DNA of 64,000 nucleotides from an uncultured Gammaproteobacteria bacterium. GTDB lineage: Bacteria; Patescibacteriota; Microgenomatia; Levybacterales; GWA1-39-11. The notes under the pieces were generated by a model. The model was not told the origin of the DNA and did no database searches. It saw only the letters and a list, made by a program, of their open reading frames with translations. Position numbers and translations under genes: made by a program. Of this stretch, positions 1-64,000 are shown one piece after another; positions within the stretch are counted from its first letter, which is position 1; every line of letters starts with the position of its first letter. Where the stretch lies: the NCBI GenBank assembly GCA_964511965.1, contig CAZEGF010000022.1, positions 12,101 through 76,100 on the forward strand. Reading direction: 5' to 3'.

Positions 1-209
1 AGTTCTATTCCATCTGCATTTGCATTTCCTTGATAGTATCTTTTTTTTGAATACCCTTCGGAATATTTATTGGTAAAAACAGAAGAGAGTGCAGATCTGA
101 CTTCAAGGGAAGCATAATTTTCAGATGGAATTAAAGTAATTGTATCTCTTTGCCTTTTGTCTTCTTTTTGAAGAAGAGTATAAACTTCAGGATCTTTTTG
201 GCTTAGCAT
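1..209 (-). CDS. glyA: Serine hydroxymethyltransferase, N-terminal part; the gene continues beyond the window start
   Basis: Reverse-strand translation from the ATG at 207-209 gives MLSQKDPEVYTLLQKEDKRQRDTITLIPSENYASLEVRSALSSVFTNKYSEGYSKKRYY, the classic SHMT N-terminus (IPSENY...TNKYSEGY). Confidence 0.8.
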   Translation of the reverse strand, partial: MLSQKDPEVYTLLQKEDKRQRDTITLIPSENYASLEVRSALSSVFTNKYSEGYSKKRYYQGNANADGIE

Positions 210-229
210 AATTTAGGGTATAGCTATTA

Positions 230-274
230 GGGTTTAAGCGAAGCTTGACCCTTGTGGGATAGCGTTTAGTTTAG
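230..274. repeat. About 45-bp dispersed repeat, copy 1 (gggtttaagcgaagcttgacccttgtgggatagcgtttagttt), in a divergent promoter region
   Basis: Near-identical copy at 15625-15668 with 2-3 mismatches. Both copies lie between divergently transcribed genes. Confidence 0.85.
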
Positions 275-363
275 AAAAGAATAGTTTAAGCAGTGTGGTT
301 TGTCAATATATGTAATTTACTAAACCCTAGGAACTAAACCCTTTATTCTGATACTATTGAATT

Positions 364-966
364 ATGGAGGAGATGATTGAAAAAATTGGGTGGAAGAAAT
401 TCGCAATTATTGTTGTTGTTCTTTGCTTTGTTCTTCTTTCATTTGCACTTTTATCTTTCATGAATATTGATCGAAAGCAGACGGAGGTGCTGAAAAAGAA
501 AATTGAAACTAACAAACAGCAAACAAACAACTCAAATAAAAGTGAAGGGTTTAAAAATACCGAATTTCAACCTTATATAACATCCGATTATCAGTTGAAG
601 TATCCCGGAGATATGACTGTTCAAAAAGCACAACCTGCAATAGGTGCAAAAAGCAGTGTCCAATTCGTGAATCAAAACAATAACTCCAGTATTTTCATTG
701 AAGTTTTTGCAAAACCGAAGAACTCATATGAGGATTTGATACGACCGTATCTTCTTAATAATTATGAACCTGAAGCACAACCACTTTCTTTCGAAAATTC
801 AGTGGAATTTATTCCTAAAAAAATTGAGGATCCACTAATTCACAAGAAAATTGATTTTGTCGAGAAAAAAGATGTGATTATAAAGATAACTTTAACGTAT
901 TCAAAAAATGGTTTAGATACAGAGCTTGAGCGGAATTTTGTCAAAATGATGCTTTCTTTAAAATAG
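364..966 (+). CDS. Hypothetical membrane-anchored protein with a single N-terminal TM
   Basis: 200-aa ORF with hydrophobic segment FAIIVVVLCFVLLSFALLSF near the N-terminus. No recognisable domain. Confidence 0.45.
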   Translation: MEEMIEKIGWKKFAIIVVVLCFVLLSFALLSFMNIDRKQTEVLKKKIETNKQQTNNSNKSEGFKNTEFQPYITSDYQLKYPGDMTVQKAQPAIGAKSSVQFVNQNNNSSIFIEVFAKPKNSYEDLIRPYLLNNYEPEAQPLSFENSVEFIPKKIEDPLIHKKIDFVEKKDVIIKITLTYSKNGLDTELERNFVKMMLSLK

Positions 967-968
967 AT

Positions 969-1781
969 TTAGTATTGAATTGTTGTGCAGGCTTCACTGA
1001 TATCTCCTTCGCCACGATCTCCATCATGAAGAATTATTTGCGCTCTATAAATATGACCATCGGTTAAACCAAGGTTTTTTACTTCCCATATCATTTCAGC
1101 GCCATACGAGGGCTCAAATCTCTGATTTTGACCATCAAATTTGACATTTGATTCTTTTGGAAAAGGGTCAGCACCCGGTCCCAAGTCAAGAGCATTTGCA
1201 GGGAATGGTGCGGTATTTGAATTAAGAGCCTTCCAAGCTCCAAATATTTCATCAGGTTTGTGGGGCTTTCCTCCACTTTGAACATCACCATCTGTGTTGG
1301 CAGGATCTGTTGTTATATCACTGATAAATATTGCAGGGTAGAACGGAAATCCATTCGAGTCTTTTGCTGTTTCATCTCCTACATTAGGATTTATGGCATG
1401 ATCTTGAGAGCTTTTAGGCTCGGTAACCGCTCCTTTTCCAAGAGTTATTGGCCATTCATCCTGATAAAACACTTTAATTTTCCCATCTTTTTGCACAATA
1501 TTTCCGGGTGCAGGGTCTATTGCCCAGAGGATATATGGTTCCGAAATTCCTTGAATTTTCCCATTTCCACAGTCTAATGTAGGTGGGATAAATCTTTTAA
1601 ATTTCAGAGTTTTTAATTGAAGGTTTTGATTTGCCGGTCCTATATCTGATGTGTCCTGACCATATTGCTCAGTAGGATTTGTTGCGGATTTGTTGATCAT
1701 CGCGCCACTAGTCATAAGTATCCCAAAAGCAATAACGATAAAAAGTAGTGGCATCAAAATCTGACCTTTCTGTATTTGCAT
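969..1781 (-). CDS. Hypothetical secreted or membrane-anchored protein
   Basis: 270-aa ORF with an N-terminal hydrophobic segment (PLLFIVIAFGILMTSGA). No recognisable domain. Confidence 0.45.
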   Translation of the reverse strand: MQIQKGQILMPLLFIVIAFGILMTSGAMINKSATNPTEQYGQDTSDIGPANQNLQLKTLKFKRFIPPTLDCGNGKIQGISEPYILWAIDPAPGNIVQKDGKIKVFYQDEWPITLGKGAVTEPKSSQDHAINPNVGDETAKDSNGFPFYPAIFISDITTDPANTDGDVQSGGKPHKPDEIFGAWKALNSNTAPFPANALDLGPGADPFPKESNVKFDGQNQRFEPSYGAEMIWEVKNLGLTDGHIYRAQIILHDGDRGEGDISEACTTIQY

Positions 1782-1948
1782 AATATTTCTTGCTTCTAGC
1801 TACTAGCTTCTAGCTACTAACTACTGAGCCTCCGGCTCGATGCTCCTTCCTTCGACAAGCTCAGGACTGGCGTTATTATCAATAACGCCGCCCTGCTCCC
1901 AGAGCACTAGCCATTTCATGGCGGCGCATTCTAATTTGAGGGTCGTTG

Positions 1949-2968
1949 TCATCTGTCGATGACACCTCCCCATTCTATAGCTGTAAATCCAATACGTTTT
2001 GGAGGAGTGGGTGGATCAAATAGTTTGGTTTCAAACTTCTCATCAACACCTTTAAAGTATGCGATAAACTGGATGAAGGTATCTGGTTTTGGTGAAATTT
2101 CAACATGATCAGTTCTTTCTTTTTCCTCGCGGTCTAAAATTGAGAAGAAAATATATTTTTTGTTAAGATCTGTCAAGCGGGGAGTCCAGTATTCAACGAA
2201 TTCTTCCGATTCGAAAGAATTAAGACCAAGTTTTTGTGTTTTAATTTTAAGTTCATTTCTTATGTTTTCGGTTTTAATAAACATTCCATTGTTGGGAGCA
2301 TTTAGCGTTTTTGATTCTGACTCGTAATAAAGCTCCCTGTAGTAATTACCTTGGTATTTCAAAACTCCGCTTGGCATGGCCAACACTCCAAACCAGCCAT
2401 TATTATATTCAGGAATACTTTCTACTATGTTTCCTGACACTGTAACATCAACAAAAGTAGGTTTTTCAGGGTACAGATAAATTACCGGTTTTCCCATGCA
2501 ATACCAATGGCATGACGGATCCTCTGAAGCACGCGCCTGACATTGAGGCGTGTCGCCTGTACATGTTGGATTTGCAAGTGGTGGGAAATTCCCATTGCAA
2601 TACAGTCCAATTGGTAGATTTGGATTACAGGTGCAACCTATCCTTTCCCCATAGTGAGGGCAGTAATTGCCTGTGGGAGTAGGGATAATTGTAATTCCCG
2701 GTTGTGTGGGAATTGGGGTAACTGCTGTTGGAGTTGGAGAATCAAAATCAAGATCTGTCATGTGTAGCCCTTTGCTATCTACCTGTTTGCTACCGGATGA
2801 CGTATACGTATTTGTATCTGAAATTGGAGATTTGGGGTGCTTGAAAAATCCAGTAAAGTTCATGATGACAAGAAGAACAAGCCCCATGAAAAAAAGAGAA
2901 AGAGCAGAAAAACCCTTCTGCTGTTTAGTAGACATAAGACAGTAGACATAAGACAGAAGTTTAATCAT
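1949..2968 (-). CDS. Secreted Cys/Pro-rich protein; true start may be the internal Met at about 2935
   Basis: 339-aa ORF with a TM/signal segment after MSTKQQKGFSALSLFFMGLVLLVIM. The first 11 codons are encoded by the hexamer repeat agacataagacag, so the start at 2968 is doubtful. Confidence 0.5.
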   Translation of the reverse strand: MIKLLSYVYCLMSTKQQKGFSALSLFFMGLVLLVIMNFTGFFKHPKSPISDTNTYTSSGSKQVDSKGLHMTDLDFDSPTPTAVTPIPTQPGITIIPTPTGNYCPHYGERIGCTCNPNLPIGLYCNGNFPPLANPTCTGDTPQCQARASEDPSCHWYCMGKPVIYLYPEKPTFVDVTVSGNIVESIPEYNNGWFGVLAMPSGVLKYQGNYYRELYYESESKTLNAPNNGMFIKTENIRNELKIKTQKLGLNSFESEEFVEYWTPRLTDLNKKYIFFSILDREEKERTDHVEISPKPDTFIQFIAYFKGVDEKFETKLFDPPTPPKRIGFTAIEWGGVIDR

Positions 2969-3029
2969 ATAAATAGTATAGAGCTTTTAACATTTCACTT
3001 CTACCTTATGACTTCTGACTTATAGCTTC

Positions 3030-3725
3030 TTATTTATAAACTACCGGGGGCTCTGTCGGGAAAACGCCATTGATGGGATAATTTACGATAAGAGTGCTTT
3101 TTTGAAGAACTATAACTTTTCCGCCGTTTCTATTGATCAAAGCAGTTGCAGGAGAGAATGATATTGAAGTTTTTGTGACATTTGTGTTTTTGGGTACAAA
3201 TGTAAGTACAGCTACTTTACCTTGCCCTTTTTGTAGGGGAGTTGTTGCGGCCATTTGAAGAGGAAGAGTTATAATCCCATGAACAGTGTCATTTGAAGAG
3301 GAAGATGTCTCAAAGGCGAGTGAAACTGTAGAATTTTTGTCTTTGAACTGGGTAAGTGTTACATTGTCAATTACATTGGGGTTATAGGCTATAGAAATAT
3401 TTGCCCCGGAGATTTCTTTGCCCCAGGTGTTAACATATACATCAATTGATTGCGTTTTTCCTGGCAATGCATTCACTGTGGTCGGATCAAAATAAACCGT
3501 CGCTTCAGGAGAAGTGAGATTTACTGTCGGTGTAGGGCCAGTGAAAATCCCATTTTTCCCACCTTTTCCGGTAATAAGTGCCACGACAAAAATTATAACT
3601 AGAAAAAGAACTATTGCCCCAGCCAAAAGAACGACTTTGTTTTTAATCAGTTTCTGCAAAGTAACTTCTGGCTTCTGGCTTTTAGCTTCTGGCTCCTGAC
3701 TTATGTTTTTATTTTCTTCTTCCAT
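3030..3725 (-). CDS. Membrane-anchored surface protein, possibly with an Ig-like or cohesin-like beta domain
   Basis: 231-aa ORF with N-terminal TM VVLLAGAIVLFLVIIFVVALI. The N-terminal tail SQEPEAKSQKPEV is encoded by the AGCCAGAAGC repeat. Confidence 0.5.
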   Translation of the reverse strand: MEEENKNISQEPEAKSQKPEVTLQKLIKNKVVLLAGAIVLFLVIIFVVALITGKGGKNGIFTGPTPTVNLTSPEATVYFDPTTVNALPGKTQSIDVYVNTWGKEISGANISIAYNPNVIDNVTLTQFKDKNSTVSLAFETSSSSNDTVHGIITLPLQMAATTPLQKGQGKVAVLTFVPKNTNVTKTSISFSPATALINRNGGKVIVLQKSTLIVNYPINGVFPTEPPVVYK

Positions 3726-3726
3726 A

Positions 3727-5856
3727 TTAATTTGACGTACAACAAAGCCCCCTTATGTCTCCATATGCTGCAGCACAATCCGCATCTCCTACTGGTCTTG
3801 GATTTGGATATGAACCTGTACAAGCTGGTTTAGCCTGACAACTATTTACCCTCCCGTCTCCATTATCTATTGGACAACCTGATGCAGCAGGTCCTTTTGT
3901 TGGAACTGGGGTAGTGGTAGTTCCAGGTGCAGATGTTACAACAGGTGGAGCAGCTGTACATGTTGAAAGTGGTTGATTTCCTCTCGTATAACACTGTGGG
4001 GTGTCTGGATTCCATCCGGCGCATGCAGTATTTGCAGTACTGTCATTGCTTGGTCCAAATCCAACCTGACAATAATTAGTAGGTACACAAAGATGATTTC
4101 CATCATTTGGACATCCTTTTGATTGTGGAGTTGGTGTTGAGTATGGAGTAGAACCTTTACAAACTGCGGGGTCAGTGTTTGCCGGCATTGCACTTTTTGT
4201 GACACTACACCATTTCATACCAGTTGATGGGAAAGGCATGCAATAGTATTTTGTCGGGTCATCAAGAGATGGCTCTGGATTATGAGTTGATGCACATCCG
4301 CAGGAAGTTTGTGAGTCACATGCACACCCTGTTCCTTTTTGTCCAACGGTACAATTCTTTGCTACTCCAGCTGTGGGAGTAGGAGTAGGTGTTCCCGGTG
4401 GATAGAGGCAATGGAAGATCTTATCACCATCAGGATCTAAGCATCTTGCGCCAGCTGCATAATCTGAGCAATCGTTGTCATTTCCTTTTATACAAACGCT
4501 TTGCAGACTCAATTTTCCATAGCACCCCTGTCCTGCATCAACACAAGTGCCAGCAACATCGCAATACCTTTTGTTGTCTGGACAGCAGTGAGTAAGAGTA
4601 TTTTTGTCTTGAGTACCTGAGGAATTGTAGTCAAAAGTACAGGTATAATTTGGACCATTTACTTTTGCACAGTCAACTACAGCTCCACCCACTCCGGCTT
4701 TACAAACTGGAGTTACAGAAGTATCAATCCATGGAACTTGGTCGCATGGGTTATTTGGGTCCGTTGGAGAGCTGAATTTAACATCTACATAGTTTGTTCC
4801 GTCAGCACCAGTTTTTGTACATTTATACCTATCAGCGTACTGTCTACCTTTAACTGCTGTTGCAGGATTTGTTTCTCCTATAAATTTCCCTCCGCATGTT
4901 GCTCCCCAATATCCATCCGGTTTGCTAAATGCTGTATCCAGATTTCCTTTCCCTTCTGCAGTACACCTGTCACTAGATGGAGCAGGACTGTCCTGCCCTG
5001 GAGCTGTTGTTGTGGAGGCGGGTGGAGGATTGTTTCCTGATCCGTTTGATTGTAATTTTCTTGCGGCGTATTTGACTGTGTTGTAGCAGCAAACTCCGCC
5101 ATTGGAGCATTTATTATATGAAGTAGATGTATATTTAGCTTGATTTGGTCCTGAGCATGGGTTTGAAGACGTGTCACATGAGAATACCTCTGCAGTTTGA
5201 GCTGGCGTGTACGGTGGGTCATAATCCAGACATGAATTATCTCCTGATGGTGCTGGCGATTCTGAGCCCCATCCACAAGTGTGAGTTGTACTATCGCAGT
5301 GAGCTGGGTTATAGCAAGCATCATTTCTATTACAGGCGGCGCCAACTGGAAGACTATTGGGGTTAACACAAATAGATAACCCCTGAAAGTCTCTACCTGC
5401 ACAAAATTGACCATTGTTACAGTAAGAATCTAAACCATAACATTGTTTACCTGTAGTATTGGATGATGAAGATGGGGCAGGTGAATTTGTCGGATATTCT
5501 TCTCTACCTTTAGGTGGTGGAGTATAACTTCCAGCATCCTCTACGCACTTAATACCCCCAGCGCTAGCTGGATTTATCTCTTCACACATATAACCTAAAT
5601 CTACACAATGACTATTAACTGGACATGAAAAAGATTCTTTTGAGCTGCCCCGAAGACCAGCAGGGAATTTAATTGTTTTTTTGTCATATGTAGTAGAGCT
5701 AGTGCAATTAAAACTTACTGGTTCAAGAGCCGGGTAGTCACATTTTTTTAGAACCGTATCCCCTTCTGCAGCTTGGATAGCTTGTGGTGAAATTAGAATG
5801 AATAGTGAAATACCGAATAAAACAATAAAAAAAACAAAGTTGGAGAATGATTTCAT
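3727..5856 (-). CDS. Large secreted Cys-rich protein
   Basis: 709-aa ORF with signal peptide MKSFSNFVFFIVLFGISLFILISPQAIQA. It carries many Cys residues and Thr/Pro/Ser-rich linkers. Adjacent to other surface-protein genes on the same strand. Confidence 0.6.
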   Translation of the reverse strand: MKSFSNFVFFIVLFGISLFILISPQAIQAAEGDTVLKKCDYPALEPVSFNCTSSTTYDKKTIKFPAGLRGSSKESFSCPVNSHCVDLGYMCEEINPASAGGIKCVEDAGSYTPPPKGREEYPTNSPAPSSSSNTTGKQCYGLDSYCNNGQFCAGRDFQGLSICVNPNSLPVGAACNRNDACYNPAHCDSTTHTCGWGSESPAPSGDNSCLDYDPPYTPAQTAEVFSCDTSSNPCSGPNQAKYTSTSYNKCSNGGVCCYNTVKYAARKLQSNGSGNNPPPASTTTAPGQDSPAPSSDRCTAEGKGNLDTAFSKPDGYWGATCGGKFIGETNPATAVKGRQYADRYKCTKTGADGTNYVDVKFSSPTDPNNPCDQVPWIDTSVTPVCKAGVGGAVVDCAKVNGPNYTCTFDYNSSGTQDKNTLTHCCPDNKRYCDVAGTCVDAGQGCYGKLSLQSVCIKGNDNDCSDYAAGARCLDPDGDKIFHCLYPPGTPTPTPTAGVAKNCTVGQKGTGCACDSQTSCGCASTHNPEPSLDDPTKYYCMPFPSTGMKWCSVTKSAMPANTDPAVCKGSTPYSTPTPQSKGCPNDGNHLCVPTNYCQVGFGPSNDSTANTACAGWNPDTPQCYTRGNQPLSTCTAAPPVVTSAPGTTTTPVPTKGPAASGCPIDNGDGRVNSCQAKPACTGSYPNPRPVGDADCAAAYGDIRGLCCTSN

Positions 5857-5908
5857 GCTACCATAACTTTATTAAGTTTTATATTCAATGTCAACATTAC
5901 TAATTCTA

Positions 5909-6442
5909 CTAGCAGCCGGTAGGGGGGCCGGTTTTTATTACTTTTTCGACACCTCCCGATGAAAGTTTTATTCTCCAATTTTTTGTATTGTAGCCGGTTG
6001 CGTTATCAAGTTTTACGCTGTAATTTTCGGCAGGTGAATGAAAGGGGATTGCAGCATCTAGCTTCCACGTACCAACAGGATTTTCAATCTCAAGAGTGAT
6101 TGTGCCATCAGTACTTCCTTTTGCCGTGATATTTTCTTGCTTGAAAGAAGACTTTCCTGTTTGGCAAGTCCCCTCCACAATATCAATTGACCAACTGGCA
6201 TCTGGAGTAGGGGTGACGGTTGTGCTTCCAGGGGTAGAATTTGCGTCAGTAGTAGGGGAGGGCTCGTCAGTTATTGAAGATGGTTCATTTCCGGTAAAAA
6301 GTGAGCCTCCACCACCTGCAAGCATTACAGCAAAAATGATAACAACAATGACAAGAATAATATAAACGGTGGATTGGCCGCGCGAGCGTTGCTCGCGTGT
6401 AGCAAGTAGCAAGTAGTAAGCATCAAGGCAGTTTTTGAGCAT
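5909..6442 (-). CDS. Membrane-anchored Thr/Pro-rich surface protein
   Basis: 177-aa ORF with a TM followed by a Gly- and Thr/Pro-rich linker. The N-terminal tail overlaps the AGCAAG repeat plus the palindrome cgcgagcgttgctcgcg. Confidence 0.45.
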   Translation of the reverse strand: MLKNCLDAYYLLLATREQRSRGQSTVYIILVIVVIIFAVMLAGGGGSLFTGNEPSSITDEPSPTTDANSTPGSTTVTPTPDASWSIDIVEGTCQTGKSSFKQENITAKGSTDGTITLEIENPVGTWKLDAAIPFHSPAENYSVKLDNATGYNTKNWRIKLSSGGVEKVIKTGPPTGC

Positions 6443-6508
6443 AGTTTAAGCATACCACAGAGTCACGATATTCTTGATTCTTTATTCTTTATTTGCGTAC
6501 AATGAAGT

Positions 6509-7447
6509 ATGGCTGAAAGACGAAAACGTGGTGGATATTTTGGTAACGGAGGTTCTTCATCTGGTGGTCGTTTTGGAATGAGTCTTACTGGACCGGGTAC
6601 AATGTTCACTATTGCATTCATTGCACTAGCAATTGGCATGGGCATATTACTCTCAAGAGGAGTAACTCCAAAAACAGTCCTCTCGGATCCGGGTGAAACG
6701 GGAGACTTGGAATTGGTTCTTGAAACCCCTTCTGCAAATGGATCACGTCTACAATTAAAAACTTTGAAATTTAGAGAATGCGCAAGTAAGGCTGCTGTTG
6801 GACTTATTGTTGATCGCTCTGGGTCTATGAGGGGAGAAAAGATGACAAATCTTAAAGATGCGCTTAGTACATTCACTACAGGGCTTGGTAACCAATCAGT
6901 AATTGGTATGATTTCATTTAGTAGTAATGATAACTCAATCGAAACGAGTGAAGATGTTCCATTTTCAAGATATCAGGATGTAAAAGGACAAGTTGCTTCT
7001 GCTATAAAAGCGCTATATGCAGCAGGTTCTACCCACACAAGAGCTGCATTTGCACTCATGAAAGATAGAATTATTGTAGCACAAAAAAAATTCCCCGAAA
7101 ATAATTTTGCAATGATTTTATTGTCTGACGGTGTCCCTGAGGATAGATCCGAAACAGGAACGAATTGTCCAAGTGGCCTGTTACATGGAGGAAGATGTTT
7201 TGCATTATCTCAAGATCCAACTCAAGAACCAAGTATAGCTCGTGAAATCCGTGATGCAGGAATAAATGTTTACGCGATAGCAATTTATGATAAAAATGAT
7301 CCGGATGATGTGTATTTTCTGCCAGCAATGCGCAACATGATGCAAAATATTGTGTCTTCTCCTACTAATTTTTACGAGACTCCAGATCCAACGAAATTGA
7401 AACAAATATACAAAGAAATCGCACAAAAAATCTGCAGCGACCTCTGA
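6509..7447 (+). CDS. von Willebrand factor type A (vWA) domain protein, membrane-anchored
   Basis: The MIDAS motif DRSGSM (DxSxS) follows an N-terminal TM. Length and layout are typical of vWA proteins. Confidence 0.75.
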   Translation: MAERRKRGGYFGNGGSSSGGRFGMSLTGPGTMFTIAFIALAIGMGILLSRGVTPKTVLSDPGETGDLELVLETPSANGSRLQLKTLKFRECASKAAVGLIVDRSGSMRGEKMTNLKDALSTFTTGLGNQSVIGMISFSSNDNSIETSEDVPFSRYQDVKGQVASAIKALYAAGSTHTRAAFALMKDRIIVAQKKFPENNFAMILLSDGVPEDRSETGTNCPSGLLHGGRCFALSQDPTQEPSIAREIRDAGINVYAIAIYDKNDPDDVYFLPAMRNMMQNIVSSPTNFYETPDPTKLKQIYKEIAQKICSDL

Positions 7448-7480
7448 TAAGTAGCAAGCAGCAAGCATTATGTAGAAAGG

Positions 7481-7846
7481 TTAATAGGAGGATTTAAGAC
7501 TTTTAATTAGTCCATTTATCATCTTGTGTGTTTCTATAGTTAATTCCCAAGCTAAATCAAAATTCTTTTTCTCTATTAATCCTAAATCTCTTGAAGCAAT
7601 AAGTTGATTTTGGACTTCAACAACAGAACCTAATGCGATATTGTAAAATTGAACCTTTTCTCTTAATGAGGATCGTCCAAAACCCTCGGCAATATTGGAT
7701 GTAATGGAGAGTACGGCTCTTCTAATTTGCGAAGTTAAGCCAAATTGTTCTGAAGCTGGAAATCGAGAAGTTGCCTTGTAGACTAGAAGTAATAATGCAT
7801 GTCCTTTCTGCCAACAATTTAGATCAGTAAAGTTTTGAATTTTCAT
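7481..7846 (-). CDS. Four-helix-bundle protein (23S rRNA intervening-sequence protein family)
   Basis: WQKGHALLLLVYKATSRFP...ITSNIAEGFGRSS...FYNIALGSVVEVQNQL matches the IVS-protein / four-helix-bundle family. Confidence 0.8.
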   Translation of the reverse strand: MKIQNFTDLNCWQKGHALLLLVYKATSRFPASEQFGLTSQIRRAVLSITSNIAEGFGRSSLREKVQFYNIALGSVVEVQNQLIASRDLGLIEKKNFDLAWELTIETHKMINGLIKSLKSSY

Positions 7847-7967
7847 CCTTTCTACCTGCTACTTGATACATTCTACTACATCAGGTATAATTACCTTCAT
7901 TACACACGCTTTGGATTACTTCCTGGCTGCAATACGCCTGCAAAGCGGAGGAAAGTAAGGAATAAAT

Positions 7968-8789
7968 ATGAGACAAATCACATTAGAAGAATTATTGGAA
8001 GCAGGTTGTCATTTTGGACATCAGGTTAACCGTCGGAATCCAAAAGCTAACCGCTATATTTTTGAAGCCCGCAGTGGGGTTAATATCATCAATCTTGAAG
8101 CAACTCAGGAGGGTCTTATTGCGGCTGCTGAGTATGTTAAGGATCTTGCTTCAAGAGGTGGAAGTCTCGTAGTGGTTGGTACAAAAAGGCAAGCTCAAAC
8201 TATTGTTAAAGAAGAAGTAGAACGTGCTCGTGAAATAACTCCAGACACAATTCACTATATAATTTCCCGGTGGATTGGTGGAATTTTTACAAATTTTGAA
8301 GAAGTTAAGAAAAATTTCAAAAAATTAGTAGACCTTGAAAAAATAGTAACCGCTGAAGACCGCGGAGGATACACGAAAAGAGAAGTGGGAATTTTTGAGA
8401 AAGAACTCGCAAAACTCAAAGATATATATGGTGGGCTTTATACTATTAAAGAAGCTCCTGAAGCTGTTTTTATCATCGACACACATGGGGAAAACACTGC
8501 AGTCAGAGAAGCAGGAAGAGTTGGACTTACCACAATTGGAATAACCGATACAAATGCAGATCCATCTGAAGTTACTTATTCAATTCCGGCAAATGACGAT
8601 GCAGTCGGATCGATAAAATTAATAACTACCTATTTAATAGATGCATGGATCGAAGGATCAAAGGAAAAAACAAAAGCAGATAACATTGCCGCTGAAAAAG
8701 CAGCGAAAGAGGTTGCCAAGAAGGCCCGCCCGCAAGCGTCTGAGCGAAGCGATGACGGGCAGGCAAAAGCAGCAGATGGTAAGAATTAG
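7968..8789 (+). CDS. rpsB: 30S ribosomal protein S2
   Basis: LLEAGCHFGHQVNRRNPKANRYIF...IIDTHGENTAVREAGRVGLTTIGITDTN is canonical S2. Followed by tsf. Confidence 0.95.
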   Translation: MRQITLEELLEAGCHFGHQVNRRNPKANRYIFEARSGVNIINLEATQEGLIAAAEYVKDLASRGGSLVVVGTKRQAQTIVKEEVERAREITPDTIHYIISRWIGGIFTNFEEVKKNFKKLVDLEKIVTAEDRGGYTKREVGIFEKELAKLKDIYGGLYTIKEAPEAVFIIDTHGENTAVREAGRVGLTTIGITDTNADPSEVTYSIPANDDAVGSIKLITTYLIDAWIEGSKEKTKADNIAAEKAAKEVAKKARPQASERSDDGQAKAADGKN

Positions 8790-8858
8790 GATTTAAGAAT
8801 TAGTGATCAGTCTGTAAAGATTTATCACTCATTCCTATCATCTTTATTCCTAAAAAAT

Positions 8859-9311
8859 ATGAAAATAACAGCAGAACAAATAAAAACATTAAGAGAAAAA
8901 ACACAAGCCGGCTTTGCCGATTGTAAAAATGCTTTGGAAGAGGCAAAGGGGGATATGAAAAAAGCAGAAGATATTCTACGAAAAAAAGGCTTTGAAAAAG
9001 CAGCTAAAAAGAGCGATCGCGAAACAGGACAAGGTCTTGTTGAATCATATGTTCACCAGACAGGAAAAGTAGGAGTACTAGTTTCGTTATTGTGCGAAAC
9101 TGATTTTGTTGCAAGAACAGATGAATTTAAAACACTCGCTCATGAAGTTGCAATGCAAGTTGCTGCAATGAACCCAAAAGATACAGCAGCTTTGTTAAAA
9201 CAAGAATATATAAGAGATGGCAGTAAAACTATCAATGATTTAGTCACCGAAACAATCGCGAAATTAGGAGAAAATATCCAAATCGGAGACTTCAAGAGAT
9301 CAGAAATTTAG
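8859..9311 (+). CDS. tsf: Elongation factor Ts, short 150-aa form
   Basis: MKITAEQIKTLREKTQAGFADCKNALEEAKGDMKKAEDILRKKG is the EF-Ts N-terminal UBA-like domain. The rpsB-tsf order is conserved. The short length is typical of CPR-type EF-Ts. Confidence 0.9.
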   Translation: MKITAEQIKTLREKTQAGFADCKNALEEAKGDMKKAEDILRKKGFEKAAKKSDRETGQGLVESYVHQTGKVGVLVSLLCETDFVARTDEFKTLAHEVAMQVAAMNPKDTAALLKQEYIRDGSKTINDLVTETIAKLGENIQIGDFKRSEI

Positions 9312-9369
9312 TCTTTAGTCATTAGTCCTCAGACTTTAGTTTTTATCAGAATTTCTATATAATGAGTCA

Positions 9370-10482
9370 ATGCTGGTTACAGTTCTTGCTTTCATAATAA
9401 TCCTTTCCGTTCTTGTTATCGTCCACGAATTAGGTCATTTCTTTGTTGCCAAAAAATTAGGAATTAAGGTAGAAGAATTCGGAGTTGGGTTCCCACCGAG
9501 AGCTTTCAGTCGCAAAATAGGTGAGACCGTATATTCCATTAACTGGCTTCCTGTAGGAGGGTTTGTGAAATTGTATGGTGAAGATGCAGCAGGAGGGGGT
9601 TCGGTAAGAAGCAAGCAGCAAGAAGCAAGTAGCAAGGGTGTGGATGAGGTGGAGCGGGCATATTATGCAAGACCGCTGTGGCAAAGAATGGCAGTTGTTA
9701 CTGCTGGGGTTATCATGAATGTAATTTTGGCAATTGTTGTTATCTCATTTCTCTTTGCGACACAAGGAGTTCCACTACCTACGGACAACATTATTGTCAC
9801 TGAAGTTGCGCCTAATTCACCTGCTGCAATTGCCGGCATTTTAAAAAATGACAGAATATTAAAAATTGATGGTAAGCAAATAAAAACAACAGAATTATTT
9901 ATTTCACAAACCAAAAAACTCCGCGGACAAGAAGTGACTCTTATTGTAAAAAGAGGAGACAGCGAATTTACGACAAAGTTAACTCCACGGTTAAATGCTC
10001 CGAAAAATCAGGGTGCGATGGGGGTTGCAATATCCAACATCGAAGTTAAAAAATATTCCTGGTTTGAAGCGCCCATTTTTGGGACAATTGAGGCTGCAAA
10101 ATTTTCGTGGATGATAGCAAGTGGGCTTGGCACGATGATAGTTGATTTTGTTTTGCATGGGACAAAACCACAAGGAGTAGCAGGTCCTATTGGTGTTGCG
10201 CAGCTAACTGGTGAAGCAGTAAGAGCAGGGTGGTTTGCAGTATTGTGGTTCATGGCTCTTCTTTCCCTAAATTTAGCCGTTCTTAATATCTTACCTATTC
10301 CAGCCCTTGACGGAGGTCGTTTTTTCTTTATGATAATCGAAATGCTTACTGGCAAAAAAGTAAGTCCAAAATACGAAGCATATGCTCATGGTGTTGGGCT
10401 CGTTCTCCTACTTGGTCTTATGGCGGTCGTGACATTACTTGATATAGTTAGACTTCTGCAGGGGAAAAGCATAATACCCTAA
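9370..10482 (+). CDS. rseP: RIP (site-2) zinc metalloprotease RseP
   Basis: HELGHF motif, PDZ region and the LNLAVLNILPIPALDGG motif. An in-frame insertion SKQQEASSKG is encoded by the AGCAAG hexamer repeat at 9606-9634. Confidence 0.9.
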   Translation: MLVTVLAFIIILSVLVIVHELGHFFVAKKLGIKVEEFGVGFPPRAFSRKIGETVYSINWLPVGGFVKLYGEDAAGGGSVRSKQQEASSKGVDEVERAYYARPLWQRMAVVTAGVIMNVILAIVVISFLFATQGVPLPTDNIIVTEVAPNSPAAIAGILKNDRILKIDGKQIKTTELFISQTKKLRGQEVTLIVKRGDSEFTTKLTPRLNAPKNQGAMGVAISNIEVKKYSWFEAPIFGTIEAAKFSWMIASGLGTMIVDFVLHGTKPQGVAGPIGVAQLTGEAVRAGWFAVLWFMALLSLNLAVLNILPIPALDGGRFFFMIIEMLTGKKVSPKYEAYAHGVGLVLLLGLMAVVTLLDIVRLLQGKSIIP

Positions 10483-10536
10483 ATTGAAACTTGAGAGTTG
10501 AGATTTGAGAATTGAGAGACTATACTTTTTAAAATC

Positions 10537-11100
10537 ATGGATCAACAAATACAATCAGCAACAAAGCAACGCATGGAGCGGGCCCTTCAGGTCCTCAAAG
10601 ATGATTTTGGAACCGTAAAGACCGGTAAAGCAAATCCTCAACTTGTTGAAAATATAGTTATCAAAGCATATGGAGGATCGGCGATGCTTAAAGTAAATGA
10701 GCTTGCAACAATTCATGTGCAGGATGCATCGACGGTTGTAATTACTCCCTTTGACCATTCGGTAATTGGGGACATAGAACGCGGCATTTTCGACTCACAA
10801 ATGGGGCTTGGAATATCGGTTGATGGGAGTATTATCAGAATTACCGTTCCACCTTTGACTCAAGAACGTCGTGAAGAATTTGTAAAACTTGTTCATAAAA
10901 AAGCAGAGAATGGAAAAATTATGATCAGGCAAGCGAGAGCCGAATCAAATGATGAAATAGGAAAAATGAAAAAAAATAATGAGATTACAGAGGATGATGA
11001 AAAGAGGTTGGAAAAGGAAGTACAGAAATTAACGGACGAATATGTTGAAAAGATTGATGAGATAGAGAAAATGAAAGAGCAAGAGTTAATGACAGTATAA
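10537..11100 (+). CDS. frr: Ribosome recycling factor
   Basis: 187 aa with family-typical sequence (MERALQVLKDDFGTVKTGKANPQLVENI...) and conserved position after tsf/rseP. Confidence 0.95.
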   Translation: MDQQIQSATKQRMERALQVLKDDFGTVKTGKANPQLVENIVIKAYGGSAMLKVNELATIHVQDASTVVITPFDHSVIGDIERGIFDSQMGLGISVDGSIIRITVPPLTQERREEFVKLVHKKAENGKIMIRQARAESNDEIGKMKKNNEITEDDEKRLEKEVQKLTDEYVEKIDEIEKMKEQELMTV

Positions 11101-11186
11101 CTTCAGGAAATAGTAACTAGTGACTAGCAAATAGGTTCTGATATGAATAAACCTAGTTACTAATTACTAATCCCTATTTTACTATT

Positions 11187-11804
11187 ATGCGAATTCCAAA
11201 AGCATTAGAGCGTGTTGTAGAAAGTTTTGAGCGTCTTCCCGGTATTGGCCCTAAGTCGGCGCAACGATTGGGATTTTATTTACTGCATGTTCCCCAAAGT
11301 GATCTAGAAGATTTTGCCGACGCGCTTATAAATCTTAAGAAAAATACGAAAATGTGTGCGATTTGTTTTAATATCGGGACTACTGAACTTTGTGATGTAT
11401 GTGCAGATCCGGAGCGTGACAATGGAACTATTTGTGTAGTTGAAGATACTCTAGACGTTCTGGCATTTGAAAAGTCAGACAAATATAAAGGGGTATATCA
11501 CGTATTGCATGGAGTTGTTGATCCATTAAATTCTATCGGACCGGATGACATTTATATTCCACAACTGATGAAGAGGATCAAGCAGCAAGCAGCAAGTGGT
11601 AAGCAAATAGAAGAAATTATTATAGCTACAAATCCCACGATGGAGGGAGAAGCAACAGCTATGTATATTGTGAAAGGTATGAAGAACGAGGAATTAGGGA
11701 TTAAGATCAGTAGAATTGGGAGAGGATTGCCGGTCGGTGCAGATATTGAATATGCGGATGAAGTGACATTGGGTCGAGCTTTGGAAGGAAGAAGCGAATA
11801 CTAA
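11187..11804 (+). CDS. recR: Recombination protein RecR
   Basis: LPGIGPKSAQRLGFYLL HhH motif, C4 zinc finger (CAICFNIGTTELCDVCAD), Toprim IIATNPTMEGEATAMYI. In-frame IKQQAASGKQ insertion encoded by the hexamer repeat. Confidence 0.95.
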   Translation: MRIPKALERVVESFERLPGIGPKSAQRLGFYLLHVPQSDLEDFADALINLKKNTKMCAICFNIGTTELCDVCADPERDNGTICVVEDTLDVLAFEKSDKYKGVYHVLHGVVDPLNSIGPDDIYIPQLMKRIKQQAASGKQIEEIIIATNPTMEGEATAMYIVKGMKNEELGIKISRIGRGLPVGADIEYADEVTLGRALEGRSEY

Positions 11805-13415
11805 CTAACTTTGGCCATCTGTTCCGGTCGGGGCAAGTGGAGATGCTCCTGGAAAAGCAATGACGTTAGATGGAGCTTCACCTGCAGTTGCTTGAGTACC
11901 TCCAAGTGAATCCAGTCCTGTTGCTGGTGCTGATTCGGAAACTGATTGTTGCGCTTCACCTGGGAAAGCGAGTACGTTATTTACTTCTTTTGAATTTGGA
12001 ACAATTTCCAGCTTTGGAGTTTGTGGTAGACCTGCAGCGAGTGGGCTTGAGCCATCAACCATCCCTGGTCCAGTAGCAGAAGCATTTGGATCTGTTGGTG
12101 ACATACCACCGGGAACTGCAGTTACCGGAGCGGTTGGATCAACATCAGTGTTAGCAGTAGCTACAGCGGCATCAGCGACTTCACCGGTTGTAGCTGGTTC
12201 TGATCCGGTTTCAATTGGGATATCGTGGCCAACTTCTTCACTACTGTTTAATGCTTCAGTGGTAAAAGGTGGTTTGTCTGCTGCAGCAGCAGCACCATCT
12301 GCCATTGCTTTTCCTAATGCATCTCCATCAACTGCAGCATCTCCACTAACAACAGGGGCATCAGGATGTGATGCAGTCCCATCGACTGACCAATCAGGAG
12401 GAGCTTGCATTCCATCAGCGACAGCTCCCGGACCAGCATGAACAGCTTCATCATTTGCATCAGCGGATTGAATTGGTGCTTCAGGTTCTTCAACGTGAGT
12501 TTCTGCAACTGGTTCTACCGCTGGAACAGAGGCAACAGGAGTAGTTGTGACATCAGCAACAGATTCGACTGGAGTAGTGGTCGGAGCATCAGGAAGTGTG
12601 CTTTCCTCTTGCGCAGGTTCAGCAGTTGCGCTAGGTGTAAATTCTGCAGGCTTGTCTTCAGTAGTTACTTGGGCAACAGGTTCTGCAATTGATTCTTCTG
12701 CTTCAGCCATAGGTTCAACGGGTGGCTGAGGTACAACTTCCGGTTGAGATGTTCCAAGACTTGGTGCATCTGATGCAACAACTTCTGCTGGAGCAGGTGA
12801 AGATGCGACCACTCCGCCATTTTCTGGACTTGAAATAGAATTTTGGAATGGAACACCAGTCGCAACACCGGCAGCTGTTGCATCAGGTGTTGAGAGTCCA
12901 GCGTAATTATTCTCAGGTGTTGTTGCAGTGGGTGCTTCAAACTTTGGAGCAGAGGCACCATCTGCCGTCGCTCCATTAAGGTTTGCTACATCTGGAGTTT
13001 GAAGTGTCCCATTGCCTGTTGGTATCAAATGATCAGGTGGGGTCGCAACAGCTGCAACTTCTGGCTTTTTACTTTTAAGACCCATTCCTTCCAGTGCTCC
13101 ACCAATAACTTTTCCAAACAAACCTCGTCTTTGTTCGGTCACTGGTGGTTGGTTTTGAACATCTTTCTTCTCTTCAACCATTGCGTTGTGGGTTGCTATT
13201 ATTTCAGGTGTTTGAGGTGTACCAACAGGTTCAAGTCCTGTTAAGACAGCCGGATGTTCTCCTGTTGCCTCCATATCTTGAGTAAGAGTAGTCGATTGTG
13301 CATTCGGATCAGAAGGAGCAGCAACAGACGCTTCGGCAGCAGAACTTGGGGGTACTACACCGTCAACTGGTTGAACACTAGAATTAATATTAGGGGATTC
13401 CGGTTGAATATCCAT
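11805..13415 (-). CDS. Acidic low-complexity (Pro/Ala/Thr/Val/Glu-rich) protein, probably intrinsically disordered
   Basis: 536-aa ORF with no TM segment and a locally higher-GC, strongly biased composition. Internal repeat NV(L/I)AFPG. No recognisable domain. Confidence 0.45.
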   Translation of the reverse strand: MDIQPESPNINSSVQPVDGVVPPSSAAEASVAAPSDPNAQSTTLTQDMEATGEHPAVLTGLEPVGTPQTPEIIATHNAMVEEKKDVQNQPPVTEQRRGLFGKVIGGALEGMGLKSKKPEVAAVATPPDHLIPTGNGTLQTPDVANLNGATADGASAPKFEAPTATTPENNYAGLSTPDATAAGVATGVPFQNSISSPENGGVVASSPAPAEVVASDAPSLGTSQPEVVPQPPVEPMAEAEESIAEPVAQVTTEDKPAEFTPSATAEPAQEESTLPDAPTTTPVESVADVTTTPVASVPAVEPVAETHVEEPEAPIQSADANDEAVHAGPGAVADGMQAPPDWSVDGTASHPDAPVVSGDAAVDGDALGKAMADGAAAAADKPPFTTEALNSSEEVGHDIPIETGSEPATTGEVADAAVATANTDVDPTAPVTAVPGGMSPTDPNASATGPGMVDGSSPLAAGLPQTPKLEIVPNSKEVNNVLAFPGEAQQSVSESAPATGLDSLGGTQATAGEAPSNVIAFPGASPLAPTGTDGQS

Positions 13416-13449
13416 TACAAACTAAGTTACAGGAAAACGGGTTGGATTG

Positions 13450-14196
13450 TCAAGAGTTTTTGCCTTTTTTCCATAGGGCATTTTGTAATAAAACGCCATA
13501 AACATCGGTCTCAGGGTCTATAGAAAGAAGTTTTAATTCCTCCTCTGTCGGATTTCTGTCTTGAAAATTAACAAATGAAATATCCGTAACAACAGCAAGT
13601 GGGGTTTGATTTGCGCCTTCACCCATAACAACTACTGCAGCAGCGGCAATTCCTTCCATAACTCCAACTTGAGTCATTTTTAAAATCCTCCCAAAAATAT
13701 CTGGTGTACCAACGTGGTTATTAAGTGCCAAAAATCCACTATGAGCGATCCCAATTCCCGTTATTCCATATCGTAGTGGTGTGGTTTTACTGTCTGTTAT
13801 CAAAACTCCAACATTTTTTATATTATGTTTTTGAACCAGATGTTCTCTTATTTTATTTGCACTATCTTGAGGATTTTTTGGCCATAATACATATCCGTCA
13901 ATTGTATTTGATTCGTCTATTCCGGCGTTTACTGCCAATATATTATTTTTTAAAGTTACTATTAGTTGGAATGAATTTGTTTCTTTCGGAAGATATTTGT
14001 CAGCTTGTGAGATGACCAAGCTTTCCTTATCAATAGAATCCATGGCAACTGTGTTACCCTCACAAAGTGAGACTATTTTACTCGTAATAACGAGAATGGA
14101 ATTTTCAGAAAGAGTAGGGACATATTGATCAATTATTTTAAGTATGTCATTGTCTTTCACCGTTATTTTGTGTGTTTTGATTGGTACAATATTCAT
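13450..14196 (-). CDS. CofE-like gamma-glutamyl ligase family protein (coenzyme F420-0:L-glutamate ligase-like)
   Basis: N-terminus IVPIKTH...DNDILKII...NSILVITSKIVSLCEGN fits the CofE family pattern (IPI...GDDL...DIVVITSKIVSKAEGR). Confidence 0.5.
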   Translation of the reverse strand: MNIVPIKTHKITVKDNDILKIIDQYVPTLSENSILVITSKIVSLCEGNTVAMDSIDKESLVISQADKYLPKETNSFQLIVTLKNNILAVNAGIDESNTIDGYVLWPKNPQDSANKIREHLVQKHNIKNVGVLITDSKTTPLRYGITGIGIAHSGFLALNNHVGTPDIFGRILKMTQVGVMEGIAAAAVVVMGEGANQTPLAVVTDISFVNFQDRNPTEEELKLLSIDPETDVYGVLLQNALWKKGKNS

Positions 14197-14203
14197 TTGA
14201 ATT

Positions 14204-15307
14204 TTAAAATCTTGGAACTAAAATATTTTTTGTATCGATAAGATCGTATTTGAAGAGGATATTAGATAAAATCGGAGATTTAGTTGCATAAAGTAATTTT
14301 CTTGGATATTTTTCCGCTCTCAGATTTTCAATTTCATGGTATCCCAATAAATAACACGCATCTTTTGGAAATCCTCCCGGGCGGGATGTATCGCGCATAC
14401 CTCTTTTAACACGATACGTCATAATAAAGGCTCTTTGAGGACTTAGATTTTGTGACAATATTTCATAAATCTCAACAAAACTCTTATCGATATTTCTCAC
14501 AGCTTTTATCCGATGGAAATACATTTCAAAAGCACTTGGAGTAATTTTTCTTGTTATGATTTCATTATATATAGCAAGCCCTTCGCTATATAAATTTTGG
14601 TTTCCATATTTTGTAAATTCAGTAAGAAGAGTTGATGAATTTTTTATATTTTCAGTTTGAATGGCATGTGATTCTATTTCATGGACTACGAGCCGATCTA
14701 CATTACATTCAAATCTCTTAATTTCGCTTCCTATTACTATTGTATTATAACCAACCCCAATCATGTGCGGAGCAAAGCTATTAATCTTAACGGTAAAGCT
14801 ATTAATATTATATTTTCGAAGAGCTTTTTCAAATCTTTCTTTTATTTTTTGCGCATCTTTTATTTTATGTTTTATATGCATCTTAAATTCTACATTCGGA
14901 GTATTTGCTAGCAACAAATCTAACCGGTCGGTTCCCCAATTATAAAGTTTATGAACGATTTCGGAAAAATCATCTTCTCCGATTGACAATTTTGTATGAT
15001 ATAAATCAATTTGATTATCTAAAAATTCCAAGATATGTTGTTTGAGATCCTCAGGAATTTTCAAAGAATCAACTCTTAATTTAAAATTATCAATTATTTC
15101 AGGGATATTTGGAAGCTCCTGTTTTTTGTAAATGTATTGTGGATTATAAGAATGGTTTTCAAAGAATTTTGCCATCTCCTCAGAATAATTGAGAGGTGTG
15201 AGAGAAACGTTTCCTAGGCGAAGAGAATTTTTAATTCCTATGATTTCGCGGGCTAATAATTCTAACTTTTCTCTATCCGGAAAAGAATGCATTTGAGATG
15301 ATTTCAT
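14204..15307 (-). CDS. DUF1704 / MATCAP-like putative metallopeptidase (QEGLA-motif family)
   Basis: Contains HEIESH (HExxH) and SEGLA. Both motifs are diagnostic of the DUF1704 / tyrosine carboxypeptidase-like family. Confidence 0.45.
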   Translation of the reverse strand: MKSSQMHSFPDREKLELLAREIIGIKNSLRLGNVSLTPLNYSEEMAKFFENHSYNPQYIYKKQELPNIPEIIDNFKLRVDSLKIPEDLKQHILEFLDNQIDLYHTKLSIGEDDFSEIVHKLYNWGTDRLDLLLANTPNVEFKMHIKHKIKDAQKIKERFEKALRKYNINSFTVKINSFAPHMIGVGYNTIVIGSEIKRFECNVDRLVVHEIESHAIQTENIKNSSTLLTEFTKYGNQNLYSEGLAIYNEIITRKITPSAFEMYFHRIKAVRNIDKSFVEIYEILSQNLSPQRAFIMTYRVKRGMRDTSRPGGFPKDACYLLGYHEIENLRAEKYPRKLLYATKSPILSNILFKYDLIDTKNILVPRF

Positions 15308-15624
15308 GAACTCCTATGTTACCATTCAAGGCTAAAATTGTCTAATTCACGCAGACTGCCCGAAGGGTATATGAATTGAAAATTGAGATTTAAGACTTGA
15401 GAATTGTTTTTGTACAAATAATAGCAACGAATCAAGGGTTTTATATAAATAAAAAATAACAAAACATATTCGCATTTTTGGTGTATATTTTGCACAGAAA
15501 AAGAATGTTTTAAACTACAATAACTTCTAGCTAATATCTATTAGATAATAGAATGTGCGGGGATAAAATTACCGCAATGATTCATTTTTTAAATAGATCA
15601 TAATAGCTCAGGGTTTAGTTGTTA

Positions 15625-15668
15625 GCGTTTAAGCGAAGCTTGACCCTTGTGGGATAGGGTTTAGTTGC
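15625..15668. repeat. About 45-bp dispersed repeat, copy 2 (gcgtttaagcgaagcttgacccttgtgggatagggtttagtt)
   Basis: Matches 230-274. Lies in the divergent region between 14204..15307 (-) and 15687..17285 (+). Confidence 0.85.
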
Positions 15669-15686
15669 TCCGTTATTAAGCAATGC

Positions 15687-17285
15687 TTGTGTGTGAGTCT
15701 ATACATGCATATAATTAGTAACATGCAGTTGAATAAATTCTCAGAAAATCTTATTCATCTTTTCGAGAAGGCAAAAGAAGTACCGCTTGAAAGTGCCAAT
15801 ATTATAAATCCCCTCGTATCCGAGCTTGCTTCCTGGTACGAAAAATTCAGAAATTCTATCGAATACCGTGACGAGGAAGTAATTCTCAGAGCATCAATTG
15901 AGAGAATCTTAAAAAGAAGACTAGCTCTTGGTGGGACTGGAGCAACCGCTGCAAAGCCACTACTTAAAGAGCTAGTGTGGGCACGGTATTTTCCGGAGAG
16001 TTTGTACACTGAGGAGACGATAAACAATATCGAAAAAATTATAAATTTTTATCTCCAACTAAAAAATGAAATCGTAAAAAACCATATCCTAAAAGAAGGA
16101 GAGATGCGGAATCTCATGTTTCAATTAATGTCATCTGATGTAGAGCAAACACTCCATCCAAATAAAGTAGAGGAAGCAGTCGGCAACTATATATTTTATG
16201 TTTTGCAGCACAATATCACAATTGATGAGGGGATGGAGGAGGAAAGGGATGTTCAGTTGTTTATAGCTATCAGACGTGCGTATTCAAAAGACGATCTTGC
16301 TTTTCTAAGATTCAAGCTTTACACACAATACTTTGGGAAGATGAGTTTTCAAGAACCGGCATCTGTTGCAGAAAAATTTGTTGACGCACATACACAAATA
16401 GAAAAACAGCTAACTCATCCGGCTCGTTTTAAAATTTTGTCATATGTTAAAAGACAAATCCCACCTTTTCTTATTATGGAAGATATATTTGCGAGTAACG
16501 AAAACATTCGAGAACTGGCCCAAAACGAGCAAGAATTAAATGATAATGTATTGGCAGCTTGCAAGAAAAAATATAAAACAATTTCTGAGAAAGTGAGACG
16601 TGCAATTATACGAAGTGTAATATTTATTTTACTTTCAAAAACATTAATTGCTTTTGGCATTGAAGGAACATATGAAAGAATTTTTCTGGGACACGTTCAA
16701 TGGTTAACGCTTGCTTTAAATGTTGCGATTCCAACTCTTTTTATGATTGTTGTTGGATTTTCAATAAGAACACCTGGTGATAAAAACTCTAGACTAATTT
16801 TATCCAGAATCCATGCACTTTTATTTGATGAAATGCCAAAGGTAGGACGTTCAATTGTTTTTCCACTTCCTGACAGTAAAAAACCACAAACCGTTATGGA
16901 ATGGGTATTTGGTATTTTATGGGTGACTGCATTTCTTTTAAGCTTTGGTGCTGTTTCATTGGGTCTTTCACTTTTGCATTTTAGTGTGGTCAGTCAAATG
17001 ATATTTATATTCTTCTTAGCAATAGTAAGTTTCTTGGCTTACCGAATAAATATAACTGCACACGAATATAGTGTTGAGAGTAGACAAGGAATACTTACTC
17101 CAATTGTCGACTTTTTCTTCATGCCAATTGCCCGAGTTGGACAATATCTGACCGCAGGAATTTCTCAAATAAATATTTTCTTATTTATTTTAGACTTTAT
17201 TATTGAGGCGCCTTACAAAGGGTTGGTTGCTTTCTTTGATCAGTGGTTTTTCTTCTTACACTCCAAGCGGGAAGAGATAGGATAG
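15687..17285 (+). CDS. Hypothetical polytopic membrane protein
   Basis: 532-aa ORF with a soluble N-terminal half followed by at least five hydrophobic helices. No recognisable family. Confidence 0.5.
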   Translation: MCVSLYMHIISNMQLNKFSENLIHLFEKAKEVPLESANIINPLVSELASWYEKFRNSIEYRDEEVILRASIERILKRRLALGGTGATAAKPLLKELVWARYFPESLYTEETINNIEKIINFYLQLKNEIVKNHILKEGEMRNLMFQLMSSDVEQTLHPNKVEEAVGNYIFYVLQHNITIDEGMEEERDVQLFIAIRRAYSKDDLAFLRFKLYTQYFGKMSFQEPASVAEKFVDAHTQIEKQLTHPARFKILSYVKRQIPPFLIMEDIFASNENIRELAQNEQELNDNVLAACKKKYKTISEKVRRAIIRSVIFILLSKTLIAFGIEGTYERIFLGHVQWLTLALNVAIPTLFMIVVGFSIRTPGDKNSRLILSRIHALLFDEMPKVGRSIVFPLPDSKKPQTVMEWVFGILWVTAFLLSFGAVSLGLSLLHFSVVSQMIFIFFLAIVSFLAYRINITAHEYSVESRQGILTPIVDFFFMPIARVGQYLTAGISQINIFLFILDFIIEAPYKGLVAFFDQWFFFLHSKREEIG

Positions 17286-17387
17286 GAACACTAGTTTTCA
17301 ATTTTCAGTTCACAGTTTCCAATTAGTTTTCATTTAATTAATTTTCAATGAGAACTAACTGAGAATTGAGAAATTGTAACTGGAAAC

Positions 17388-17726
17388 TCATTTGATTTCG
17401 AGGAGTTCAACTTCGAATATGAGATCGGCAAGTGGTGGGATAACATCCCCGGCACCTTCTTCTCCATACCCTAAAGTATATGGAATATATAATTTTCTTT
17501 TTCCGCCTTTTTTCATCCCTGGGACTCCTTTGTCCCAACCGGCAATAACATGACCAACACCGATTTTTGTTTGGAATGGAGCACCCCGGTCTACTGAACT
17601 GTCAAATTTTTCACCATCATCAAACGTACCGGTATAATGAATAACAACGGTGTCACCTGCTTTAACGGCAGGACCAGTTCCCTCAACTATTTCTTCGATC
17701 TTAAATTCTGTGACATTAGTTTTCAT
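17388..17726 (-). CDS. FKBP-type peptidyl-prolyl cis-trans isomerase
   Basis: GDTVVIHYTGTFDDGEKFDSS...IAGWDKGVPGMKKGGKRKLYIPYTLGYGEEG is a canonical FKBP domain. Confidence 0.9.
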   Translation of the reverse strand: MKTNVTEFKIEEIVEGTGPAVKAGDTVVIHYTGTFDDGEKFDSSVDRGAPFQTKIGVGHVIAGWDKGVPGMKKGGKRKLYIPYTLGYGEEGAGDVIPPLADLIFEVELLEIK

Positions 17727-17775
17727 GAGACTTAATTATAAATTAACTAAACGCTAAACGCTAATAGCTAAACGC

Positions 17776-18141
17776 TTATTTTACTCCTACGAAATCAATG
17801 CGGGGGAGAAAGGCACGTATCTGATCCCAGAATTTGTCAGAAAGTCCCGTTGAAAATTTTGAATACTGTCCTTTATCTTGTTGGGAGGTTAATTTCCTTT
17901 CGTATTCACGAATAATATCAACGACTTTTGCACCTTTTTCATTGAACTCTTTTTTAAAAGTTTCTTCATCTTCAACAAATTTGTCATGAACTTCTTTGAA
18001 ATCAAGCATTGTGTCTCGATGCTCTTCCATCATTTCCAAAAATAGTTGGCGGTACTTAGCTGACATTTCTGAAATATTAAATTGAAATATGTAAATAGTC
18101 AAGAGTATTGATAAGTTATCAGTTCTCAATTTACAATTCAC
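17776..18141 (-). CDS. Hypothetical protein; likely start at the internal Met (MSAKYRQLF)
   Basis: ORF only; charged helical sequence. Confidence 0.35.
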   Translation of the reverse strand: MNCKLRTDNLSILLTIYIFQFNISEMSAKYRQLFLEMMEEHRDTMLDFKEVHDKFVEDEETFKKEFNEKGAKVVDIIREYERKLTSQQDKGQYSKFSTGLSDKFWDQIRAFLPRIDFVGVK

Positions 18142-18237
18142 AGTTAATTCTCAATGAAAATTAATTAAATGAAATCTAATTGAAAACTGGAAACTGAAAA
18201 ATGGAAACTTATATAAATAAACTGTATAATTGAACTC

Positions 18238-19146
18238 ATGAAATATCAGATATTACTTTGGTATAAGTATGTTCCTATTGAAAATCCCGTGCACGAAATG
18301 CGGGAGCAGAGGAGGTTATGCGAAAAATTAAATCTTAAAGGAAGAATTATTTTGGCTGATGAGGGGATTAATGGAACAGTTGAGGGGACAATATCAGCAA
18401 CCGAGAAATACATAAAAACAATTGAACAAGACCCACGTTTTTCCGGAATTCACTGGAAAAAATCAACTGGTACTGGTAGTGCTTTTCCAAAACTCTCTAT
18501 TAAAGTTCGCGAGGAAATTGTCAGCATGCATTTACATGAAAATGACCTGAAACCATGGAGTGTGACGGGAAAATATTTGTCACCAGAAGAACTACATAAA
18601 TGGTTTGAAAATAAGGAGGAGTTCTATATTGTGGACATGCGTAATGATTACGAGCACCAATCCGGATATTTTGAAGGATCAATTTTGCCACCTTTAACTA
18701 ACTACCGTGATTTACCAAAATTACTTCCGATGCTAAAAGATCTGAAAGACAAAAAAGTATTGACCGTTTGCACCGGCGGAGTGAGATGTGAGAAGGCGTC
18801 AGGATTTTTGGTCAGTAATGGATTTTCTGATGTATACCAACTCCAGGGTGGAATCGTAAGCTATATGGAAAAATATCCAAACGAGCATTTCAAAGGAAAG
18901 TTATATGTATTTGATCAAAGGATACTCATGGGTTTTAATACAACAGACGCTGCTCATGAAATTGTTGGGAAGTGTGAACGCTGTTTGAAACCCTCCGAAA
19001 ACTATATTAATTGCGACACTATTGGTTGTCACAGACACTTTATTTTGTGTGAAAATTGCATTGAAGAATTTGGAAAAATATGTCCAGAAGGTTGTCAATA
19101 TGCCCGGCGCAAACAAAGAGAAAACCCCGTCCACACTAATAGTTGA
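18238..19146 (+). CDS. trhO: Rhodanese-domain tRNA uridine(34) hydroxylase (YceA/TrhO family) with a C-terminal Cys-rich extension
   Basis: UPF0176 N-domain plus a rhodanese active-site loop (CTGGVRCEKASGFL). C-terminal CERC...C...CHRHF...CENC zinc-ribbon-like tail. Confidence 0.7.
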   Translation: MKYQILLWYKYVPIENPVHEMREQRRLCEKLNLKGRIILADEGINGTVEGTISATEKYIKTIEQDPRFSGIHWKKSTGTGSAFPKLSIKVREEIVSMHLHENDLKPWSVTGKYLSPEELHKWFENKEEFYIVDMRNDYEHQSGYFEGSILPPLTNYRDLPKLLPMLKDLKDKKVLTVCTGGVRCEKASGFLVSNGFSDVYQLQGGIVSYMEKYPNEHFKGKLYVFDQRILMGFNTTDAAHEIVGKCERCLKPSENYINCDTIGCHRHFILCENCIEEFGKICPEGCQYARRKQRENPVHTNS

Positions 19147-19220
19147 TAAATTGAGAGTTGAGATTTGATATTTGAGAATAGTAAAATAAGTATTCCAGAA
19201 AGCGAATCCCCGGTTTTTAT

Positions 19221-20522
19221 ATGGCAAATCAAAAAGAACCAAATTCTCTATTAAGATTATTTCCAGCAATGGGGAGTAGTAATTACAGATATTATTTCGT
19301 TGGGCAACTCATTTCCCAAATCGGAACATGGCTGCAGATAGTTGCTCAAGGATGGCTGGTGCTTCAGCTCACTAATTCAGCACTTCTCATAGGCCTTGTT
19401 GCAGCAGCTGCGACATTACCGTCATTGCTTTTTTCACTATTTGGCGGAGTAATAGTGGACCGATTTGATAAAAAAATGACTATTGTTGCAACTCAAACTG
19501 CTTCGATGATCTTAGCTTTGCTTCTTGGTATGCTTACCGTTCTAAAAATTATTAATGTTTGGGAAATAATGATCATTTCGTTTTTATTGGGAATTGTAAA
19601 CGCCGTTGATATGCCTGCCCGTCAAGCATTCGTAAGTGAAATGGTTCATAAGGATAAAGTTTCATCCGCTATTGCTCTTAATGCAGGAATATTTAATGCT
19701 GCACGTGTTGTTGGTCCTTCGGTTGCCGGAATTTTGATTGCGATAGTTGGAACCGGTGGTGCATTTTTACTTAATGGTGTAAGTTATATTGCAGCCATAA
19801 TTGTACAATTTATGATTGTTCCGATACTTATTCCAAAGCCAAAACATCCACATCCAATAACAGCTATTAAACAAGGTGTATCATACACCTGGACGCATCC
19901 GGTAATCCGCTCTTTAGTACTATTAACTGCAGTTGTTAGTATTTTCGGATGGTCATATACAACAATAATGCCATTTATTGCAGACAAAGTCTTTCATCAG
20001 GGAGCAGCAGGGCTTGGATATCTTTATGCAGCTGCAGGAGCTGGGGCTTTAGTTGCTACTTTTGTAGTATCAGGATATGGAAGTAAATATGCTTCTTCGG
20101 TATTTATTAATGGTGGAATAATACTTTTTGCAATAACCATGATTTTCTTTTCATTCACATCAAATATTTGGATTGCTTATCTCACTTTATTTTTTGGAGG
20201 ATTCGGATTGTTATCCGCTTTTTCGATCATAAATGCACGGATTCAACATCTTGTAGAGCCACAATTTAGAGGACGTGTACTTAGTATCTATCTATTAATG
20301 TTTGTCGGACTTTTTCCAATAGGTAATTTGCAAATTGGATTTATGTCAGAACAATTTGGTCCACAAGTTGCTATCAGAGTAGGGTCTATTATTGTTCTTA
20401 TCGCAGCAATAATAGGGTATCTTATGAAGGGAAAAATTATTTCCTCTCATGCTGAATATCTTACAAAGCTTGAGATAGAAGCAGGCACCCAAGAAGTAAT
20501 TCGTGATACTAGAAAAAGTTAA
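19221..20522 (+). CDS. MFS transporter
   Basis: 433 aa with about 12 predicted TM helices and an MFS-like loop motif (GGVIVDRFDKKM). Confidence 0.8.
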   Translation: MANQKEPNSLLRLFPAMGSSNYRYYFVGQLISQIGTWLQIVAQGWLVLQLTNSALLIGLVAAAATLPSLLFSLFGGVIVDRFDKKMTIVATQTASMILALLLGMLTVLKIINVWEIMIISFLLGIVNAVDMPARQAFVSEMVHKDKVSSAIALNAGIFNAARVVGPSVAGILIAIVGTGGAFLLNGVSYIAAIIVQFMIVPILIPKPKHPHPITAIKQGVSYTWTHPVIRSLVLLTAVVSIFGWSYTTIMPFIADKVFHQGAAGLGYLYAAAGAGALVATFVVSGYGSKYASSVFINGGIILFAITMIFFSFTSNIWIAYLTLFFGGFGLLSAFSIINARIQHLVEPQFRGRVLSIYLLMFVGLFPIGNLQIGFMSEQFGPQVAIRVGSIIVLIAAIIGYLMKGKIISSHAEYLTKLEIEAGTQEVIRDTRKS

Positions 20523-20537
20523 GAAAGGAGGTGGAAT

Positions 20538-21056
20538 ATGAAAGCAATACAATTGTTAAGAATGCAATTTGATTCGGCGCATCACACCATGGAAGCAACG
20601 GTGGGGGAGGCAAAGGCATCTGTTATGAATTTTAATAAAACCAATAAGGCTATCCCTGTTGGTGCTGCATACGCTCATGCTGTTTTGGAAGAAGATATAC
20701 TTTTGTCCTCAATGCTTGCCAATAAAAAACCAATTTTTAAAAGTACAGACCAAGTTGGTATTTCAAAAGAAATTCCATCAATGGATAAATGGGATCAACA
20801 TGAAAAATGGTATTTGACTGTAAAAGTAGATCTGAAAAAATTTCGGGCTTATGCAAAGAAAGTATATAAAGCAACAGATGAATATCTTGCAACCTTAGAA
20901 GATAAAGATTTAGATACGGTTATGGATAGACCGATGGTAGGTAAACAAACAGTGGGATTTTTATTAACAAATTTCTTTCTTCTGCACATAGCAAATTTGG
21001 CTGGTGAAGTTTCAGCTGCTAAAGGATTTCAAGGACTTAAAGGGTACCCTTGGTAA
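20538..21056 (+). CDS. Hypothetical protein (possibly DinB_2-like)
   Basis: 172-aa ORF. RBS aaaggaggtggaatATG. The HH...H pattern is weakly DinB-like. Confidence 0.4.
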   Translation: MKAIQLLRMQFDSAHHTMEATVGEAKASVMNFNKTNKAIPVGAAYAHAVLEEDILLSSMLANKKPIFKSTDQVGISKEIPSMDKWDQHEKWYLTVKVDLKKFRAYAKKVYKATDEYLATLEDKDLDTVMDRPMVGKQTVGFLLTNFFLLHIANLAGEVSAAKGFQGLKGYPW

Positions 21057-21106
21057 ATTTGAGATTGAAATTTTTTGGTAGTAACTCTACAATAATAATT
21101 GACACT

Positions 21107-21287
21107 TTAAATCAAGAGGAGGAGTAGAGTATTGGCTCGTTGATCCCTCCAGCAACCTTTCGGCAATCTCAAGGTAAACCCAGAGATCTGAAAAGGTGCT
21201 ACACCCAACCCTATTAAGGGAAGGATTAGCTTCGATTAAATCGGAGAATAAATAAAAACCTCTCTTTTAGGGAGGTTTTTTTGTGCC
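21107..21287 (+). ncRNA. Candidate small RNA or leader: promoter-like TTGACA-17-TAGAGT, about 140-nt hairpin-forming transcript, intrinsic terminator (cctctcttttagggagg + T7)
   Basis: Seen in sequence: -35/-10-like boxes at 21101-21132 and a terminator hairpin plus T-run at 21258-21287. Contains GGTGCT...GGGAAGGA reminiscent of SRP RNA, but not convincingly so. Confidence 0.25.
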
Positions 21288-21307
21288 TACAATGGAGGTG
21301 AATATGA

Positions 21308-21535
21308 ATGTCTGAATTTGATACAACTAGTAGAAATGAGGTCCCGTTTATGGCTGTTGCCAGGGATGATTTAGATTTTGTTGCCACTCTCAATGACATA
21401 TCAATTAACGGGTTTGTAAATATTAAAACAATTCACGAAAGAGAAGACGGGTCTATGTTTTTTTCCGGATGGATAGTTAGGGAGGGATCGGTTGAGGTAT
21501 GTCTGGGTGATAGCAATCCTGATATTGAAAAATGA
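21308..21535 (+). CDS. Hypothetical small protein
   Basis: 75-aa ORF just downstream of the candidate sRNA/terminator. RBS ggaggtgaatATG. Confidence 0.35.
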   Translation: MSEFDTTSRNEVPFMAVARDDLDFVATLNDISINGFVNIKTIHEREDGSMFFSGWIVREGSVEVCLGDSNPDIEK

Positions 21536-21745
21536 TACCCATCAGGTTATAGTTGCACTATGGAGTTGAAAGAGGGAAGAGATGCCATAGCTCTTTGGCA
21601 TGATACCGGAGAACCGATCGGAAATGAAATGTTTGAACCAAAACCTGAACCTATTGATATTGTAGTGCAAAATAGATTGACAAAGATTATCGTCGAGCAC
21701 ATCAAAAATCCACTACAAATACCTTTAGCTTTTTAAAAACCTCGT

Positions 21746-22372
21746 ATGTTCATTCATTTTGAAAATTGGGCAAATTATATGGGTGGTATCGATGCAAGAA
21801 TACCAAATCAAGGAACTGCAATAAAAGCATACGCAACATTTTCAGATCCACGCGACTTTTTTCAAAATCCAGCTCTTGCGGTTGTGGAAGTTAATCATGA
21901 ACCATTTACTATTGACGAGATGTTCAACTATGGTGACCAGCGTGAAGGGTATTCTGGAATCGGATTGGAAAGTGATCTGTCACGTGCACATGAAATGAGT
22001 CTGAGATTTCAACCTGAAATTCCACTTGATGATATTGCAAAAAAGACAGTGCGTGCAATGATGCGACTTTCTCATTCATCAGAATTTCCAGCGGCAACAA
22101 ATGCAATGCTTGCTAAAGATATTGACGGAACATGGTATTTCAATCATCCATTCAGTCTTTTTCATGGATTTGAAAAATTAGCACCAAGAAAAGGGCGGAA
22201 CATGGCAATTCATTTTGATATCTTATCACCAGATTCTCTGGAACTTTTATCAAGAGTTTTTGATTGGAACGATGCCAGCAAACTTGTTCCTATCCGTGAG
22301 GGAAAAAAGATCAGAGAAGCAGATCTTGCTAGAATTTTTCAGGAGGGTAACCCAAAGGGAAAAGAATTTTAA
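21746..22372 (+). CDS. Hypothetical protein
   Basis: 208-aa ORF; no recognisable motif. Confidence 0.45.
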   Translation: MFIHFENWANYMGGIDARIPNQGTAIKAYATFSDPRDFFQNPALAVVEVNHEPFTIDEMFNYGDQREGYSGIGLESDLSRAHEMSLRFQPEIPLDDIAKKTVRAMMRLSHSSEFPAATNAMLAKDIDGTWYFNHPFSLFHGFEKLAPRKGRNMAIHFDILSPDSLELLSRVFDWNDASKLVPIREGKKIREADLARIFQEGNPKGKEF

Positions 22373-22409
22373 ATTTGTAAACAAACATATTATTTTTTAC
22401 AGTGAAGAG

Positions 22410-22892
22410 ATGAAAAGGTACAAAGTAGGACTTGTAATTGGACGTTTTCAACCCTTTCATTTAGGGCACAAATATTTAATAGACGAGGCCTTAAAAGTTT
22501 GTGACAAAATTATAATAGGTATCGGAAGTTCAAATAAAAAAAACAAAGATAATCCATGGACTGCACATGAAAGAAGAAAAATGCTTAAGAAATTTATAGA
22601 GCACGAAGGATTGAATACCAGGGTTGTTAAGATTATTAATTCTGAGGATCACCCTGATGATGAGATTTGGTTTGAGAAACTCTATAAAAAAACAGGACCG
22701 TTTGATGTGACCTTAGGTAATAATAAATGGAACAACGGAATTATAAAAAGGCATGGGATTAAAGTTATATACACAGGTCTTTTTAATAGAGAAGAATTTG
22801 AAGGGTATAGGATAAGGAAACTGATGAGGACCAAAAAACCCTGGAAGGAAAGAGTGCCAGAGTATCTTTCAGGTGAAATAAGACCTCTTTAG
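22410..22892 (+). CDS. nadM: Nicotinamide-nucleotide adenylyltransferase, archaeal/NadM type (cytidylyltransferase fold)
   Basis: MKRYKVGLVIGRFQPFHLGHKYLI carries the GRFQPFHxGH signature. The start at 22410 is in frame with track ORF 22215 and fits the upstream gene end at 22372. Confidence 0.7.
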   Translation: MKRYKVGLVIGRFQPFHLGHKYLIDEALKVCDKIIIGIGSSNKKNKDNPWTAHERRKMLKKFIEHEGLNTRVVKIINSEDHPDDEIWFEKLYKKTGPFDVTLGNNKWNNGIIKRHGIKVIYTGLFNREEFEGYRIRKLMRTKKPWKERVPEYLSGEIRPL

Positions 22893-23432
22893 GTGTACAA
22901 TTCCCACATGGTAGAGCAATCAGGTTACCCATATGTAGAAGGAAGATATGGTGTTCAATTTCATGCAATGCAGGAGGGGGAAGCAATAAACATTTTAGGA
23001 GGCAGTGGCAGAATATTAAAATACAATTTGTTTCCCGAAGAGATTAGGGTTTATGACCCGGATATAGATTCCCCAACAGAATTATTTGCTAATGTCTCAG
23101 ATGGCATGATTCGATTTAGCTTATTTCCAAGACTGACTACTTCTGAGGAATCACCTTACCATCCGGATTTGTTTGCTTCTAAATTTATGGATGTTGCTAT
23201 TAACTATTTTAGGGATGTTGGTATTCAAATAACGGGTTGTATTGCAGATTGGTATCTGGGTACAAACCAGCAACAGTATTGGAGAATGAGAGAAGAAGGG
23301 TACGACCGTGAACACTCCGCAAACAGCACCTGGATGGGAAAGAAACTGATAGAAAAAGGATTTAAACCAGTAAGCGACGAAGATATTTTCGAAAAAAATA
23401 AATTTGTTATAGCCAACTTCTGGAAGCAGTAA
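22893..23432 (+). CDS. Hypothetical protein
   Basis: 179-aa ORF immediately following nadM. Confidence 0.45.
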   Translation: MYNSHMVEQSGYPYVEGRYGVQFHAMQEGEAINILGGSGRILKYNLFPEEIRVYDPDIDSPTELFANVSDGMIRFSLFPRLTTSEESPYHPDLFASKFMDVAINYFRDVGIQITGCIADWYLGTNQQQYWRMREEGYDREHSANSTWMGKKLIEKGFKPVSDEDIFEKNKFVIANFWKQ

Positions 23433-23435
23433 ATA

Positions 23436-24113
23436 TTGTGCTACCATAAAATAATGATCCTGATCTTTTTTCTTGAGCTTTTGGTTCTTTTTTTCCTCTC
23501 AAGATCATTAACATCGCATTTGTCATATTTACTTCGCGCGATTTTTAAGAGTCACAGAATAACAATAATTTTAATGGCAATAATTTTTCTTCCTGGAACA
23601 ATTATTCACGAGTTTGCTCATGCAATCATGGCAAAATTACTTTTTGTTTATGTGGGACGCATGGAACTTATGCCACAACTGCATGATGAGAGCTTAAAAC
23701 TTGGTAGTGTAGAAGTTGGAAAGACAGATATAATTAGAAATTTCTTGATTGGAATTGCACCTTTTATAGTAGGGACAAGTTTGCTTTTATTAATTCTTTA
23801 TTCAGCTTTTGCAAACAAGATTTTTGGATTTAATCTTTTATCGTTTTTAGTTTTATGTTTTACGTTTGTTATCTCAAACACCATGTACTCTTCTAAAAAA
23901 GATATGGAGGGAGCTATTGAATTTTTCTTATTAATTGTTGTGCCAATCATTTTTCTCTATTTCTTTGGTGTTCGAATCCCAGGTATAAGTTTTGAAACTT
24001 TAAGAGGGAGTGGAATTGAGAACTATTTTAAAATGGCATCTATTTTTCTGGCCGTTCCATTACTTCTTGATATATCATTTATCATCTTTGCAAAAGTACT
24101 TCTAAGAAGGTAG
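23436..24113 (+). CDS. Membrane protein with an HExxH motif, putative membrane metalloprotease
   Basis: IIHEFAHAIMA sits within a TM helix, with several further TM segments. Confidence 0.45.
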   Translation: MCYHKIMILIFFLELLVLFFLSRSLTSHLSYLLRAIFKSHRITIILMAIIFLPGTIIHEFAHAIMAKLLFVYVGRMELMPQLHDESLKLGSVEVGKTDIIRNFLIGIAPFIVGTSLLLLILYSAFANKIFGFNLLSFLVLCFTFVISNTMYSSKKDMEGAIEFFLLIVVPIIFLYFFGVRIPGISFETLRGSGIENYFKMASIFLAVPLLLDISFIIFAKVLLRR

Positions 24114-24124
24114 AATATTGACCT

Positions 24125-24514
24125 ATGGCTTTAGAGGCAGAATTTGGTTTAATTCAAGATGGAGCTTTGAAATATGTTGAGGAGGATATTTTGCCTCCAG
24201 GAACTTTTAGGCAATATGAAAATTATCCTGGGATAAAAGCATTTATCGGTGCTGACAATGGAAGAAGTTTGTTGCAGTTAAGAGATACTGATGGTGTTTT
24301 TGCTATTCATTTCGTTGATGACGCTGACGAAGAAGGTGAAATACTGTGGTTGGAAGAAAAAAATATAGAATTAAGTAGTGGGCAACAAGTTTGTATCGGT
24401 GTAAATGCTAGACAAAATCAATTACAACAAGAAATATGGTTCACTCATACATCAAGTGGAAATGTTAAAACATCTCCCTTTAGTATTAACAATCCAGTTT
24501 TAAGCACAAGATAA
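24125..24514 (+). CDS. Hypothetical protein
   Basis: 129-aa ORF. Confidence 0.4.
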   Translation: MALEAEFGLIQDGALKYVEEDILPPGTFRQYENYPGIKAFIGADNGRSLLQLRDTDGVFAIHFVDDADEEGEILWLEEKNIELSSGQQVCIGVNARQNQLQQEIWFTHTSSGNVKTSPFSINNPVLSTR

Positions 24515-25993
24515 TTATAAATATCCTACCTTCTCAAGTAATTCATCTTCCCAGTGTGTAACTTTTTGTTCAGGTAATAAAAGGGCTTTAGTGGGTTTTA
24601 ATTCCTTTATGAAATCCTCTGTGTGGCTCACAATAATAAGTGTTCCTGTATATTTTTTAATTGCCTCAAGAATTATTCTTTGAGACATAACATCCAAATA
24701 CGTCGTTGGTTCATCAAGAATAAGCATGTTGTAATTTTCTAAAAGTAGTAGAGCAATTGAAAGTCTTGTTTTTTCTCCACCTGATAATGATCCTACTTTT
24801 TGAAAGACACGGTCTCCTGAAAAAAGAAATGCTGATAGGTGCTGGCGTATTTTTTCAATTGGCATAGCCTTTACAGTTTCAATTGTCTCAATAAGATTTA
24901 GTGAAAAGTCGAGTGCTTCAAGTTCTTGTGAGTAGTATCCGATCTTAAGTCTTTCAGCTTTTATCACCTCACCTTTTGATGGAGTTTCGTTCCCAACTAT
25001 TATTTTAATAAATGTACTTTTTCCTGCCCCATTGTGCCCGATAAGTGCTATTTTTTCACCTTTTCCCACAATCATTGAGAAGTCCTCTAAAATTACTTTG
25101 TCATCATATGACTTTGAGACATCAACGATTCTGACGGGAATATCGCTCATGTTTTGTGGTTCTGGAAGTGTTAATTTAAATCCCCGAGCTTCTTTTGGAA
25201 GAGGAGGAAGGGATTCTTTAATTCTCTCAATTCTTTTTTGAAGTTGCACGCGTTGTCTAACCCCTTTTTCAGATTTTCTACTCATAAGACCCACCAAACT
25301 TTTTTCCATTCTTTTAACATGCTTTGTTTCGTTAACAATTTGACGGGTTAAAAGTGCGTCGTGTTGAGCTTTTAACTTGAGATACGTTGTATAGTTCCCT
25401 TTGTATTCTTCAATCTGTGCTTTTGCCGGATTTATTGCTATCACTTTATCAATTGAGCTATCCATAAGTTCAAGATCATGACTCACAAGAAGGAGGGTTT
25501 TGGGATAAGTACTTAAGAATTTTGAAACCCATGCTTTCCCTTTTGTGTCTAGGAAGTTAGTTGGCTCGTCAAGAAGAAGTATATCAGGTTCCAAAAGTAG
25601 AGCACGGATAATAGCAAGTTTTGTTTTTTGACCTCCGGAAAGACTATGCGGATCTCCATACAAATCAATATCATTCATCTCAAGTCCATGAAGCATTGAT
25701 ATAATTTCTCTGTCGTCTTTTACATAATGCTCGTCTAAATACTCACGGATCGTAAAACTTTTTTCCAAAATTGGGTCATATTTAATTTCTTGCGGGACTA
25801 GTACTATCGAGCCATCAATGATGATATTTCCCTCTTTTGGATGCTCTTCACGCATCAAAAGTTTGAATAACGTACTTTTCCCGGCACCATTCGGGCCAGC
25901 AATGCCGACTATTTGATCATCTCCCACGGTAAAACTAACATCGGTAAAGATGGGACGAAGGTGCGCAAACGTAAGATTTTTTACCTGGATCAC
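24515..25993 (-). CDS. ABC-F family ATPase (two tandem ABC domains, no TMD)
   Basis: Walker A motifs GPNGAGKST and GHNGAGKST, two signature motifs (LSGGQKTKLAI, LSGGEKTRLSIA), and an inter-domain linker. Confidence 0.9.
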   Translation of the reverse strand: MIQVKNLTFAHLRPIFTDVSFTVGDDQIVGIAGPNGAGKSTLFKLLMREEHPKEGNIIIDGSIVLVPQEIKYDPILEKSFTIREYLDEHYVKDDREIISMLHGLEMNDIDLYGDPHSLSGGQKTKLAIIRALLLEPDILLLDEPTNFLDTKGKAWVSKFLSTYPKTLLLVSHDLELMDSSIDKVIAINPAKAQIEEYKGNYTTYLKLKAQHDALLTRQIVNETKHVKRMEKSLVGLMSRKSEKGVRQRVQLQKRIERIKESLPPLPKEARGFKLTLPEPQNMSDIPVRIVDVSKSYDDKVILEDFSMIVGKGEKIALIGHNGAGKSTFIKIIVGNETPSKGEVIKAERLKIGYYSQELEALDFSLNLIETIETVKAMPIEKIRQHLSAFLFSGDRVFQKVGSLSGGEKTRLSIALLLLENYNMLILDEPTTYLDVMSQRIILEAIKKYTGTLIIVSHTEDFIKELKPTKALLLPEQKVTHWEDELLEKVGYL

Positions 25994-26088
25994 AGGTAGT
26001 TATTATACCTTATTTAGGCGTTAGGGTCTGGGGGGAGGAAACCTGCCCGCAATGTTTCGCAACGCGATGTAGGCGGGTCTTCTTGCAG

Positions 26089-26634
26089 TTAAGCATTCGG
26101 GTCTGGGGGTAAAAACTCTTCTCCTCCGCTATCGGGGGATTTAACATATTCTCCAGGTTTGAGCCATTCAACATAGGTGCAACCCGTTGCAGTCCTTGTT
26201 TTTGCATCCCAACCACTCGTTGAACATTTCTTCATTTTCTTACCGGCTGCTGTTGTATAAAGAACCAATTTGTTACCACACGTTGGACAATCTTCATCAA
26301 GTGCCTCGGTTGTACCATTTATCCATTCAACATAGTCGCATCCTGTTGCTTGCTTGGTCTCGGCATTCCATTGATTAGTAGAGCATTTCTTCATCTTTTT
26401 ACCAAAGCGGGTAACTACCATAACAAGAGGATTGCCACATTTTGGACATTTTTCATCCAATTCTTCAGGAGGAGTCTCTAACCATTTAACATAATCGCAC
26501 CCAACATTTTTTTTAGCTTCCTTGTCCCACGATCCGGTAGAACATCTCTGGAGTCGTCTTCCGGAAGGAGTGGTCGTTACTTCTGCAAGCGGGTTACCGC
26601 ATTTTGGACACTTTTCTTCAACCATGGAATTCAT
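26089..26634 (-). CDS. Protein made of three tandem topoisomerase-type C4 zinc ribbons
   Basis: Three repeats of CPKCGNPL...GKKMKKCST..W......TGC.YVEW. Confidence 0.6.
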   Translation of the reverse strand: MNSMVEEKCPKCGNPLAEVTTTPSGRRLQRCSTGSWDKEAKKNVGCDYVKWLETPPEELDEKCPKCGNPLVMVVTRFGKKMKKCSTNQWNAETKQATGCDYVEWINGTTEALDEDCPTCGNKLVLYTTAAGKKMKKCSTSGWDAKTRTATGCTYVEWLKPGEYVKSPDSGGEEFLPPDPNA

Positions 26635-26668
26635 AGTACGGTTTGCAACATCTTATGTCAAGAGGAAA

Positions 26669-27292
26669 CTAGAATCCGAGGTCTTCTTTTACAAATATTA
26701 AATTAATCCTATTTGGAGTTATTTCAGAATTTACTATCAATAGTTTTCTCACCTGACTCTCAACTTGCGGGCCATAAACACTTTTCAATCTTTTATCTTC
26801 AAGGGGAAGAACATACTTGTTGATTCTTTCAAACCCTTCATCTAAATTTTTAACAATTTTTTTCGTACTTACAACCCACACAACATGACTAGCACCATAC
26901 ACATATCCTGGTATCTGACTACCGGTATTGGAAGCAATCAATACTTTTCCATCCTCAGTTACTGCATGAACGCTTCCTATTATATATTCTGGAGCTGCAC
27001 CTATTTTTTGCATGGTAAGAGAATCAGTTACTCGGTTAAGTTTTGACAATTCTTCCTTTACAGACTTATATTTACCACTTTCATTAATTTCTTTGGTAAT
27101 ACCCAGATTCTCAAGAGTAATGGAGGAGGCTGTCATAACTTCGGCTCCTTTAGGGATAAGAGCATGAACTAACTTTTTTGCTCCATCCGAGTTATCCGCA
27201 ACATGAACGGTTATTCCGTGAGCGGTAAGTGCAGTTGTTGCCTTATCGATTGATGCGGTAGAAGCGAGTGTTGCAAATTTGTTATTTTTCAT
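26669..27292 (-). CDS. LUD/DUF162-like (LutC/YkgG family) protein, tentative
   Basis: About 207 aa from the internal Met MKNNKFATL; composition and length resemble LUD-domain proteins. The Met1 of track ORF 26669..27331 lies in a hydrophobic, unlikely leader. Confidence 0.35.
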   Translation of the reverse strand: MKNNKFATLASTASIDKATTALTAHGITVHVADNSDGAKKLVHALIPKGAEVMTASSITLENLGITKEINESGKYKSVKEELSKLNRVTDSLTMQKIGAAPEYIIGSVHAVTEDGKVLIASNTGSQIPGYVYGASHVVWVVSTKKIVKNLDEGFERINKYVLPLEDKRLKSVYGPQVESQVRKLLIVNSEITPNRINLIFVKEDLGF

Positions 27293-27397
27293 AATACAAT
27301 ATATAATAAATACTAAGTAACTATCTAGCAAGTACCCACTTAATAGGTAGATACATACTAAAAAGTAAGTAAGGATTCATTCAGGTAATTTTAAGCT

Positions 27398-27796
27398 ATG
27401 AAAAATAAACTAACTAAAGACATGAATTCAAAAGACATCACAAGCTGCTCATCTGTCAAGGTAACCCTTGAAGTAATGGGTGGAAAATGGAAACCACTTA
27501 TTATGTTTCTTCTTGTCGAGCGTACGATGCGATTTTCAGAATTGCAAAGGAATATTACCGGTATTACTCAGAAAATGCTGACAGAACAATTACGGGAATT
27601 AGAGCGTGATGGATTAGTCTCAAGAAAAGTATATCCTCAGGTTCCCCCAAAAGTTGAATATTCAATAACTACTTATGGTAGAACTCTTCTTCCGGTTCTT
27701 GAAACAATGCACGCTTGGGGAAAAAATCATCAGTCAAAAGACAGTAGTCATAAGACAGAAGCAAGGAAACAAATTCCCCTAGTTACTAGTTACTAA
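27398..27796 (+). CDS. HxlR-family winged-helix transcriptional regulator
   Basis: CSSVKVTLEVMGGKWKPLIMFLLVERTMRFSELQRNITGITQKMLTEQLRELERDGLV matches the HxlR family well. Confidence 0.8.
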   Translation: MKNKLTKDMNSKDITSCSSVKVTLEVMGGKWKPLIMFLLVERTMRFSELQRNITGITQKMLTEQLRELERDGLVSRKVYPQVPPKVEYSITTYGRTLLPVLETMHAWGKNHQSKDSSHKTEARKQIPLVTSY

Positions 27797-27816
27797 TCAC
27801 TATTTCCTATTTTTAC

Positions 27817-27975
27817 TTCATCTTGATGTTCATGAAAGGGATGGTTACTCCCGGGGTTTGAGGAGGCAATACTTTAGCAGGCCTAACTCTCGCATTTTGT
27901 ATGAGAAGCAAAGCAATAATTAGTATAAGTCCCACGCAAATCAAAAGTTGCATCAGAGAAAACTTCATTCTACAT
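27817..27975 (-). CDS. Possible 52-aa small secreted or TM peptide (MKFSLMQLLICVGLILIIALLLIQNARVRPAKVLPPQTPGVTIPFMNIKMK)
   Basis: Found by manual translation; below the ORF-track cutoff. Signal-like N-terminus. Coordinates approximate. Confidence 0.25.
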
Positions 27976-28035
27976 TTTAACCCGCCAACTCTTTAACCCG
28001 CAACTCGTAACGATCCTTATTGTATACTGTAAATT

Positions 28036-28974
28036 GTGAAACCGGAAATTCAGGAAAAGAAAATAACAGCAAAAAAAGTTATTGTAGCTTCCTTCGCTGT
28101 TGATCTTCTCGATATCCTTTTATCAGTTGGGGTAGCAATAATTACGGGTAGTGTCATCATGCTTACTGAATCCTTGGAAGGAATTTCAGATCTTGTATCC
28201 TCCGGTCTTCTTTGGATTGGACTAAAGAGATCATCAAGGAAAGAAGATAGATCCCATCCTTTTGGATATGGGAGAGAAATTTATTTCTGGACTCTTCTTG
28301 CTGCGCTTATCATGTTTGGAGTTACTTCTTCGGTATCAATATATATTGGTTGGGAACGATTTCTGAATCCCCATCCGGTAAAAAATGTATTTCTTGCACA
28401 AGTTGTTCTTTTGATTGCGCTTGGAACAAATGGCTATGCATGTTATCTGAGCTATAAAAGATTGTTAAAAAAGAGACATTGGAAGCAAATAATACGAATT
28501 TTTTACCGTTCATCTTTGGTCGAGACAAAAACGACTTTTATACTTGATCTCATGGGTAGCGTGGCCTCACTGGTCGGAACCTTGGCTCTTCTAATATACG
28601 TGATTACCGGGGATATACGCTTTGACGGAATAGGTGCAATTATTATCGGAATTGTTCTTGCTGTCCTTGCGTTTCTGCTTTTAATGGGTATTCGAGACCT
28701 TTTGGTAGGTCGAAGTGCTTCAGCCGAAACTGAGGCAAAGATACGTGATGCTGCACTTACGGTCCCTGAGGTAGATAAGGTTCTTGACCTCAAAACTTTG
28801 CATGTAGGCTCGGAAAAGCTTTTGGTAAATCTTGAGGTTAATATGGATAACGATTTAAATACAGATGAGCTTGAAAAACTCATGGATAAAGTGAAAGAGA
28901 GCATACAAGCACAAGTTCCATCGGTAAAGTATATTCAGGTAGAGCTTGAAACACCTGACAGGACAATAACCTAG
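28036..28974 (+). CDS. Cation diffusion facilitator (CDF) family metal efflux transporter
   Basis: Six TM segments, the HPFGYGR motif and a C-terminal cytoplasmic domain. Confidence 0.85.
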   Translation: MKPEIQEKKITAKKVIVASFAVDLLDILLSVGVAIITGSVIMLTESLEGISDLVSSGLLWIGLKRSSRKEDRSHPFGYGREIYFWTLLAALIMFGVTSSVSIYIGWERFLNPHPVKNVFLAQVVLLIALGTNGYACYLSYKRLLKKRHWKQIIRIFYRSSLVETKTTFILDLMGSVASLVGTLALLIYVITGDIRFDGIGAIIIGIVLAVLAFLLLMGIRDLLVGRSASAETEAKIRDAALTVPEVDKVLDLKTLHVGSEKLLVNLEVNMDNDLNTDELEKLMDKVKESIQAQVPSVKYIQVELETPDRTIT

Positions 28975-29235
28975 CCTCAAAACCACTCGGAATCCCACTT
29001 TTTGTCAAGAGCAAATAATCTTTAAATTGGTATAAAAATATGCTATACTACATGTTCGGTTTTAGGCCCATAGTGTGATTTATCACGCGAACGTGTTAGG
29101 AGTTTAAATCACTCTTACTACGTATAGTCTACGTTTTGCATGTAGACTTTTTTGGTCCAAAAACCCAAGCACTTTGAAAATTTGGTTTCGTATTTTTTAA
29201 TTTCATCCCGCACTTGATGCGGGATCTAATAAGTA

Positions 29236-29361
29236 CTTGATCGTGGACAAGCGGATTTCATCCGCAACTTAAAACTTAAAACTTAAAGCCTCAAAAAATT
29301 ATTTTTGTTTTGAAGTTTGTAGTTTTTTATTTGTAGTTGCTACCGCCTGCCCACGATCAAG
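29236..29361. repeat. Imperfect 19-bp inverted repeat (cttgatcgtggacaagcgg / ccgcctgcccacgatcaag) flanking an AT-rich word spacer at the left edge of GC island 1
   Basis: Arms at 29236-29254 and 29343-29361 are reverse complements with 2 mismatches. Confidence 0.7.
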
Positions 29362-29397
29362 ATTTCCATATTTGTCTTGTCTGGGAGGAGGTTCGTA

Positions 29398-29586
29398 TTG
29401 ACGAACAAGATATTAGAAAGAGTCGCAAGGCTCATTGGCAAACGCGCCCACGAAGTTGGGCATGCTGCCGTTGAGTTCGGACATATTACGGTCCACGACA
29501 TCGAACGCGCGGCTGCACGCCGCAAGCCCAGGGAAAAAGCTGACAAAGCTCATCCCGCCATCGTCAACGACAAGTCCGTCAATTAG
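29398..29586 (+). CDS. Small protein P1 (about 62 aa) with a HEVGH...E..GH motif, in the GC-rich island
   Basis: Strong SD GGAGGAGG 6 nt upstream of the TTG at 29398. The track ORF 29377..29586 is in the same frame. The multi-frame ORFs of GC-rich DNA make this uncertain. Confidence 0.35.
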   Translation: MTNKILERVARLIGKRAHEVGHAAVEFGHITVHDIERAAARRKPREKADKAHPAIVNDKSVN

Positions 29587-29618
29587 GCGGGCGCCAAGTC
29601 CTACCCAGGAGAGTATAC

Positions 29619-29861
29619 ATGTCTCACGCAAATAGGCGAGGAATCGCAGGATTCCCCCGCCGACCGAAGACCAAACCGGCAAGCTACGGTAACACGCGTA
29701 TGATGCCTATCGTCAGGACTCCTGGCGAATTGGCGGCGCTCATGACCGAGCTTCCGGAACACGAAGCCCTTAATCGGGCCTGTATTTCGATCGAGGCTGT
29801 TTACGGACTCGGTGAGCCCGTACTCTTTCGGCCTCTCGACAGCATGTACTACCACCGCTAA
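29619..29861 (+). CDS. Small protein P2 (80 aa), GC-rich island
   Basis: RBS ggagagtatacATG. Same strand and operon layout with ppsA. Confidence 0.35.
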   Translation: MSHANRRGIAGFPRRPKTKPASYGNTRMMPIVRTPGELAALMTELPEHEALNRACISIEAVYGLGEPVLFRPLDSMYYHR

Positions 29862-29882
29862 CAGCGGCGCGAAGAAAGAAAC

Positions 29883-30086
29883 ATGTCAGACCACCATCGA
29901 AGGACGAGGCGTCAGCACTACGCTGACGAATCAAACCGAGATTCGTGGGAATTTGCCAAAGCCTTTCGTCAAGCCCGTTATTTCATAAAGACGGGTCAAC
30001 TCGGGCGAGGTCAAGCTCTCATCCAACCATTCCGCGGCATACGCCGTGGTTCCATGGAACAAATCCAAAACGAGGAGAACACTTAG
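29883..30086 (+). CDS. Small basic protein P3 (67 aa), GC-rich island
   Basis: ORF ends 1 nt before the ppsA start. Its last codons provide the GAGGAG SD for ppsA. Confidence 0.35.
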   Translation: MSDHHRRTRRQHYADESNRDSWEFAKAFRQARYFIKTGQLGRGQALIQPFRGIRRGSMEQIQNEENT

Positions 30087-32405
30087 TTGGGCAAGACAGC
30101 AGTAATCGAAAGCGAACTTTCTCAGAAGACCATCTACTGGTTTTCGGAGGTAAGTCGCGATGACCTGGGAGTCGTCGGAGGGAAGGGCGCCAACCTTGGC
30201 GAACTGACCAAAGCCGGCATTCCGGTCCCACCAGGGTTCGTCGTTTCGGCGGACACATATTTTCGCTTCATCCAGATGAACAGCCTCGAGTCGCTCATCA
30301 AGAAGGAGCTTTTCGGCCTCGATGTCCACGACAGCAGGGTGCTCGATGAGCGCGCGGCCAACATTCGGCAGCGCTTCATGGATGCTCCCATGCCGCGGTC
30401 TATCGCATCGGAAATCATGGACGCGTACCGCGAACTGGGCGAAGGCCCTGTTGCGGTCCGGTCGTCGGCAACAGCCGAAGACCTGCCCGAAGCATCTTTT
30501 GCCGGTCAACAGTCGACGTACCTTAACGTCGTCGGCCCAGAGAACGTTGTTCTCGCCGTCCAGGCGTGCTGGGCATCCCTCTTTGAGGGACGCGCCATCT
30601 TCTACCGGGAAGAAGCAGGATACGACCACATGAAGGTCGGACTTGCCGTCCCGGTCCAACGGATGGTGCAAAGCGAGATCTCAGGCGTCATGTTCACGGT
30701 CGAACCCGTGACGAGCGACCCTAAGAAGATCACAATCGAGGCTGTTTACGGTCTCGGAGAAGGGATTGTTTCGGGTGAGATCAGCCCGGATCTGTACATG
30801 ATCGACAAGCAGTCTCTTCAAATCACTGATCAGACCGTCACTCCACAGCCCAAAATGATTGCAAGGGCGCCGGAGTCAGACGGAAGCCATGAGGGAGCTA
30901 ACTCGTGGCAAGACGTTCCCGAGCATCTGCAGGAAAAGCAAAAGCTCACGGACAATGAGATCCACGAACTTGCCGCTATCGGCAAGGCCGTGGAAGAATA
31001 CTACGGAAGTCATCAAGACATCGAATGGGCCTATGAGGGCGGTAAGTTCTACCTCACTCAAGCACGCCCGGTGACGACCATGACTGAAGAACAACACGCT
31101 GATGTAACGGAACACGAAGAGGAGATCGCACCGGTCATCCTCAAAGGTCAGCCGGCTAGCCCTGGAGTAGGGCACGGACCGGTCCGTATCATCACCGATC
31201 CGAAAGACATCGACCAGGTCATGCAAGGCGACGTTCTAGTTGCTGAGATGACTACTCCGGATTTCGTTCCGGCGATGAAACGAGCTTCGGCCATCATTAC
31301 CGAACGCGGTGGAAGGACCTGCCACGCGGCCATTGTGTCACGCGAGCTGGGGATTCCCTGCGTCGTCGGAGTCAAAGGTGCTACCCAAGAGCTAAAGCCA
31401 GACCAGCAGGTTTCGGTTGACGGCTCGCAAGGTCTCATCTACAACGGTGAGGCGAAAACACGCCTGGCATGGGATCAGAGGCGGAGAAAACAACTCCTCC
31501 GAAAGTCCACAATAAAGACCACTACCAGACTCTACGTCAACCTCGCCGAGCCTGAGCTAGCCGAAGTCGTTGCTATGCGCAACGTCGACGGCGTCGGTCT
31601 TTTGCGCGCCGAATTCATCGTCGCGCAAATCAACCAGCACCCGAAGAAATACGTCGAGGACGGACAGGGTGCTGAGTACACACGGCTTCTTGCGGAAGGT
31701 ATCCGTAAGTTCTGCGAAGCCTTCAAGGGTCGTCCAGTCGTTTACCGACTGACCGACTTCAAGACGAACGAGTACGCCAACCTTCGGGGAGGCGCCAAGT
31801 TCGAGGCTACCGAAGAAAACCCGATGATCGGATTCCGCGGGGCATCCCGTTATATCCAGGACACGGAAGTCTTCATGCTAGAAGTCGAGGCGATCAAGCA
31901 AGTCCGCGAGGAATTCAAGAACCTGTACGTCATGGTTCCCTTCGTCCGGACTGAAGCTGAGCTGAAAGGCGTCAAGAATCTCCTGGCCGAGCAAGGTTTG
32001 GTCAGGGGAGTGGACGACTTCAAGCTCTGGATGATGGTGGAAGTTCCCTCCAACGTTATCATCCTCGACCGCTTCATCGACGTTGGTATCGATGGGATCT
32101 CCATCGGCTCCAACGACTTGACCCAGCTGGTTCTGGGCATCGATCGCGACAGTGAGGCTCTCGCCGATACCTTCGACGAGCGCAACGAAGCTGTCATGGC
32201 CGCCATCGAAACTGCGGTCACAGTCGCACGGCGTCGTGGTATTACCGCGAGCATCTGCGGCCAGGCACCCTCCGTTTACCCGGAGGTTACCGAAAAGCTG
32301 GTGGAGTGGGGGATCACCTCCGTCTCCGTTAGTCCTGACATGATCGAGCAGACACGCGAGATCATCCACAACGCCGAGGTCAAGCTCGGCCGCGCTCCCC
32401 AGTAG
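30087..32405 (+). CDS. ppsA: Phosphoenolpyruvate synthase / pyruvate, water dikinase (PEP-utilising enzyme)
   Basis: N-terminal PPDK_N motif (GGKGANLGEL...GIPVPPGFVVSADTY), phosphohistidine domain (GGRTCHAAIVSRELGIPCVVG) and a C-terminal PEP-utilising TIM barrel. TTG start with GAGGAG SD. The region is clearly GC-rich. Confidence 0.85.
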   Translation: MGKTAVIESELSQKTIYWFSEVSRDDLGVVGGKGANLGELTKAGIPVPPGFVVSADTYFRFIQMNSLESLIKKELFGLDVHDSRVLDERAANIRQRFMDAPMPRSIASEIMDAYRELGEGPVAVRSSATAEDLPEASFAGQQSTYLNVVGPENVVLAVQACWASLFEGRAIFYREEAGYDHMKVGLAVPVQRMVQSEISGVMFTVEPVTSDPKKITIEAVYGLGEGIVSGEISPDLYMIDKQSLQITDQTVTPQPKMIARAPESDGSHEGANSWQDVPEHLQEKQKLTDNEIHELAAIGKAVEEYYGSHQDIEWAYEGGKFYLTQARPVTTMTEEQHADVTEHEEEIAPVILKGQPASPGVGHGPVRIITDPKDIDQVMQGDVLVAEMTTPDFVPAMKRASAIITERGGRTCHAAIVSRELGIPCVVGVKGATQELKPDQQVSVDGSQGLIYNGEAKTRLAWDQRRRKQLLRKSTIKTTTRLYVNLAEPELAEVVAMRNVDGVGLLRAEFIVAQINQHPKKYVEDGQGAEYTRLLAEGIRKFCEAFKGRPVVYRLTDFKTNEYANLRGGAKFEATEENPMIGFRGASRYIQDTEVFMLEVEAIKQVREEFKNLYVMVPFVRTEAELKGVKNLLAEQGLVRGVDDFKLWMMVEVPSNVIILDRFIDVGIDGISIGSNDLTQLVLGIDRDSEALADTFDERNEAVMAAIETAVTVARRRGITASICGQAPSVYPEVTEKLVEWGITSVSVSPDMIEQTREIIHNAEVKLGRAPQ

Positions 32406-32524
32406 GAGCCATAACGTGAGCGTATACACGTTTATACGAAGCCAGATTAGACCGACCGCGAGGTCGGAAATTCCGCCGGACTTATGTCCGGCACCCCCTC
32501 CGCGTATAGCGGGCAACCCAACCT

Positions 32525-32562
32525 GGGTTCCCATCGCTTGCGCGGAGGGAACCCTTTAAAAA
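32525..32562 (+). terminator. Hairpin gggttccc...gggaaccc followed by TTTAAAAAAA at the right edge of GC island 1
   Basis: Perfect 8-bp stem. The T-run is short, so this is a weak intrinsic terminator. Confidence 0.35.
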
Positions 32563-32823
32563 AATTCACCAATTCCTAATCACTAATTACTACTCCAAAG
32601 GAGCAAGCTTTGCTTATTCACTAGTCACTATTTTGCGGGTTGACTTCAGTTTTTTTTAAAGCCTACAATTAAATAAGAAGAAAGTAGCAAGAAGCAAGTA
32701 GAAAGGGAAAATATGTTCTCTTAATACTTTATTCTTTATTCTTTATTCTCCCAAAATGTATTAGCTTTTGGACCGACTGGGACTAAAGCCAAGGAATGCA
32801 ACATTTAAAATATATAACGAAGC

Positions 32824-34068
32824 ATGTATTACTTCAGCGAGCTTATTAATAAAAAAGTAGTCAATGAAAACGGTAAGTCATTGGGTAAGCTTAAAGACTT
32901 CCTTTTTCTTGCTGAAGAATCTCCAAAAATCACAAAATTATTTGTAAAAAAAAGCCCCAGACGAAGTTATGCAATTCTTATAAAAGAGATAAAAACAATT
33001 GACGATAGAATAGTTGTTAATAAAGATTTTGTTGAAAAAGATATTGCAGAGCGGGAGTTTTCAATTGCCCACAATTTACTAAATAGGCAAATAATTGATG
33101 TTAAGGGCGGAAAGGTAGTTAGGATAAATGATATTGCGATTCAAGATAAGCAGTCGGTACCAACCGGTACTGTAACAGACGGCAATCAAGAGTATTATAT
33201 TGCAGGAGTAGACGTTGGATTTCGAGCAATTCTGCGGTGGTTTAAGTTGGAAAAGCCAACAGTTCCCCTCTATAAATTTTTCAAAATATATTCTCATCCA
33301 CACTTTCTATCATGGGGAGATATTGAACCACTAGAGTTGGCTCGTGGTAACGTGCAATTGAAAAAAGATATCGGAGACCTTGAACGGATGCGCCCTGAAG
33401 ATCTGGCTGATTACCTTGAGAAGACGAATATTAGAAATGTTAATAAAATTATTACCGGTCTTGATGATGAATATGCGGCCGATGTTATCGAGGATCTTAA
33501 TATTAATTATCAGACGGCTCTATTTAAAAGATTTGCACCCGAGCAAGCAACCCGTCTTATTGACTTTCTTGAACCAGATGAAGCAGTTGATATTCTTTTG
33601 ACTCTTCCACGGGAGAAAAGGAACGAAATCCTAGATAGTCTACCAAAAGGTAAAGGAGAAGAGCTTCGGGAGCTTATGAAGTATTCCAAAACTTCTGTTG
33701 GAAAGCTGCTAAATCCAGAATTTATAACAGTTAGTTCTGAAGCAACCGGATCTCAAGCGTTAGGTGTCGTAAAAGAAAAACTACCCGAATCTCCATTTTC
33801 TTCCTATATATATGCACTCAATCAGGAAGGTCATCTGGTCGGAGTTGTTGAATTATCTGATTTGTTGTTGCATGAAGGGGATGAGCAGGTTTTTAAATTT
33901 ATGGAGCAAGATGTTGTTGTCGCACATTTAACTACACCTCAAGAAATAGCACTTAAAAGGATGCTCAAATATAAATTATATGCACTCCCTGTAATTGAAG
34001 ACAATCAAAAAATGATAGGAGTAGTGACCTTTGATGACATGATAGAGGATGTAGTGGATAAGCTATAG
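32824..34068 (+). CDS. PRC-barrel + MgtE-N + tandem CBS domain protein with no membrane domain
   Basis: MgtE N-domain-like (DLADYLEKTNIRNVNKIITGLDDEYAADVIEDL...EAVDILLTLPREKRNEILDSLP) followed by a CBS pair. No TM helices. Confidence 0.65.
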   Translation: MYYFSELINKKVVNENGKSLGKLKDFLFLAEESPKITKLFVKKSPRRSYAILIKEIKTIDDRIVVNKDFVEKDIAEREFSIAHNLLNRQIIDVKGGKVVRINDIAIQDKQSVPTGTVTDGNQEYYIAGVDVGFRAILRWFKLEKPTVPLYKFFKIYSHPHFLSWGDIEPLELARGNVQLKKDIGDLERMRPEDLADYLEKTNIRNVNKIITGLDDEYAADVIEDLNINYQTALFKRFAPEQATRLIDFLEPDEAVDILLTLPREKRNEILDSLPKGKGEELRELMKYSKTSVGKLLNPEFITVSSEATGSQALGVVKEKLPESPFSSYIYALNQEGHLVGVVELSDLLLHEGDEQVFKFMEQDVVVAHLTTPQEIALKRMLKYKLYALPVIEDNQKMIGVVTFDDMIEDVVDKL

Positions 34069-34093
34069 GAGAATAAAGTGGTGAGAATAAAGT

Positions 34094-35389
34094 ATGAAGG
34101 AAATACTTTATACTTACTTCTTGATTCTTAATTCTAAAAATAATATGAGGAAATTGTGGAGACAGTTACGAATTAAGCTTCTTATTATTATGGCGGTCAT
34201 GGGGCCAGGACTTATTACTGCTTTTGCAGATAACGATGCCGGTGGTGTAGCTACCTATTCGGTTGCTGCAAGTAAGTTCGGTTACTCAATGTTAACGACC
34301 CTTATACCAATTACTGTAGTTCTTATGATTACACAAGAAATTGGAAGTAGGCTTGCAGTTGTGACAGGAAAAGGACTTGGTGATCTAATACGGGAAAAAT
34401 TTGGAATCCGAGTTAGTGTTCTTATTTTTACAATTTTATTCTTTGTTAATTTCGGCGTTATCATCCAGGATCTTGGTGGACTGAAAGATAGTCTTTCGCT
34501 TTTTCACCTAAATTTATGGATTTTTATGCCCATTGTGATAGCTTTTCTATTCCTTCTTATTACAAAAGCATCATATGCAAAGGTCGAAAAGTTTTTCCTC
34601 TTTCTTATATTTTTCTACCTCTCGTATGTGATAAGCGCAGTATTGGCAAAACCTGACTGGGCGTTAGTTGGAAAATCATTAGTAATTCCTCATGGAAAAA
34701 TTTCATTTGGATATTTGTATACCGCTGTTGCTGTTCTTGGAACTACCGTTACTGCATGGGGACAATTTTTTATAAATAGTTATGTAAAAGACAAGAAATT
34801 AACCGTAGACCGTCTCAAATACAACCAAGCAGAAATTTATTTTGGAGCATTTCTGACTGACATCATAACACTTTTTATGATGGTTGCAGTTGCCGCAACA
34901 ATATTTATCCATAACATACAAATTTCAGGTGCGGCTGATGCTGCTTTGGCTATCAAGCCATTCGCAGGGGATCTAGCCGGTGTGATGTTTGGGGCAGGAC
35001 TTTTGATCGCTGGATTTATCGGGGCAGCAATTGTGCCGTTAGCAACGGCATATGCTTTTTCTGAATTTTTCGGGTATGAGGGAAGCCTTGATGTCAGTTT
35101 TAGTAAAAGCCGTCTTTTTTACGGATTTTTTATTGGGCAAATCCTTCTGGGACTTTTAGTTATCAGTTTTCCAAATTTCTCGCTTTTCAAAATTACTTTG
35201 TATGCTGATTTTATTAATGGTATTTTCCTGCCCGTTATCTTTTTCTTCTTATATAAATTTGTGAATGACAAAGAACTTATGGGTAAATATAAAAATACGA
35301 AATTCCAAAATATAATGCTTGTAGGATCGGGTCTTGCAATAACAATTGCCGCTCTCGTCGGTGGTATCGGATCGCTTTTAGGGAAATAG
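34094..35389 (+). CDS. NRAMP-family divalent metal transporter (MntH-like)
   Basis: MAVMGPGLITAFADNDAGGVATYSVAASKFGY matches the NRAMP GPG...DxGN signature. About 11 TM helices. Confidence 0.65.
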   Translation: MKEILYTYFLILNSKNNMRKLWRQLRIKLLIIMAVMGPGLITAFADNDAGGVATYSVAASKFGYSMLTTLIPITVVLMITQEIGSRLAVVTGKGLGDLIREKFGIRVSVLIFTILFFVNFGVIIQDLGGLKDSLSLFHLNLWIFMPIVIAFLFLLITKASYAKVEKFFLFLIFFYLSYVISAVLAKPDWALVGKSLVIPHGKISFGYLYTAVAVLGTTVTAWGQFFINSYVKDKKLTVDRLKYNQAEIYFGAFLTDIITLFMMVAVAATIFIHNIQISGAADAALAIKPFAGDLAGVMFGAGLLIAGFIGAAIVPLATAYAFSEFFGYEGSLDVSFSKSRLFYGFFIGQILLGLLVISFPNFSLFKITLYADFINGIFLPVIFFFLYKFVNDKELMGKYKNTKFQNIMLVGSGLAITIAALVGGIGSLLGK

Positions 35390-35458
35390 GGGTCCTGTCG
35401 CTTGACCCTTTAGACTAACTACTTGCTACTTTCTACTAAATTTTATATCCTAGATTTC

Positions 35459-36514
35459 ATGGCACGTTTAACTTATCAGGAATTAATTAACAAGCATTTA
35501 GAAATTCTTAAATCCCTCCAATACGACTCCGGTCTATTTGCTGCAGCCGGAAATGCGGTCGAAACCGGATATGACAAATCATGGCTAAGGGATAATTTTT
35601 ATGAAACAATTGCATTTGAAGTAGTAGGGGATTGGGATACCGTTGAAAAGACATATGAGGCTATCTTGCAAATTTTAATAAAGCACGAATCAAAGATTGA
35701 CTGGGCAATTGAAAATAAGCCAACAGAATCATTCCAATACATACATGCAAGATTTCATCCTGAGACATTTGACGAGTTCTGGGAATCTTGGGGTAACAAA
35801 CAAAACGACGCGATCGGATGCATCCTTTTTCGTATCGGAGAACTTGAAGCCCATCACAAAAGGACAATTTTGAAAGACGAGGCTCATGTTCGCATTGTCA
35901 ACAAATTAGTCCGATATCTTGAGGCGGTTGAGTATTGGAAAAATGGTGATAGTGGGATGTGGGAAGAGGGGGAAGAGCTTCATGCTTCATCAGTTGGTGC
36001 GTGTGTTGCCGGTCTTCGCTCAATAAATAGGCTTGAAAATGTTGAGGTACCTGATGATTTAATTCAAAAAGGACAAGACGCTTTAAATGAATTGCTACCT
36101 CGTGAGTCCGAAGGGAAATTCGTGGACCTGGCTCTTCTGTCACTCATCTGGCCTTACAGAGTGGTTTCTGATGAACAAAGAGACAAAATTTTAGAGAATG
36201 TCGAGTACCATTTACTTCGCGATAGGGGTGTTATCCGCTATAAGGGTGATGCATACTACAATAAAAATGAAGACGAAAGAAGTGAAGAAGCGGAGTGGAC
36301 TTTTGGTCTTTCTTGGCTCGCAATTATATATCAAGAAATGGGACAAAAGGAAAAAGCGATGGAGTGCATAAAAGATCTTATTGCTAGTGACACACCAGAA
36401 GGATTACCAGAATTATATTTTTCTAATTCACCAGAATATAATGCAAACACGCCGTTGGGGTGGTCAGAATCTCTTTTTATCGTCGCTCTCTACGAGATGC
36501 AGGATAGATTGTGA
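35459..36514 (+). CDS. (alpha/alpha)6-barrel glycoside hydrolase-like protein (GH15/glucoamylase-related), tentative
   Basis: SGLFAAAG...TGYDKSWLRDNFY and a Trp/acid-rich repeat pattern. Start taken at the internal Met MARLTYQEL of track ORF 35423. Confidence 0.4.
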   Translation: MARLTYQELINKHLEILKSLQYDSGLFAAAGNAVETGYDKSWLRDNFYETIAFEVVGDWDTVEKTYEAILQILIKHESKIDWAIENKPTESFQYIHARFHPETFDEFWESWGNKQNDAIGCILFRIGELEAHHKRTILKDEAHVRIVNKLVRYLEAVEYWKNGDSGMWEEGEELHASSVGACVAGLRSINRLENVEVPDDLIQKGQDALNELLPRESEGKFVDLALLSLIWPYRVVSDEQRDKILENVEYHLLRDRGVIRYKGDAYYNKNEDERSEEAEWTFGLSWLAIIYQEMGQKEKAMECIKDLIASDTPEGLPELYFSNSPEYNANTPLGWSESLFIVALYEMQDRL

Positions 36515-36579
36515 TTTTTCTGCCCGGTACTTGACTGGAAGACCCAATTCCTGCATCATAGTAACAGAACTCATTTTCT

Positions 36580-38232
36580 ATGGATCCACAATTACTGTCC
36601 GAGCTTACTAAGGTTGTTGAAGGAGATGTCTCTTCTGATCAAACTACCCTTAACGAATATAGTCACGACGCTTCATTATTTGAAGTAATTCCACAAGCGG
36701 TAGTTTTCCCCAAAAACCAAAAAGATGTAGAAAATTTGGTTACATTTGTCGCAAAGAATAAGAAAAAATATCCAAAACTATCTCTTACTGGAAGAAGTGC
36801 AGGGACAGACATGGGGGGAGGGTCTATCAACGACTCAATTATTGTAGCTTTTTCAAAATATTTCAATGCAACACCAACAATTAAAGAAAGAATTGCAACA
36901 ACCCAACCTGGTGTATTTTACCGCGATTTTGAAAAAGAAACTTTAAAAGAAGGGCTATTGTTCCCTTCATATCCTGCATCACGAGGACTTTGCGCAATGG
37001 GTGGAATTGTTAACAATAATTCGGGAGGAGAAAAATCATTGCAGTATGGCAAAACTGAGCGGTATGTCAAAAGTGTAAAAGTAGTTCTTCGAGACGGGAA
37101 AACATATGAGTTCAAAAAAATAACAGAGGCGGCTTTAGAAAAGAAGATGGAACAAAAAGATCTAGAGGGGGAGATATATCGTGAGATGTTTCATTTGATC
37201 AAAAACAACTACGATGAAATAATGGCAGCAAAACCTCAAGTTAGCAAAAATTCAGCAGGGTATTATTTGTGGAATGTGTGGGATCGTGAAGAAAAGACTT
37301 TTGATTTAACGAAGTTATGGGTAGGAGCGCAAGGAACACTGGGACTTCTTCTCGAAGCAGATATAGAGTTGGTTCCAATACACACACACCGTGAGATGGT
37401 AGTGGTATTTCTTCATGAACTTTCTCATTTAGGAGAAATAATTAATGCAGCACTCCCACTAAAACCCGAAAGCTTTGAGTCATACGATGACAATACGCTT
37501 AAGCTTGCTCTTAAATATTTTCCTGAATTTGCAAAGCAGTTAGGGGCAAAAGGATTTATAGGTAGTGGGATTGCATTTTTCCCTGAATTTTTAATGGTTA
37601 TGCGAAGTGGACTTCCAAAATTAGTTCTTCAAATTGATTTTACCGGAAATGATCCGACGGAGCTTGCTCAAAAGGTAGCAACTCTTAAAGAAAAATTAAA
37701 ACCATTCCATCCACAAATTAAAATTGCCATCGAATCTCAAGAAGAGAAATACTGGTTGATAAGACGTGAAAGCTTCAATCTTCTTAGAAAAAAGATCAAG
37801 AATAAACATACAGCTCCATTTATTGATGATTTTGTTATAAAACCAGAATATATTGCAGAGGTGATGCCTCAAATCAATAAAATTATTCAACGTCATAAGA
37901 ATTTTATTTATACGGTTGCAGGACATGTAGGGGATGGAAATTTTCATATAATCCCACTTGTTGATATAACCAAAAAATCAATAAGAGATGCAATTCCTCA
38001 GATCTCCAAAGAGGTTTATGAACTTATCATAAAATACGGAGGATCAATAACCGGTGAGCATAACGATGGTCTTGTGAGAACTCCGTATTTACGGCAAATG
38101 TATGGAACAAAAATGTATGAACTTTTTGAAAAAACGAAAAATATTTTTGATCCGGAAAATATATTTAATCCCCGTAAAAAAGTGGGGGTGACAATGGATT
38201 ACTCAATGCAACATCTCCGCATGCACTGGTAG
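36580..38232 (+). CDS. FAD-linked oxidase (GlcD / D-lactate dehydrogenase family)
   Basis: N-terminal FAD_binding_4 pattern (VVFPKNQKDVENLVTFVAKNK...LSLTGRSAGTDMGGGSIND) and a C-terminal oxidase domain. Confidence 0.8.
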   Translation: MDPQLLSELTKVVEGDVSSDQTTLNEYSHDASLFEVIPQAVVFPKNQKDVENLVTFVAKNKKKYPKLSLTGRSAGTDMGGGSINDSIIVAFSKYFNATPTIKERIATTQPGVFYRDFEKETLKEGLLFPSYPASRGLCAMGGIVNNNSGGEKSLQYGKTERYVKSVKVVLRDGKTYEFKKITEAALEKKMEQKDLEGEIYREMFHLIKNNYDEIMAAKPQVSKNSAGYYLWNVWDREEKTFDLTKLWVGAQGTLGLLLEADIELVPIHTHREMVVVFLHELSHLGEIINAALPLKPESFESYDDNTLKLALKYFPEFAKQLGAKGFIGSGIAFFPEFLMVMRSGLPKLVLQIDFTGNDPTELAQKVATLKEKLKPFHPQIKIAIESQEEKYWLIRRESFNLLRKKIKNKHTAPFIDDFVIKPEYIAEVMPQINKIIQRHKNFIYTVAGHVGDGNFHIIPLVDITKKSIRDAIPQISKEVYELIIKYGGSITGEHNDGLVRTPYLRQMYGTKMYELFEKTKNIFDPENIFNPRKKVGVTMDYSMQHLRMHW

Positions 38233-38290
38233 ATTTTTAACCTCAAAAAACTTGCCGAACGACCCATAATATGAGATAATTCCCACTCAT

Positions 38291-39331
38291 ATGATGAATC
38301 CAAAAATTGCAAAAGAAGCTCGCGGTCTTTATTCAAGGGCTGAGCGGGAACTTGAGCATTTGGAAATTGCTCGTGCATCAAACACAGAGCTAGCAGTTGC
38401 TGAAGGAATAACCCACGTCGCAGAGTCGATAACACACTCAAAAAGAAACAGTGCTTTACTCTTTGGAGGTATCCTTGGGGTATTTGGTGCTCATCAAGTA
38501 ATAGGAAATGAAAACTTTACTCTGATATCCTCGATTCCGGTCAATGTAGTTGGCGGAATGGTTTTGGGTGAAACAACAAAGCTTGCAACAAGATTTCATC
38601 GCAACAGGGTACAAAAAGAAGGTATTAAAACTCTTGAAGCACCATTAAAGCCGCCAAGTGATGAAATCAAATTGGCTCAAGTGAGAGAGGCTGTCCGCGA
38701 CCTTCTAAGTATTGCACCAGAAGCACCTGTTAAATCAGGAGAAGTTGACCGCTGGGTTGAAAAAAGTCAGATGAACGCAATATACAATGGAGATCCTAGG
38801 GTTACTATAGCTAAAAAACTTCACAAGAGAGTTTCTGAATTTCATCCTGATCACCCAGAAAATGTTTCTGTCCCGGCATTTATGAGGGCTCATGTAGAAA
38901 TGCTAGAGAATAAGAGAACCCGTAGGTCTATTGCCGGTGAAGCAAGACGTCTCTTGTTGGATCAAGCGGCGGGACAAGCTGCGGTATTCGGTCTGTGGGC
39001 ATCAAGTCTCTATGCTTTTGGGAGCAGATACTCTGCGCTGACGGGTGGAGCAGATGATGTTGCGACTTTGGGTCTCATTTATCTTTTCACTCCGGCTAAG
39101 AAAATATTTACTAGTGAAACTGCTCATGACTTATATAATGCTTCGAAGGAAGCGTATAAAAAAGTTGCTTTTTGGAAGAGAGATGAGTTACCGCAAGAAC
39201 CAATTCGTTTGCTAGAAGCTCCAAAACAAGACCAATCAATTGATGCAATACTTCTTAATCCTAATGACGAAATCATAATTGATTCAACGCAAGATTTCGC
39301 AATTTCCGATCCTTCTGATTTTACCTCTTGA
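38291..39331 (+). CDS. Hypothetical protein
   Basis: 346-aa ORF; possibly membrane-associated in the middle (GGILGVFGAHQVIG). Confidence 0.45.
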   Translation: MMNPKIAKEARGLYSRAERELEHLEIARASNTELAVAEGITHVAESITHSKRNSALLFGGILGVFGAHQVIGNENFTLISSIPVNVVGGMVLGETTKLATRFHRNRVQKEGIKTLEAPLKPPSDEIKLAQVREAVRDLLSIAPEAPVKSGEVDRWVEKSQMNAIYNGDPRVTIAKKLHKRVSEFHPDHPENVSVPAFMRAHVEMLENKRTRRSIAGEARRLLLDQAAGQAAVFGLWASSLYAFGSRYSALTGGADDVATLGLIYLFTPAKKIFTSETAHDLYNASKEAYKKVAFWKRDELPQEPIRLLEAPKQDQSIDAILLNPNDEIIIDSTQDFAISDPSDFTS

Positions 39332-39361
39332 CAGAAATTGTAGGCTTGTTATGCTTGATGT

Positions 39362-39979
39362 ATGGCTGCCTCAAAAAAGTCCTCTAATAATCTTCCAAAG
39401 ATCATAATTATAGTAGTAATTCTTCTTCTTTTAGGTGCAGGTGCATATTTTGTATTGGGAAATGGTAAAAATTCTATGATGGGTTCTGCCGTCAATAAGA
39501 TCACTTCTGCAAAAGATCTTCTAACTGCATCAGTTAGCATGCATTGTGAATATGACGAGAATAACATGCATTCCAAAGTTGAAATTAAAAATGGTGCAGT
39601 AAGAGTTGACAGTACCGGTCAAGGTGATGAGCAAAATGGAAGCATAATATTAAAGGGAAAGAGAATGTGGATGTGGCACGGAAAAGAAGGATATATTTAC
39701 AACATCCCCGATGAAGTGGATAGCAATGGAAAAACAGTTGACTCACAGTCAAATCAAAAAGAAGACTTGATGAAATCACTTGAAGCATACAAGGATGCTT
39801 GTAAGCCAGGTGTGGTAAGCGACAGCATTTTTGATGCTCCGGGAGATGTAAAATTCACTGATATGAATGATATGATGAAGCAAAATTCGGGAGACATGAT
39901 GAAATATCAGCAACAATATCAACAACAATATACACCACCAAGCAACGAATCTGATTCATCCTCAAACGACGGTTACTAG
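39362..39979 (+). CDS. Hypothetical secreted or membrane-anchored protein
   Basis: N-terminal TM IIIIVVILLLLGAGAYFVL. C-terminal Q-rich tail. Confidence 0.5.
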   Translation: MAASKKSSNNLPKIIIIVVILLLLGAGAYFVLGNGKNSMMGSAVNKITSAKDLLTASVSMHCEYDENNMHSKVEIKNGAVRVDSTGQGDEQNGSIILKGKRMWMWHGKEGYIYNIPDEVDSNGKTVDSQSNQKEDLMKSLEAYKDACKPGVVSDSIFDAPGDVKFTDMNDMMKQNSGDMMKYQQQYQQQYTPPSNESDSSSNDGY

Positions 39980-40032
39980 ACCTAATCTACTTGCTATATC
40001 TTTAAAATATTATTTGTATTCTTTATTACCTC

Positions 40033-40473
40033 TTGTTATACTGGGACTTGTTTTCTATGAAAAAAACCAAGCTTTCAAAAGAAAAACCAACATTACTCAG
40101 ACCAAGTTGCGATACAAAAACTCTTCTTGATGGTCGTGGTGGAATATTTACTTGGGTACCACAAGACGTTATCAAAGAATTTAATCTTTTATACTTTAAT
40201 ACCGGAATTATTCGAGGGAATCACTATCACCCGGAATTTGTAGAATATTTTCTTGTTGTTGAGGGATCTGGAGCGATGGTTTATAAAGAAGAGAAAGGAA
40301 CTCCTGAGAATGTTGTTCATATGAGTCGTGGTACCTGCGTTAGAACTCCCCCAGGTGTTGCACATGCGTTTCAAGCAATAACAAATGTTACAGCTGTTGC
40401 TTTACTTACCAAGCCATGGGATGACTGCAAGACTCCGATTGTCAGAATTGATGTTATACAGAAATCTTCATGA
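40033..40473 (+). CDS. Cupin-fold sugar-nucleotide isomerase/epimerase-like protein (FdtA/WxcM-like)
   Basis: Cupin motif GIIRGNHYHPEFVEYFLVVEGSG. Stop overlaps the next start (ATGA), indicating translational coupling with downstream sugar genes. Confidence 0.5.
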   Translation: MLYWDLFSMKKTKLSKEKPTLLRPSCDTKTLLDGRGGIFTWVPQDVIKEFNLLYFNTGIIRGNHYHPEFVEYFLVVEGSGAMVYKEEKGTPENVVHMSRGTCVRTPPGVAHAFQAITNVTAVALLTKPWDDCKTPIVRIDVIQKSS

Positions 40474-41168
40474 AACAGATTGCGCTAGTTGGAATAAATG
40501 GTTACATAGGTAGCGCACTTTTTGAAAAACTACGAAAAAATAAAAAATATAATGTTACCGGAGTAACACGTGATAATTATTCTATCTTTCAAAAAAAATC
40601 TTACGACTTGGTGATAAATGCTGCAATGCCATCCAAAAGGCTTTGGGCTGAGCAAAATCCTTTACTGGATTTTGATGAAACTGTAAAAAAAACGGCAGAT
40701 TTAGTGTACACATGGCAATACAAAAAATTCATACAAATTAGTACAATTTCTGCACGCTCAGAATTGGATCGAGTATATGGTAGAAATAAAGCAGCCGCAG
40801 AACGGATTTGCTTGGATGATAAAAATCTTATATTTAGATTAACATCAACATTTGGTGACAGGTTAACAAAAGGATCTGTTATTGATATACTCAATGGACA
40901 AAAGGTTTGGGTAGATGGTAGGAGCCGCTATAGTTTTGCAAGTCTTGAATTTGTTACAAGCTGGATTTCAGAAAATTTAGACAGAAAAGGAATTGTTGAG
41001 GTTGGAGCTAGAAATTCCCTGTCTTTAGAAAGAATTGCACACTATTTAGGAGTAAAGGTTTCCTTTCAAGGAAAAGTTGATCATCAAATTGTAAAAAATC
41101 CGTTGCCGGAATTTCCTGATGCAAGAGAAATATTAAAATACTTAAAGATGCGAATTAATAAAATATGA
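40470..41168 (+). CDS. NAD(P)-dependent sugar-nucleotide reductase/epimerase-like Rossmann protein
   Basis: N-terminal IALVGINGYIGSAL (GxxGxxG). Overlapping stop/start codons on both sides. Confidence 0.55.
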   Translation: MKQIALVGINGYIGSALFEKLRKNKKYNVTGVTRDNYSIFQKKSYDLVINAAMPSKRLWAEQNPLLDFDETVKKTADLVYTWQYKKFIQISTISARSELDRVYGRNKAAAERICLDDKNLIFRLTSTFGDRLTKGSVIDILNGQKVWVDGRSRYSFASLEFVTSWISENLDRKGIVEVGARNSLSLERIAHYLGVKVSFQGKVDHQIVKNPLPEFPDAREILKYLKMRINKI

Positions 41169-42421
41169 TAAATGTTACGAAAGTTAAAAAATGCAGAGTT
41201 TGCAACAATACTGATCTAGTCCCAGTTATTGATCTTGGAAGTCAATACCTTTCATCAGTTTTTCCTGAAAATTTAGCTTACCGCAAAAAAGCAGAAAAAT
41301 ATCCCTTAGATCTTGTCCTTTGTAAAAAAACTAAAGACACATGTGGAGCATTGCAACTGGCCCATTTTATTAATTTAGACAGTATGTATGAGTTGTATCC
41401 TTATTCAAGTTCTACCAATTCATCAATGGTCGGAATTTTAAAAGACGTTGTTGATAGTGCAATTCCATTAGTTCAACTAGAGCGTGATGATCTTATTTTG
41501 GATATTGGAGGTAATGATGGAACGTTATTATCTTTTTTTGCAAAAGAAAAATTGGATCTTTTAACAATTGATCCTGCCCAGAAAATCAAACAAGTTTTTA
41601 AATCAAATAGATACAGATATATTTGCGATTTTTTCAATAAAAAAACTTTTGAGAAAGCGACTAATAAAAAAGCAAAACTCATTTTTAGTATCGCAATGTT
41701 TTATCATTTATCTGATCCTATTTCTTTTTCAAAAGAAGTACGAAGTGCCCTTGCCGATGATGGGGTATGGGTTATTCAAATGGCGTATTTGCCAACAATG
41801 ATAACAACCAATATGTACGACAATATCGTTCATGAACACGCCGGGTATTATACTGCAACAAATATGGTGTGGATTATGGAAAGAGCGGGGTTAGAAGTAT
41901 TTGACGTGATGCTTAATGACGTATATGGTGGAAGTTTTAGAATCTTTGTTAAAAAAACCTCAAACACAAAACTTAAAACTACCAAGAGACTTAGGAAAAT
42001 ATTAGATGATGAGAAGAAACAGAAATTAACCAACACCAAAACATACACTGATTTTATGAATAGAATTGAGAAAACAAAAACAGATCTCAAAAAGTTAATT
42101 GCAAAAATTAAAAAACAAAACAAAAGCATTTGGATTTATGGGGCATCAACAAAAGGTAGTACAATCCTTCAGTTTTGCGATATAACAAATAAAGATATTG
42201 TCGCAGCAGCTGATAGTAATCCATTTAAATTCGGCAAATATATAATTGGCGCCGATATCCCAATAAAAGACGAAAAAGCATTAAGAAAAGCAAAACCAGA
42301 TTATCTTCTTGCCTTGCCATATAGTTTTGTTGATGGGTTTATAAGTAGAGAAAAAGAACTAGTAAAAAACGGAACAAAATTCATTGTTCCACTTCCCCGT
42401 GTGAAAGTAATTCCAAAGTAG
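41165..42421 (+). CDS. NDP-hexose C-methyltransferase-like SAM methyltransferase with an N-terminal zinc ribbon (TylCIII-like)
   Basis: CRVCNN zinc ribbon, LDIGGNDG SAM motif I, and a C-terminal C-methyltransferase-like region. Confidence 0.6.
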   Translation: MINVTKVKKCRVCNNTDLVPVIDLGSQYLSSVFPENLAYRKKAEKYPLDLVLCKKTKDTCGALQLAHFINLDSMYELYPYSSSTNSSMVGILKDVVDSAIPLVQLERDDLILDIGGNDGTLLSFFAKEKLDLLTIDPAQKIKQVFKSNRYRYICDFFNKKTFEKATNKKAKLIFSIAMFYHLSDPISFSKEVRSALADDGVWVIQMAYLPTMITTNMYDNIVHEHAGYYTATNMVWIMERAGLEVFDVMLNDVYGGSFRIFVKKTSNTKLKTTKRLRKILDDEKKQKLTNTKTYTDFMNRIEKTKTDLKKLIAKIKKQNKSIWIYGASTKGSTILQFCDITNKDIVAAADSNPFKFGKYIIGADIPIKDEKALRKAKPDYLLALPYSFVDGFISREKELVKNGTKFIVPLPRVKVIPK

Positions 42422-42436
42422 TATAATTTTTCCCTT

Positions 42437-42877
42437 ATGTTAGAGAGTAGATTGTTTAAAATTGGTGGTATCGCTCTTTCCGGGATGTTATTATTTGCAT
42501 CTTGTGAGCAAGACAGAAACACATCATTCACAAGATGTGAATATGATAATAACCCTCAAAGTACTGGTGATGAACCGATTTATTTACGCGAGAATAGGAT
42601 AGGAACTAACTACGAATTAACATTGGGAGAAAATAAATTTTTAAGAAATCCGGATACTGGTGTGCTTGAATGGATAGTGAAAGGAGTAAAGCAAGAAATG
42701 TTTCCTGACAATGAAATAATTGTTTTTGATAACCACACGGGGAGAACTGCAGATTTAACAATAACAAATCACGAAAAATTTATTAAAGTAGATATTACAA
42801 CTGAGTGTAACAGTAATAAACCCCTAACACCAGTTTTAACTACTGGCGGGATGCTTCAAGACTCAAGTACTCAATAA
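42437..42877 (+). CDS. Hypothetical lipoprotein
   Basis: Lipobox LLFASC after the signal segment. Confidence 0.5.
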   Translation: MLESRLFKIGGIALSGMLLFASCEQDRNTSFTRCEYDNNPQSTGDEPIYLRENRIGTNYELTLGENKFLRNPDTGVLEWIVKGVKQEMFPDNEIIVFDNHTGRTADLTITNHEKFIKVDITTECNSNKPLTPVLTTGGMLQDSSTQ

Positions 42878-44186
42878 CCAAATCTGGAACATAAATAAAA
42901 TCAGTCTTTTTATATCCATTGCGAAGTAGTGCATCAGCAACACTTTTAGAAAGAACTACAGGGTAATAGTCGTCGATTTTTCGAGCAAGAGTTTGTTGTT
43001 CTGTTTGGTCTTCTAAAAGATCATAGCCAATTGTCAGAATACCTTTCGTTATCTTTTTTGGTTTGTATTTTAAAATATCCAGTCTGTCATAAAATCTTTT
43101 CTTGTATTCTTGTATCCCTTCTTTTGTTGCACGAAAAGCAATAACTCGCCCATTTGCAATTTCGATAACCTTCTTAAGAACAATATCAGTTGGATCAATT
43201 ATTGTTACGTTAGGATATTTTTTGGAAATTGTCTCAAGGCTTATTACATCCTCGCTTTTTTGAATTTTTCCCCGTCTATCTTCAGATTGGACTACTGATT
43301 TGTGAAATCGGTCTCCAACAATTAAAATTCTTTTTGGCTTCCATTTGTTTTGTTTTTCAATGGTACGAAGGTCTTGGCATAAAATATCTAATTTATGTGG
43401 AGATAAATCATATGAATTTGCTCCTGGTAAAAATATTTGGTCATCTTTGACAGGGAAGAAAATATATTCACCGGTAGTTTTGTCACAAACTCTGTTAATT
43501 ACTTTTTCAAGTGCATCATATGAAGAATTTGCATCATAATAATTCCATATATTTGTGTAGCTGGGTTTTACACTGGCAATTGTTACCGCATCCAATTTTT
43601 TATGATTGTGGACAAATTGAGTCGCAATAAAATCCCCATTTCCGGAAAAAAGAACAGAATGTCCTTTGGAAAGATCAAGATTTAGAGTTCCGTCGGATAG
43701 ACTTTTTGTAAGTATTCCTTTTGCGAAATTTACTTTATCAACCCATGTTCTTCGATCTATAGCATCAAACAATTTTTTAATTCCCAAAAATCCAAAAGAA
43801 TAGAGGATGATATTTGGGACATGGTACAAAATATTTTTTTGATCAACAGTGTCACCAATAATATTCCATACGTAATTTAATCCGTTAAAAATAGGATCTG
43901 GTAAATTTGTCCAGGAGGGTAGACTTTTTGAAAAATGATCTGCAAACTGGGGGAAAACTGCCATCATAAATCCAAGAGTTAGTCCTAAAGGCACTGCGGA
44001 TTTTTTCAAAAAGCCAACGGTTTTTGATTCCTCATCCCGCTTTTCAAAAGCAAGAATAAGATCCATCTCATTTGGAGTTATTTTGTTATTTGTTGTAATC
44101 TTTTTGGAAACAGTAAGTAACTGCTTTTTAGAATACTTCATAATATTTTGTGTATTGTAACGTAAAGGATAGAAAAAATAAAACAT
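42840..44186 (-). CDS. Hypothetical protein; likely start at the internal MKYSKKQ, about 44141
   Basis: 448-aa ORF; no recognisable motif. Confidence 0.45.
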   Translation of the reverse strand: MFYFFYPLRYNTQNIMKYSKKQLLTVSKKITTNNKITPNEMDLILAFEKRDEESKTVGFLKKSAVPLGLTLGFMMAVFPQFADHFSKSLPSWTNLPDPIFNGLNYVWNIIGDTVDQKNILYHVPNIILYSFGFLGIKKLFDAIDRRTWVDKVNFAKGILTKSLSDGTLNLDLSKGHSVLFSGNGDFIATQFVHNHKKLDAVTIASVKPSYTNIWNYYDANSSYDALEKVINRVCDKTTGEYIFFPVKDDQIFLPGANSYDLSPHKLDILCQDLRTIEKQNKWKPKRILIVGDRFHKSVVQSEDRRGKIQKSEDVISLETISKKYPNVTIIDPTDIVLKKVIEIANGRVIAFRATKEGIQEYKKRFYDRLDILKYKPKKITKGILTIGYDLLEDQTEQQTLARKIDDYYPVVLSKSVADALLRNGYKKTDFIYVPDLVIEYLSLEASRQ

Positions 44187-44252
44187 ATAGACATATATTA
44201 AAATTTGGAGAATAATAAAATTAATATGATAATTAACAAAGGAGGTGAGTCT

Positions 44253-44423
44253 ATGAAAAATAATGCAGGATCAGGTGCTATTTATGGTCTCGGTGTTCTA
44301 GGAGCTCTTGTTTATTTCCTTCAGCATGCAACTTCTTTTGTTGATGGTCTCATAGGTATAATACAAGCAGTTTTTTGGCCGGGAGTAGTGCTATATAAAG
44401 TTTTGGAAATGTTAAAACTTTAG
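44253..44423 (+). CDS. Small hydrophobic protein (56 aa), possibly Pmp3/YqaE-like
   Basis: Strong RBS aaaggaggtgagtctATG. Two TM helices. Weak WPGVVLYKVL resemblance to Pmp3. Confidence 0.4.
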   Translation: MKNNAGSGAIYGLGVLGALVYFLQHATSFVDGLIGIIQAVFWPGVVLYKVLEMLKL

Positions 44424-45118
44424 GTCGAACGGAAAATTTCGACGTTGAATGGGTCGGGATAAGGATTACTTACCTTTTCAAATCTCTCTTCCCACATACG
44501 GGGGAATGCACTAACCTCTTTCATACCACACGTAACAACAGTAATAGGTTTGGTTTCCGCAATTTTTCGCAAATTATTTTCTACTGCAAATTGAGATTTC
44601 TGAGCATCGGGCCAAAAGGGATTGAACATAAAAAATATGGTTCCGTCATCCATTTCAGTTCTTGCCGCATCTCCATGAATAAATGTAGCATTTTCAATTT
44701 CAAAATGTTCTTTTATACCAGTTGCAGCTTCAAATCTATGTTCAACGAATTCTATACCTTTAAATGTTGCATCAGTTGTAAGAGCACCGTATAAAGTGAA
44801 GCGTCCATATCCTGAACCAATATCATAGACAATATCATCTTTAGTAGGATTGACTTCATGTAAAATAAGCTGCGCAAGTCTGTACGGAATTCCTTGATAA
44901 ATATAATCTCTATATGTCAGGCCATATCTGTCAGGGTATTGATGGTTGGATATGTATTCCTGTCCATAATAAGATATAAATCTCGGGATTCCCAAAAGGG
45001 TATCCAAAAAACACGAATCTATTTTCCCATCACCTTGATCCATGGCTTGAACTATATCTCGCAAATTCTGCGGTTCTTGTGATAACGCTTCTTGTAAAGG
45101 CCGATAATATTCAGACAT
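44420..45118 (-). CDS. Class I SAM-dependent methyltransferase
   Basis: Motif I VYDIGSGYGRF. Start taken at the ATG giving MSEYYRPLQ. The track ORF extends to a TTG at 45160. Confidence 0.65.
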   Translation of the reverse strand: MSEYYRPLQEALSQEPQNLRDIVQAMDQGDGKIDSCFLDTLLGIPRFISYYGQEYISNHQYPDRYGLTYRDYIYQGIPYRLAQLILHEVNPTKDDIVYDIGSGYGRFTLYGALTTDATFKGIEFVEHRFEAATGIKEHFEIENATFIHGDAARTEMDDGTIFFMFNPFWPDAQKSQFAVENNLRKIAETKPITVVTCGMKEVSAFPRMWEERFEKVSNPYPDPFNVEIFRST

Positions 45119-45241
45119 GAAGTGGATTATAGCTATGTTGACAGTATGATACAAGTTCAATAAGTATTTTGATTTTTACCTAATTTCCATCGAATATGAA
45201 TTTGTCCAAAAGATAGTTATACTAAATATATCCATGCAATT

Positions 45242-45460
45242 ATGAAATCTAAAAAACATTCCTCAAGCAAAAAGAGGTCACTAGCCAAATCATTTACATT
45301 CCGGGTTTTGATAATTTTTACTGATGGAATTATTGGATTTGCATTAACTCACAGATATGATCTGACAGTTGGATTTGTTATTTTTACAAATATAGCAAGT
45401 ACTATCATTTACTTTCTCCATGAAAGAGTATGGTCCAGGACTAGATGGGGAATTTCTTAA
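45242..45460 (+). CDS. DUF2061-like small membrane protein
   Basis: 72 aa with two TM helices and a C-terminal HERVW motif. Confidence 0.4.
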   Translation: MKSKKHSSSKKRSLAKSFTFRVLIIFTDGIIGFALTHRYDLTVGFVIFTNIASTIIYFLHERVWSRTRWGIS

Positions 45461-45490
45461 AAAAACTCTTTTTTGCTATAATCCCCTCAA

Positions 45491-46150
45491 ATGAGTTCGC
45501 CAGAAGGATCACTGCCTGACTTTTCACAATTTCACAGCTTAGAATTAGGGACCCGCATTGCTGAAGGGGGAGATAGTGTGGTGTATAGATTTGGAGGGTA
45601 TGTTGTTAAAGAATACAAGAATTCAATATATATTGACCAAGTAACTCAATACCAAAAAGCAACTGAGCAGGTTGTTGCATCTTTGATTGAAGATCCATTA
45701 ACTCAAGAAGTAAAAATTGGAGATGAAACGTGGGATGGAAGATACTATGCAAACCCAATAATAGAAGTTTTGAGCCCTCAACATTCTATAGGTCTTGTAA
45801 AAGCTGTCAGTAGATATATTGCAGGACCTAACGGAAATGATTTAATGTTAGGAACAAATGTTTATACTGGTAGGCTTCATCAGCAGCTTGATGAATTGGG
45901 TGACACTGCAGAAGCTACATTTCTTCGTGAAATTGGCAGAAAAATGCCCGAGCGAAAACTTAGAGACAATTTTTTGAGAAGTACATTATCCAATGCATTG
46001 ATGGAAAGGATAAGAATAGTAACGGGAGTCAGAAACCTTAGAACTCTATCTGCCTTGAATATAAAATATAGGGCGAATACTGAAAATCAGACATTAAATA
46101 TGATAGTCACCGATTTTGCAGACGATTTAGAAGACCTAGTGTTTCCATAG
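45491..46150 (+). CDS. Hypothetical protein
   Basis: 219-aa ORF. Confidence 0.45.
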   Translation: MSSPEGSLPDFSQFHSLELGTRIAEGGDSVVYRFGGYVVKEYKNSIYIDQVTQYQKATEQVVASLIEDPLTQEVKIGDETWDGRYYANPIIEVLSPQHSIGLVKAVSRYIAGPNGNDLMLGTNVYTGRLHQQLDELGDTAEATFLREIGRKMPERKLRDNFLRSTLSNALMERIRIVTGVRNLRTLSALNIKYRANTENQTLNMIVTDFADDLEDLVFP

Positions 46151-46159
46151 TGAAATATG

Positions 46160-46260
46160 CAAAGCAAGAAAAGCTTGGCTACGCTAAGCAAAGCCTGTGG
46201 GTTTTGAGAAAGCGATTCTTGTAAAGGCCGATAATATTCAGACATGGAGGAAATAATATC
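46160..46260 (-). pseudogene. Duplicated 5' fragment of the methyltransferase gene (MSEYYRPLQESLSQNPQAL...) fused to an aagcttggctacgctaagc repeat
   Basis: About 30 bp (cttgtaaaggccgataatattcagacatg) are identical to 45091-45119. The encoded N-terminus matches the first 19 aa of the MTase, then diverges into the dispersed repeat. Confidence 0.55.
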
Positions 46261-46293
46261 ACTCCACAACTCTGAAGGTAACCCGATTGAACT

Positions 46294-46896
46294 TTGACAA
46301 CATTGGTTCTCACAAGCATACAACTTCTTCCCTATAATTTAGAAACCCCCTGTTATATAATGACCCTCATGAAGTTATTCAACTTTAGTTTCAGAGATTT
46401 GGGATTGTCTTTTCTATCTTTCATTATAGTTCTCCTAATTTGGATGATGAGTTTCCTTCACGTTGGAAGATCAAATCTCTTCGTTTACAACGAAAAATTT
46501 GACTACATTCGAATATTGCTGTTTTCTATTTTTTACCAGATAGTAGCTATATTTTTTGTAACTTTTTTTGTATCAAAGTTTCTAAAGATCTGGATAATTT
46601 ATATATTTTCAATTTTACTTACAATCCTTATCATTTATTATCAACTTCCACACCAGATTACACTTTTGACAACACCTCTTCCAAATGGAAATTATGATTA
46701 TGTCGTTTATAATATGCAAACTTTTGCGGAACTCTCTGTACGACCCTGCGTAACTACTATGGTAAAACAGAAAGGTTCACCGGATTATTTCAATCTCGGA
46801 AATAAAAAGATTATTAAAGAAATTCGTAGAGTAAATTCAATATGTATCGATTATTCTAGAAAACCGAATTTTCAAAATTTCGAATACCCACTCTGA
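46294..46896 (+). CDS. Hypothetical polytopic membrane protein
   Basis: 200 aa with 4-5 TM helices. Confidence 0.45.
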   Translation: MTTLVLTSIQLLPYNLETPCYIMTLMKLFNFSFRDLGLSFLSFIIVLLIWMMSFLHVGRSNLFVYNEKFDYIRILLFSIFYQIVAIFFVTFFVSKFLKIWIIYIFSILLTILIIYYQLPHQITLLTTPLPNGNYDYVVYNMQTFAELSVRPCVTTMVKQKGSPDYFNLGNKKIIKEIRRVNSICIDYSRKPNFQNFEYPL

Positions 46897-46909
46897 TATA
46901 ATTACACTC

Positions 46910-48010
46910 ATGAATGTTTCAGTAGGAATTGTTGGGTTGCCAAATGTTGGGAAGTCAACGTTATTTAATGCATTGTTGAAAAAACAGGCTGCGCTTGCTG
47001 CAAATTATCCTTTTGCAACAATAGAACCAAATGTCGGAATTGTACCAGTGCCCGACGATCGTCTCACCCGTTTGGCAGAAATTACCAAAGAAGAAGTAGG
47101 GATGAGTGATCTTCCCCCAATAAAACCAGCTATGGTTGAATTTGTTGATATAGCAGGACTTGTAAAAGGTGCTTCAGAAGGGGAGGGACTTGGGAATAAA
47201 TTTCTTTCACACATTCGAGAAGTAAAGGTAATTGCGCATGTTGTCAGAGCTTTTGAGGATAAAGATGTTATACGCGAGGGTTCAGTTGGCGTTAAAGAGG
47301 ATTATGAAACTATAACAACGGAGTTGATACTTGCAGATCTTGATACACTTTCTAAAATTAATGAGAAAACCTTAAGAACTGATACTGTTCTAAATTCTGC
47401 AATTACAAAATTAAAATCTCATTTAGATACCGGTCTTCCTGCCCGAAGCTCTTTGCTTACTGATGGAGAGCAGGAAACAATAAAACAGTTATCGCTTTTA
47501 ACTTCAAAGCCGGAAGTTATGGTTCTAAATGTTGGTGAAGAATCTTATTCAGAAAGCAAATTTGAATCAATAATTGGTCAATACAGTCAACTATTGGGTA
47601 TGGATAAGAAAGATATGGTCGTTGTGTCGGCAAAAATCGAATCAGAACTTGCTGAACTTGGGGAAGAGGATGCGACGCAATATTTAAAAGAATTAGGAGT
47701 TGAAAAGTCTGGGCTTGAAAGACTCATCCAGAAGGCTTACGAGAAATTGGGACTAATATCATTTCTTACCTGTGGAGAAAAAGAAGTAAGAGCATGGACA
47801 GTTAAAATTGGAGCAACTGCAGTTGAGGCAGCAGGAGAAATCCACACAGATTTTATGGATAAATTTATCAAGGCAGAGGTTGTAAGTTACAATGATTTTG
47901 TAGAATGTAATGGTTGGAAAGGGGCCCGGGAAAAGGGCAAAGCCGGACTTCAGGGGAGAGAATACGTCATGCAAGACGGAGACACAGTAGAATTTAAGAT
48001 TGGCCGTTGA
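46910..48010 (+). CDS. ychF: Ribosome-binding ATPase YchF (Obg-family)
   Basis: [32 protein letters not shown] and a C-terminal TGS domain. Confidence 0.95.
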
Positions 48011-48068
48011 TATTAATTAAATTGTAACCAATCCTTGATTTCTGCGAAATTAAGATAGGAAGATAAAT

Positions 48069-48506
48069 ATGGCTGAAGATAAAAGTGATGCTCAAAGAGA
48101 AGCGGAAGAGATGGAGGCAATGTTTAACAGCATTAATAAACTAATTGGAGAAAACCTCACACTTCCAGTAACTTTAAGCCTCGAGGATGCAGAAAGATTA
48201 AGACGGTTTGTTGAGAAAGGATATGTCAATGATGTCGGTGGGACAAGCGTTGAAAGACAACGACTTTGGGAAACAGCGCTTGTTATACATGAAAGAATAT
48301 TAATGGAACAAATGGAACATGAGAACAAATCAGAGGATAGCATAACAATTCCATTGTTCGAAACCCAAATTGCTGAGCTTGAGTCATTAACTCACAGTGG
48401 ATTAAATTTTGGAATGATGCTTGATGAGCGATTAGATGTTATTGAAGCAATTAGTCATACACGCGAAGCATATGTTAAGAGTAGATCCGAAATTCAAGGT
48501 CAATAA
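48069..48506 (+). CDS. Hypothetical acidic protein
   Basis: 145-aa ORF. Confidence 0.45.
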   Translation: MAEDKSDAQREAEEMEAMFNSINKLIGENLTLPVTLSLEDAERLRRFVEKGYVNDVGGTSVERQRLWETALVIHERILMEQMEHENKSEDSITIPLFETQIAELESLTHSGLNFGMMLDERLDVIEAISHTREAYVKSRSEIQGQ

Positions 48507-48546
48507 ATTCCTGGACACGATGTTTAAATTGTTTTAATATAGTTCT

Positions 48547-48879
48547 ATGAATGACTGTATATTCTGCGAAATTGTTAAAGGAGAAATTCCAAAAGACTTT
48601 AGATTTAAGGATGAGAATGTCCTGGCGTTTGATGATATTCATCCGGTTGCCAAAGTCCACGTTCTTTTCATAAGCCGAGAGCATTACAATGCATTCGAAG
48701 ATCTTCATGATGATGATGTTATGTCATCAATGAGAAAAGGAATTCAAAAATTAGTTGAAGAGACAAATCTTGTTGGAAAAGGTTACAAAGTTCTTGTTAA
48801 CGGCGGAGGAGGACAGGTCATAAATCATCTTCATTTTCACCTCATTGGCCCAACTGGGCTGCAAGCACCCATAAAGTAA
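48547..48879 (+). CDS. HIT-family (histidine triad) nucleotide hydrolase
   Basis: CIFCEI...HLHFHLIG histidine triad. Confidence 0.85.
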   Translation: MNDCIFCEIVKGEIPKDFRFKDENVLAFDDIHPVAKVHVLFISREHYNAFEDLHDDDVMSSMRKGIQKLVEETNLVGKGYKVLVNGGGGQVINHLHFHLIGPTGLQAPIK

Positions 48880-48940
48880 CTTTAAACGTTAAACTTAAAA
48901 CCTCAAACTGAAATTTTGTTGTGGGAAATTATATAGAAGG

Positions 48941-49930
48941 GACCCTGCTGTTTCCGCAGCAGGGTCCCAGAGAAGCGGGAGCCCGGAGGCTCCTGGTCAA
49001 TCACAGTCCGCCGTAATTCGCGCGTGCTTATCGCAGCGATGGCAGACCAGAGATGATCCTCATCATTTGCATGTCCCCATAGCGGGGAAGGTGGGCTCTA
49101 GCCCCACCTTCCCCTAGGGAAGGAACGCATAACGGTCAAGGAGAACCAAAAAACCGTCAGCGGAATCCTTTTGGGTGGGACGGGCCGACATGGGGAGGTA
49201 TGTCTACCCGTCCCGTGGAATGAGGGAGGAGTCCACATTCCGTGAAACCGCTTGGTCAGGGCGGCTTCCTCGATCAGCGGCTTATATGCCGCGGGAAAAC
49301 CGGGAAGGGCTGGACAACGAAGTCCAGCCCAATTCCGGCCGGAGACAGAAGAGGTCGAGTTTTCTGCTCCTAAGATCTTGTTCCCGAACCTGCGGGCGGG
49401 CGGATTCGCAGAGAAACAAGATCCTCTCGACCAGCGGCTTATATGCCGCGGGAAAACCGGGAAGGGCTGGACAACGAAGTCCAGCCCAATTCCGGCCGGG
49501 GATAAATCCCCTAGGGTTATCTGGTGGAGACCTAGGTGGGTAAACGGGGTGAAATGGGTTTGTCTCCTGGCCAGCGTTACCCTTCTTTATCCAGTTTCCG
49601 TACATAGGTCGGATCAGGACGGGGGTAATGCCCCCGTCCATCACCGTTATCAAGAGCTAAGGTTTTTGCGTTACCGCCTATTGGCGGCTTCGATAATGGC
49701 GGTCAGACCCTTGCGGTGTCTGCCAAATTCTTGGGCTAAAAAGCCCTGGATATAACCACAGGCGGTCCCTTGTTGGGACCATAGCTATAAGCCAGTATCA
49801 CCATGTCAAACCTCTCCAGTTTGAATTTGCTACACCCGACTAGCGGGTGGAACATGCAAATGTATGTAAAAGAGCGCCCGCAATGCGGGCAATGCCCTTT
49901 ACGGTAGAGTGAATTATAGGTCAACAGTAG
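48941..49930 (+). ncRNA. Candidate large structured non-coding RNA or RNA-like element (GC-rich, hairpin-dense, contains a 69-bp tandem-like repeat). Strand assignment tentative.
   Basis: Many perfect hairpins: gggaccctgctg/cagcagggtccc, gggaaggtgggc/gccccaccttcccc, ggacggggg/cccccgtcc, gggctggac/gtccagccc x2. No convincing ORF with an RBS. The frame-overlapping track ORFs here are GC artefacts. Confidence 0.35.
49264..49500. repeat. Two near-identical 69-bp direct repeats (cagcggcttatatgccgcgggaaaaccgggaagggctggacaacgaagtccagcccaattccggccgg) about 95 bp apart
   Basis: Copies at about 49264-49332 and 49432-49500. Each folds into two hairpins (gcggc/gccgc and gggctggac/gtccagccc). Confidence 0.9.
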
Positions 49931-49959
49931 CCCGTTTTCAATATTGTTTTAATGTGATA

Positions 49960-50145
49960 GTTTTTTTTGAAAAGCTTTTGAGGTATGAGCCCTGTCGTGC
50001 TCTATCACAACAAACATGTTTATATTTAGATGAAGTTGAGATATAAGCAAAGCTTGGCTACGCTAAGCAAAGCTTGGCTACGCTAAGCAAAGCTTGTACC
50101 TCAAAATCTATTAGTTTTTTTTGAAAAGCTTTTGAGGTATAATTA
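49960..50145. repeat. Palindrome-rich repeat block: ttttttttgaaaagcttttgaggtat x2 flanking tandem aagcaaagcttggctacgctaagc x2
   Basis: Seen directly. A third aagcttggctacgctaagcaaagc copy sits at 46165-46200. Confidence 0.85.
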
Positions 50146-50193
50146 CCCTATCTTGTAGTAAATTACAGGAAATTTAGGAGGTGTTTTTAAAAT

Positions 50194-50379
50194 ATGGTTT
50201 TTGTAAAAAAACAACCAGGGGATAGCCCTGATGCCATGATAAGAAAATTTTCTCGCAAAGTAATGAGCGAAGGTATTATTACTGAGATGAAAAAAAGAGA
50301 ATTTCATCTCAAGCCTTCATTGGCTAAAAAATTCAAAAAAGCTCTGAAGCAGAAAATGGCAAAACACAATCAGTATTAA
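50194..50379 (+). CDS. rpsU: 30S ribosomal protein S21
   Basis: MVFVKKQPGDSPDAMIRKFSRKVMSEGIITEMKKREFHLKPS is canonical S21. RBS aggagg upstream. Confidence 0.9.
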   Translation: MVFVKKQPGDSPDAMIRKFSRKVMSEGIITEMKKREFHLKPSLAKKFKKALKQKMAKHNQY

Positions 50380-50462
50380 GTTTAGAATAAAGGAGTAGGA
50401 ATAAAGAATAAAGGAACTTGCTTAATACTTAATTCTTAATACTTAATTCTAATTTTCAAAGT

Positions 50463-50849
50463 ATGAATTCTATCTCAATCCCAATTTACGTGGAGAGTCG
50501 GTATAAAATTAATCGAAAAAGGATTAAGGAGACTGTCATTAAAGTGCTTTTAAAACAACATATTACAAGTCCTGTTGAGGTGAGCATTGCTGTAATTGGC
50601 AATCGCAAAATGCGTGCTCTTAACAAAAAATATAGAGACATAGATAAATCCACGAATGTCCTTTCTTTTTCCCAGACCGAAGGTGATGGTGTCATGCAAC
50701 CCCCGGACAAGCTTTATTTAGGGGACATCGTCCTTTCTTTCCCGAAAGTAATTGAGGAGTGTGCCCGTGACAATATGTTGATTGATGACCGAGTAGACGA
50801 ATTAGTCGAGCACAGTCTCATGCATCTTCTTGGCTTCCACCACAGATAA
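50463..50849 (+). CDS. ybeY: Endoribonuclease YbeY
   Basis: HSLMHLLGFHH (HxxxHxxxxxH) zinc motif and a length of 128 aa. Confidence 0.9.
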   Translation: MNSISIPIYVESRYKINRKRIKETVIKVLLKQHITSPVEVSIAVIGNRKMRALNKKYRDIDKSTNVLSFSQTEGDGVMQPPDKLYLGDIVLSFPKVIEECARDNMLIDDRVDELVEHSLMHLLGFHHR

Positions 50850-50955
50850 AGTGAATTAAGGGTTAAGAATAAAGTATTAAGGGTTTACACCTGAATTTAT
50901 TTCGAATATACTGCTTTTGCTTAATACTTACTTCTTGATTCTTTATTCTTAAGTT

Positions 50956-52437
50956 ATGGTATATTACAGAAAATACAGACCCCAAACAATTTCCGATCTT
51001 GATCTTTTTTACGTTCGAGAAAAGCTTTCAGCAATTCTTTCATCAAAAGAAATCCCTCACGCATTTTTATTTACCGGTAGTAAGGGTCTTGGAAAAACTT
51101 CATCTGCTCGAATTTTGGCAAAGGCAATCAACTGCACAGAAAGAGTATCTAGCAACTTGCAACTAGCATCTAGCAAGAAGCAAGAAGCAAGAAGCCAGGA
51201 GCCTATTTCCATTGAACCTTGTAATAAATGTGATGTGTGTGTCTCAATAACCAATGGGTCAAATATTGATGTCCTTGAAATCGATGCTGCCTCGAATGGG
51301 GGAGTAGAGGAAATGCGTACTCTCAGGGAGAGAGTTAAATTTGCATCTTCAACCCTCAAGAAAAAAGTGTACATAATCGATGAGGTGCATATGTTATCCA
51401 CCGGTGCATTTAATGCACTTTTAAAAACACTGGAGGAGCCACCTTCTCATGTAGTATTTGTTCTGGCAACAACGGAGCTGCATAAATTGCCTGCAACGGT
51501 TGTTTCTCGTACCTTTCAAGTTCAATTTGAAAAGCCCTCACAGGATGAATTAATTCATTCATTGAAAAGAATAGTTACAGGTGAAAAATTGAAAGTTAAT
51601 GACGAAGTTTTGACAGAAATATATAAAGTTGCCGAAGGAAGTTTTCGGGATGGTGCAAAAATTTTGGAAGAATTGGCGCTTTCTTCCGGTGGCAAACATA
51701 TAACGATAGACCTATTTGAAAAAACTTTTCATACGAAAGGATTGAATGATGAGGTGGTAGCTCTTCTTGAAGCATACGCCTCAAAAAACGCAAAAGAGGG
51801 GCTTCAGACAATAAATGCATTATATGAATCAGGCGCCGACTTTAAGATAGTTATCGAAAAATTAGTTGATCATTTACGGGGGTTACTGATGCTACGAAAT
51901 GGAATAACAAGCGATGTGCAAGATATTAAGGATTTGAATATTGATAATATTCGATCGCTTTTAGAGCTTGCCAATGAAGCTTATGGAGAACTAAAAATAT
52001 CAGTGATACCACAATTACCGTTAGAGCTTATGACTGTCAAGTATTGCATTATAGATAGGGGACAGAAGTCAGAAGACAGCAGGCAGGAGACAGTAAACAG
52101 TAGTCAGAAGTCAGAAGGAAAAAACCAAACGGTTGTCATTGAGAGGAGTGAAACGACGAGGCGCCACCATGAAATGGCAAGTACTCTTAGGGTGCAATCT
52201 GATAATACAACTCTACTTAAATCCCTCATTGATGAACTAAATATTGTTAACAAACCAGGCGCTGCATTATTGAGGTCGGCAAAGGAGGCTGTTTTGGATA
52301 AAGAGACAATGGTTATTTATACTCCTTTTCCCATTCACGCAGAGCGGTTGAAATCTGAAAAAGTATACCCCGATCTTCTTAAATCCGCAGGAGTAGTCGC
52401 GGGTCGCAAGGTTGATCTTGCCATAAAAATTTCCTAA
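50956..52437 (+). CDS. dnaX: DNA polymerase III subunit gamma/tau
   Basis: GLGKTSSARILAKAINC Walker A, zinc module CNKCDVC, DEVHMLS box. A 24-aa insertion (VSSNLQLASSKKQEARSQEPISIE) and a later SQKSEG block are encoded by hexamer repeats. Confidence 0.9.
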   Translation: MVYYRKYRPQTISDLDLFYVREKLSAILSSKEIPHAFLFTGSKGLGKTSSARILAKAINCTERVSSNLQLASSKKQEARSQEPISIEPCNKCDVCVSITNGSNIDVLEIDAASNGGVEEMRTLRERVKFASSTLKKKVYIIDEVHMLSTGAFNALLKTLEEPPSHVVFVLATTELHKLPATVVSRTFQVQFEKPSQDELIHSLKRIVTGEKLKVNDEVLTEIYKVAEGSFRDGAKILEELALSSGGKHITIDLFEKTFHTKGLNDEVVALLEAYASKNAKEGLQTINALYESGADFKIVIEKLVDHLRGLLMLRNGITSDVQDIKDLNIDNIRSLLELANEAYGELKISVIPQLPLELMTVKYCIIDRGQKSEDSRQETVNSSQKSEGKNQTVVIERSETTRRHHEMASTLRVQSDNTTLLKSLIDELNIVNKPGAALLRSAKEAVLDKETMVIYTPFPIHAERLKSEKVYPDLLKSAGVVAGRKVDLAIKIS

Positions 52438-52448
52438 AAAACAAAAAA

Positions 52449-52473
52449 GGCCACCTCCTGGGTGGAGGTGGCC
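52449..52473. terminator. Bidirectional hairpin ggccacctcc-tggg-tggaggtggcc, flanked by an A-run upstream and a T-run on the minus strand
   Basis: Perfect 10-bp stem. On the minus strand it is followed by TTTTTTGTTTTTT, so it is a strong terminator for the minus-strand small-ORF unit and probably also for dnaX. Confidence 0.7.
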
Positions 52474-52515
52474 TGATTTGCACAGTGAACTCTGGGAGTT
52501 GGAAGGCCCTGCCTT

Positions 52516-52809
52516 TTATGAAGTGCCCGACTGGGCGTTTCGCAGATCGTGTTCGTACTGGATTGCGTTGAACATGCACTTGCAGTACATGCCGTCCATG
52601 TAGCCACTGCCGAGGCAGAGACAATTCTGGCTGGGTCTGTCATGCAGCGTTCCGGTGTAGACACCACGAAGCTCGGTTTCTGTCTTGTTGGCCGGCCGAG
52701 CCTCAGGGGTGCGGATCCTACGCTCCGCCGACAGCCTGAGATCCCATACCGAAGGTTGTGGTGCTTGTAGAACCGGAGCCTTACCATTGCTGGTAGGTGT
52801 TCTTGCCAT
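52516..52809 (-). CDS. Small Cys-rich protein (97 aa; ...SQNCLCLGSGYMDGMYCKC...) in GC island 3
   Basis: RBS gaaagggtgag-N7-ATG. Shares a [DE]x2-4NC[LW][CL] motif with ORFs at 53712 and 53946. Frame choice in GC-rich DNA is uncertain. Confidence 0.35.
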   Translation of the reverse strand: MARTPTSNGKAPVLQAPQPSVWDLRLSAERRIRTPEARPANKTETELRGVYTGTLHDRPSQNCLCLGSGYMDGMYCKCMFNAIQYEHDLRNAQSGTS

Positions 52810-53002
52810 CTTGTTGGCTCACCCTTTCTGTTCCGTAAGGAACTGTTGCTTCAGAGGATCCGAAGCAATTGCTATCCTTTTGCAGGATCGGCCCCGTCTC
52901 TCGACGGGGCTTCTCCCCGGCATTTCCCTTGCCTGACTTGACTGCGCTCGGTGGTAGTTACCTCCTTTTCGTCATTTTTAACGCCCTTGGGGACGATGAC
53001 GT

Positions 53003-53149
53003 CTAGTGGATCTGAGTTACCAGAATGGCTATTGCAACTGCGAATGCAGAGCATACCATCAAGGCAGAGTAGGCTGTTTGTTTCCGATATGCTGCCTGGC
53101 GGGCAGCCTTGGAGTGAGGCGGCGGGGGTGGCCCCTTTTTCCTGAACAA
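53003..53149 (-). CDS. Possible 48-aa proline-rich small membrane peptide (MFRKKGPPPPPHSK...AFAVAIAILVTQIH)
   Basis: Strong SD AAGGAGAGG 8 nt upstream of the TTG. C-terminal TM helix. Preceded on the minus strand by an AT-rich promoter-like tract. Confidence 0.3.
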   Translation of the reverse strand: MFRKKGPPPPPHSKAARQAAYRKQTAYSALMVCSAFAVAIAILVTQIH

Positions 53150-53359
53150 GACTGTACCTCTCCTTGTGTCGTATTCGACAACCAACATGCAATTCTCAAA
53201 TAAATTGTAAATTGGTTGTCGACTACGACTTCTCCCAAAATTTCAAAGTGCAAATAAATACATTTAGCACAATTTCTTTACAAGCAAAAAAAGTAAAGAA
53301 TTATCCTATTTGTGGCTAGATTATAGCATATAGTAGTTTTAAATGAGGATATGGCAAAA

Positions 53360-53380
53360 GGCCGTCCGTGGAGGACGGCC
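53360..53380 (-). terminator. Intrinsic terminator (ggccgtcc-gtggag-gacggcc + TTTTG on minus strand) ending the A-B-C small-ORF operon
   Basis: Perfect 7-bp GC stem followed by a U-tract on the minus strand, about 20 nt after the stop of ORF 53400..53684. Confidence 0.55.
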
Positions 53381-53399
53381 CAAAATTGCACGGTGATAT

Positions 53400-53684
53400 T
53401 TATGGATGTTCATTCTTCTCGATGTAAAGTTGGACAAGCCTTATCCACTCTGGCTTGATGGTCGGCCAATTTTGCCGCACATACGGGTGCGGAAAGTTGT
53501 TGTAGAGCCAAGCCTCGAGCGTGCCAGTCGAGAAAGTGCGCTTCGGTCCACCTGGTGGCTTGCGAAACCTCCGTTCGAGAGGTAAACCATTTGGATAGGA
53601 AATTGCCACCGACCAGTAGTCTTGGTTGACGGTTGGAGAACGCATCTCCAGAGAAAGTCCAGCCGTGAGATGTAGACTGATCAT
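53400..53684 (-). CDS. Small protein C (94 aa), GC island 3
   Basis: GGAG 9 nt upstream of the ATG. The alternative overlapping frame (53410..53697) lacks an RBS. Confidence 0.3.
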   Translation of the reverse strand: MISLHLTAGLSLEMRSPTVNQDYWSVAISYPNGLPLERRFRKPPGGPKRTFSTGTLEAWLYNNFPHPYVRQNWPTIKPEWIRLVQLYIEKNEHP

Positions 53685-53711
53685 TATCCATCTCCATAGG
53701 GAAACTTGGTG

Positions 53712-53930
53712 CTAGCGCGTTGGGATGTGAAGTGATTTCCTGATCTCATCTTGCGTCATATAGACACACAGGCAGTTCATGGGTTCGCCTTCGTCGGTGG
53801 TGTCGGGCTTGACGCCGCGATCGCACTTGAGAACGCAGTCGGGGCTGAACGGGTACTTGTGAGGCCCGCGGCCCGCTTGTAGCAGTTGTTCCCGAGCTTC
53901 GGAATAGTGAGAATCCTCATTGTATTCCAT
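53712..53930 (-). CDS. Small Cys-rich protein B (72 aa; CVLKCD...NCLCVY)
   Basis: RBS GGAAGAG 8 nt upstream of the ATG, and tight spacing after ORF A. Confidence 0.4.
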   Translation of the reverse strand: MEYNEDSHYSEAREQLLQAGRGPHKYPFSPDCVLKCDRGVKPDTTDEGEPMNCLCVYMTQDEIRKSLHIPTR

Positions 53931-53945
53931 CAGATGTGCTCCTTC

Positions 53946-54191
53946 CTAACAGTCATGGTACCCATACAGATCGTAAGAAACGATGGGTCGTGGTTTTGGA
54001 ATGATTTCAAGCAGCCAGCAATTTTCATGTTGAGCCGCTTGGTTGAATTCGTCTTCGCACGAAGGAACGTGCCCTTGCTCAAAGTACGAATTGTGTTCTG
54101 GATCAAGGCAGAGCCTCGATTTGACGTGTTGACCGCAGAGTGTGCAGTCTCGAGGTGCGCCGTTGACTTTTACGCCTATGAGTTGAGTCAT
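53946..54191 (-). CDS. Small Cys-rich protein A (81 aa; CTLCGQH...C...C...NCWL)
   Basis: Strong SD tcAGGAGGgaaaATG. First gene of the minus-strand trio. Confidence 0.45.
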   Translation of the reverse strand: MTQLIGVKVNGAPRDCTLCGQHVKSRLCLDPEHNSYFEQGHVPSCEDEFNQAAQHENCWLLEIIPKPRPIVSYDLYGYHDC

Positions 54192-54393
54192 TTTCCCTCC
54201 TGACTACCGCTTCAGGCAAAGAATTGCCCAAGGCGGTAGCCAAAAAGGAATCCATAAATTTCAAAGTGCTGAAAATCATGATGAGAACGCCATAGTAGAG
54301 CGCATCTACTAATTAATTCTCAAATTTAGAACGATTATACATCGAAACAGATTGTAAAACGATAATTTGTAGCCTATAATTCATTTTTGCACT

Positions 54394-55440
54394 ATGGCAG
54401 GTGAACAGAATTTATCATTGGTTGAATTCAGGGGAATTCCTGTCGAGAGACGTTATAGGAATTCAGTTGATTCATATCTTGTTTCACACCTCAATTATTT
54501 AGATCCTCAGGTCGGGCAAATGGCAAAACACCATTTTGGATTTGAGACAGAAGATGGAAGTACTAGTATCCATAGTGCTGGAAAGCAACTTCGACCAACC
54601 TCACTTCTTTTGACTATAGATGCTATGGGAGGTGCTTGGGATGCTGCGGTTCCAGCGGCTGGGGCCATAGAACTTTTTCATAATGCGACACTTGCTCATG
54701 ATGACGTAGAAGATGGAGATGAGTCACGGCATGGGAAACCAACTATAGGAAAAATATGGGGTGAGGCACGCGCAATAAATTCTGGTGATATATTCTTTGC
54801 AGAGAGTACCGGTCTATTGTTCCGTCTTCCAAGAGATATTTATAATACTGAAACCATTTTGAAAGCAGCGCAAATGTTTTCAGACCAGACGAAGAAAGTT
54901 TTTCAAGGACAAGAGTTTGATATAAGGTTTGAAAAAGAAGCATATATTACAAGGGACCAGTATGAAGAAATGATCTCACTTAAAACAGGAGCATTATTTT
55001 CTTTATCATTTGGTATGGGAGCACTACTTGCAGGTCGGGATGAGCAGACAATAGGGCAAATGTCAGAATTTGGACTAAATTTGGGAAGAGGATTTCAGCT
55101 GGCTGATGACCTTAGTGAGCTGGTTGACCCGAAAACTATACCATCAGATATACTAAAACGTAAAAAAACTTTGCCGGTTGTACTTGCGCAAGAAAGGGAA
55201 GATGTCGAAGGGTATAGTCGTTTTATGCAACATATATCGCCAAACGATATTCCTCCTACCGGAGTTGAGAGTCGCGAGATTTTGGATTTTTTGCAAAAGG
55301 CAGGCACAATAGTTGAAGCAAAAAAGCTTCTTGAAGCGCTAAATCAAGAATTAATAACAGAGGTCGAAGAAAAACTGCCAATTGAGAAATGGGCAGCGGA
55401 AGATTTTTCAAAAATGGTTTCTCTAACTCTTAAAGTTTAA
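54394..55440 (+). CDS. Polyprenyl diphosphate synthase (trans-isoprenyl diphosphate synthase family)
   Basis: First Asp-rich motif LAHDDVEDGD and second motif GRGFQLADDLSE. Length of 348 aa. Confidence 0.8.
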   Translation: MAGEQNLSLVEFRGIPVERRYRNSVDSYLVSHLNYLDPQVGQMAKHHFGFETEDGSTSIHSAGKQLRPTSLLLTIDAMGGAWDAAVPAAGAIELFHNATLAHDDVEDGDESRHGKPTIGKIWGEARAINSGDIFFAESTGLLFRLPRDIYNTETILKAAQMFSDQTKKVFQGQEFDIRFEKEAYITRDQYEEMISLKTGALFSLSFGMGALLAGRDEQTIGQMSEFGLNLGRGFQLADDLSELVDPKTIPSDILKRKKTLPVVLAQEREDVEGYSRFMQHISPNDIPPTGVESREILDFLQKAGTIVEAKKLLEALNQELITEVEEKLPIEKWAAEDFSKMVSLTLKV

Positions 55441-55442
55441 TT

Positions 55443-55652
55443 TTAATCCAGACTATCGCCCTTGTCATAAACAAACGATTGCGGTTTTAATCTCATAGCT
55501 AATTCTTCTGCTTGAGCTTGTATTTCTGCGGGTGTTTTGAAAGAGTTAGAAGGAATAAAATCTACACCTTCAATAAGTCTACAAGGATCGGGTGCTTCGT
55601 TTTGTATAGGTTGGGTAGCATCTACAGGTGTAAAGCCCCTTATTTCTGACAT
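55443..55652 (-). CDS. Hypothetical small protein
   Basis: 69-aa ORF only. Confidence 0.3.
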   Translation of the reverse strand: MSEIRGFTPVDATQPIQNEAPDPCRLIEGVDFIPSNSFKTPAEIQAQAEELAMRLKPQSFVYDKGDSLD

Positions 55653-55824
55653 TACAATATTCTAAATGACATAAATTGAATTATCAAGTAAAATATAGTT
55701 GCCAATTTATGTAAAAATTGGTACTCTAGCGGATACTAGTTGTTATTTATTAGTTGATAGTTGTTATAATATTTAGTAACTATTAAATACTAAATAATGG
55801 TATGAAGGGTGGTGTTTTAGCATT

Positions 55825-56112
55825 ATGATGAATCCATTCAAACAAGCAGCAGAAATCAAAAGACTTCGGGACCAAGCAAAAAAAATCCAAGACGAATTAG
55901 CTCAAATTGAGGTAGAATCCGAAAAGGGAAGAGTAAAGGTAGTTATGAGCGGGGACATGAAAGTAAAGTCAGTTGAAATTAATGGTGAGGAAATGAAGGA
56001 CGCCCGTGAAGCATTCAATGAAGCTGTCGACCGAGCACAGAAAAAATCTGCACAAAAAATGCAGCAAATGGGAGCAGGATTGCAAGATCTTTTAGGAGGC
56101 TTGGGACAATAG
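55825..56112 (+). CDS. ybaB: Nucleoid-associated protein YbaB/EbfC
   Basis: MMNPFKQAAEIKRLRDQAKKIQDELAQIEVESEKGRVKVVMSGDMKVKSVEING is typical of the YbaB family. Confidence 0.85.
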   Translation: MMNPFKQAAEIKRLRDQAKKIQDELAQIEVESEKGRVKVVMSGDMKVKSVEINGEEMKDAREAFNEAVDRAQKKSAQKMQQMGAGLQDLLGGLGQ

Positions 56113-56128
56113 AATTGAGAATTGAAAG

Positions 56129-57040
56129 TTGAGAATTCCTATGGTTTTTTTTGGAGATGGACAGAACGTGCCTCTTTCTAAAGGGATTGCAGCAACCCTC
56201 AAAACCACTGCCATTTATCCTGAGGTTACAGTGTTTTCTGATGGGGAAAGGCGGGTTCGTTTAAAGCTTGAAGTACTAAACGAGGACGTTGTTTTTTTAA
56301 AGTCAGCTTCTATTACTCCAAATGTCGATTCACTTGTAGTTGAAACTACATTTATCATAGATGCATTGAGAAGAAGTGGGGCAAAGTCAGTTACCGGTAT
56401 ATTTCCTCATTTTCCATATAGTCGAGGGGACCATTTATTTGGGGTTGGTGAGGCTGTCCCTCTGGAGGTTGTTATCCGGATGTTTGAAAGTGCGGGTCTA
56501 ACAAAAGTACTTTTCGTTGACCCTCATACAGTTAAAATTAGCGAGATGTTTGCTATACCATCAGTTAATGTTTCCGCACATTCATTGTTTTCTAAGAAAA
56601 TTAAATCGCTTGGATTTAACGAGAAAGATTCAATTCTTGTGAGTCCAGACAACGGGGGGCTAAGAAGGGTCAAGGCTCTTTCAGAAACTCTAAAAAACGC
56701 ACCATATATTGCGCTTGAAAAAAATAGAAATCACACAACAGGTAAAATAAAATTTGGAAAACTGAATGAAAAAGTAGCACCAAATTGCTACATTGTTGAT
56801 GATGAAATAGCTGGTGGCGGAACCGTTTTAAAAGCTATGGAAATACTCAAACAAAGTGGAGCTAAAAATATATTTGTGTTTGCAACGCACGCTGTTTTTT
56901 CAGGTAAAGCCCCTCAATTGCTCCAAAAATCAGAAGCCAGTAAAATTATTGTTACTGATAGTATCCCCGTAGGAAAAGACAAACATTTTAGAAAGCTAGA
57001 AGTTATATCGTTAGCTTCTATTATCGGCCAAAAGTTGTAG
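56129..57040 (+). CDS. prs: Ribose-phosphate pyrophosphokinase (PRPP synthetase) homologue, divergent
   Basis: FSDGE...ALRRSGAKSVTGIFPHFPYSRGD (vs IPYFGYARQD), VSPDNGGLRR, and YIVDDEIAGGGTV (vs VDDMIDTGGT). TTG start; an ATG 12 nt downstream is an alternative. Confidence 0.7.
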   Translation: MRIPMVFFGDGQNVPLSKGIAATLKTTAIYPEVTVFSDGERRVRLKLEVLNEDVVFLKSASITPNVDSLVVETTFIIDALRRSGAKSVTGIFPHFPYSRGDHLFGVGEAVPLEVVIRMFESAGLTKVLFVDPHTVKISEMFAIPSVNVSAHSLFSKKIKSLGFNEKDSILVSPDNGGLRRVKALSETLKNAPYIALEKNRNHTTGKIKFGKLNEKVAPNCYIVDDEIAGGGTVLKAMEILKQSGAKNIFVFATHAVFSGKAPQLLQKSEASKIIVTDSIPVGKDKHFRKLEVISLASIIGQKL

Positions 57041-57805
57041 AACTTGTGTGTGAAGAACTCCATTTGAAGCGACAATATTTGGAGATGTCCTTAACAAATC
57101 ATTCCCATCAAAATCTGTAACTTTTCCGCCTGCTTCTCGAATAAGTACCGTTCCTGCTGCAATATCCCAATAGTTGAACTTTGTTTTAAAGTAAAAATCC
57201 AAATGCCCTTCGGCAACAGATGCCAAATGCAACGCTCCACTTCCAAAAATCCTTACTCCTCGCACTTTCTCCCGGATCTTATATAGGAGATCAAAATCAC
57301 TTTCCCGTGTCTCCATTTTTGAAGAGTTTTCTGTTGCAAAAAGAGTTTTAAGTAAGTTTAATTCTGTCGAAACATGAATTTCCTTGCCATTTAGAGTTGC
57401 ACCTTCGCCTTTTATTGCAACGAAAAGTTTGTCATAAACAGCCTGATAAATAACTCCTAATACTAAAACTCCATCTTTCTCTAGAGCAATTGAAACGCAG
57501 TATTCATTGATATGACGCTCAAAATTGATAGTTCCGTCAACCGGGTCAATAACCCACATATAACTTGATGAGATATCATTTTGTCCACTTTCTTCCGATA
57601 GAATAGCGTGATCCGGAAAGTTTTCCCTGATTTTTTTGACAATGAGACTTTCGGATTTGGTATCTGCCTCAGCTAAAATATCGTATGGTCCTTTTTCTTG
57701 AAATTTTATGTCTTGTGTTGAGAGCTGAAGTGCGAGTGCACCTGCTTCTTTTGCAGCCTCAACTGCAATTCGTTTGAATTCATCCATTAGACAATGATAA
57801 CACAT
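57011..57805 (-). CDS. suhB: Inositol monophosphatase family protein (SuhB-like)
   Basis: WVIDPVDGTINFERHINEYCVSIA, the IMPase signature, and a C-terminal WDIAAG motif. Confidence 0.85.
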   Translation of the reverse strand: MCYHCLMDEFKRIAVEAAKEAGALALQLSTQDIKFQEKGPYDILAEADTKSESLIVKKIRENFPDHAILSEESGQNDISSSYMWVIDPVDGTINFERHINEYCVSIALEKDGVLVLGVIYQAVYDKLFVAIKGEGATLNGKEIHVSTELNLLKTLFATENSSKMETRESDFDLLYKIREKVRGVRIFGSGALHLASVAEGHLDFYFKTKFNYWDIAAGTVLIREAGGKVTDFDGNDLLRTSPNIVASNGVLHTQVLQLLADNRS

Positions 57806-58112
57806 TGCCCGGAGAAACCGTTTGCGTTTGATCGAGAGTTACTATATGCCCCGGAATTAATCTTCTTAAAGTTTCAACAGCAGCAAGTTCAACTCCAATA
57901 TGAACAGCGGATGAAGGAAGATCATTAAATTCACCCTGTCTGATATCCCCAATTGCATTTGATGTGTCAAGAGCAGCTGACAAAACCCCAACAGCAACAA
58001 CCGTTTTGTAAGCCTTGCTTCGCAAAATATTTTGAATTCCCCCATGAATCCATTCATTTGTCCATGCTTCTTCTGCTAGTGATTGCAAACCATAGCCCAT
58101 TTCTCTAATCAT
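57780..58112 (-). CDS. Hypothetical protein
   Basis: 110-aa ORF overlapping the suhB start by about 25 nt. Confidence 0.35.
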   Translation of the reverse strand: MIREMGYGLQSLAEEAWTNEWIHGGIQNILRSKAYKTVVAVGVLSAALDTSNAIGDIRQGEFNDLPSSAVHIGVELAAVETLRRLIPGHIVTLDQTQTVSPGNVLSLSNG

Positions 58113-58226
58113 ATACTATAAGTTTAGACCTTAACTACAGAAAGTCAATTATTTCACTAATATTTTGTGAAGTTTTTGAGAGGTAGATATCAAGTTCAAA
58201 TTGAATACTAGCGATAAACTAGCATC

Positions 58227-58469
58227 ATGAAACTGACAAATGCAGAGATACTAAAAACAAACACAGCTGAAAATGTAACTTTGAAAGACAGAATTTCTGA
58301 AGCTGAGAATAAGGCAACCGGTGAAGAATTGAAATTGCACGAGGCTGAGGAGGATGCACGAAGTCTGGATTTACTTTTACAACAAATAGAAGCGACACAC
58401 GAGAAAAAAGAAGAAGCAGAGCGCAAAGGAAAAGAAACGTCGGAAAAAATAGCTGAAATATCAGGATAG
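58227..58469 (+). CDS. Hypothetical coiled-coil protein
   Basis: 80-aa ORF. Confidence 0.3.
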   Translation: MKLTNAEILKTNTAENVTLKDRISEAENKATGEELKLHEAEEDARSLDLLLQQIEATHEKKEEAERKGKETSEKIAEISG

Positions 58470-58535
58470 TAAGAAATAAGAATGAATTATTAAGAACGGA
58501 CTAATCACTAATTACTATTCACTAATCACTAATTT

Positions 58536-58832
58536 ATGACATACAAAACATTACAAACTAATTTTGAAAAAGAACTTTTGTTCCATCTGATATTTAGTTT
58601 GAAAAGAAAAAAGATCACAAAAGATCAGGGGCAAAAAATCGCAAAAGAATTTTTGGAGGTGCTACGCTGTGCCGACAATCCTGAGGATTTTTTGCAAGGG
58701 ATTTCAAAAATTGCTCCTTATTATTTAGAAATAAGAGAGAGTTTTCTAAAAGTGGTGCCGGAATATGAGAAAGAAAATGTTGAAGAAAGACTAATTAATG
58801 TAAGACAAATTTTGAAAGGAGGAAGTATCTAA
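58536..58832 (+). CDS. Hypothetical protein
   Basis: 98-aa ORF; the next ORF starts 3 nt after its stop. Confidence 0.4.
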   Translation: MTYKTLQTNFEKELLFHLIFSLKRKKITKDQGQKIAKEFLEVLRCADNPEDFLQGISKIAPYYLEIRESFLKVVPEYEKENVEERLINVRQILKGGSI

Positions 58833-58834
58833 CT

Positions 58835-59527
58835 ATGGAAACAATGGAAATGCCAATGACACAAGGAGTTTCACAAACAATAGACACTCAGGAGTTGGAA
58901 GTTAGGAGTTTGGAGCTGGAACAAGAATCAGAGAATTCGAACGAGGAATTAAGAGGAAGTATGCATGAGAGTCAAACGATAGATTCGCTTTTAGAACATG
59001 CAGCTGAGGAGGGAACGGGGTTTGAAGATATTTTAGAAAAAATTGCTGAAGGGGAATTTGAAGAAGAGTCAAGTGAGGGAAAGGCAGAGACAGAAGTGCA
59101 AACTGAAGCAGATGATGAAATAGTTGAAGAAGAAATGTTAGATGAGGATGTCACTATGTCTTCTGAGGAATTTCAAGTTCTTGAGGAAAAAATGGATACT
59201 GTCATTGAAAATACAAAGGAAATTTTGGAAAAACAAGATACGGCTTCACCCGAAATCCGTATGTCTTCAAAAGAATTCTTTGACATGATTTTAGCAATGT
59301 ATTTACTGGCCAAACAAGAAAAAAGTAAAAAGAGAAAGAGCAGCATGTTCTTATTTCTGATTAATCTTATTGGAACATTTATGCAATCCATAGCAGATCC
59401 TGAATCCTTGGACAAAAAAGTTGAAAGCATGAAGACAGCGGAGTTGGAGGAGGAAGAGCCTGATGAAGATAATCTCATTGACATGGTGAAATACCTTGAG
59501 AAGAACAAAATGCTGAATGTAGCATAA
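58835..59527 (+). CDS. Hypothetical highly acidic protein
   Basis: 230-aa Glu-rich ORF, co-directional with and tightly spaced from the previous ORF. Confidence 0.45.
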   Translation: METMEMPMTQGVSQTIDTQELEVRSLELEQESENSNEELRGSMHESQTIDSLLEHAAEEGTGFEDILEKIAEGEFEEESSEGKAETEVQTEADDEIVEEEMLDEDVTMSSEEFQVLEEKMDTVIENTKEILEKQDTASPEIRMSSKEFFDMILAMYLLAKQEKSKKRKSSMFLFLINLIGTFMQSIADPESLDKKVESMKTAELEEEEPDEDNLIDMVKYLEKNKMLNVA

Positions 59528-59575
59528 ATTAATCCTCTTTAATTCTTAATTCGGATGATATACTATCCTTAAACC

Positions 59576-60817
59576 ATGAAATATTCTCAATTATTTGTAA
59601 GTACTCTTCGTGAGGCTCCAAAAGAAGCAGAGACCACCAACCACAAACTACTTGTACAGGGAGGATTTGTAGATCAGTTAATGGCTGGTGTTTTTTCCTA
59701 TCTCCCTCTTGGTTTGAAAGTACTCCGAAACATTGAGCAAATTGTTAGAGAGGAAATGGATAAAATTGGAGGTTCTGAAATTCTCATGCCAATTTTACAC
59801 CCGAGTGATGTTTGGAAAACAACAGGCGGGTGGGACAGCATAGATGTACTTTTCAAAATTAAATCCCGCACAGAAAAGGATTATGCTTTAGGGCAAAGTG
59901 AGGAAGAAGTGGTAACACCTCTAGTTATGTCTAGAGTCAACACCTACAAAGATTTGCCTATTGCTGTCTATCAAATCCATTGGAAGTACCGTGATGAGTT
60001 GAGGGCAAAATCAGGAATATTGCGGGGCCGTGAATTTTTTATGAAAGATATGTATTCATTTCATGAAAATCAGGAAGATTTTGACAGATTTTACCAAGAG
60101 GTTAAAGAAGCATATTTGAGAATCTACAGTCGATTGGGATTGACAGCTAAAGTAACAGAAGCATCGGGAGGATCTTTCTCAAAAAAGATTTCATACGAAT
60201 TCATGGTTCTAACTGATGCCGGGGAGGATGACATTTTGTATTGTGATAAATGTGATTATTGCGTCAATGTTGAGGTTGCTGAAGGTAAAAATGAGGGAGA
60301 CACCTGCCCTCGTTGTAATGAGTCAAATTTACTTAAAGCTCGAGCATCTGAAGTTGGGAATGTATTTGATCTGGGGCAAAAATATGGGAAAGACTTTGAT
60401 CTGGGTTTTTTGGACAGAGATGGGCAAAAACAATTTCCTATCATGGGTTGTTATGGAATTGGAATTTCACGGGCAATGGGTGTTATTGTTGAGAAATTTA
60501 ACGACGAGCGGGGGATAATTTGGCCTGAGGAAGTTTCTCCATTTCAAGTGTATCTAATTTCAATTGGAAAAGATGAAGAGGCAAATGCTTTATATGAAGA
60601 GCTAAAACAAAAAGGGGTAGAGGTGTTATTTGATGACAGGGATAAAAATCCCGGAGAAAAATTTGGCGATTGCGATCTTTTAGGAATCCCAATGCGAATA
60701 GTTCTGTCAGGCAAATTAGAAGAAGGAATGGTAGAAGTTAAAAAGAGAACCGAAAGTGACGTTTCAATACTATCGAAGGAGAAATTAATGAATTTATTAA
60801 TTTCTTATAATAACTAA
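59576..60817 (+). CDS. proS: Prolyl-tRNA synthetase lacking the INS editing domain, with a Cys4 zinc-ribbon insertion
   Basis: MKYSQLFVSTLREAPKEAETTNHKLLVQGGF is the ProRS N-terminus, followed by class II motifs. The 413-aa length means no editing domain. CDKCDYC...CPRC insert. Confidence 0.9.
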   Translation: MKYSQLFVSTLREAPKEAETTNHKLLVQGGFVDQLMAGVFSYLPLGLKVLRNIEQIVREEMDKIGGSEILMPILHPSDVWKTTGGWDSIDVLFKIKSRTEKDYALGQSEEEVVTPLVMSRVNTYKDLPIAVYQIHWKYRDELRAKSGILRGREFFMKDMYSFHENQEDFDRFYQEVKEAYLRIYSRLGLTAKVTEASGGSFSKKISYEFMVLTDAGEDDILYCDKCDYCVNVEVAEGKNEGDTCPRCNESNLLKARASEVGNVFDLGQKYGKDFDLGFLDRDGQKQFPIMGCYGIGISRAMGVIVEKFNDERGIIWPEEVSPFQVYLISIGKDEEANALYEELKQKGVEVLFDDRDKNPGEKFGDCDLLGIPMRIVLSGKLEEGMVEVKKRTESDVSILSKEKLMNLLISYNN

Positions 60818-60849
60818 ACCCTAAACGCTTCCTTAACTAAATGCTAGCG

Positions 60850-61434
60850 TTAGCGCTTTATAAACCCAAATATTATTGCCCAGAAGAGCCCCCAGACGAT
60901 TATAAAAACCAGTCCTAGGACTATTAATACAGGTAATGAAATTTTTGATTTCTTCTTTGCACCTGCTGCGGGCGTAGCTGTACCGGGTACAGTCGGGGAG
61001 GCTGGCGGTTGGTGAGCTGTACCACTAAATGCAAAAGTATTTCCTTCACTGATTGGTCTTGCGGGAGCACTACTTAAAGCTTGTTCAGCAGTACTATCCA
61101 TTGTTGGCATCCCATTCATTGGTGGCATGGCTCCGCCCAGAGGGTTGGGCGCAGCGGGTTGTGCTGGTGCAGTAGGCATTTCTAATGGGGGCGGCATAGT
61201 TCCACCCAGAGGATTTGGAGCGGCGGGTTCAGCTGGCATTACTGGAGGTGTTGTTCCAAGCGGTGGCGGCATTGAAGGAGTACCAAGGGGGCTTTGTCCT
61301 GCAGGAGGCGTAGCCGATGTTGCAAGAGGCGGAGTAGTGCCAGGAGTAGCTGCTGCTTTACTACCTGAAGTATTCATAACTCTATCGTAAATTTCCTTCA
61401 GTTCCGGGGTAAGGTTGGTCTTTTTTGTATCCAT
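60850..61434 (-). CDS. Pro-rich membrane-anchored protein with APNPLGG(A/T)MPP repeats and a C-terminal TM
   Basis: 194-aa ORF with low-complexity Pro/Ala/Gly repeats and C-terminal ISLPVLIVLGLVFIIVWGLFWAIIFGFIKR. Confidence 0.5.
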   Translation of the reverse strand: MDTKKTNLTPELKEIYDRVMNTSGSKAAATPGTTPPLATSATPPAGQSPLGTPSMPPPLGTTPPVMPAEPAAPNPLGGTMPPPLEMPTAPAQPAAPNPLGGAMPPMNGMPTMDSTAEQALSSAPARPISEGNTFAFSGTAHQPPASPTVPGTATPAAGAKKKSKISLPVLIVLGLVFIIVWGLFWAIIFGFIKR

Positions 61435-61593
61435 GGCAGTACCTTAGTTTATTTATTATCGGGTTTAAATGTCAAGGCTTCATTGTTTTTGAGGTTAAAA
61501 ACCAGTATACTAACATATAATTTAAAATTTGAAATTTAAAATTTAAAAAATTGACTAAAAATTATAAATTCAAAATTAAAAATTTGTAAACAT

Positions 61594-62508
61594 ATGAGAA
61601 AAATCGTAACCCATAAAAGTTCAGACCTTGACGCTGTAACAAGCGTTTGGCTTCTCAAGCGGTTTTTGCCAGGTTGGGAAGAGGCAGAAATTGCATTTGT
61701 TAATGCAGGGGAAAAACTTGCTGGAGATTATTCATCCAGTCATCCTGAGCAAAGCGAAGGATCTCAAGCAATTGAAACTGTTGATGGTATTCCAGTAATT
61801 CACGTAGATACAGGACTTGGAGCATTGGATCATCATCAAACAGCAGATAATAATATATGTGGTGCAAGCCTGACATTAGATTTCGTACTGACAAACCCCG
61901 AATCAACCCTACATAAGCACGACAATAAAAGAGATGCAGTTAAAAGGATTGTAGAGCTTGTTATTGATGACGATCATTTTCAAGAAGTATATTATCCGGA
62001 TAGTAATGCAGATGTATATGAAGCTGGAATAGTTGCAATTATACAAGGATATAAAATCCTACATAAAGGTGATGACATGGCGCTTGTTGAGTTTTGTTTT
62101 GAATTGTTGGATGACATTTTGCATAACCTGGAAGCCAAAATTTGGGCAGAAAGCGAAATAAAAGAGAAAGGAATTGAGTTTGAATCTAAATGGGGTAAAG
62201 CAATTGGAGTTGAGACTATCAATGATGAGGTATTGAAAAGAGCGCAGATGATGGGATATACAGTATCTGTCCGGAAAGACCCGAGTGTTGGTTTTATTCG
62301 GATAAAAGCTCTTCCTGATAAAAGGGGAGGGGATAGTCTTAATATTGATTTGACGGAAACCTATGATAAATTAAAATCAATGGATCCCGATTCTTCATGG
62401 TTCCTTCACGCTTCAAAAAGAATGCTTCTCAATGGTTCTTCCAAAAATCCTGAGATGAAGGGGAGTAAACTCACTCTTGAACAGGTGATAGAGGTCTTAA
62501 AAGTATAG
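61594..62508 (+). CDS. DHH-family phosphoesterase (NrnA-like), tentative
   Basis: N-terminal HKSSDLDAVTSVWLL (DHH motif I/II-like) and GALDHHQT (DHH motif III). Confidence 0.5.
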   Translation: MRKIVTHKSSDLDAVTSVWLLKRFLPGWEEAEIAFVNAGEKLAGDYSSSHPEQSEGSQAIETVDGIPVIHVDTGLGALDHHQTADNNICGASLTLDFVLTNPESTLHKHDNKRDAVKRIVELVIDDDHFQEVYYPDSNADVYEAGIVAIIQGYKILHKGDDMALVEFCFELLDDILHNLEAKIWAESEIKEKGIEFESKWGKAIGVETINDEVLKRAQMMGYTVSVRKDPSVGFIRIKALPDKRGGDSLNIDLTETYDKLKSMDPDSSWFLHASKRMLLNGSSKNPEMKGSKLTLEQVIEVLKV

Positions 62509-63052
62509 GTACGAGTTGTTGCAAAACTCGCGTATCATTATCAACAACACCAACCGTAAAATCATAATCAATCTCATCAATCTTACCAACTGTTCGTTCA
62601 TATAATCCATGATGGTCTTCTCTCGCTTCAAAATCTATGAGTGATCTTTTCCTCTTATTATCAACTCGATAATCATCAATGATTGTTTCAGGATGCATAT
62701 TGGTCATTACCCGTAAAATTGGGCGGGAAGATATACCTCGTTCTGCATCAGTTCTTACTGCTTTCATAGCGAAAGTACGAGCAAGGGTAATTGTGTAACT
62801 AAAAAACAGAGGATGTATGTGTTTTCCTTTCATTCTGTCAGGGTCTATGAGTGAGTAATAAGTGTATTGTGCATCCACACTGTCGGGTGTTTGTTCTGGA
62901 TCATAACTTTTTGCTAACTCAATTAATTGATCACGATATGTTGAAGTGCCGTGCAACCCAACGTTTGGACGAGCAAGCTTGAGTAATTCTTTTTCGACTT
63001 CGCGTCTTTCAGGGGAAAGTTTATAGGGGTTTCTTTTTGGAAAAAATTCCAT
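62471..63052 (-). CDS. Hypothetical protein
   Basis: 193-aa ORF. Confidence 0.45.
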   Translation of the reverse strand: MEFFPKRNPYKLSPERREVEKELLKLARPNVGLHGTSTYRDQLIELAKSYDPEQTPDSVDAQYTYYSLIDPDRMKGKHIHPLFFSYTITLARTFAMKAVRTDAERGISSRPILRVMTNMHPETIIDDYRVDNKRKRSLIDFEAREDHHGLYERTVGKIDEIDYDFTVGVVDNDTRVLQQLVPILLRPLSPVQE

Positions 63053-63071
63053 GTGTGGATTTTACCACAAC

Positions 63072-63422
63072 TTATTCAATAATTTTGTATTCAGCGTCTA
63101 TAAATTTTGGATCATCTTGAGGAACATCAGGAATATCTATTCTGGTTCCAAACATAAAAATAGCATCCTCACAAAATTCATTACGTCTCCTGCGATAAGG
63201 ATCGACAATATTTGCAATTGTTATCTCACCCACACCAATTCCAACGGTACTTACACCAGTAGTTGCTAACAAAATACCCTTCGGGATATCATAGGATATG
63301 CTTTCGGCAACCCCAAGACCAGCGATAAGTGATCCTGTGCCGATTGTTGCAAGTCCAAGTCTTCTAATAATTTTATGGCCGTTCTCTTTCATATTATTCA
63401 GCTGTTGTTTCTTGAGGAACAT
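63072..63422 (-). CDS. Hypothetical membrane protein
   Basis: 116 aa with two TM helices. Confidence 0.4.
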
Positions 63423-64000
63423 TATTTTCAGAATTGTGAAGATCTTTTAAGAGTTCATCAATATCTCCATCCATAAAAGTAGGGAGATTGTGGTAGGATT
63501 TGCCTATTCTGTGATCTGTAACTCTGTCTTGTGGGAAATTGTATGTCCGAATTTTCTCATTACGCATTCCACTTCCAACTTGTGTAGATTTAAGTTCTGC
63601 AACTTCAAGGTGTTGCTTTTCAACTTCAGCTTCCCACAATTTAGAACGAAGAACTTCCATAGCATTTTCTCGATTTTGATTTTGAGACCTCTCACGAGAT
63701 GCTGTTACAATAATTCCAGATGGGATATGCTTGACTCTTACCGCAGTACTAACCTTATTTACATTCTGTCCTCCATGCCCACCAGCTCGAAAAGCTTCAA
63801 ATTCGATATCCTCTGGTCTGATATGAAGATCAATATCTTGAAGTTCAGGCAAAATACTAACAACAGCAGTTGATGTGTGAACCCGTCCGCGCTTTTCAGT
63901 AAGAGGGACACGTTGCACACGGTGCACCCCTGACTCAAATTTGAAAGTTCCAAAAGCTCTTTTATTGATAATTTTTACACTAAATTCATCCAGCATTTCT
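63394..64000 (-). CDS. prfA: Peptide chain release factor 1 (C-terminal two-thirds; N-terminus beyond the window end)
   Basis: [20 protein letters not shown] (PxT anticodon motif, hence RF1 rather than RF2), GGQNVNKV (GGQ motif), [15 protein letters not shown]. Confidence 0.85.

What the first reader, a model, noticed from the sequence alone, without database searches (positions are those of the whole stretch)
48941..49930. About 1-kb GC-rich, hairpin-dense non-coding island with a 69-bp duplicated module between the HIT gene and rpsU: candidate novel large structured RNA
This stretch is the opposite of the surrounding low-GC genome: clearly GC-rich and almost entirely resolvable into perfect 8-12-bp hairpins.
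- Hairpins include gggaccctgctg|cagcagggtccc, gggaaggtgggc|gccccaccttccc, gggacgggcc..ccgtcccg, ggacggggg|cccccgtcc and gcccgca|gcgggc.
- It contains two near-identical 69-bp modules (about 49264-49332 and 49432-49500). Each folds into a 5-bp hairpin (gcggc-ttatat-gccgc) plus a 9-bp hairpin gggctggac-AACGAA-gtccagccc nested in a ccgg...ccgg stem.
- The ORFs predicted here overlap in three frames and lack RBSs, as expected for GC-rich RNA-like DNA.
- The element sits in a housekeeping neighbourhood (ychF, hit | rpsU, ybeY, dnaX) and is bracketed by palindromic repeats (finding at 46160-50145).
- I see weak, inconsistent echoes of RNase P RNA (GGAGGAGUCC..., GGGUGAAAUGGG) but cannot place it in any known family: RNase P, tmRNA, SRP, 6S, group I/II intron, mini-ykkC.
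- A large structured RNA of unknown class (GOLLD/ROOL/OLE-like scale) in a CPR-type genome would be notable.
Basis: seen in the sequence. Interest (0 to 1): 0.78.

Follow-up and report, generated by a model that had tools for sequence, protein, structure and literature searches.

The report
Novel 1-kb structured RNA gene
The GC-rich kilobase between the HIT and S21 genes of this uncultured Levybacteria-type (CPR) bacterium is a separately transcribed, heavily folded RNA gene on the minus strand; it matches no catalogued RNA family, carries a tiny reading frame with a ribosome-stalling-type motif, and its function is unknown.

Summary
Window 48921-49906 is about 55% G+C in a 39% G+C genome and folds far better than shuffled sequence (z = -18.9 on the minus strand, -10.2 on the plus strand). 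It contains a 74-nt module twice.

It is not an assembly artefact, because at least 10 independent assemblies carry it. No Rfam 15 family matches it or its homologues.

The gene lies on the minus strand. A near-consensus sigma-70 promoter (TTGAAA-17-TATAAT, 49941-49913) and a hairpin terminator (48968-48939) are found at the same places in every homologue.

Homologues at about 70-77% identity sit at the same HIT-rpsU position in related Levybacteria MAGs. They keep the helices through compensatory changes: 33 pairs change on both sides, against 15.5±2.6 in shuffles.

About 100 nt into the RNA there is a conserved Shine-Dalgarno sequence plus AUG. It opens an 8-22-codon frame ending in (N/D)(K/R)GPP, an RGPP-like arrest motif. 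In short-form homologues the frame is only AUG-UAG. The Shine-Dalgarno sequence pairs with a CU-rich stretch about 690 nt downstream.

Function remains inferred.

The parts
49913..49941 (-). Sigma-70-type promoter of the RNA gene: -35 TTGAAA (49941-49936), 17-nt spacer, -10 TATAAT (49918-49913). The inferred transcription start is about 49905-49910.
   Evidence: It is the best promoter match in 48.4-50.4 kb, at 11/12. Promoters scoring 10-12 of 12 lie at the same relative place in every homologue (L029, L032, L012, L011, L027, L016, L017) and in the other RNA genes at this locus.
48921..49906 (-). Whole RNA gene, about 985 nt (ends inferred, not mapped).
   Evidence: Fold z-score is -18.9. Structure is kept across homologues. 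No Rfam family matches. There is one copy per locus.
49866..49902 (-). 5' stem-loop P1 (GUAAAGGGC...GCUCUUUUAC enclosing GCCCGC-AUU-GCGGGC).
   Evidence: These are helices 1-2, with changes on both sides. L032 has a completely different sequence here but keeps the pairing.
49848..49861 (-). 5' strand of the long-range closing helix (CAUUUGCAUGUUCC). It pairs with 49064-49077.
   Evidence: Found as inverted repeat I7. It is helix 3: 14 pairs, 98.8% paired, 12 of them invariant in all six sequences.
49064..49077 (-). 3' strand of the closing helix (GGGACAUGCAAAUG).
49833..49849 (-). Hairpin P2 (CACCCG-CUAGU-CGGGUG).
   Evidence: Helix 4. It is also conserved in L016 and L017, as shown in the R1 alignments.
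49811..49817 (-). Shine-Dalgarno-like GGAGAGG, 6 nt upstream of the AUG.
   Evidence: An SD-N5-7-AUG is present at +99 to +116 in all seven family members examined.
49736..49804 (-). Mini-ORF of 22 codons plus stop: MVILAYSYGPNKGPPVVISRAF*. The K-G-P-P codons are at 49771-49760.
   Evidence: The in-frame (N/D)(K/R)GPP motif is kept in L012, L032, L016 and L017. In the G-P-P codons only third positions vary (0, 0, 3).
49118..49124 (-). CU-rich stretch (UCCUUCC) that pairs with the Shine-Dalgarno sequence about 690 nt upstream in the RNA.
   Evidence: Helix 5: 7 pairs, 88% paired, 3 pairs changed on both sides and 3 on one side. Also predicted.
49701..49724 (-). Invariant hairpin GGCAGAC-A-CC-GCAA-GG-GUCUGACC. 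Its loop is a GNRA tetraloop (GCAA here, GUAA in most relatives).
   Evidence: Helix 8: 9 pairs, never vary. Alignment.
49673..49688 (-). Hairpin GCCGCC-AAUA-GGCGGU.
   Evidence: Helix 9.
49611..49645 (-). Invariant hairpin GGUGAU-GGACGGGGG-CAUUA-CCCCCGUCC-UGAUCC. It has a symmetric UGAU/UGAU internal loop, read from the sequence as possible tandem G.A pairs.
   Evidence: Helix 10: 14 pairs, 11 never vary. The tandem G.A reading is my inference from the sequence.
49426..49499 (-). Module copy nearer the RNA 5' end: CCGG stem, 9-bp hairpin GGGCUGGAC-UUCGUU-GUCCAGCCC, and 5-bp hairpin GCGGC-AUAUAA-GCCGC.
   Evidence: This copy is absent in L008/L010, and carries a different tip in L029.
49343..49425 (-). 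Long hairpin between the two module copies.
   Evidence: pairs 513-567 with compensatory changes in L012.
49269..49342 (-). Module copy nearer the RNA 3' end. This is the copy shared with all long-form and short-form relatives.
   Evidence: Helices 13-15. Helix 15, GCGGC/GCCGC, becomes GCUGC/GCAGC in three sequences.
49177..49214 (-). Hairpin GGGACGGGnnGAC...GUCGGCCCGUCCC.
   Evidence: I8. Helix 18: 13 pairs, 94.9% paired, 2 pairs changed on both sides.
49084..49114 (-). 12-bp hairpin GGGGAAGGUGGG-GCUAGAG-CCCACCUUCCCC.
   Evidence: I10. Helix 20: 3 pairs changed on both sides.
48971..49063 (-). Highly conserved 3' domain (GGUCUGCCAUCGC...GCGCGA...GGCGGAC.GUGAUUGACCAGG, then the GAGCC-UCCG-GGCUC hairpin, then CCGCUUC).
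   Evidence: Helices 21-25. nhmmer d3 hits.
48926..48968 (-). Intrinsic-terminator-like hairpin (48968-48939; 12 bp, 9 G-C pairs) with a U-rich tail UUCUAUAUAAUUU.
   Evidence: In relatives the hairpin sequence is entirely different but its position and pairing are kept.

Best explanation
**Shown.**
- Window 49906->48921 (minus strand) is an independent gene for a highly structured RNA of about 985 nt. It belongs to a family not represented in Rfam.
- It has its own sigma-70 promoter and hairpin terminator. It sits between HIT and rpsU in a subclade of Levybacteria (CPR/Patescibacteria).
- Its fold is a large domain closed by an invariant 14-bp long-range helix, followed by a conserved 3' domain.
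- Peripheral modules are gained, lost, duplicated and swapped between strains.

**Probable.** About 100 nt from the 5' end, a ribosome can load on a conserved Shine-Dalgarno-AUG. It would translate a mini-ORF of 8-22 codons whose conserved part is (N/D)(K/R)GPP, a relative of the RGPP/RAPP translation-arrest core. In short-form relatives the mini-ORF is only AUG-UAG.

**Inferred mechanism.**
1. The Shine-Dalgarno sequence pairs with a CU-rich segment transcribed about 690 nt later. Ribosome loading is therefore possible mainly during transcription, or in an 'open' conformer.
2. A ribosome slowed or parked on GPP (or on the start-stop codon pair) holds the 5' domain open and shields the 5' end.
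3. This couples the folding and/or stability of the RNA to the cell's translation status.
4. The closed, mature RNA then most likely acts as a stable trans-acting RNA or ribonucleoprotein scaffold.
5. It is an accessory, lineage-specific factor rather than a housekeeping RNA.
For: **Gene and strand.**
- Promoter scores 11/12 and the terminator is found by an independent scan.
- The same promoter and terminator architecture is present in all homologues.
- Fold z is -18.9 on the minus strand against -10.2 on the plus strand.
- Alifold energy is -175 on the minus strand against -162 on the plus strand.

**Structure.**
- On six sequences and 184 pairs, 91.3% of cells are paired, against 39-52% when partners are slid.
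- 33 pairs change on both sides, against 15.5±2.6 in shuffles (0/500) and 4-10 when slid.
- In a 97-98%-identical strain the AT-rich spacer next to the gene is unalignable while the RNA is about 99-100% identical. The one changed hairpin changed compensatorily: GGGCUGGAC/GUCCAGCCC became GGGUUGGAC/GUCCAACCC.

**Not a known family.**

**Family.**
- L012, L011, L027, L032 and L029 are found by BLAST/nhmmer.
- L016 is found by covariance model at E = 3.7e-7.

**Mini-ORF.**
- SD-N5-7-AUG lies at +99 to +116 in all seven members.
- (N/D)(K/R)GPP is in frame in three independent lineages. Only third positions vary in the G-P-P codons. A stop follows 2-7 codons after PP.
- RGPP is reported as the strongest RAPP-like arrest core and as enriched near the C-termini of small proteins (PMC12992588).

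**Shine-Dalgarno sequestration.** Helix 5 shows covariation, and a comparable pairing is predicted in L016/L017.

**Accessory nature.** The RNA is absent from this locus in L013-L015, L037, L040, L041, L042, L052 and L062.
Against: - No transcript data: strand, ends and abundance are inferred from sequence signals only.
- The family has only about 7 distinct sequences from one narrow clade. Covariation counts are therefore not a formal phylogeny-aware test (no R-scape).
- G.U against A.C counts in strand-neutral helices favour the minus strand only weakly (28 vs 18).
- Structures predicted from the window sequence alone do not separate the strands.
- Most members have KGPP, not RGPP. I found no statement that Lys can replace Arg in the arrest core.
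- The GPP codons also lie in hairpins, so RNA-level constraint could explain part of the pattern.
- There is no downstream co-directional gene, which every characterised RAPP-type arrest peptide has.
- The trans-acting/scaffold role has no direct evidence at all.
Confidence: 0.6

Rival explanations
1. It is essentially an mRNA. The product that matters is the small (K/R)GPP peptide. The roughly 800 structured nucleotides after it are a stabilising 3' UTR or a reservoir for processed small RNAs.
For: The Shine-Dalgarno-AUG and the in-frame motif are conserved. Dual-function RNAs such as RNAIII exist (my own knowledge).
Against: - The peptide outside the five-residue motif is not conserved, and its length varies from 8 to 22 residues.
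- Two family members reduce the ORF to AUG-UAG and yet keep the rest of the RNA.
- The most strongly conserved and invariant parts are helices and the 3' domain, far from the ORF.
Confidence: 0.15
2. It is a cis-acting antisense or attenuator unit. Ribosome stalling on the mini-ORF controls whether transcription stops at the 48939-48968 hairpin or reads through into the antisense strand of HIT/ychF, so regulating those genes.
For: - The RNA gene is convergent with HIT, with only about 45 nt between them.
- The terminator tail is only moderately U-rich.
- A short motif, UUUCCCAC, is conserved just beyond the hairpin in several species.
Against: - The ORF and the terminator are about 770 nt apart, with a conserved, covarying structure between them that an attenuator would not need.
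- In loci with two RNA genes in tandem, the rpsU-proximal gene is followed by another RNA gene, not by HIT.
- Relatives without the RNA keep HIT/ychF.
Confidence: 0.08
3. It is foreign, GC-rich DNA acquired horizontally (a decayed gene or mobile-element remnant) with no function of its own, like other GC-rich insertions in this window.
For: - The window has other GC-rich islands that look acquired: 29.3-32.6 kb with a 772-aa PEP-utilising enzyme gene, and 52.4-54.3 kb with small minus-strand ORFs.
- The HIT-rpsU gap is variable between species.
Against: - Compensatory changes keep the helices.
- The RNA diverges at about the rate of neighbouring coding DNA (71-77% against 72-84% versus L012), while the true spacer is unalignable.
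- Promoter and terminator are conserved.
- There is no protein-family signal in any frame, and no similarity to phages, plasmids or viral contigs.
Confidence: 0.04
4. It is a divergent member of a known large RNA or ribozyme family (RNase P, tmRNA, group I/II intron, GOLLD, ROOL, OLE, HEARO) with insertions that defeat the models.
For:
- CPR RNAs are often divergent, and introns have hidden genes from standard tools in Patescibacteria (PMC13011429, abstract seen).
Against: - cmscan with permissive filters at E<=10 over 1.5 kb gave only noise. The best hits were miRNA/sRNA models outside the RNA, and beta_tmRNA scored 8.8 bits.
- Six homologous loci gave nothing either.
- ARAGORN found nothing.
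- The RNase P-like strings are on the non-transcribed strand and in the wrong order.
- There are no flanking exon halves.
Confidence: 0.04
5. The structure acts at the DNA level (recombination sites, origin, attC-like hairpins) rather than as RNA.
For: - Helices are nearly strand-symmetric.
- Single-sequence structure projections perform similarly on both strands.
- Alleles are swapped within the gene: L032 has a replaced 5' half, and module copy number varies.
Against: - A conserved promoter and terminator bracket exactly the conserved block.
- Fold z-score and consensus energy favour one strand.
- Long-range helices span about 700-770 nt.
- No recombinase, transposase or replication gene lies nearby.
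Confidence: 0.03

Closest known systems
Orphan large structured bacterial ncRNAs (OLE, GOLLD, ROOL, raiA), found as long GC-rich intergenic regions in AT-rich genomes
   Same: Hundreds of nucleotides long. GC-rich island in a low-GC genome. Many covarying helices. Own transcription signals. Patchy, lineage-restricted distribution. Function not obvious from context.
   Different: - No covariance-model similarity to any of them.
- Not next to tRNAs or prophage genes.
- Contains a ribosome-binding mini-ORF.
- Size varies from about 680 to 985 nt through module gain and loss.
RAPP/RGPP/RAGP translation-arrest peptides (SecM, ApdA, ApdP, ApcA and RGPP-containing small ORFs; PMC12992588, PMC10951233, PMC7897499)
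   Same: Small ORF with a Shine-Dalgarno sequence. The core R/K-G-P-P lies 2-7 codons before the stop. One member (L016) has exactly RGPP. RGPP needs little N-terminal context according to PMC12992588.
   Different: - No co-directional downstream gene to regulate.
- Most members have Lys instead of Arg.
- The ORF is much shorter than the small proteins analysed in PMC12992588 (a size shoulder at about 100-200 residues), and some members have only AUG-UAG.
- The ORF is embedded in a large conserved RNA fold.
Dual-function RNAs such as Staphylococcus aureus RNAIII (structured regulatory RNA that also encodes a small peptide) - from my own knowledge
   Same: Independently transcribed, multi-hairpin RNA with a short translated frame in its 5' part.
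   Different: - No sequence or model similarity.
- Twice the size.
- No C-rich target-binding loops noticed.
- No targets known.
Ribosome-dependent 5' stabilisers (ermC leader stalling, STAB-SD elements in Bacillus) - from my own knowledge
   Same: A Shine-Dalgarno sequence or short ORF near the 5' end that keeps a ribosome in place would protect downstream RNA from 5'-end-dependent decay. AUG-UAG in short forms fits 'parking' rather than peptide production.
   Different: Known examples stabilise mRNAs that encode proteins. Here the protected body would be non-coding. Nothing has been tested.
tmRNA
   Same: A structured RNA containing a short internal reading frame that is read by ribosomes.
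   Different: - No tRNA-like domain.
- Has a Shine-Dalgarno sequence and AUG.
- Not detected by ARAGORN or by the tmRNA models.

Membership tests
Any Rfam 15 family (RNase P a/b, tmRNA, SRP, 6S, group I/II introns, GOLLD, ROOL, OLE, HEARO, raiA, mini-ykkC and others) | Covariance-model match at or near the family's gathering score | tested here: not met
   - Whole window at gathering threshold: only a SAM riboswitch at 21106-21231.
- 48700-50200 at E<=10: nothing credible inside the RNA.
- Six homologous loci at E<=0.5: nothing.
tmRNA / tRNA-like RNAs | tRNA-like domain and tag reading frame recognised by ARAGORN | tested here: not met
   0 genes found in the window.
   - On the transcribed (minus) strand the loop is UUCGUU.
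- It becomes GAAA or GAUA in near-identical strains.
- There is no model hit and no downstream gene.
Large structured non-coding RNA gene (generic kind) | Secondary structure conserved through compensatory substitutions in homologues | tested here: met
   33 of 184 pairs change on both sides, against 15.5±2.6 in shuffles and 4-10 when slid. 91.3% of cells are paired.
Large structured non-coding RNA gene (generic kind) | Own promoter and terminator, and no conserved long ORF | tested here: met
   for the signals. for no Pfam signal. Indels are not in multiples of three and regions are deleted in short forms.
Large structured non-coding RNA gene (generic kind) | Transcript of the predicted size and strand exists | not testable with these tools
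   No transcriptome data are available here.
RAPP-like translation-arrest peptides | Small ORF with a translation start signal | tested here: met
   SD-N5-7-AUG in all seven members.
RAPP-like translation-arrest peptides | R-(A/G)-P-P (or RAGP/RAPG) core close to the C-terminus | tested here: inconclusive
   L016 has RGPP. The window, L012, L032 and L017 have KGPP. Two members have no peptide at all. Whether Lys is tolerated was not found in the paper text read.
RAPP-like translation-arrest peptides | Co-directional downstream gene whose expression the arrest controls | tested here: not met
   Downstream on the minus strand there is only structured RNA, a terminator and the convergent HIT gene.
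RAPP-like translation-arrest peptides | Ribosome stalling demonstrated | not testable with these tools
   Needs toeprinting, PURE-system translation or ribosome profiling.
Mobile element / prophage / plasmid DNA | Similarity to known mobile DNA, or flanking recombinase and repeats | tested here: not met
   - No BLAST match in the phage or plasmid collections.
- Viral-contig pattern scans were empty or gave one chance hit in a 69% G+C contig.
- No recombinase gene lies nearby.

The most novel reading that the evidence does not exclude
This is the founding member of a new class of translation-coupled large RNAs in CPR bacteria. It would be a 0.7-1 kb structured RNA that deliberately recruits and parks a ribosome on a built-in RGPP/KGPP (or start-stop) mini-ORF. 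In this reading the stalled ribosome is part of the RNA's working state, acting as a folding checkpoint, a tether to ribosomes or a sensor of translation capacity. The hypervariable module hairpins would set specificity in a strain-level conflict or partner-recognition role.
Probability: 0.2. Interest if true: 0.85.

Novelty: new variant of a known kind. Interest (0 to 1): 0.68.

Why it matters
Large structured bacterial RNAs of unknown function are rare. Those studied so far (RNase P, group II introns, OLE, ROOL, GOLLD) have tended to reveal unusual biochemistry or architecture.

I found no report of such an RNA from CPR/Patescibacteria in the paper searches I ran, even though these organisms make up a large share of bacterial diversity and have minimal genomes in which a 1-kb non-coding gene is costly.

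This family adds an unusual combination:
- a conserved, covarying kilobase-scale fold;
- an embedded ribosome-binding mini-ORF with an arrest-type (K/R)GPP motif but no gene to regulate;
- a Shine-Dalgarno sequence masked by a helix spanning about 690 nt;
- strain-level swapping of modules and of half the gene.

If confirmed, it would offer a compact natural system for studying how translation can be used to control the folding or stability of a non-coding RNA. It would also be a new target for structural work.

Its narrow distribution (a subclade of Levybacteria, absent from sister species) limits its generality.

Tried and rejected
- **Rfam.** Searched at gathering threshold and at permissive E-values, on the window and on homologues. 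Nothing found.
- **ARAGORN.** Nothing found.
- **Internal similarity.** BLAST of the island against the rest of the window found no other copy and no relation to the other GC-rich islands. Two of those islands are Pro/Ala-rich protein genes, one is a PEP-utilising enzyme gene, and one (52.4-54.3 kb) is a cassette of small minus-strand ORFs.
- **Phage and plasmid collections.** No match.
- **Metagenome pattern scan.** A pattern built from the conserved 5' region gave a single hit, L025. It has no further similarity and is taken as chance.
- **Viral-contig scans.**
  - Two were empty.
  - A third hit L061, a 69% G+C contig. It is taken as chance because no domain HMM matches it.
- **Strand test from the window's own MFE structure.** It did not discriminate the strands. 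Strand-neutral G.U against A.C counts favour the minus strand only weakly. The strand call therefore rests on promoter, terminator and z-scores.
- **Covariance model R1 (5' domain).**
  - It recovered L016 and part of L017.
  - It did not recover the other GC-rich RNA genes at this locus (L036A/B, L039A/B, L027b, L038), which also show no BLAST similarity to each other.
  - I therefore do not count them as family members, although L036A shares the 5' motif, a closing helix and the 3' tail by eye.
- **Pfam on all island ORFs.** Nothing found.
- **Extra look-ups through rpsU and HIT homologues.** P0080, P0048, P0090, P0016 and P0018 gave loci without the RNA.
- **Literature searches for a described CPR/Levybacteria large RNA.** Nothing relevant found.
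- **Group I/II intron, RNase P and tmRNA by eye.** Rejected for lack of core motifs, wrong strand or order, and no exons.
Full report
**1. Observation**

The stretch 48.9-49.9 kb is 51-60% G+C in 200-nt windows, while the 64-kb window averages 39%.

The 986 nt from 48921 to 49906 fold to -461.3 kcal/mol on the minus strand. Dinucleotide shuffles average -344.8±6.2, giving z = -18.9. The plus strand gives z = -10.2.

The duplicated module is real, but its register is 49269-49342 and 49426-49499: 74 nt, one mismatch, 157-nt period. The 83 nt between the copies form a long hairpin.

**2. Not an artefact, and whose genome it is**

The HIT protein next to the island is encoded on at least 24 public contigs. 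Ten were fetched. Three long ENA contigs reproduce the whole HIT-island-rpsU arrangement at 99.95-100% identity. Several shorter JGI, ENA and Logan contigs end inside the island. Breaks there are expected from a 74-nt repeat and from strain variants.

HIT and S21 relatives carry Levybacteria/Levyibacteriota labels, so this is a CPR (Microgenomates-group) genome.

**3. Known families**

- Rfam 15 at gathering thresholds finds only a SAM riboswitch elsewhere in the window.
- A permissive scan of 48700-50200 at E<=10 gives only noise.
- A permissive scan of six homologous loci gives nothing.
- ARAGORN finds no tRNA or tmRNA.
- The island has no similarity to phage or plasmid records or to viral contigs.
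- It has no Pfam signal in any ORF.

**4. Strand and gene boundaries**

The best sigma-70 match in 48.4-50.4 kb is on the minus strand: TTGAAA-17 nt-TATAAT, 49941-49913, 11/12. The strongest terminator-like site is also on the minus strand: a 12-bp hairpin at 48968-48939 followed by UUCUAUAUAAUUU.

In every related locus a promoter scoring 10-12 of 12 lies at the rpsU-proximal edge of the GC-rich block. A strong hairpin of unrelated sequence lies at the HIT-proximal edge.

Consensus folding energy also favours the minus strand: -175 against -162, and -170.7 against -154.7. Five of six individual MFEs agree.

Strand-neutral helices show 28 G.U against 18 A.C when read as minus, which is only weak support. 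A structure predicted from the window alone does not separate the strands. I therefore rest the strand call on the conserved transcription signals and the z-scores.

The RNA is convergent with HIT and divergent from rpsU.

**5. Homologues and structure**

GTDB genomes and public assemblies gave the following loci.

| Group | Loci | Features |
|---|---|---|
| Near-identical strains | L029, L010/L008 | - |
| Mosaic | L032 | 5' half replaced (see section 7) |
| Long forms | L012 | about 71-77% identity |
| Short forms | L011, L027a | about 780 nt; lack about 200 nt, including one module |
| Divergent subtype | L016, L017 | about 680-780 nt |

A covariance model of the 5' 112 nt, built without L016 or L017, finds L016 at E = 3.7e-7 and part of L017. 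It finds no second copy in the window. nhmmer profiles of four sub-domains also find one copy per locus.

On the six-sequence alignment A9 I tested an RNAalifold consensus of 184 pairs in 27 helices.

| Measure | Observed | Shuffled | 3' partners slid 1-3 columns |
|---|---|---|---|
| Cells paired | 91.3% | 87.9±0.4% (0/500 as high) | 39-52% |
| Pairs changed on both sides | 33 | 15.5±2.6 (0/500 as high) | 4-10 |

Because the structure was derived from these sequences, the comparison with slid partners is flattered. The size of the gap, and the many hairpins with entirely different sequence but kept pairing, make conserved structure the only reasonable reading. Examples of such hairpins are the terminator, P1 in L032 and the module stems.

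Notable elements:
- An invariant 14-bp long-range helix (49848-49861 with 49064-49077) closes a domain of about 770 nt.
- There is an invariant GNRA hairpin (49701-49724).
- There is an invariant hairpin with a symmetric UGAU/UGAU internal loop (49611-49645).
- There is a very conserved 3' domain (48971-49063).

**6. Rate of change**

Against L012, the RNA is 71-77% identical. Neighbouring genes are 72-84% identical, and rpsU is 91%.

Against the 97-98%-identical strain L010, the AT-rich spacer between HIT and the RNA cannot be aligned at all. The RNA is 98.9-100% identical outside the module.

**7. Modules and alleles**

| Strain | Module copies | Hairpin tip(s) |
|---|---|---|
| Window | two | UUCGUU on both |
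| L029 | two | GAUA on the upstream copy (UUCGUU on the other) |
| L010/L008 | one | GAAA, with a compensatory C-G to U-A change in the stem |
| L012 | two, diverged | - |
| L011/L027a | one | - |

L032 comes from a genome about 98-99% identical in rpsU, ybeY and dnaX, and 98.9% identical in the RNA's 3' half. Its RNA 5' half is only 55-76% identical. So part of the gene has been replaced by a divergent allele. The gene is therefore both constrained and recombining.

**8. A mini-ORF**

At +99 to +116 of every family member there is a Shine-Dalgarno sequence 5-7 nt before an AUG.

| Locus | Mini-ORF product |
|---|---|
| Window | MVILAYSYGPNKGPPVVISRAF |
| L012 | MVIQAYSHGPNKGPPRL |
| L032 | MNKGPPRS |
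| L016 | MKDTTGLFGDRGPPGSAS |
| L017 | MSLTGLSGNKGPPGSAS |
| L011, L027a | AUG-UAG only |

- The (N/D)(K/R)GPP motif is in frame in three independent lineages.
- In the G-P-P codons only third positions vary: 0, 0 and 3 variable sites by codon position.
- Window against L012 shows 5 of 7 differences at third positions.
- These bases also sit in hairpins, and some synonymous changes are at the same time compensatory. RNA-level and coding constraints therefore cannot be fully separated.

According to PMC12992588, RGPP is the RAPP-like core that gave the most robust translation arrest in the contexts tested. The paper also reports that it needs little N-terminal context, is the most avoided tetrapeptide in many bacterial phyla, and is enriched near the C-termini of small proteins. 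L016 has exactly RGPP. The others have KGPP, for which I found no data.

Unlike all characterised arrest peptides, there is no downstream co-directional gene.

The Shine-Dalgarno sequence (49817-49811) is predicted to pair with UCCUUCC at 49124-49118. Three of the seven pairs change on both sides (helix 5). A comparable pairing is predicted for L016/L017.

**9. Locus context**

- In other Levybacteria the HIT-rpsU gap is either about 85-220 nt (L013-L015, L041, L052) or holds a 378-453-aa protein family with a weak, sub-threshold TAT-signal match (L039, L040, L042, L062). These proteins are 28-35% identical to each other.
- L037 has an unrelated 252-aa minus-strand ORF there.
- Some loci carry two GC-rich RNA genes in tandem, each with its own promoter and terminator (L027, L036, L039). 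L038 has a mini-gene of about 250 nt.
- Those extra RNAs show no detectable similarity to the family or to one another.

The RNA is thus an accessory feature of a variable locus, not a housekeeping RNA.

**10. Mechanism (inference)**

I propose the following sequence:
1. During transcription the Shine-Dalgarno sequence is free for about 690 nt of synthesis.
2. A ribosome loads and is slowed on K/R-G-P-P, or simply sits on AUG-UAG.
3. While it is there it prevents the SD/anti-SD helix and the local hairpin from forming, and it covers the 5' region.
4. After release the closing helices form and the compact RNA persists.

This would tie the folding or half-life of the RNA to translation capacity. 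What the mature RNA does is unknown. Its conserved invariant loops, its strong promoter and terminator, and its accessory, recombining nature fit a stable trans-acting RNA or RNP scaffold, possibly with a strain-specific partner. None of this has been tested.

**11. Rivals**

I considered five rivals and rate them low, for the reasons given in their entries:
- an mRNA for the peptide with a long 3' UTR;
- an antisense or attenuator unit acting on HIT;
- inert foreign DNA;
- a disguised known ribozyme;
- a DNA-level structure.

**12. Verdict**

What is new relative to that reading is:
- the strand and the gene boundaries;
- the family and its covariation;
- the variable modules and allele replacement;
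- the conserved ribosome-binding mini-ORF with an arrest-type motif.

It is a new RNA family. I rate it as a new variant of a known kind (large structured or dual-function bacterial RNA), with a modest chance of being something categorically new.

Noticed in passing
window 52363-54263: A second GC-rich island (about 50-60% G+C) lies between dnaX and a polyprenyl synthase gene. Unlike the RNA island it holds small minus-strand ORFs with good ribosome-binding sites, for example 54191-53946 (81 aa, Cys-rich), 53930-53712 (72 aa) and 52809-52516 (97 aa). It also has hairpin terminators at about 52445-52480 and 53358-53385. Other Levybacteria have ybaB directly after dnaX, so this looks like an inserted foreign cassette. 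No Rfam hit.
   Followed up: partly
window 29331-32627: A 3.3-kb block at 56% G+C contains a 772-aa ORF (30087-32405, +) that looks like a PEP-utilising enzyme or PEP synthase, plus about 590 nt of GC-rich upstream sequence. It is probably horizontally acquired.
   Followed up: no
window 49951-50140: The rpsU upstream region has two 36-nt direct repeats (49951-49986, 50105-50140; the inner 22 nt are identical). They flank 2.7 copies of a perfect 20-nt tandem repeat (50044-50096, TAAGCAAAGCTTGGCTACGC). Related species (L014, L015) carry several copies of a repeat of about 55 nt (GAGNTATGAGC.CT..CGTGCTCTATC...) at the same place.
   Followed up: partly
L027 1298-1989 (minus strand); L036 3880-4494 and 4545-5092; L039 3940-4415 and 4510-5020; L038 3920-4154: Further GC-rich, hairpin-dense transcription units, each with a near-consensus promoter and a terminator, lie in tandem at the HIT-rpsU locus of other Levybacteria. 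They have no detectable similarity to the window RNA or to each other. Several have a Shine-Dalgarno-AUG mini-ORF about 90-235 nt from the start.
   Followed up: partly
L032 1-805 versus window 49100-49906: In a genome about 98-99% identical in rpsU, ybeY and dnaX, and 98.9% identical in the 3' half of the RNA, the 5' half of the RNA gene is only 55-76% identical. This includes P1, P2 and the mini-ORF, which here encodes MNKGPPRS. It indicates allelic replacement by recombination inside the RNA gene.
   Followed up: partly
window 48878-48913; L039 3830-3945; L010 1887-1930: The short spacer between the HIT stop codon and the RNA's 3' end is made of species-specific short tandem repeats: a 14-nt unit x2.6 in the window, (CCATTAG)n of about 15 copies in L039, and TAGTGAT/TAGTAAT-like units in L010. 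A short motif, UUUCCCAC(A), just beyond the terminator hairpin is conserved in several species.
   Followed up: no
L040 3898-5259; L039 5205-6446; L042 1228-2364; L062 1229-2497: A family of 378-453-aa proteins without a significant Pfam domain occupies the HIT-rpsU gap in many Levybacteria that lack the RNA. One member has a weak, sub-threshold TAT-signal match, and the proteins are 28-35% identical to each other. In L039 the protein gene co-exists with two RNA genes.
   Followed up: partly
window 21106-21231: A SAM-I riboswitch (RF00162, 46.3 bits) on the plus strand is the only Rfam match at gathering threshold in the window.
   Followed up: no
window 11805-13415 and 60850-61434: Two moderately GC-rich stretches are minus-strand genes for Pro/Ala/Thr-rich low-complexity proteins (536 aa and 194 aa, the latter with a C-terminal hydrophobic segment). 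They are not RNA islands.
   Followed up: no
L029 versus window, HIT gene (window 48547-48879): Between these two strains HIT is only 92.8% identical at the DNA level. The adjacent RNA is 99.7-100% identical and rpsU, ybeY and dnaX are 98-99% identical, a mosaic that suggests recent recombination around this locus.
   Followed up: no

Follow-up and report, generated by a model that had tools for sequence, protein, structure and literature searches.

A GC-rich island of two small-protein units beside dnaX: a shared frame of complementary boxes, exchangeable cargo and a possible type-I-toxin-like mRNA lock

Why does a short run of GC-rich small genes with strong Shine-Dalgarno (SD) sites stand between dnaX and a polyprenyl synthetase gene in an AT-rich, SD-poor genome, and what do these genes have in common? 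The island lies in the window, i.e., the whole stretch of 64,000 nucleotides that was analysed. Here we describe its anatomy, its conservation and its variation between strains, and we weigh the explanations of the paired boxes that frame each of its units.

Anatomy and composition of the island

A sequence-only reading had described a GC-rich stretch with five small minus-strand ORFs in two blocks, and our measurements bear this out. GC content is 0.50-0.57 in 52350-54150, 0.30-0.42 in the flanks and about 37% in the host, and it dips to 0.41-0.43 at 53100-53400, the AT-rich tract between the blocks. ORFs A, B and C form unit 1, and a 48-aa peptide and a 97-aa ORF form unit 2 (Table 1). Each unit has its own promoter and its own terminator. 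The hairpin terminators were found where they had been proposed (52448-52474 and 53360-53380); in the latter only four T follow the stem, so that the terminator scanner did not list it. Pfam confirmed a dnaX-like gene and a polyprenyl synthetase gene as the neighbours, and the wider neighbourhood consists of rpsU, ybeY, dnaX, polyprenyl synthetase, ybaB and prs. The SD sites are indeed atypical of the host when SD matches are counted: 42 of 59 host ORFs have no match of at least 4 nt and only 4 of 59 have one of at least 6 nt, whereas all five island ORFs reach 4 nt and three of the five reach 6 nt, with the right spacing for every one. GC3 of the island ORFs (0.49-0.67; host median, 0.28) is likewise foreign in composition. 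The island and both flanks are 100% identical in more than 15 independent metagenome contigs. Since sequence and junctions recur in these assemblies, the join is genuine and not a mis-assembly.

Table 1. Positions of the features of both units and of the third box copy (window coordinates, in order of transcription within the island)
Feature	Position	Strand	Remarks
Unit 1 putative promoter, extended -10 (TGTATAAT)	54334..54341	-	read from sequence
Unit 1 leader hairpin, TAGTAGA-TGCGC-TCTACTA	54293..54311	-	homologous to the L092 leader hairpin
Unit 1 5' box, GCACTTTGAAATTTATGGA	54251..54269	-	match count and complementarity
Unit 1 post-box hairpin (predicted)	54195..54249	-	MFE and centroid folds of the whole unit
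ORF A	53946..54191	-	81 aa, six Cys, one CxxC; orphan
ORF B	53712..53930	-	72 aa, four Cys; no match in family scans
ORF C	53400..53684	-	94 aa; stop codon within the 3' box
Unit 1 3' box, ATCCATAAATATCACCGTGC	53388..53407	-	complementary to the unit 1 5' box
Unit 1 putative intrinsic terminator, GGCCGTCC-TCCAC-GGACGGCC-TTTT	53356..53380	-	read from sequence
Unit 2 putative promoter, extended -10 (TGCTATAAT)	53320..53328	-	conserved in L098 and L121
Unit 2 leader hairpin	53274..53300	-	read from sequence
Unit 2 5' box (ATTTGCACTTTGAAATTTTGGGAG)	53232..53255	-	conserved in L089, L092, L098 and L121
Unit 2 5'-UTR hairpin	53168..53229	-	27-nt arms, variable AT-rich loop; local z of the 5' UTR, -5.8
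Peptide SD (AAGGAGAGG)	53157..53165	-	predicted pairing with anti-SD 52501-52506
48-aa peptide, TTG start	53003..53149	-	basic poly-Pro N-terminus and C-terminal hydrophobic helix
Structured spacer RNA	52810..53002	-	conserved GGAGGU, four or five hairpins; z = -3.8
97-aa four-Cys protein	52516..52809	-	family motif N-C-x-x-C-x-G-x-G-Y ... Y-C-x-C
Anti-SD CCUUCC	52501..52506	-	2 nt upstream of the unit 2 3' box
Unit 2 3' box, CTCCCAGAGTTCACTGTGCAAAT	52476..52498	-	nearly invariant in four lineages
Unit 2 terminator	52438..52474	-	11-bp stem and T-run; abuts the dnaX stop codon
Third 5' box copy (GCACTTTGAAAATTTGG)	29169..29185	+	heads a GC-rich ppsA-like island

Conservation of unit 2 and cargo exchange in unit 1

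Besides the window, at least three divergent relatives (dS 0.7-0.9) have unit 2 next to dnaX, and its GC3 is still 0.61-0.75. Purifying selection acts on both of its ORFs: dN/dS of the 97-aa ORF is 0.26-0.50, about 0.3 (ten pairs), and the 48-aa peptide shows pN 0.31 and pS 0.90 between the window and L092. The peptide, whose C-terminal hydrophobic stretch of about 20 residues is of the tail-anchored type, has homologs in L089, L092 and L121 and is identical in L098. Conservation of the spacer RNA exceeds that of the unit 2 ORFs; 4 of its 46 pairs have two-sided changes, counted in only 4 sequences. The lineages that share the 3' box include L090, although its protein is merely 40% identical. 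An alternative frame at 52434-52787 was rejected on homologs and GC periodicity. A dnaX scan of genome contigs was dominated by the universal YIIDEVHM pattern (best identity among the matches listed, 42%) and is uninformative on relatives and synteny. Sequence comparison presents unit 2 as a conserved, selected, lineage-specific module fixed next to dnaX.

The 97-aa family comprises only 4 clusters among 5.8 billion proteins, and no Pfam family matches it at threshold (AF2 model, pLDDT 70). It had been proposed that A, B and the 97-aa ORF are paralogs that share a Cys motif, which the searches do not support. BLASTP gave E > 1 for both A-B and A-97-aa ORF, and B matches the 97-aa ORF over 19 residues only (E = 0.005). 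In three homologs from other lineages the motif site reads N-C-x-N-C-x-G-x-G. NCLCLG of the window, which is kept in P0009 (a 96% strain variant and the fourth of the four clusters), arose by a lineage-specific one-codon deletion, and its likeness to NCLCV in B is therefore secondary.

Unit 1 behaves differently between strains. Three different cargo sets were found among near-identical strains, namely the window, L098 and L121. Up to 54249, i.e., the inner edge of the 5' box, both L098 and L121 agree with the window at 97-99%, and homology resumes at 53407, at 98.5% in L098 and at only 88% in L121 because unit 2 of the latter is mosaic. Between these two points they carry genes unlike those of the window, including TM proteins, whereas hydrophobic peptides are absent from the window's own unit 1. 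The ORF C family is the sole cargo gene retained in all three types: ORF C is 54% identical to a 102-aa ORF of L098, and L121 has a further allele. The diverged homologs settle the ORF C frame; together with GC periodicity they led to the rejection of frame 53410-53697. An AF2 model of ORF C, built from a single sequence, has four strands and three helices (pLDDT 73). On the promoter side, GATGTATAATC of the unit 1 promoter is kept upstream of the element in L092, L098 and L121. The window and L098 differ there by three SNPs, and all of them are leader positions: the hairpin loop has two (54303-54304), and the third (54292) lies immediately 3' of the stem. Compared with the window, L092 is chimeric, with the leader of unit 1 joined in the box to the body of unit 2. 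Contig L111 terminates at 53405, inside the unit 1 3' box. By these alignments unit 1 is a cargo slot whose content is replaced exactly at the inner box edges.

What the cargo genes encode is hardly represented in databases. Pfam, PHROGs, PADLOC and NCBIfam scans over the five ORFs and the alternative-cargo ORFs gave nothing above noise, and Rfam returned only chance miRNA and snoRNA matches at gathering and E-value thresholds. In the search of 5.8 billion proteins ORF A and ORF C each retrieved the query alone, and no structural relative of the ORF C and 97-aa models was found in the PDB. Judged by these searches, the island proteins are orphans or members of near-orphan families, so any function assigned to them would be new.

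The paired boxes and their explanations

Both units are laid out on a common frame: extended -10 promoter, leader hairpin, 5' box, cargo, complementary 3' box and terminator. The 5' box is 19-24 nt long (GCACTTTGAAATTT..GGA) with a conserved proximal half, GCACTTTGAAATT, and it has 3 matches in the window where 0.15 are expected. When partners are compared along the entire transcript, each 5' box forms its best duplex with the 3' box of its own unit (-20.1 and -27.4 kcal/mol). The distal 10 bp of the box helix differ between the units by three two-sided changes (AUUUAUGGAU/AUCCAUAAAU vs AUUUUGGGAG/CUCCCAGAGU), a small count, as are all covariation counts here, which come from three to five divergent sequences only. 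The unit 2 helix has two G.U pairs, which would be A.C on the opposite strand. The distal part of the third box copy pairs best with 32435-32448, 30 nt past the ppsA stop. The proximal half is invariant across all three copies, which is compatible with protein or DNA-level recognition as well as with RNA pairing.

MFE and centroid folds of both window units include the closing box helix (z = -9.2 and -7.4), and so do MFE folds computed independently for the homologs in L092 and L089. The peptide SD pairs with the 3' anti-SD in the MFE folds of the window and L092; in that of L089 it is paired locally and not with the 3' anti-SD, which speaks against a lock. Across lineages SD and anti-SD change together (GGAGAGG/CCUUCC vs GGAGG/CCUCC). 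In the predicted folds of unit 1, the 5' arm of the post-box hairpin (UUCCUUUUU...) masks the ORF A SD, AGGAGGG (54195-54201). The ORFs are not unusually structured (z = -0.6 to -3.0); given these ordinary scores, local RNA structure was rejected as the cause of the persistent GC-rich coding.

Our best reading, held tentatively and with a little less than even confidence, is that the island produces type-I-toxin-like locked mRNAs whose boxes double as a cassette-exchange frame. It would consist of two tandem small-protein operons, transcribed independently from sigma-70-type extended -10 promoters and built on one regulatory frame. The boxes would act as RNA, and their pairing would close the 0.8-0.9-kb transcript into a panhandle adjoining the terminator stem. 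In unit 2 this pairing would bring the anti-SD onto the SD of the tail-anchored membrane peptide, and in unit 1 an anti-SD directly 3' of the 5' box would mask the SD of ORF A. Primary transcripts would be stable, with a first cistron that is untranslatable until refolding or processing. The logic of such a lock would be that of type I toxin mRNAs, e.g., hok and aapA1; it may control translation or stability, and the peptide may be toxin-like. Among the options of the sequence-only reading, a toxin/antitoxin-like module came closest, in the form of a type I toxin mRNA architecture that it did not describe.

The base-exact exchange of cargo can also be read at the DNA level. The boxes would then be targets of a site-specific recombinase, similar to those of dif modules or shufflons, or terminal inverted repeats (TIRs) of a non-autonomous element, and the units would be mobile, with RNA pairing incidental. 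Two independent comparisons in which replacement is box-bounded to the base fit this explanation, the L092 layout is the expected product of exchange between two directly repeated 5' boxes, and the invariance of the proximal half-box points to recognition by a protein. Acinetobacter plasmids contain modules whose flanking Xer sites are inversely oriented (PMC13141974, PMC6449649). However, the boxes have neither the 11-6-11 internal dyad of dif nor target-site duplications, no recombinase gene adjoins the units, about 30 contigs contained no inverted-orientation or empty-site allele, and no circular form was seen. Furthermore, the arms are imperfect (16/19) and differ by G.U-compatible changes, promoter and terminator lie outside the repeats, and the boxes are located exactly where an end-to-end mRNA helix with its adjoining anti-SD needs them. 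We consider a purely DNA-level role unlikely.

The 5' box might instead be an operator or promoter element bound by a transcription factor of a small GC-rich regulon (unit 1, unit 2 and the ppsA-like island), with the 3' copies as looping or roadblock sites or as coincidence. The same half-box heads three separate GC-rich units, one of them an enzyme gene, and in every unit it lies shortly downstream of a canonical extended -10 promoter; both points favour this view. Yet most operators are internal palindromes and the box is not, and an operator leaves unexplained the covariation of each 3' box with the 5' box of its unit, the anti-SD right next to the 3' box and the end of the swaps at box edges; we regard it as distinctly unlikely. 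By eye, a sigma-54 promoter, CIRCE, LexA, Fur, Rex, dif and attC were rejected as the identity of the box.

Less probable again is a recently acquired foreign cassette of paralogous Cys-rich peptides, such as a phage moron, a plasmid segment or a bacteriocin/RiPP module. Part of this claim of horizontal origin stands: GC3 and SD use are alien to the host, each unit is self-contained with its own promoter and terminator as in phage morons, and unit 1 is strain-variable and exchangeable, with no known relatives of A in protein and family searches or of B in family scans. A single recent acquisition does not fit unit 2, because its position next to dnaX is shared by at least three more relatives, all divergent, and it has diverged roughly with dnaX while still GC-rich. 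The paralogy was rejected, and housekeeping genes flank the island. Links to phages or plasmids did not emerge either: IMG/VR contained nothing related to A, C or the 97-aa ORF, nor to the family profile or the pattern of the 3' box, blastn against INPHARED phages and PLSDB plasmids gave no match, and PHROGs had none. No sign of a RiPP or bacteriocin was seen: modification and export genes are absent, and family scans were empty.

That GC-rich non-coding DNA or a contaminant mis-join only mimics ORFs here is hardly credible: A and B have no homologs and gene calls conflict (the 97-aa ORF and the peptide frequently go uncalled, and one pipeline placed ORF C in a different frame), but selection on the unit 2 ORFs and protein-level divergence of ORF C homologs in the same frame already refute it for these three, and A and B have coding-type GC1>GC2 periodicity (GC1/2/3 of 0.60/0.37/0.49 and 0.59/0.40/0.67), proper SD spacing and recurrent junctions, A being annotated as a gene in several assemblies.

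Returning to locked mRNAs with exchangeable cargo, a wider version would make the island an example of a previously undescribed cassette platform of an AT-rich, SD-poor uncultivated lineage, in which a conserved 5' box and a complementary 3' box specific to the cargo frame GC-rich, SD-dependent, RNA-locked genes and serve as exact points at which strains exchange cargo. We think this quite unlikely. If it were true, the cargo would include small membrane and Cys proteins and possibly the whole ppsA island, and the frame would be a slot in which foreign or conflict genes are both expressed and quarantined. This would set it apart from integrons, dif modules and classical toxin-antitoxin loci.

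Type I toxin-like systems are regarded as narrow in taxonomic range and are found mainly via RNA architecture. If the RNA-lock reading is true, this architecture would also occur in a deep uncultivated lineage and in a larger format with polycistronic transcripts. The base-exact replacement of cargo at the edges of the boxes would link an RNA regulatory frame to gene-cassette turnover, a link that is, to our knowledge, missing from the standard view of both cassette systems and toxin-antitoxin loci. In addition, the locus offers a clean example of long-lasting GC-rich, SD-dependent genes in an AT-rich, SD-poor genome, and we know of no amelioration model that predicts such long-term GC-richness.

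Comparison with known systems

The island resembles several known systems in part. Like phage morons, it is made of self-contained promoter-gene-terminator units that deviate in base composition from their neighbours; unlike them, it lies outside a prophage, has no phage homologs, and its unit 2 is inherited in dnaX synteny. A transposable element with TIRs, or MITE, was rejected: the inverted repeats that are present lack a direct duplication on their outer side, and what varies between strains is the interior, whereas the repeats stay. An integron gene cassette was also rejected, as both units have promoters of their own and their borders lack GTTRRRY/RYYYAAC cores. In dif modules of Acinetobacter plasmids, cassettes that are often toxin-antitoxin or small ORFs lie between inversely oriented XerC/D sites (PMC13141974, PMC6449649). 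Similarly, short inverted repeats bound tandem small-gene modules here, which vary between otherwise similar replicons. Unlike dif (28 bp, 11-6-11), the boxes have no internal dyad and no dif-like XerD arm in any register, they covary per unit as an RNA helix coupled to an anti-SD, and the island is chromosomal and lies between housekeeping genes.

At the protein level, three of five members of the 97-aa family carry C-x-x-C-x-G-x-G followed 7 residues on by C-x-C, like the DnaJ CxxCxGxG finger, and these motifs offer four possible zinc ligands. Unlike DnaJ, there is one motif rather than four, and the window copy is one residue short (CLCLGSG); none of four scanned members matched Pfam DnaJ_CXXCXGXG (PF00684; E up to 5).

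The closest likeness is to type I toxin mRNAs, which T1TAdb diagnoses by a stem-loop at the 5' end, sequestration of the SD by an anti-SD, a long-distance interaction between the 5' and 3' ends and a terminator stem-loop at the 3' end (PMC8594479). No match to a type I toxin or antitoxin family was found in Pfam, NCBIfam, PADLOC or Rfam. The defining antisense antitoxin RNA was not found either: a terminator scan and sequence reading gave no convincing promoter-terminator pair on the plus strand opposite the 5' UTR or the peptide. A search of the window for a trans-antisense RNA gave one 16-nt perfect complement, between the spacer hairpin at 52847-52862 and 2516-2531 (E = 0.025), which is probably due to chance. 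As in hok/sok and aapA1/IsoA1, unit 2 encodes a small hydrophobic peptide of less than 60 aa on a transcript that is predicted to be highly structured, and presumably stable, with a 5' stem-loop. Its SD would be hidden, as in type I toxin mRNAs, by an anti-SD just upstream or near the 3' end (PMC8594479; PMC6733600), and a 5'-3' long-distance helix lies beside the terminator stem-loop in silico, in the four transcripts folded. Unlike type I toxin mRNAs, the transcripts are polycistronic and, at 0.8-0.9 kb, two to five times longer than known ones, and the peptide combines a tail anchor with an N-terminus that is basic and rich in Pro. The unit 2 transcript also carries a conserved 97-aa four-Cys protein behind a structured spacer. 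In window unit 1 the same frame carries cargo that lacks a membrane peptide, and the frame may also carry an enzyme gene, ppsA.

Composition and coding content of the island

Between dnaX and the polyprenyl synthetase gene, across 52350–54150, GC content is 0.50–0.57 instead of about 0.37, with an AT-rich dip at about 53100–53400. The sequence-only reading had described a GC-rich island here, and the five ORFs on its minus strand were recovered at the same positions, each with its Shine-Dalgarno (SD) site, as were the two GC hairpins. Pfam domains also confirmed the neighbours as dnaX-like and polyprenyl synthetase genes. ORFs A (81 aa), B (72 aa) and C (94 aa) form unit 1; a 48-aa peptide, a spacer and a 97-aa ORF form unit 2. 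The island and both junctions are 100% identical in contigs of many independent assemblies (ENA, JGI, Logan), which establishes continuity and excludes a mis-join or contaminant. The SD sites are indeed atypical of the host: a match of at least 4 nt precedes 5/5 island ORFs and one of at least 6 nt precedes 3/5, whereas among 59 host ORFs the former is absent in 42 and the latter occurs in only 4. Across the whole window, host genes mostly have no SD, and rpsU and a few others carry a very strong one. Codon usage contrasts as well, with GC3 of 0.49–0.67 in the island ORFs against a host median of 0.28. On the other hand, the proposal that A, B and the 97-aa ORF are paralogs sharing a Cys motif did not survive pairwise protein comparison. 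Homologs of the 97-aa ORF from other lineages have N-C-x-N-C-x-G-x-G at this site; NCLCLG in the window is due to a one-codon deletion specific to its lineage, which makes the likeness to ORF B secondary.

Just four clusters among 5.8 billion proteins make up the family of the 97-aa ORF, whose dN/dS was 0.26–0.50 in 10/10 pairwise comparisons. The 48-aa peptide (TTG start) has homologs in the related metagenome contigs L089, L092 and L121, all of them basic and Pro-rich at the N-terminus and ending in a hydrophobic tail of divergent sequence; between the window and L092, pN is 0.31 and pS 0.90. ORF C has homologs in the same frame, at most 54% identical, in L098 and L121, which settles its frame against another called by one pipeline. 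ORF A found no relative in the search of 5.8 billion proteins, and ORF B found none in the family libraries. Both A and B show GC1>GC2 periodicity of the coding type and have well-placed SD sites. No island protein could be named by sequence from Pfam, PHROGs, PADLOC, NCBIfam or PDB, and AlphaFold models of the 97-aa ORF (pLDDT 70) and ORF C (pLDDT 73) matched no PDB fold.

The window contains other local GC rises. One coincides with a 536-aa low-complexity ORF rich in Ala, Pro, Thr and Glu; with a GC1 of 0.69 and a GC3 of only 0.20, this ORF owes its high GC to amino-acid composition rather than to foreign codon usage. Another (GC 0.55–0.59), between a HIT-family gene and rpsU, has no convincing ORF, a 98-nt direct repeat (88% identical), many GC hairpins and local folding z of −4.4 to −7.9 on both strands. 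It had no Rfam match and is a candidate large structured non-coding RNA. L093 has a GC-rich counterpart at the same position (about 14.6–15.5 kb), with a single long blastn match that spans the HIT-proximal part only. The sole Rfam gathering-level match in the window is a SAM riboswitch (RF00162, 46.3 bits), and no tRNA or tmRNA gene was found in the 64 kb. AT-rich repeats near rpsU/ybeY include a 36-nt direct repeat and a perfect 20-nt tandem, and ybeY is bracketed by 29–40-nt inverted repeats.

Cargo of unit 1 and residence of unit 2

Unit 1 carries different cargo in related strains. Identity to the window is 98.5–98.7% on both flanks of the cargo in L098 and 96.8% on the left flank in L120/L121. 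In all of these, similarity stops at 54249 and returns at 53407, the inner edges of the short inverted boxes near the start (5' box) and end (3' box) of the unit. L098 encodes an 88-aa 3-TM protein, a 57-aa 2-TM protein and a 102-aa ORF C homolog, and L121 a 69/77-aa basic protein, a 77-aa 2-TM protein and a 102-aa ORF C homolog. In L092/L093, unit 1 is wholly absent; the leader matches that of window unit 1, the sequence after the box matches unit 2, and the join lies inside the box. Several contigs stop within the island, one of them precisely at the 3' box of unit 1; such ends are expected where an assembly graph branches at a polymorphic site. In L122 (430–870), no polyprenyl synthetase promoter lies ahead of the unit 1 5' box, which instead sits inside an AT-rich 144-aa ORF, at its 3' end, and beside a tRNA_SAD gene. 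L122 and L121 are homologous from just 22 nt ahead of this box onwards, which shows that the left neighbourhood is rearranged in L122.

Unit 2 adjoins the dnaX 3' end in L089, L092–L095 and L120–L122. It diverges from the window roughly in step with dnaX (75% identity for unit 2 vs 85% for dnaX in L089; 69% vs 76–78% in L092), and its GC3 stays at 0.61–0.75 in genomes with dnaX GC3 of about 0.3. Recent horizontal import had been proposed for the island; for unit 2, dnaX synteny and dnaX-like divergence speak against it. Because of this position in relatives, the divergence in step and the GC3 that is still high, unit 2 is an old resident of the lineage and no recent import. In L121 unit 2 is a mosaic, with a 5' UTR and peptide of the L089-type allele and a 97-aa ORF of the window type. 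Local RNA structure of the island ORFs is ordinary by folding z-scores; it gives no explanation for the persistent GC-richness of these ORFs.

Boxes and predicted mRNA folding

A repeat search revealed that inverted 19–20-nt boxes bracket each unit, an imperfect reverse complement of the 5' box lying directly before each terminator. The 5' box pattern has 3 matches in the window vs 0.15 expected (Table). Upstream of each 5' box are an extended −10 promoter (TGTATAAT or TGCTATAAT, alike in kind) and a short leader hairpin. The third match stands in a second GC-rich island, where a PEP-synthase/PPDK-like (ppsA-like) gene with GC3 0.68 is preceded by a GC-rich leader of about 900 nt with small strong-SD ORFs (69, 80 and 67 aa). 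When the 3.7 kb downstream was searched in 245 windows, the top-ranked partner for the distal half of this box lay 30 nt past the ppsA stop codon.

Table. Coordinates of boxes and other features in the window
Feature	Position	Strand	Remark
5' box, unit 1	54269-54251	-	GCACTTTGAAATTT[AT][TG]GGA
5' box, unit 2	53251-53233	-	GCACTTTGAAATTT[AT][TG]GGA
Third 5' box	29169-29185	+	heads ppsA-like island, behind TGCTATACT promoter and terminator-like hairpin
Best partner of third box, distal half	32435-32448
Second GC-rich island	29040-32530
ppsA-like gene	30087-32405
536-aa ORF	11805-13415	-
SAM riboswitch	21106-21231
GC-rich region without convincing ORF	48900-49800
98-nt direct repeat	49269-49366 / 49426-49523		within 48900-49800
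AT-rich repeats, rpsU/ybeY	49950-50140 and 50377-50956
36-nt direct repeat	49951 and 50105
20-nt tandem	50044-50083
Spacer hairpin, loop and stem	52847-52862		unit 2
Complement of spacer hairpin	2516-2531
339-aa ORF	1949-2968	-

Across the whole transcript, each 5' box forms its best duplex with the 3' box of the same unit, in unit 1 and unit 2 alike. A closing helix between them is present in the MFE and centroid structures of both whole-unit folds, and the transcripts are much more stable than dinucleotide shuffles (z = −9.2 and −7.4). The L092 and L089 homologs, folded independently, gave the same helix. Between units 1 and 2, its distal 10 bp show three both-side changes, and the unit 2 helix has two G.U pairs where the opposite strand would have A.C mismatches. 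The SD of the unit 2 peptide is predicted to pair with a CCUUCC lying 2 nt before the 3' box; SD and anti-SD (the SD-complementary stretch) changed together in L092, to GGAGG and CCUCC. In the predicted fold of unit 1, the stretch that immediately follows the 5' box, UUCCUUUUU, buries the SD of ORF A. The unit 2 spacer RNA forms several conserved hairpins that show compensatory changes, and it is better conserved than the adjoining ORFs; covariation statistics are thin because only three to five divergent copies exist. One spacer hairpin has a 16-nt perfect complement in the mRNA of a 339-aa ORF, the only candidate when trans-pairing partners were sought in the window, and this match (E = 0.025) is probably due to chance.

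Readings of the boxes and comparison with type I systems

The best-supported reading, which we put forward tentatively, is that the two box sequences form an end-to-end mRNA helix that closes the first cistron together with the anti-SD, and also serve as short homologies for cargo exchange. The 5' and 3' boxes would pair, and the helix with the adjoining anti-SD would block translation of the first cistron, in the manner of hok-type and aapA1-type toxin mRNAs. Being conserved, the same boxes may double as short homologies where cargo swaps. The main rival takes the boxes for sites of DNA recombination, like those that flank dif modules (PMC13141974, PMC6449649). It fits the swap boundaries exact to the base and the invariant half-box, but we consider it unlikely, since the boxes have no Xer-site architecture, target duplications are absent, there is no recombinase nearby, and no inverted or empty allele was seen among about 30 contigs. 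Less probable still is a transcription-factor operator in the 5' box, which accounts for the half-box common to the units but leaves the unit-specific covariation and the anti-SD unexplained.

The reading as an mRNA helix invites comparison with type I toxin mRNAs, whose descriptors are a 5' stem-loop, SD/anti-SD masking, a 5'–3' long-distance interaction and a terminator stem (PMC8594479); all four are also present in the predicted folds here. The locus cannot be assigned to the type I toxin-antitoxin class, because promoter-terminator reading of the + strand opposite the unit 2 5' UTR and peptide found no antisense RNA, toxin/antitoxin families in Pfam, NCBIfam, PADLOC and Rfam gave no match, and toxicity of the peptide is putative. 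On paper, the locus would work like a type I system, although it differs from one in that its transcript of 0.8–0.9 kb is polycistronic, a four-Cys protein is co-transcribed, and cargo slots can lack a membrane peptide.
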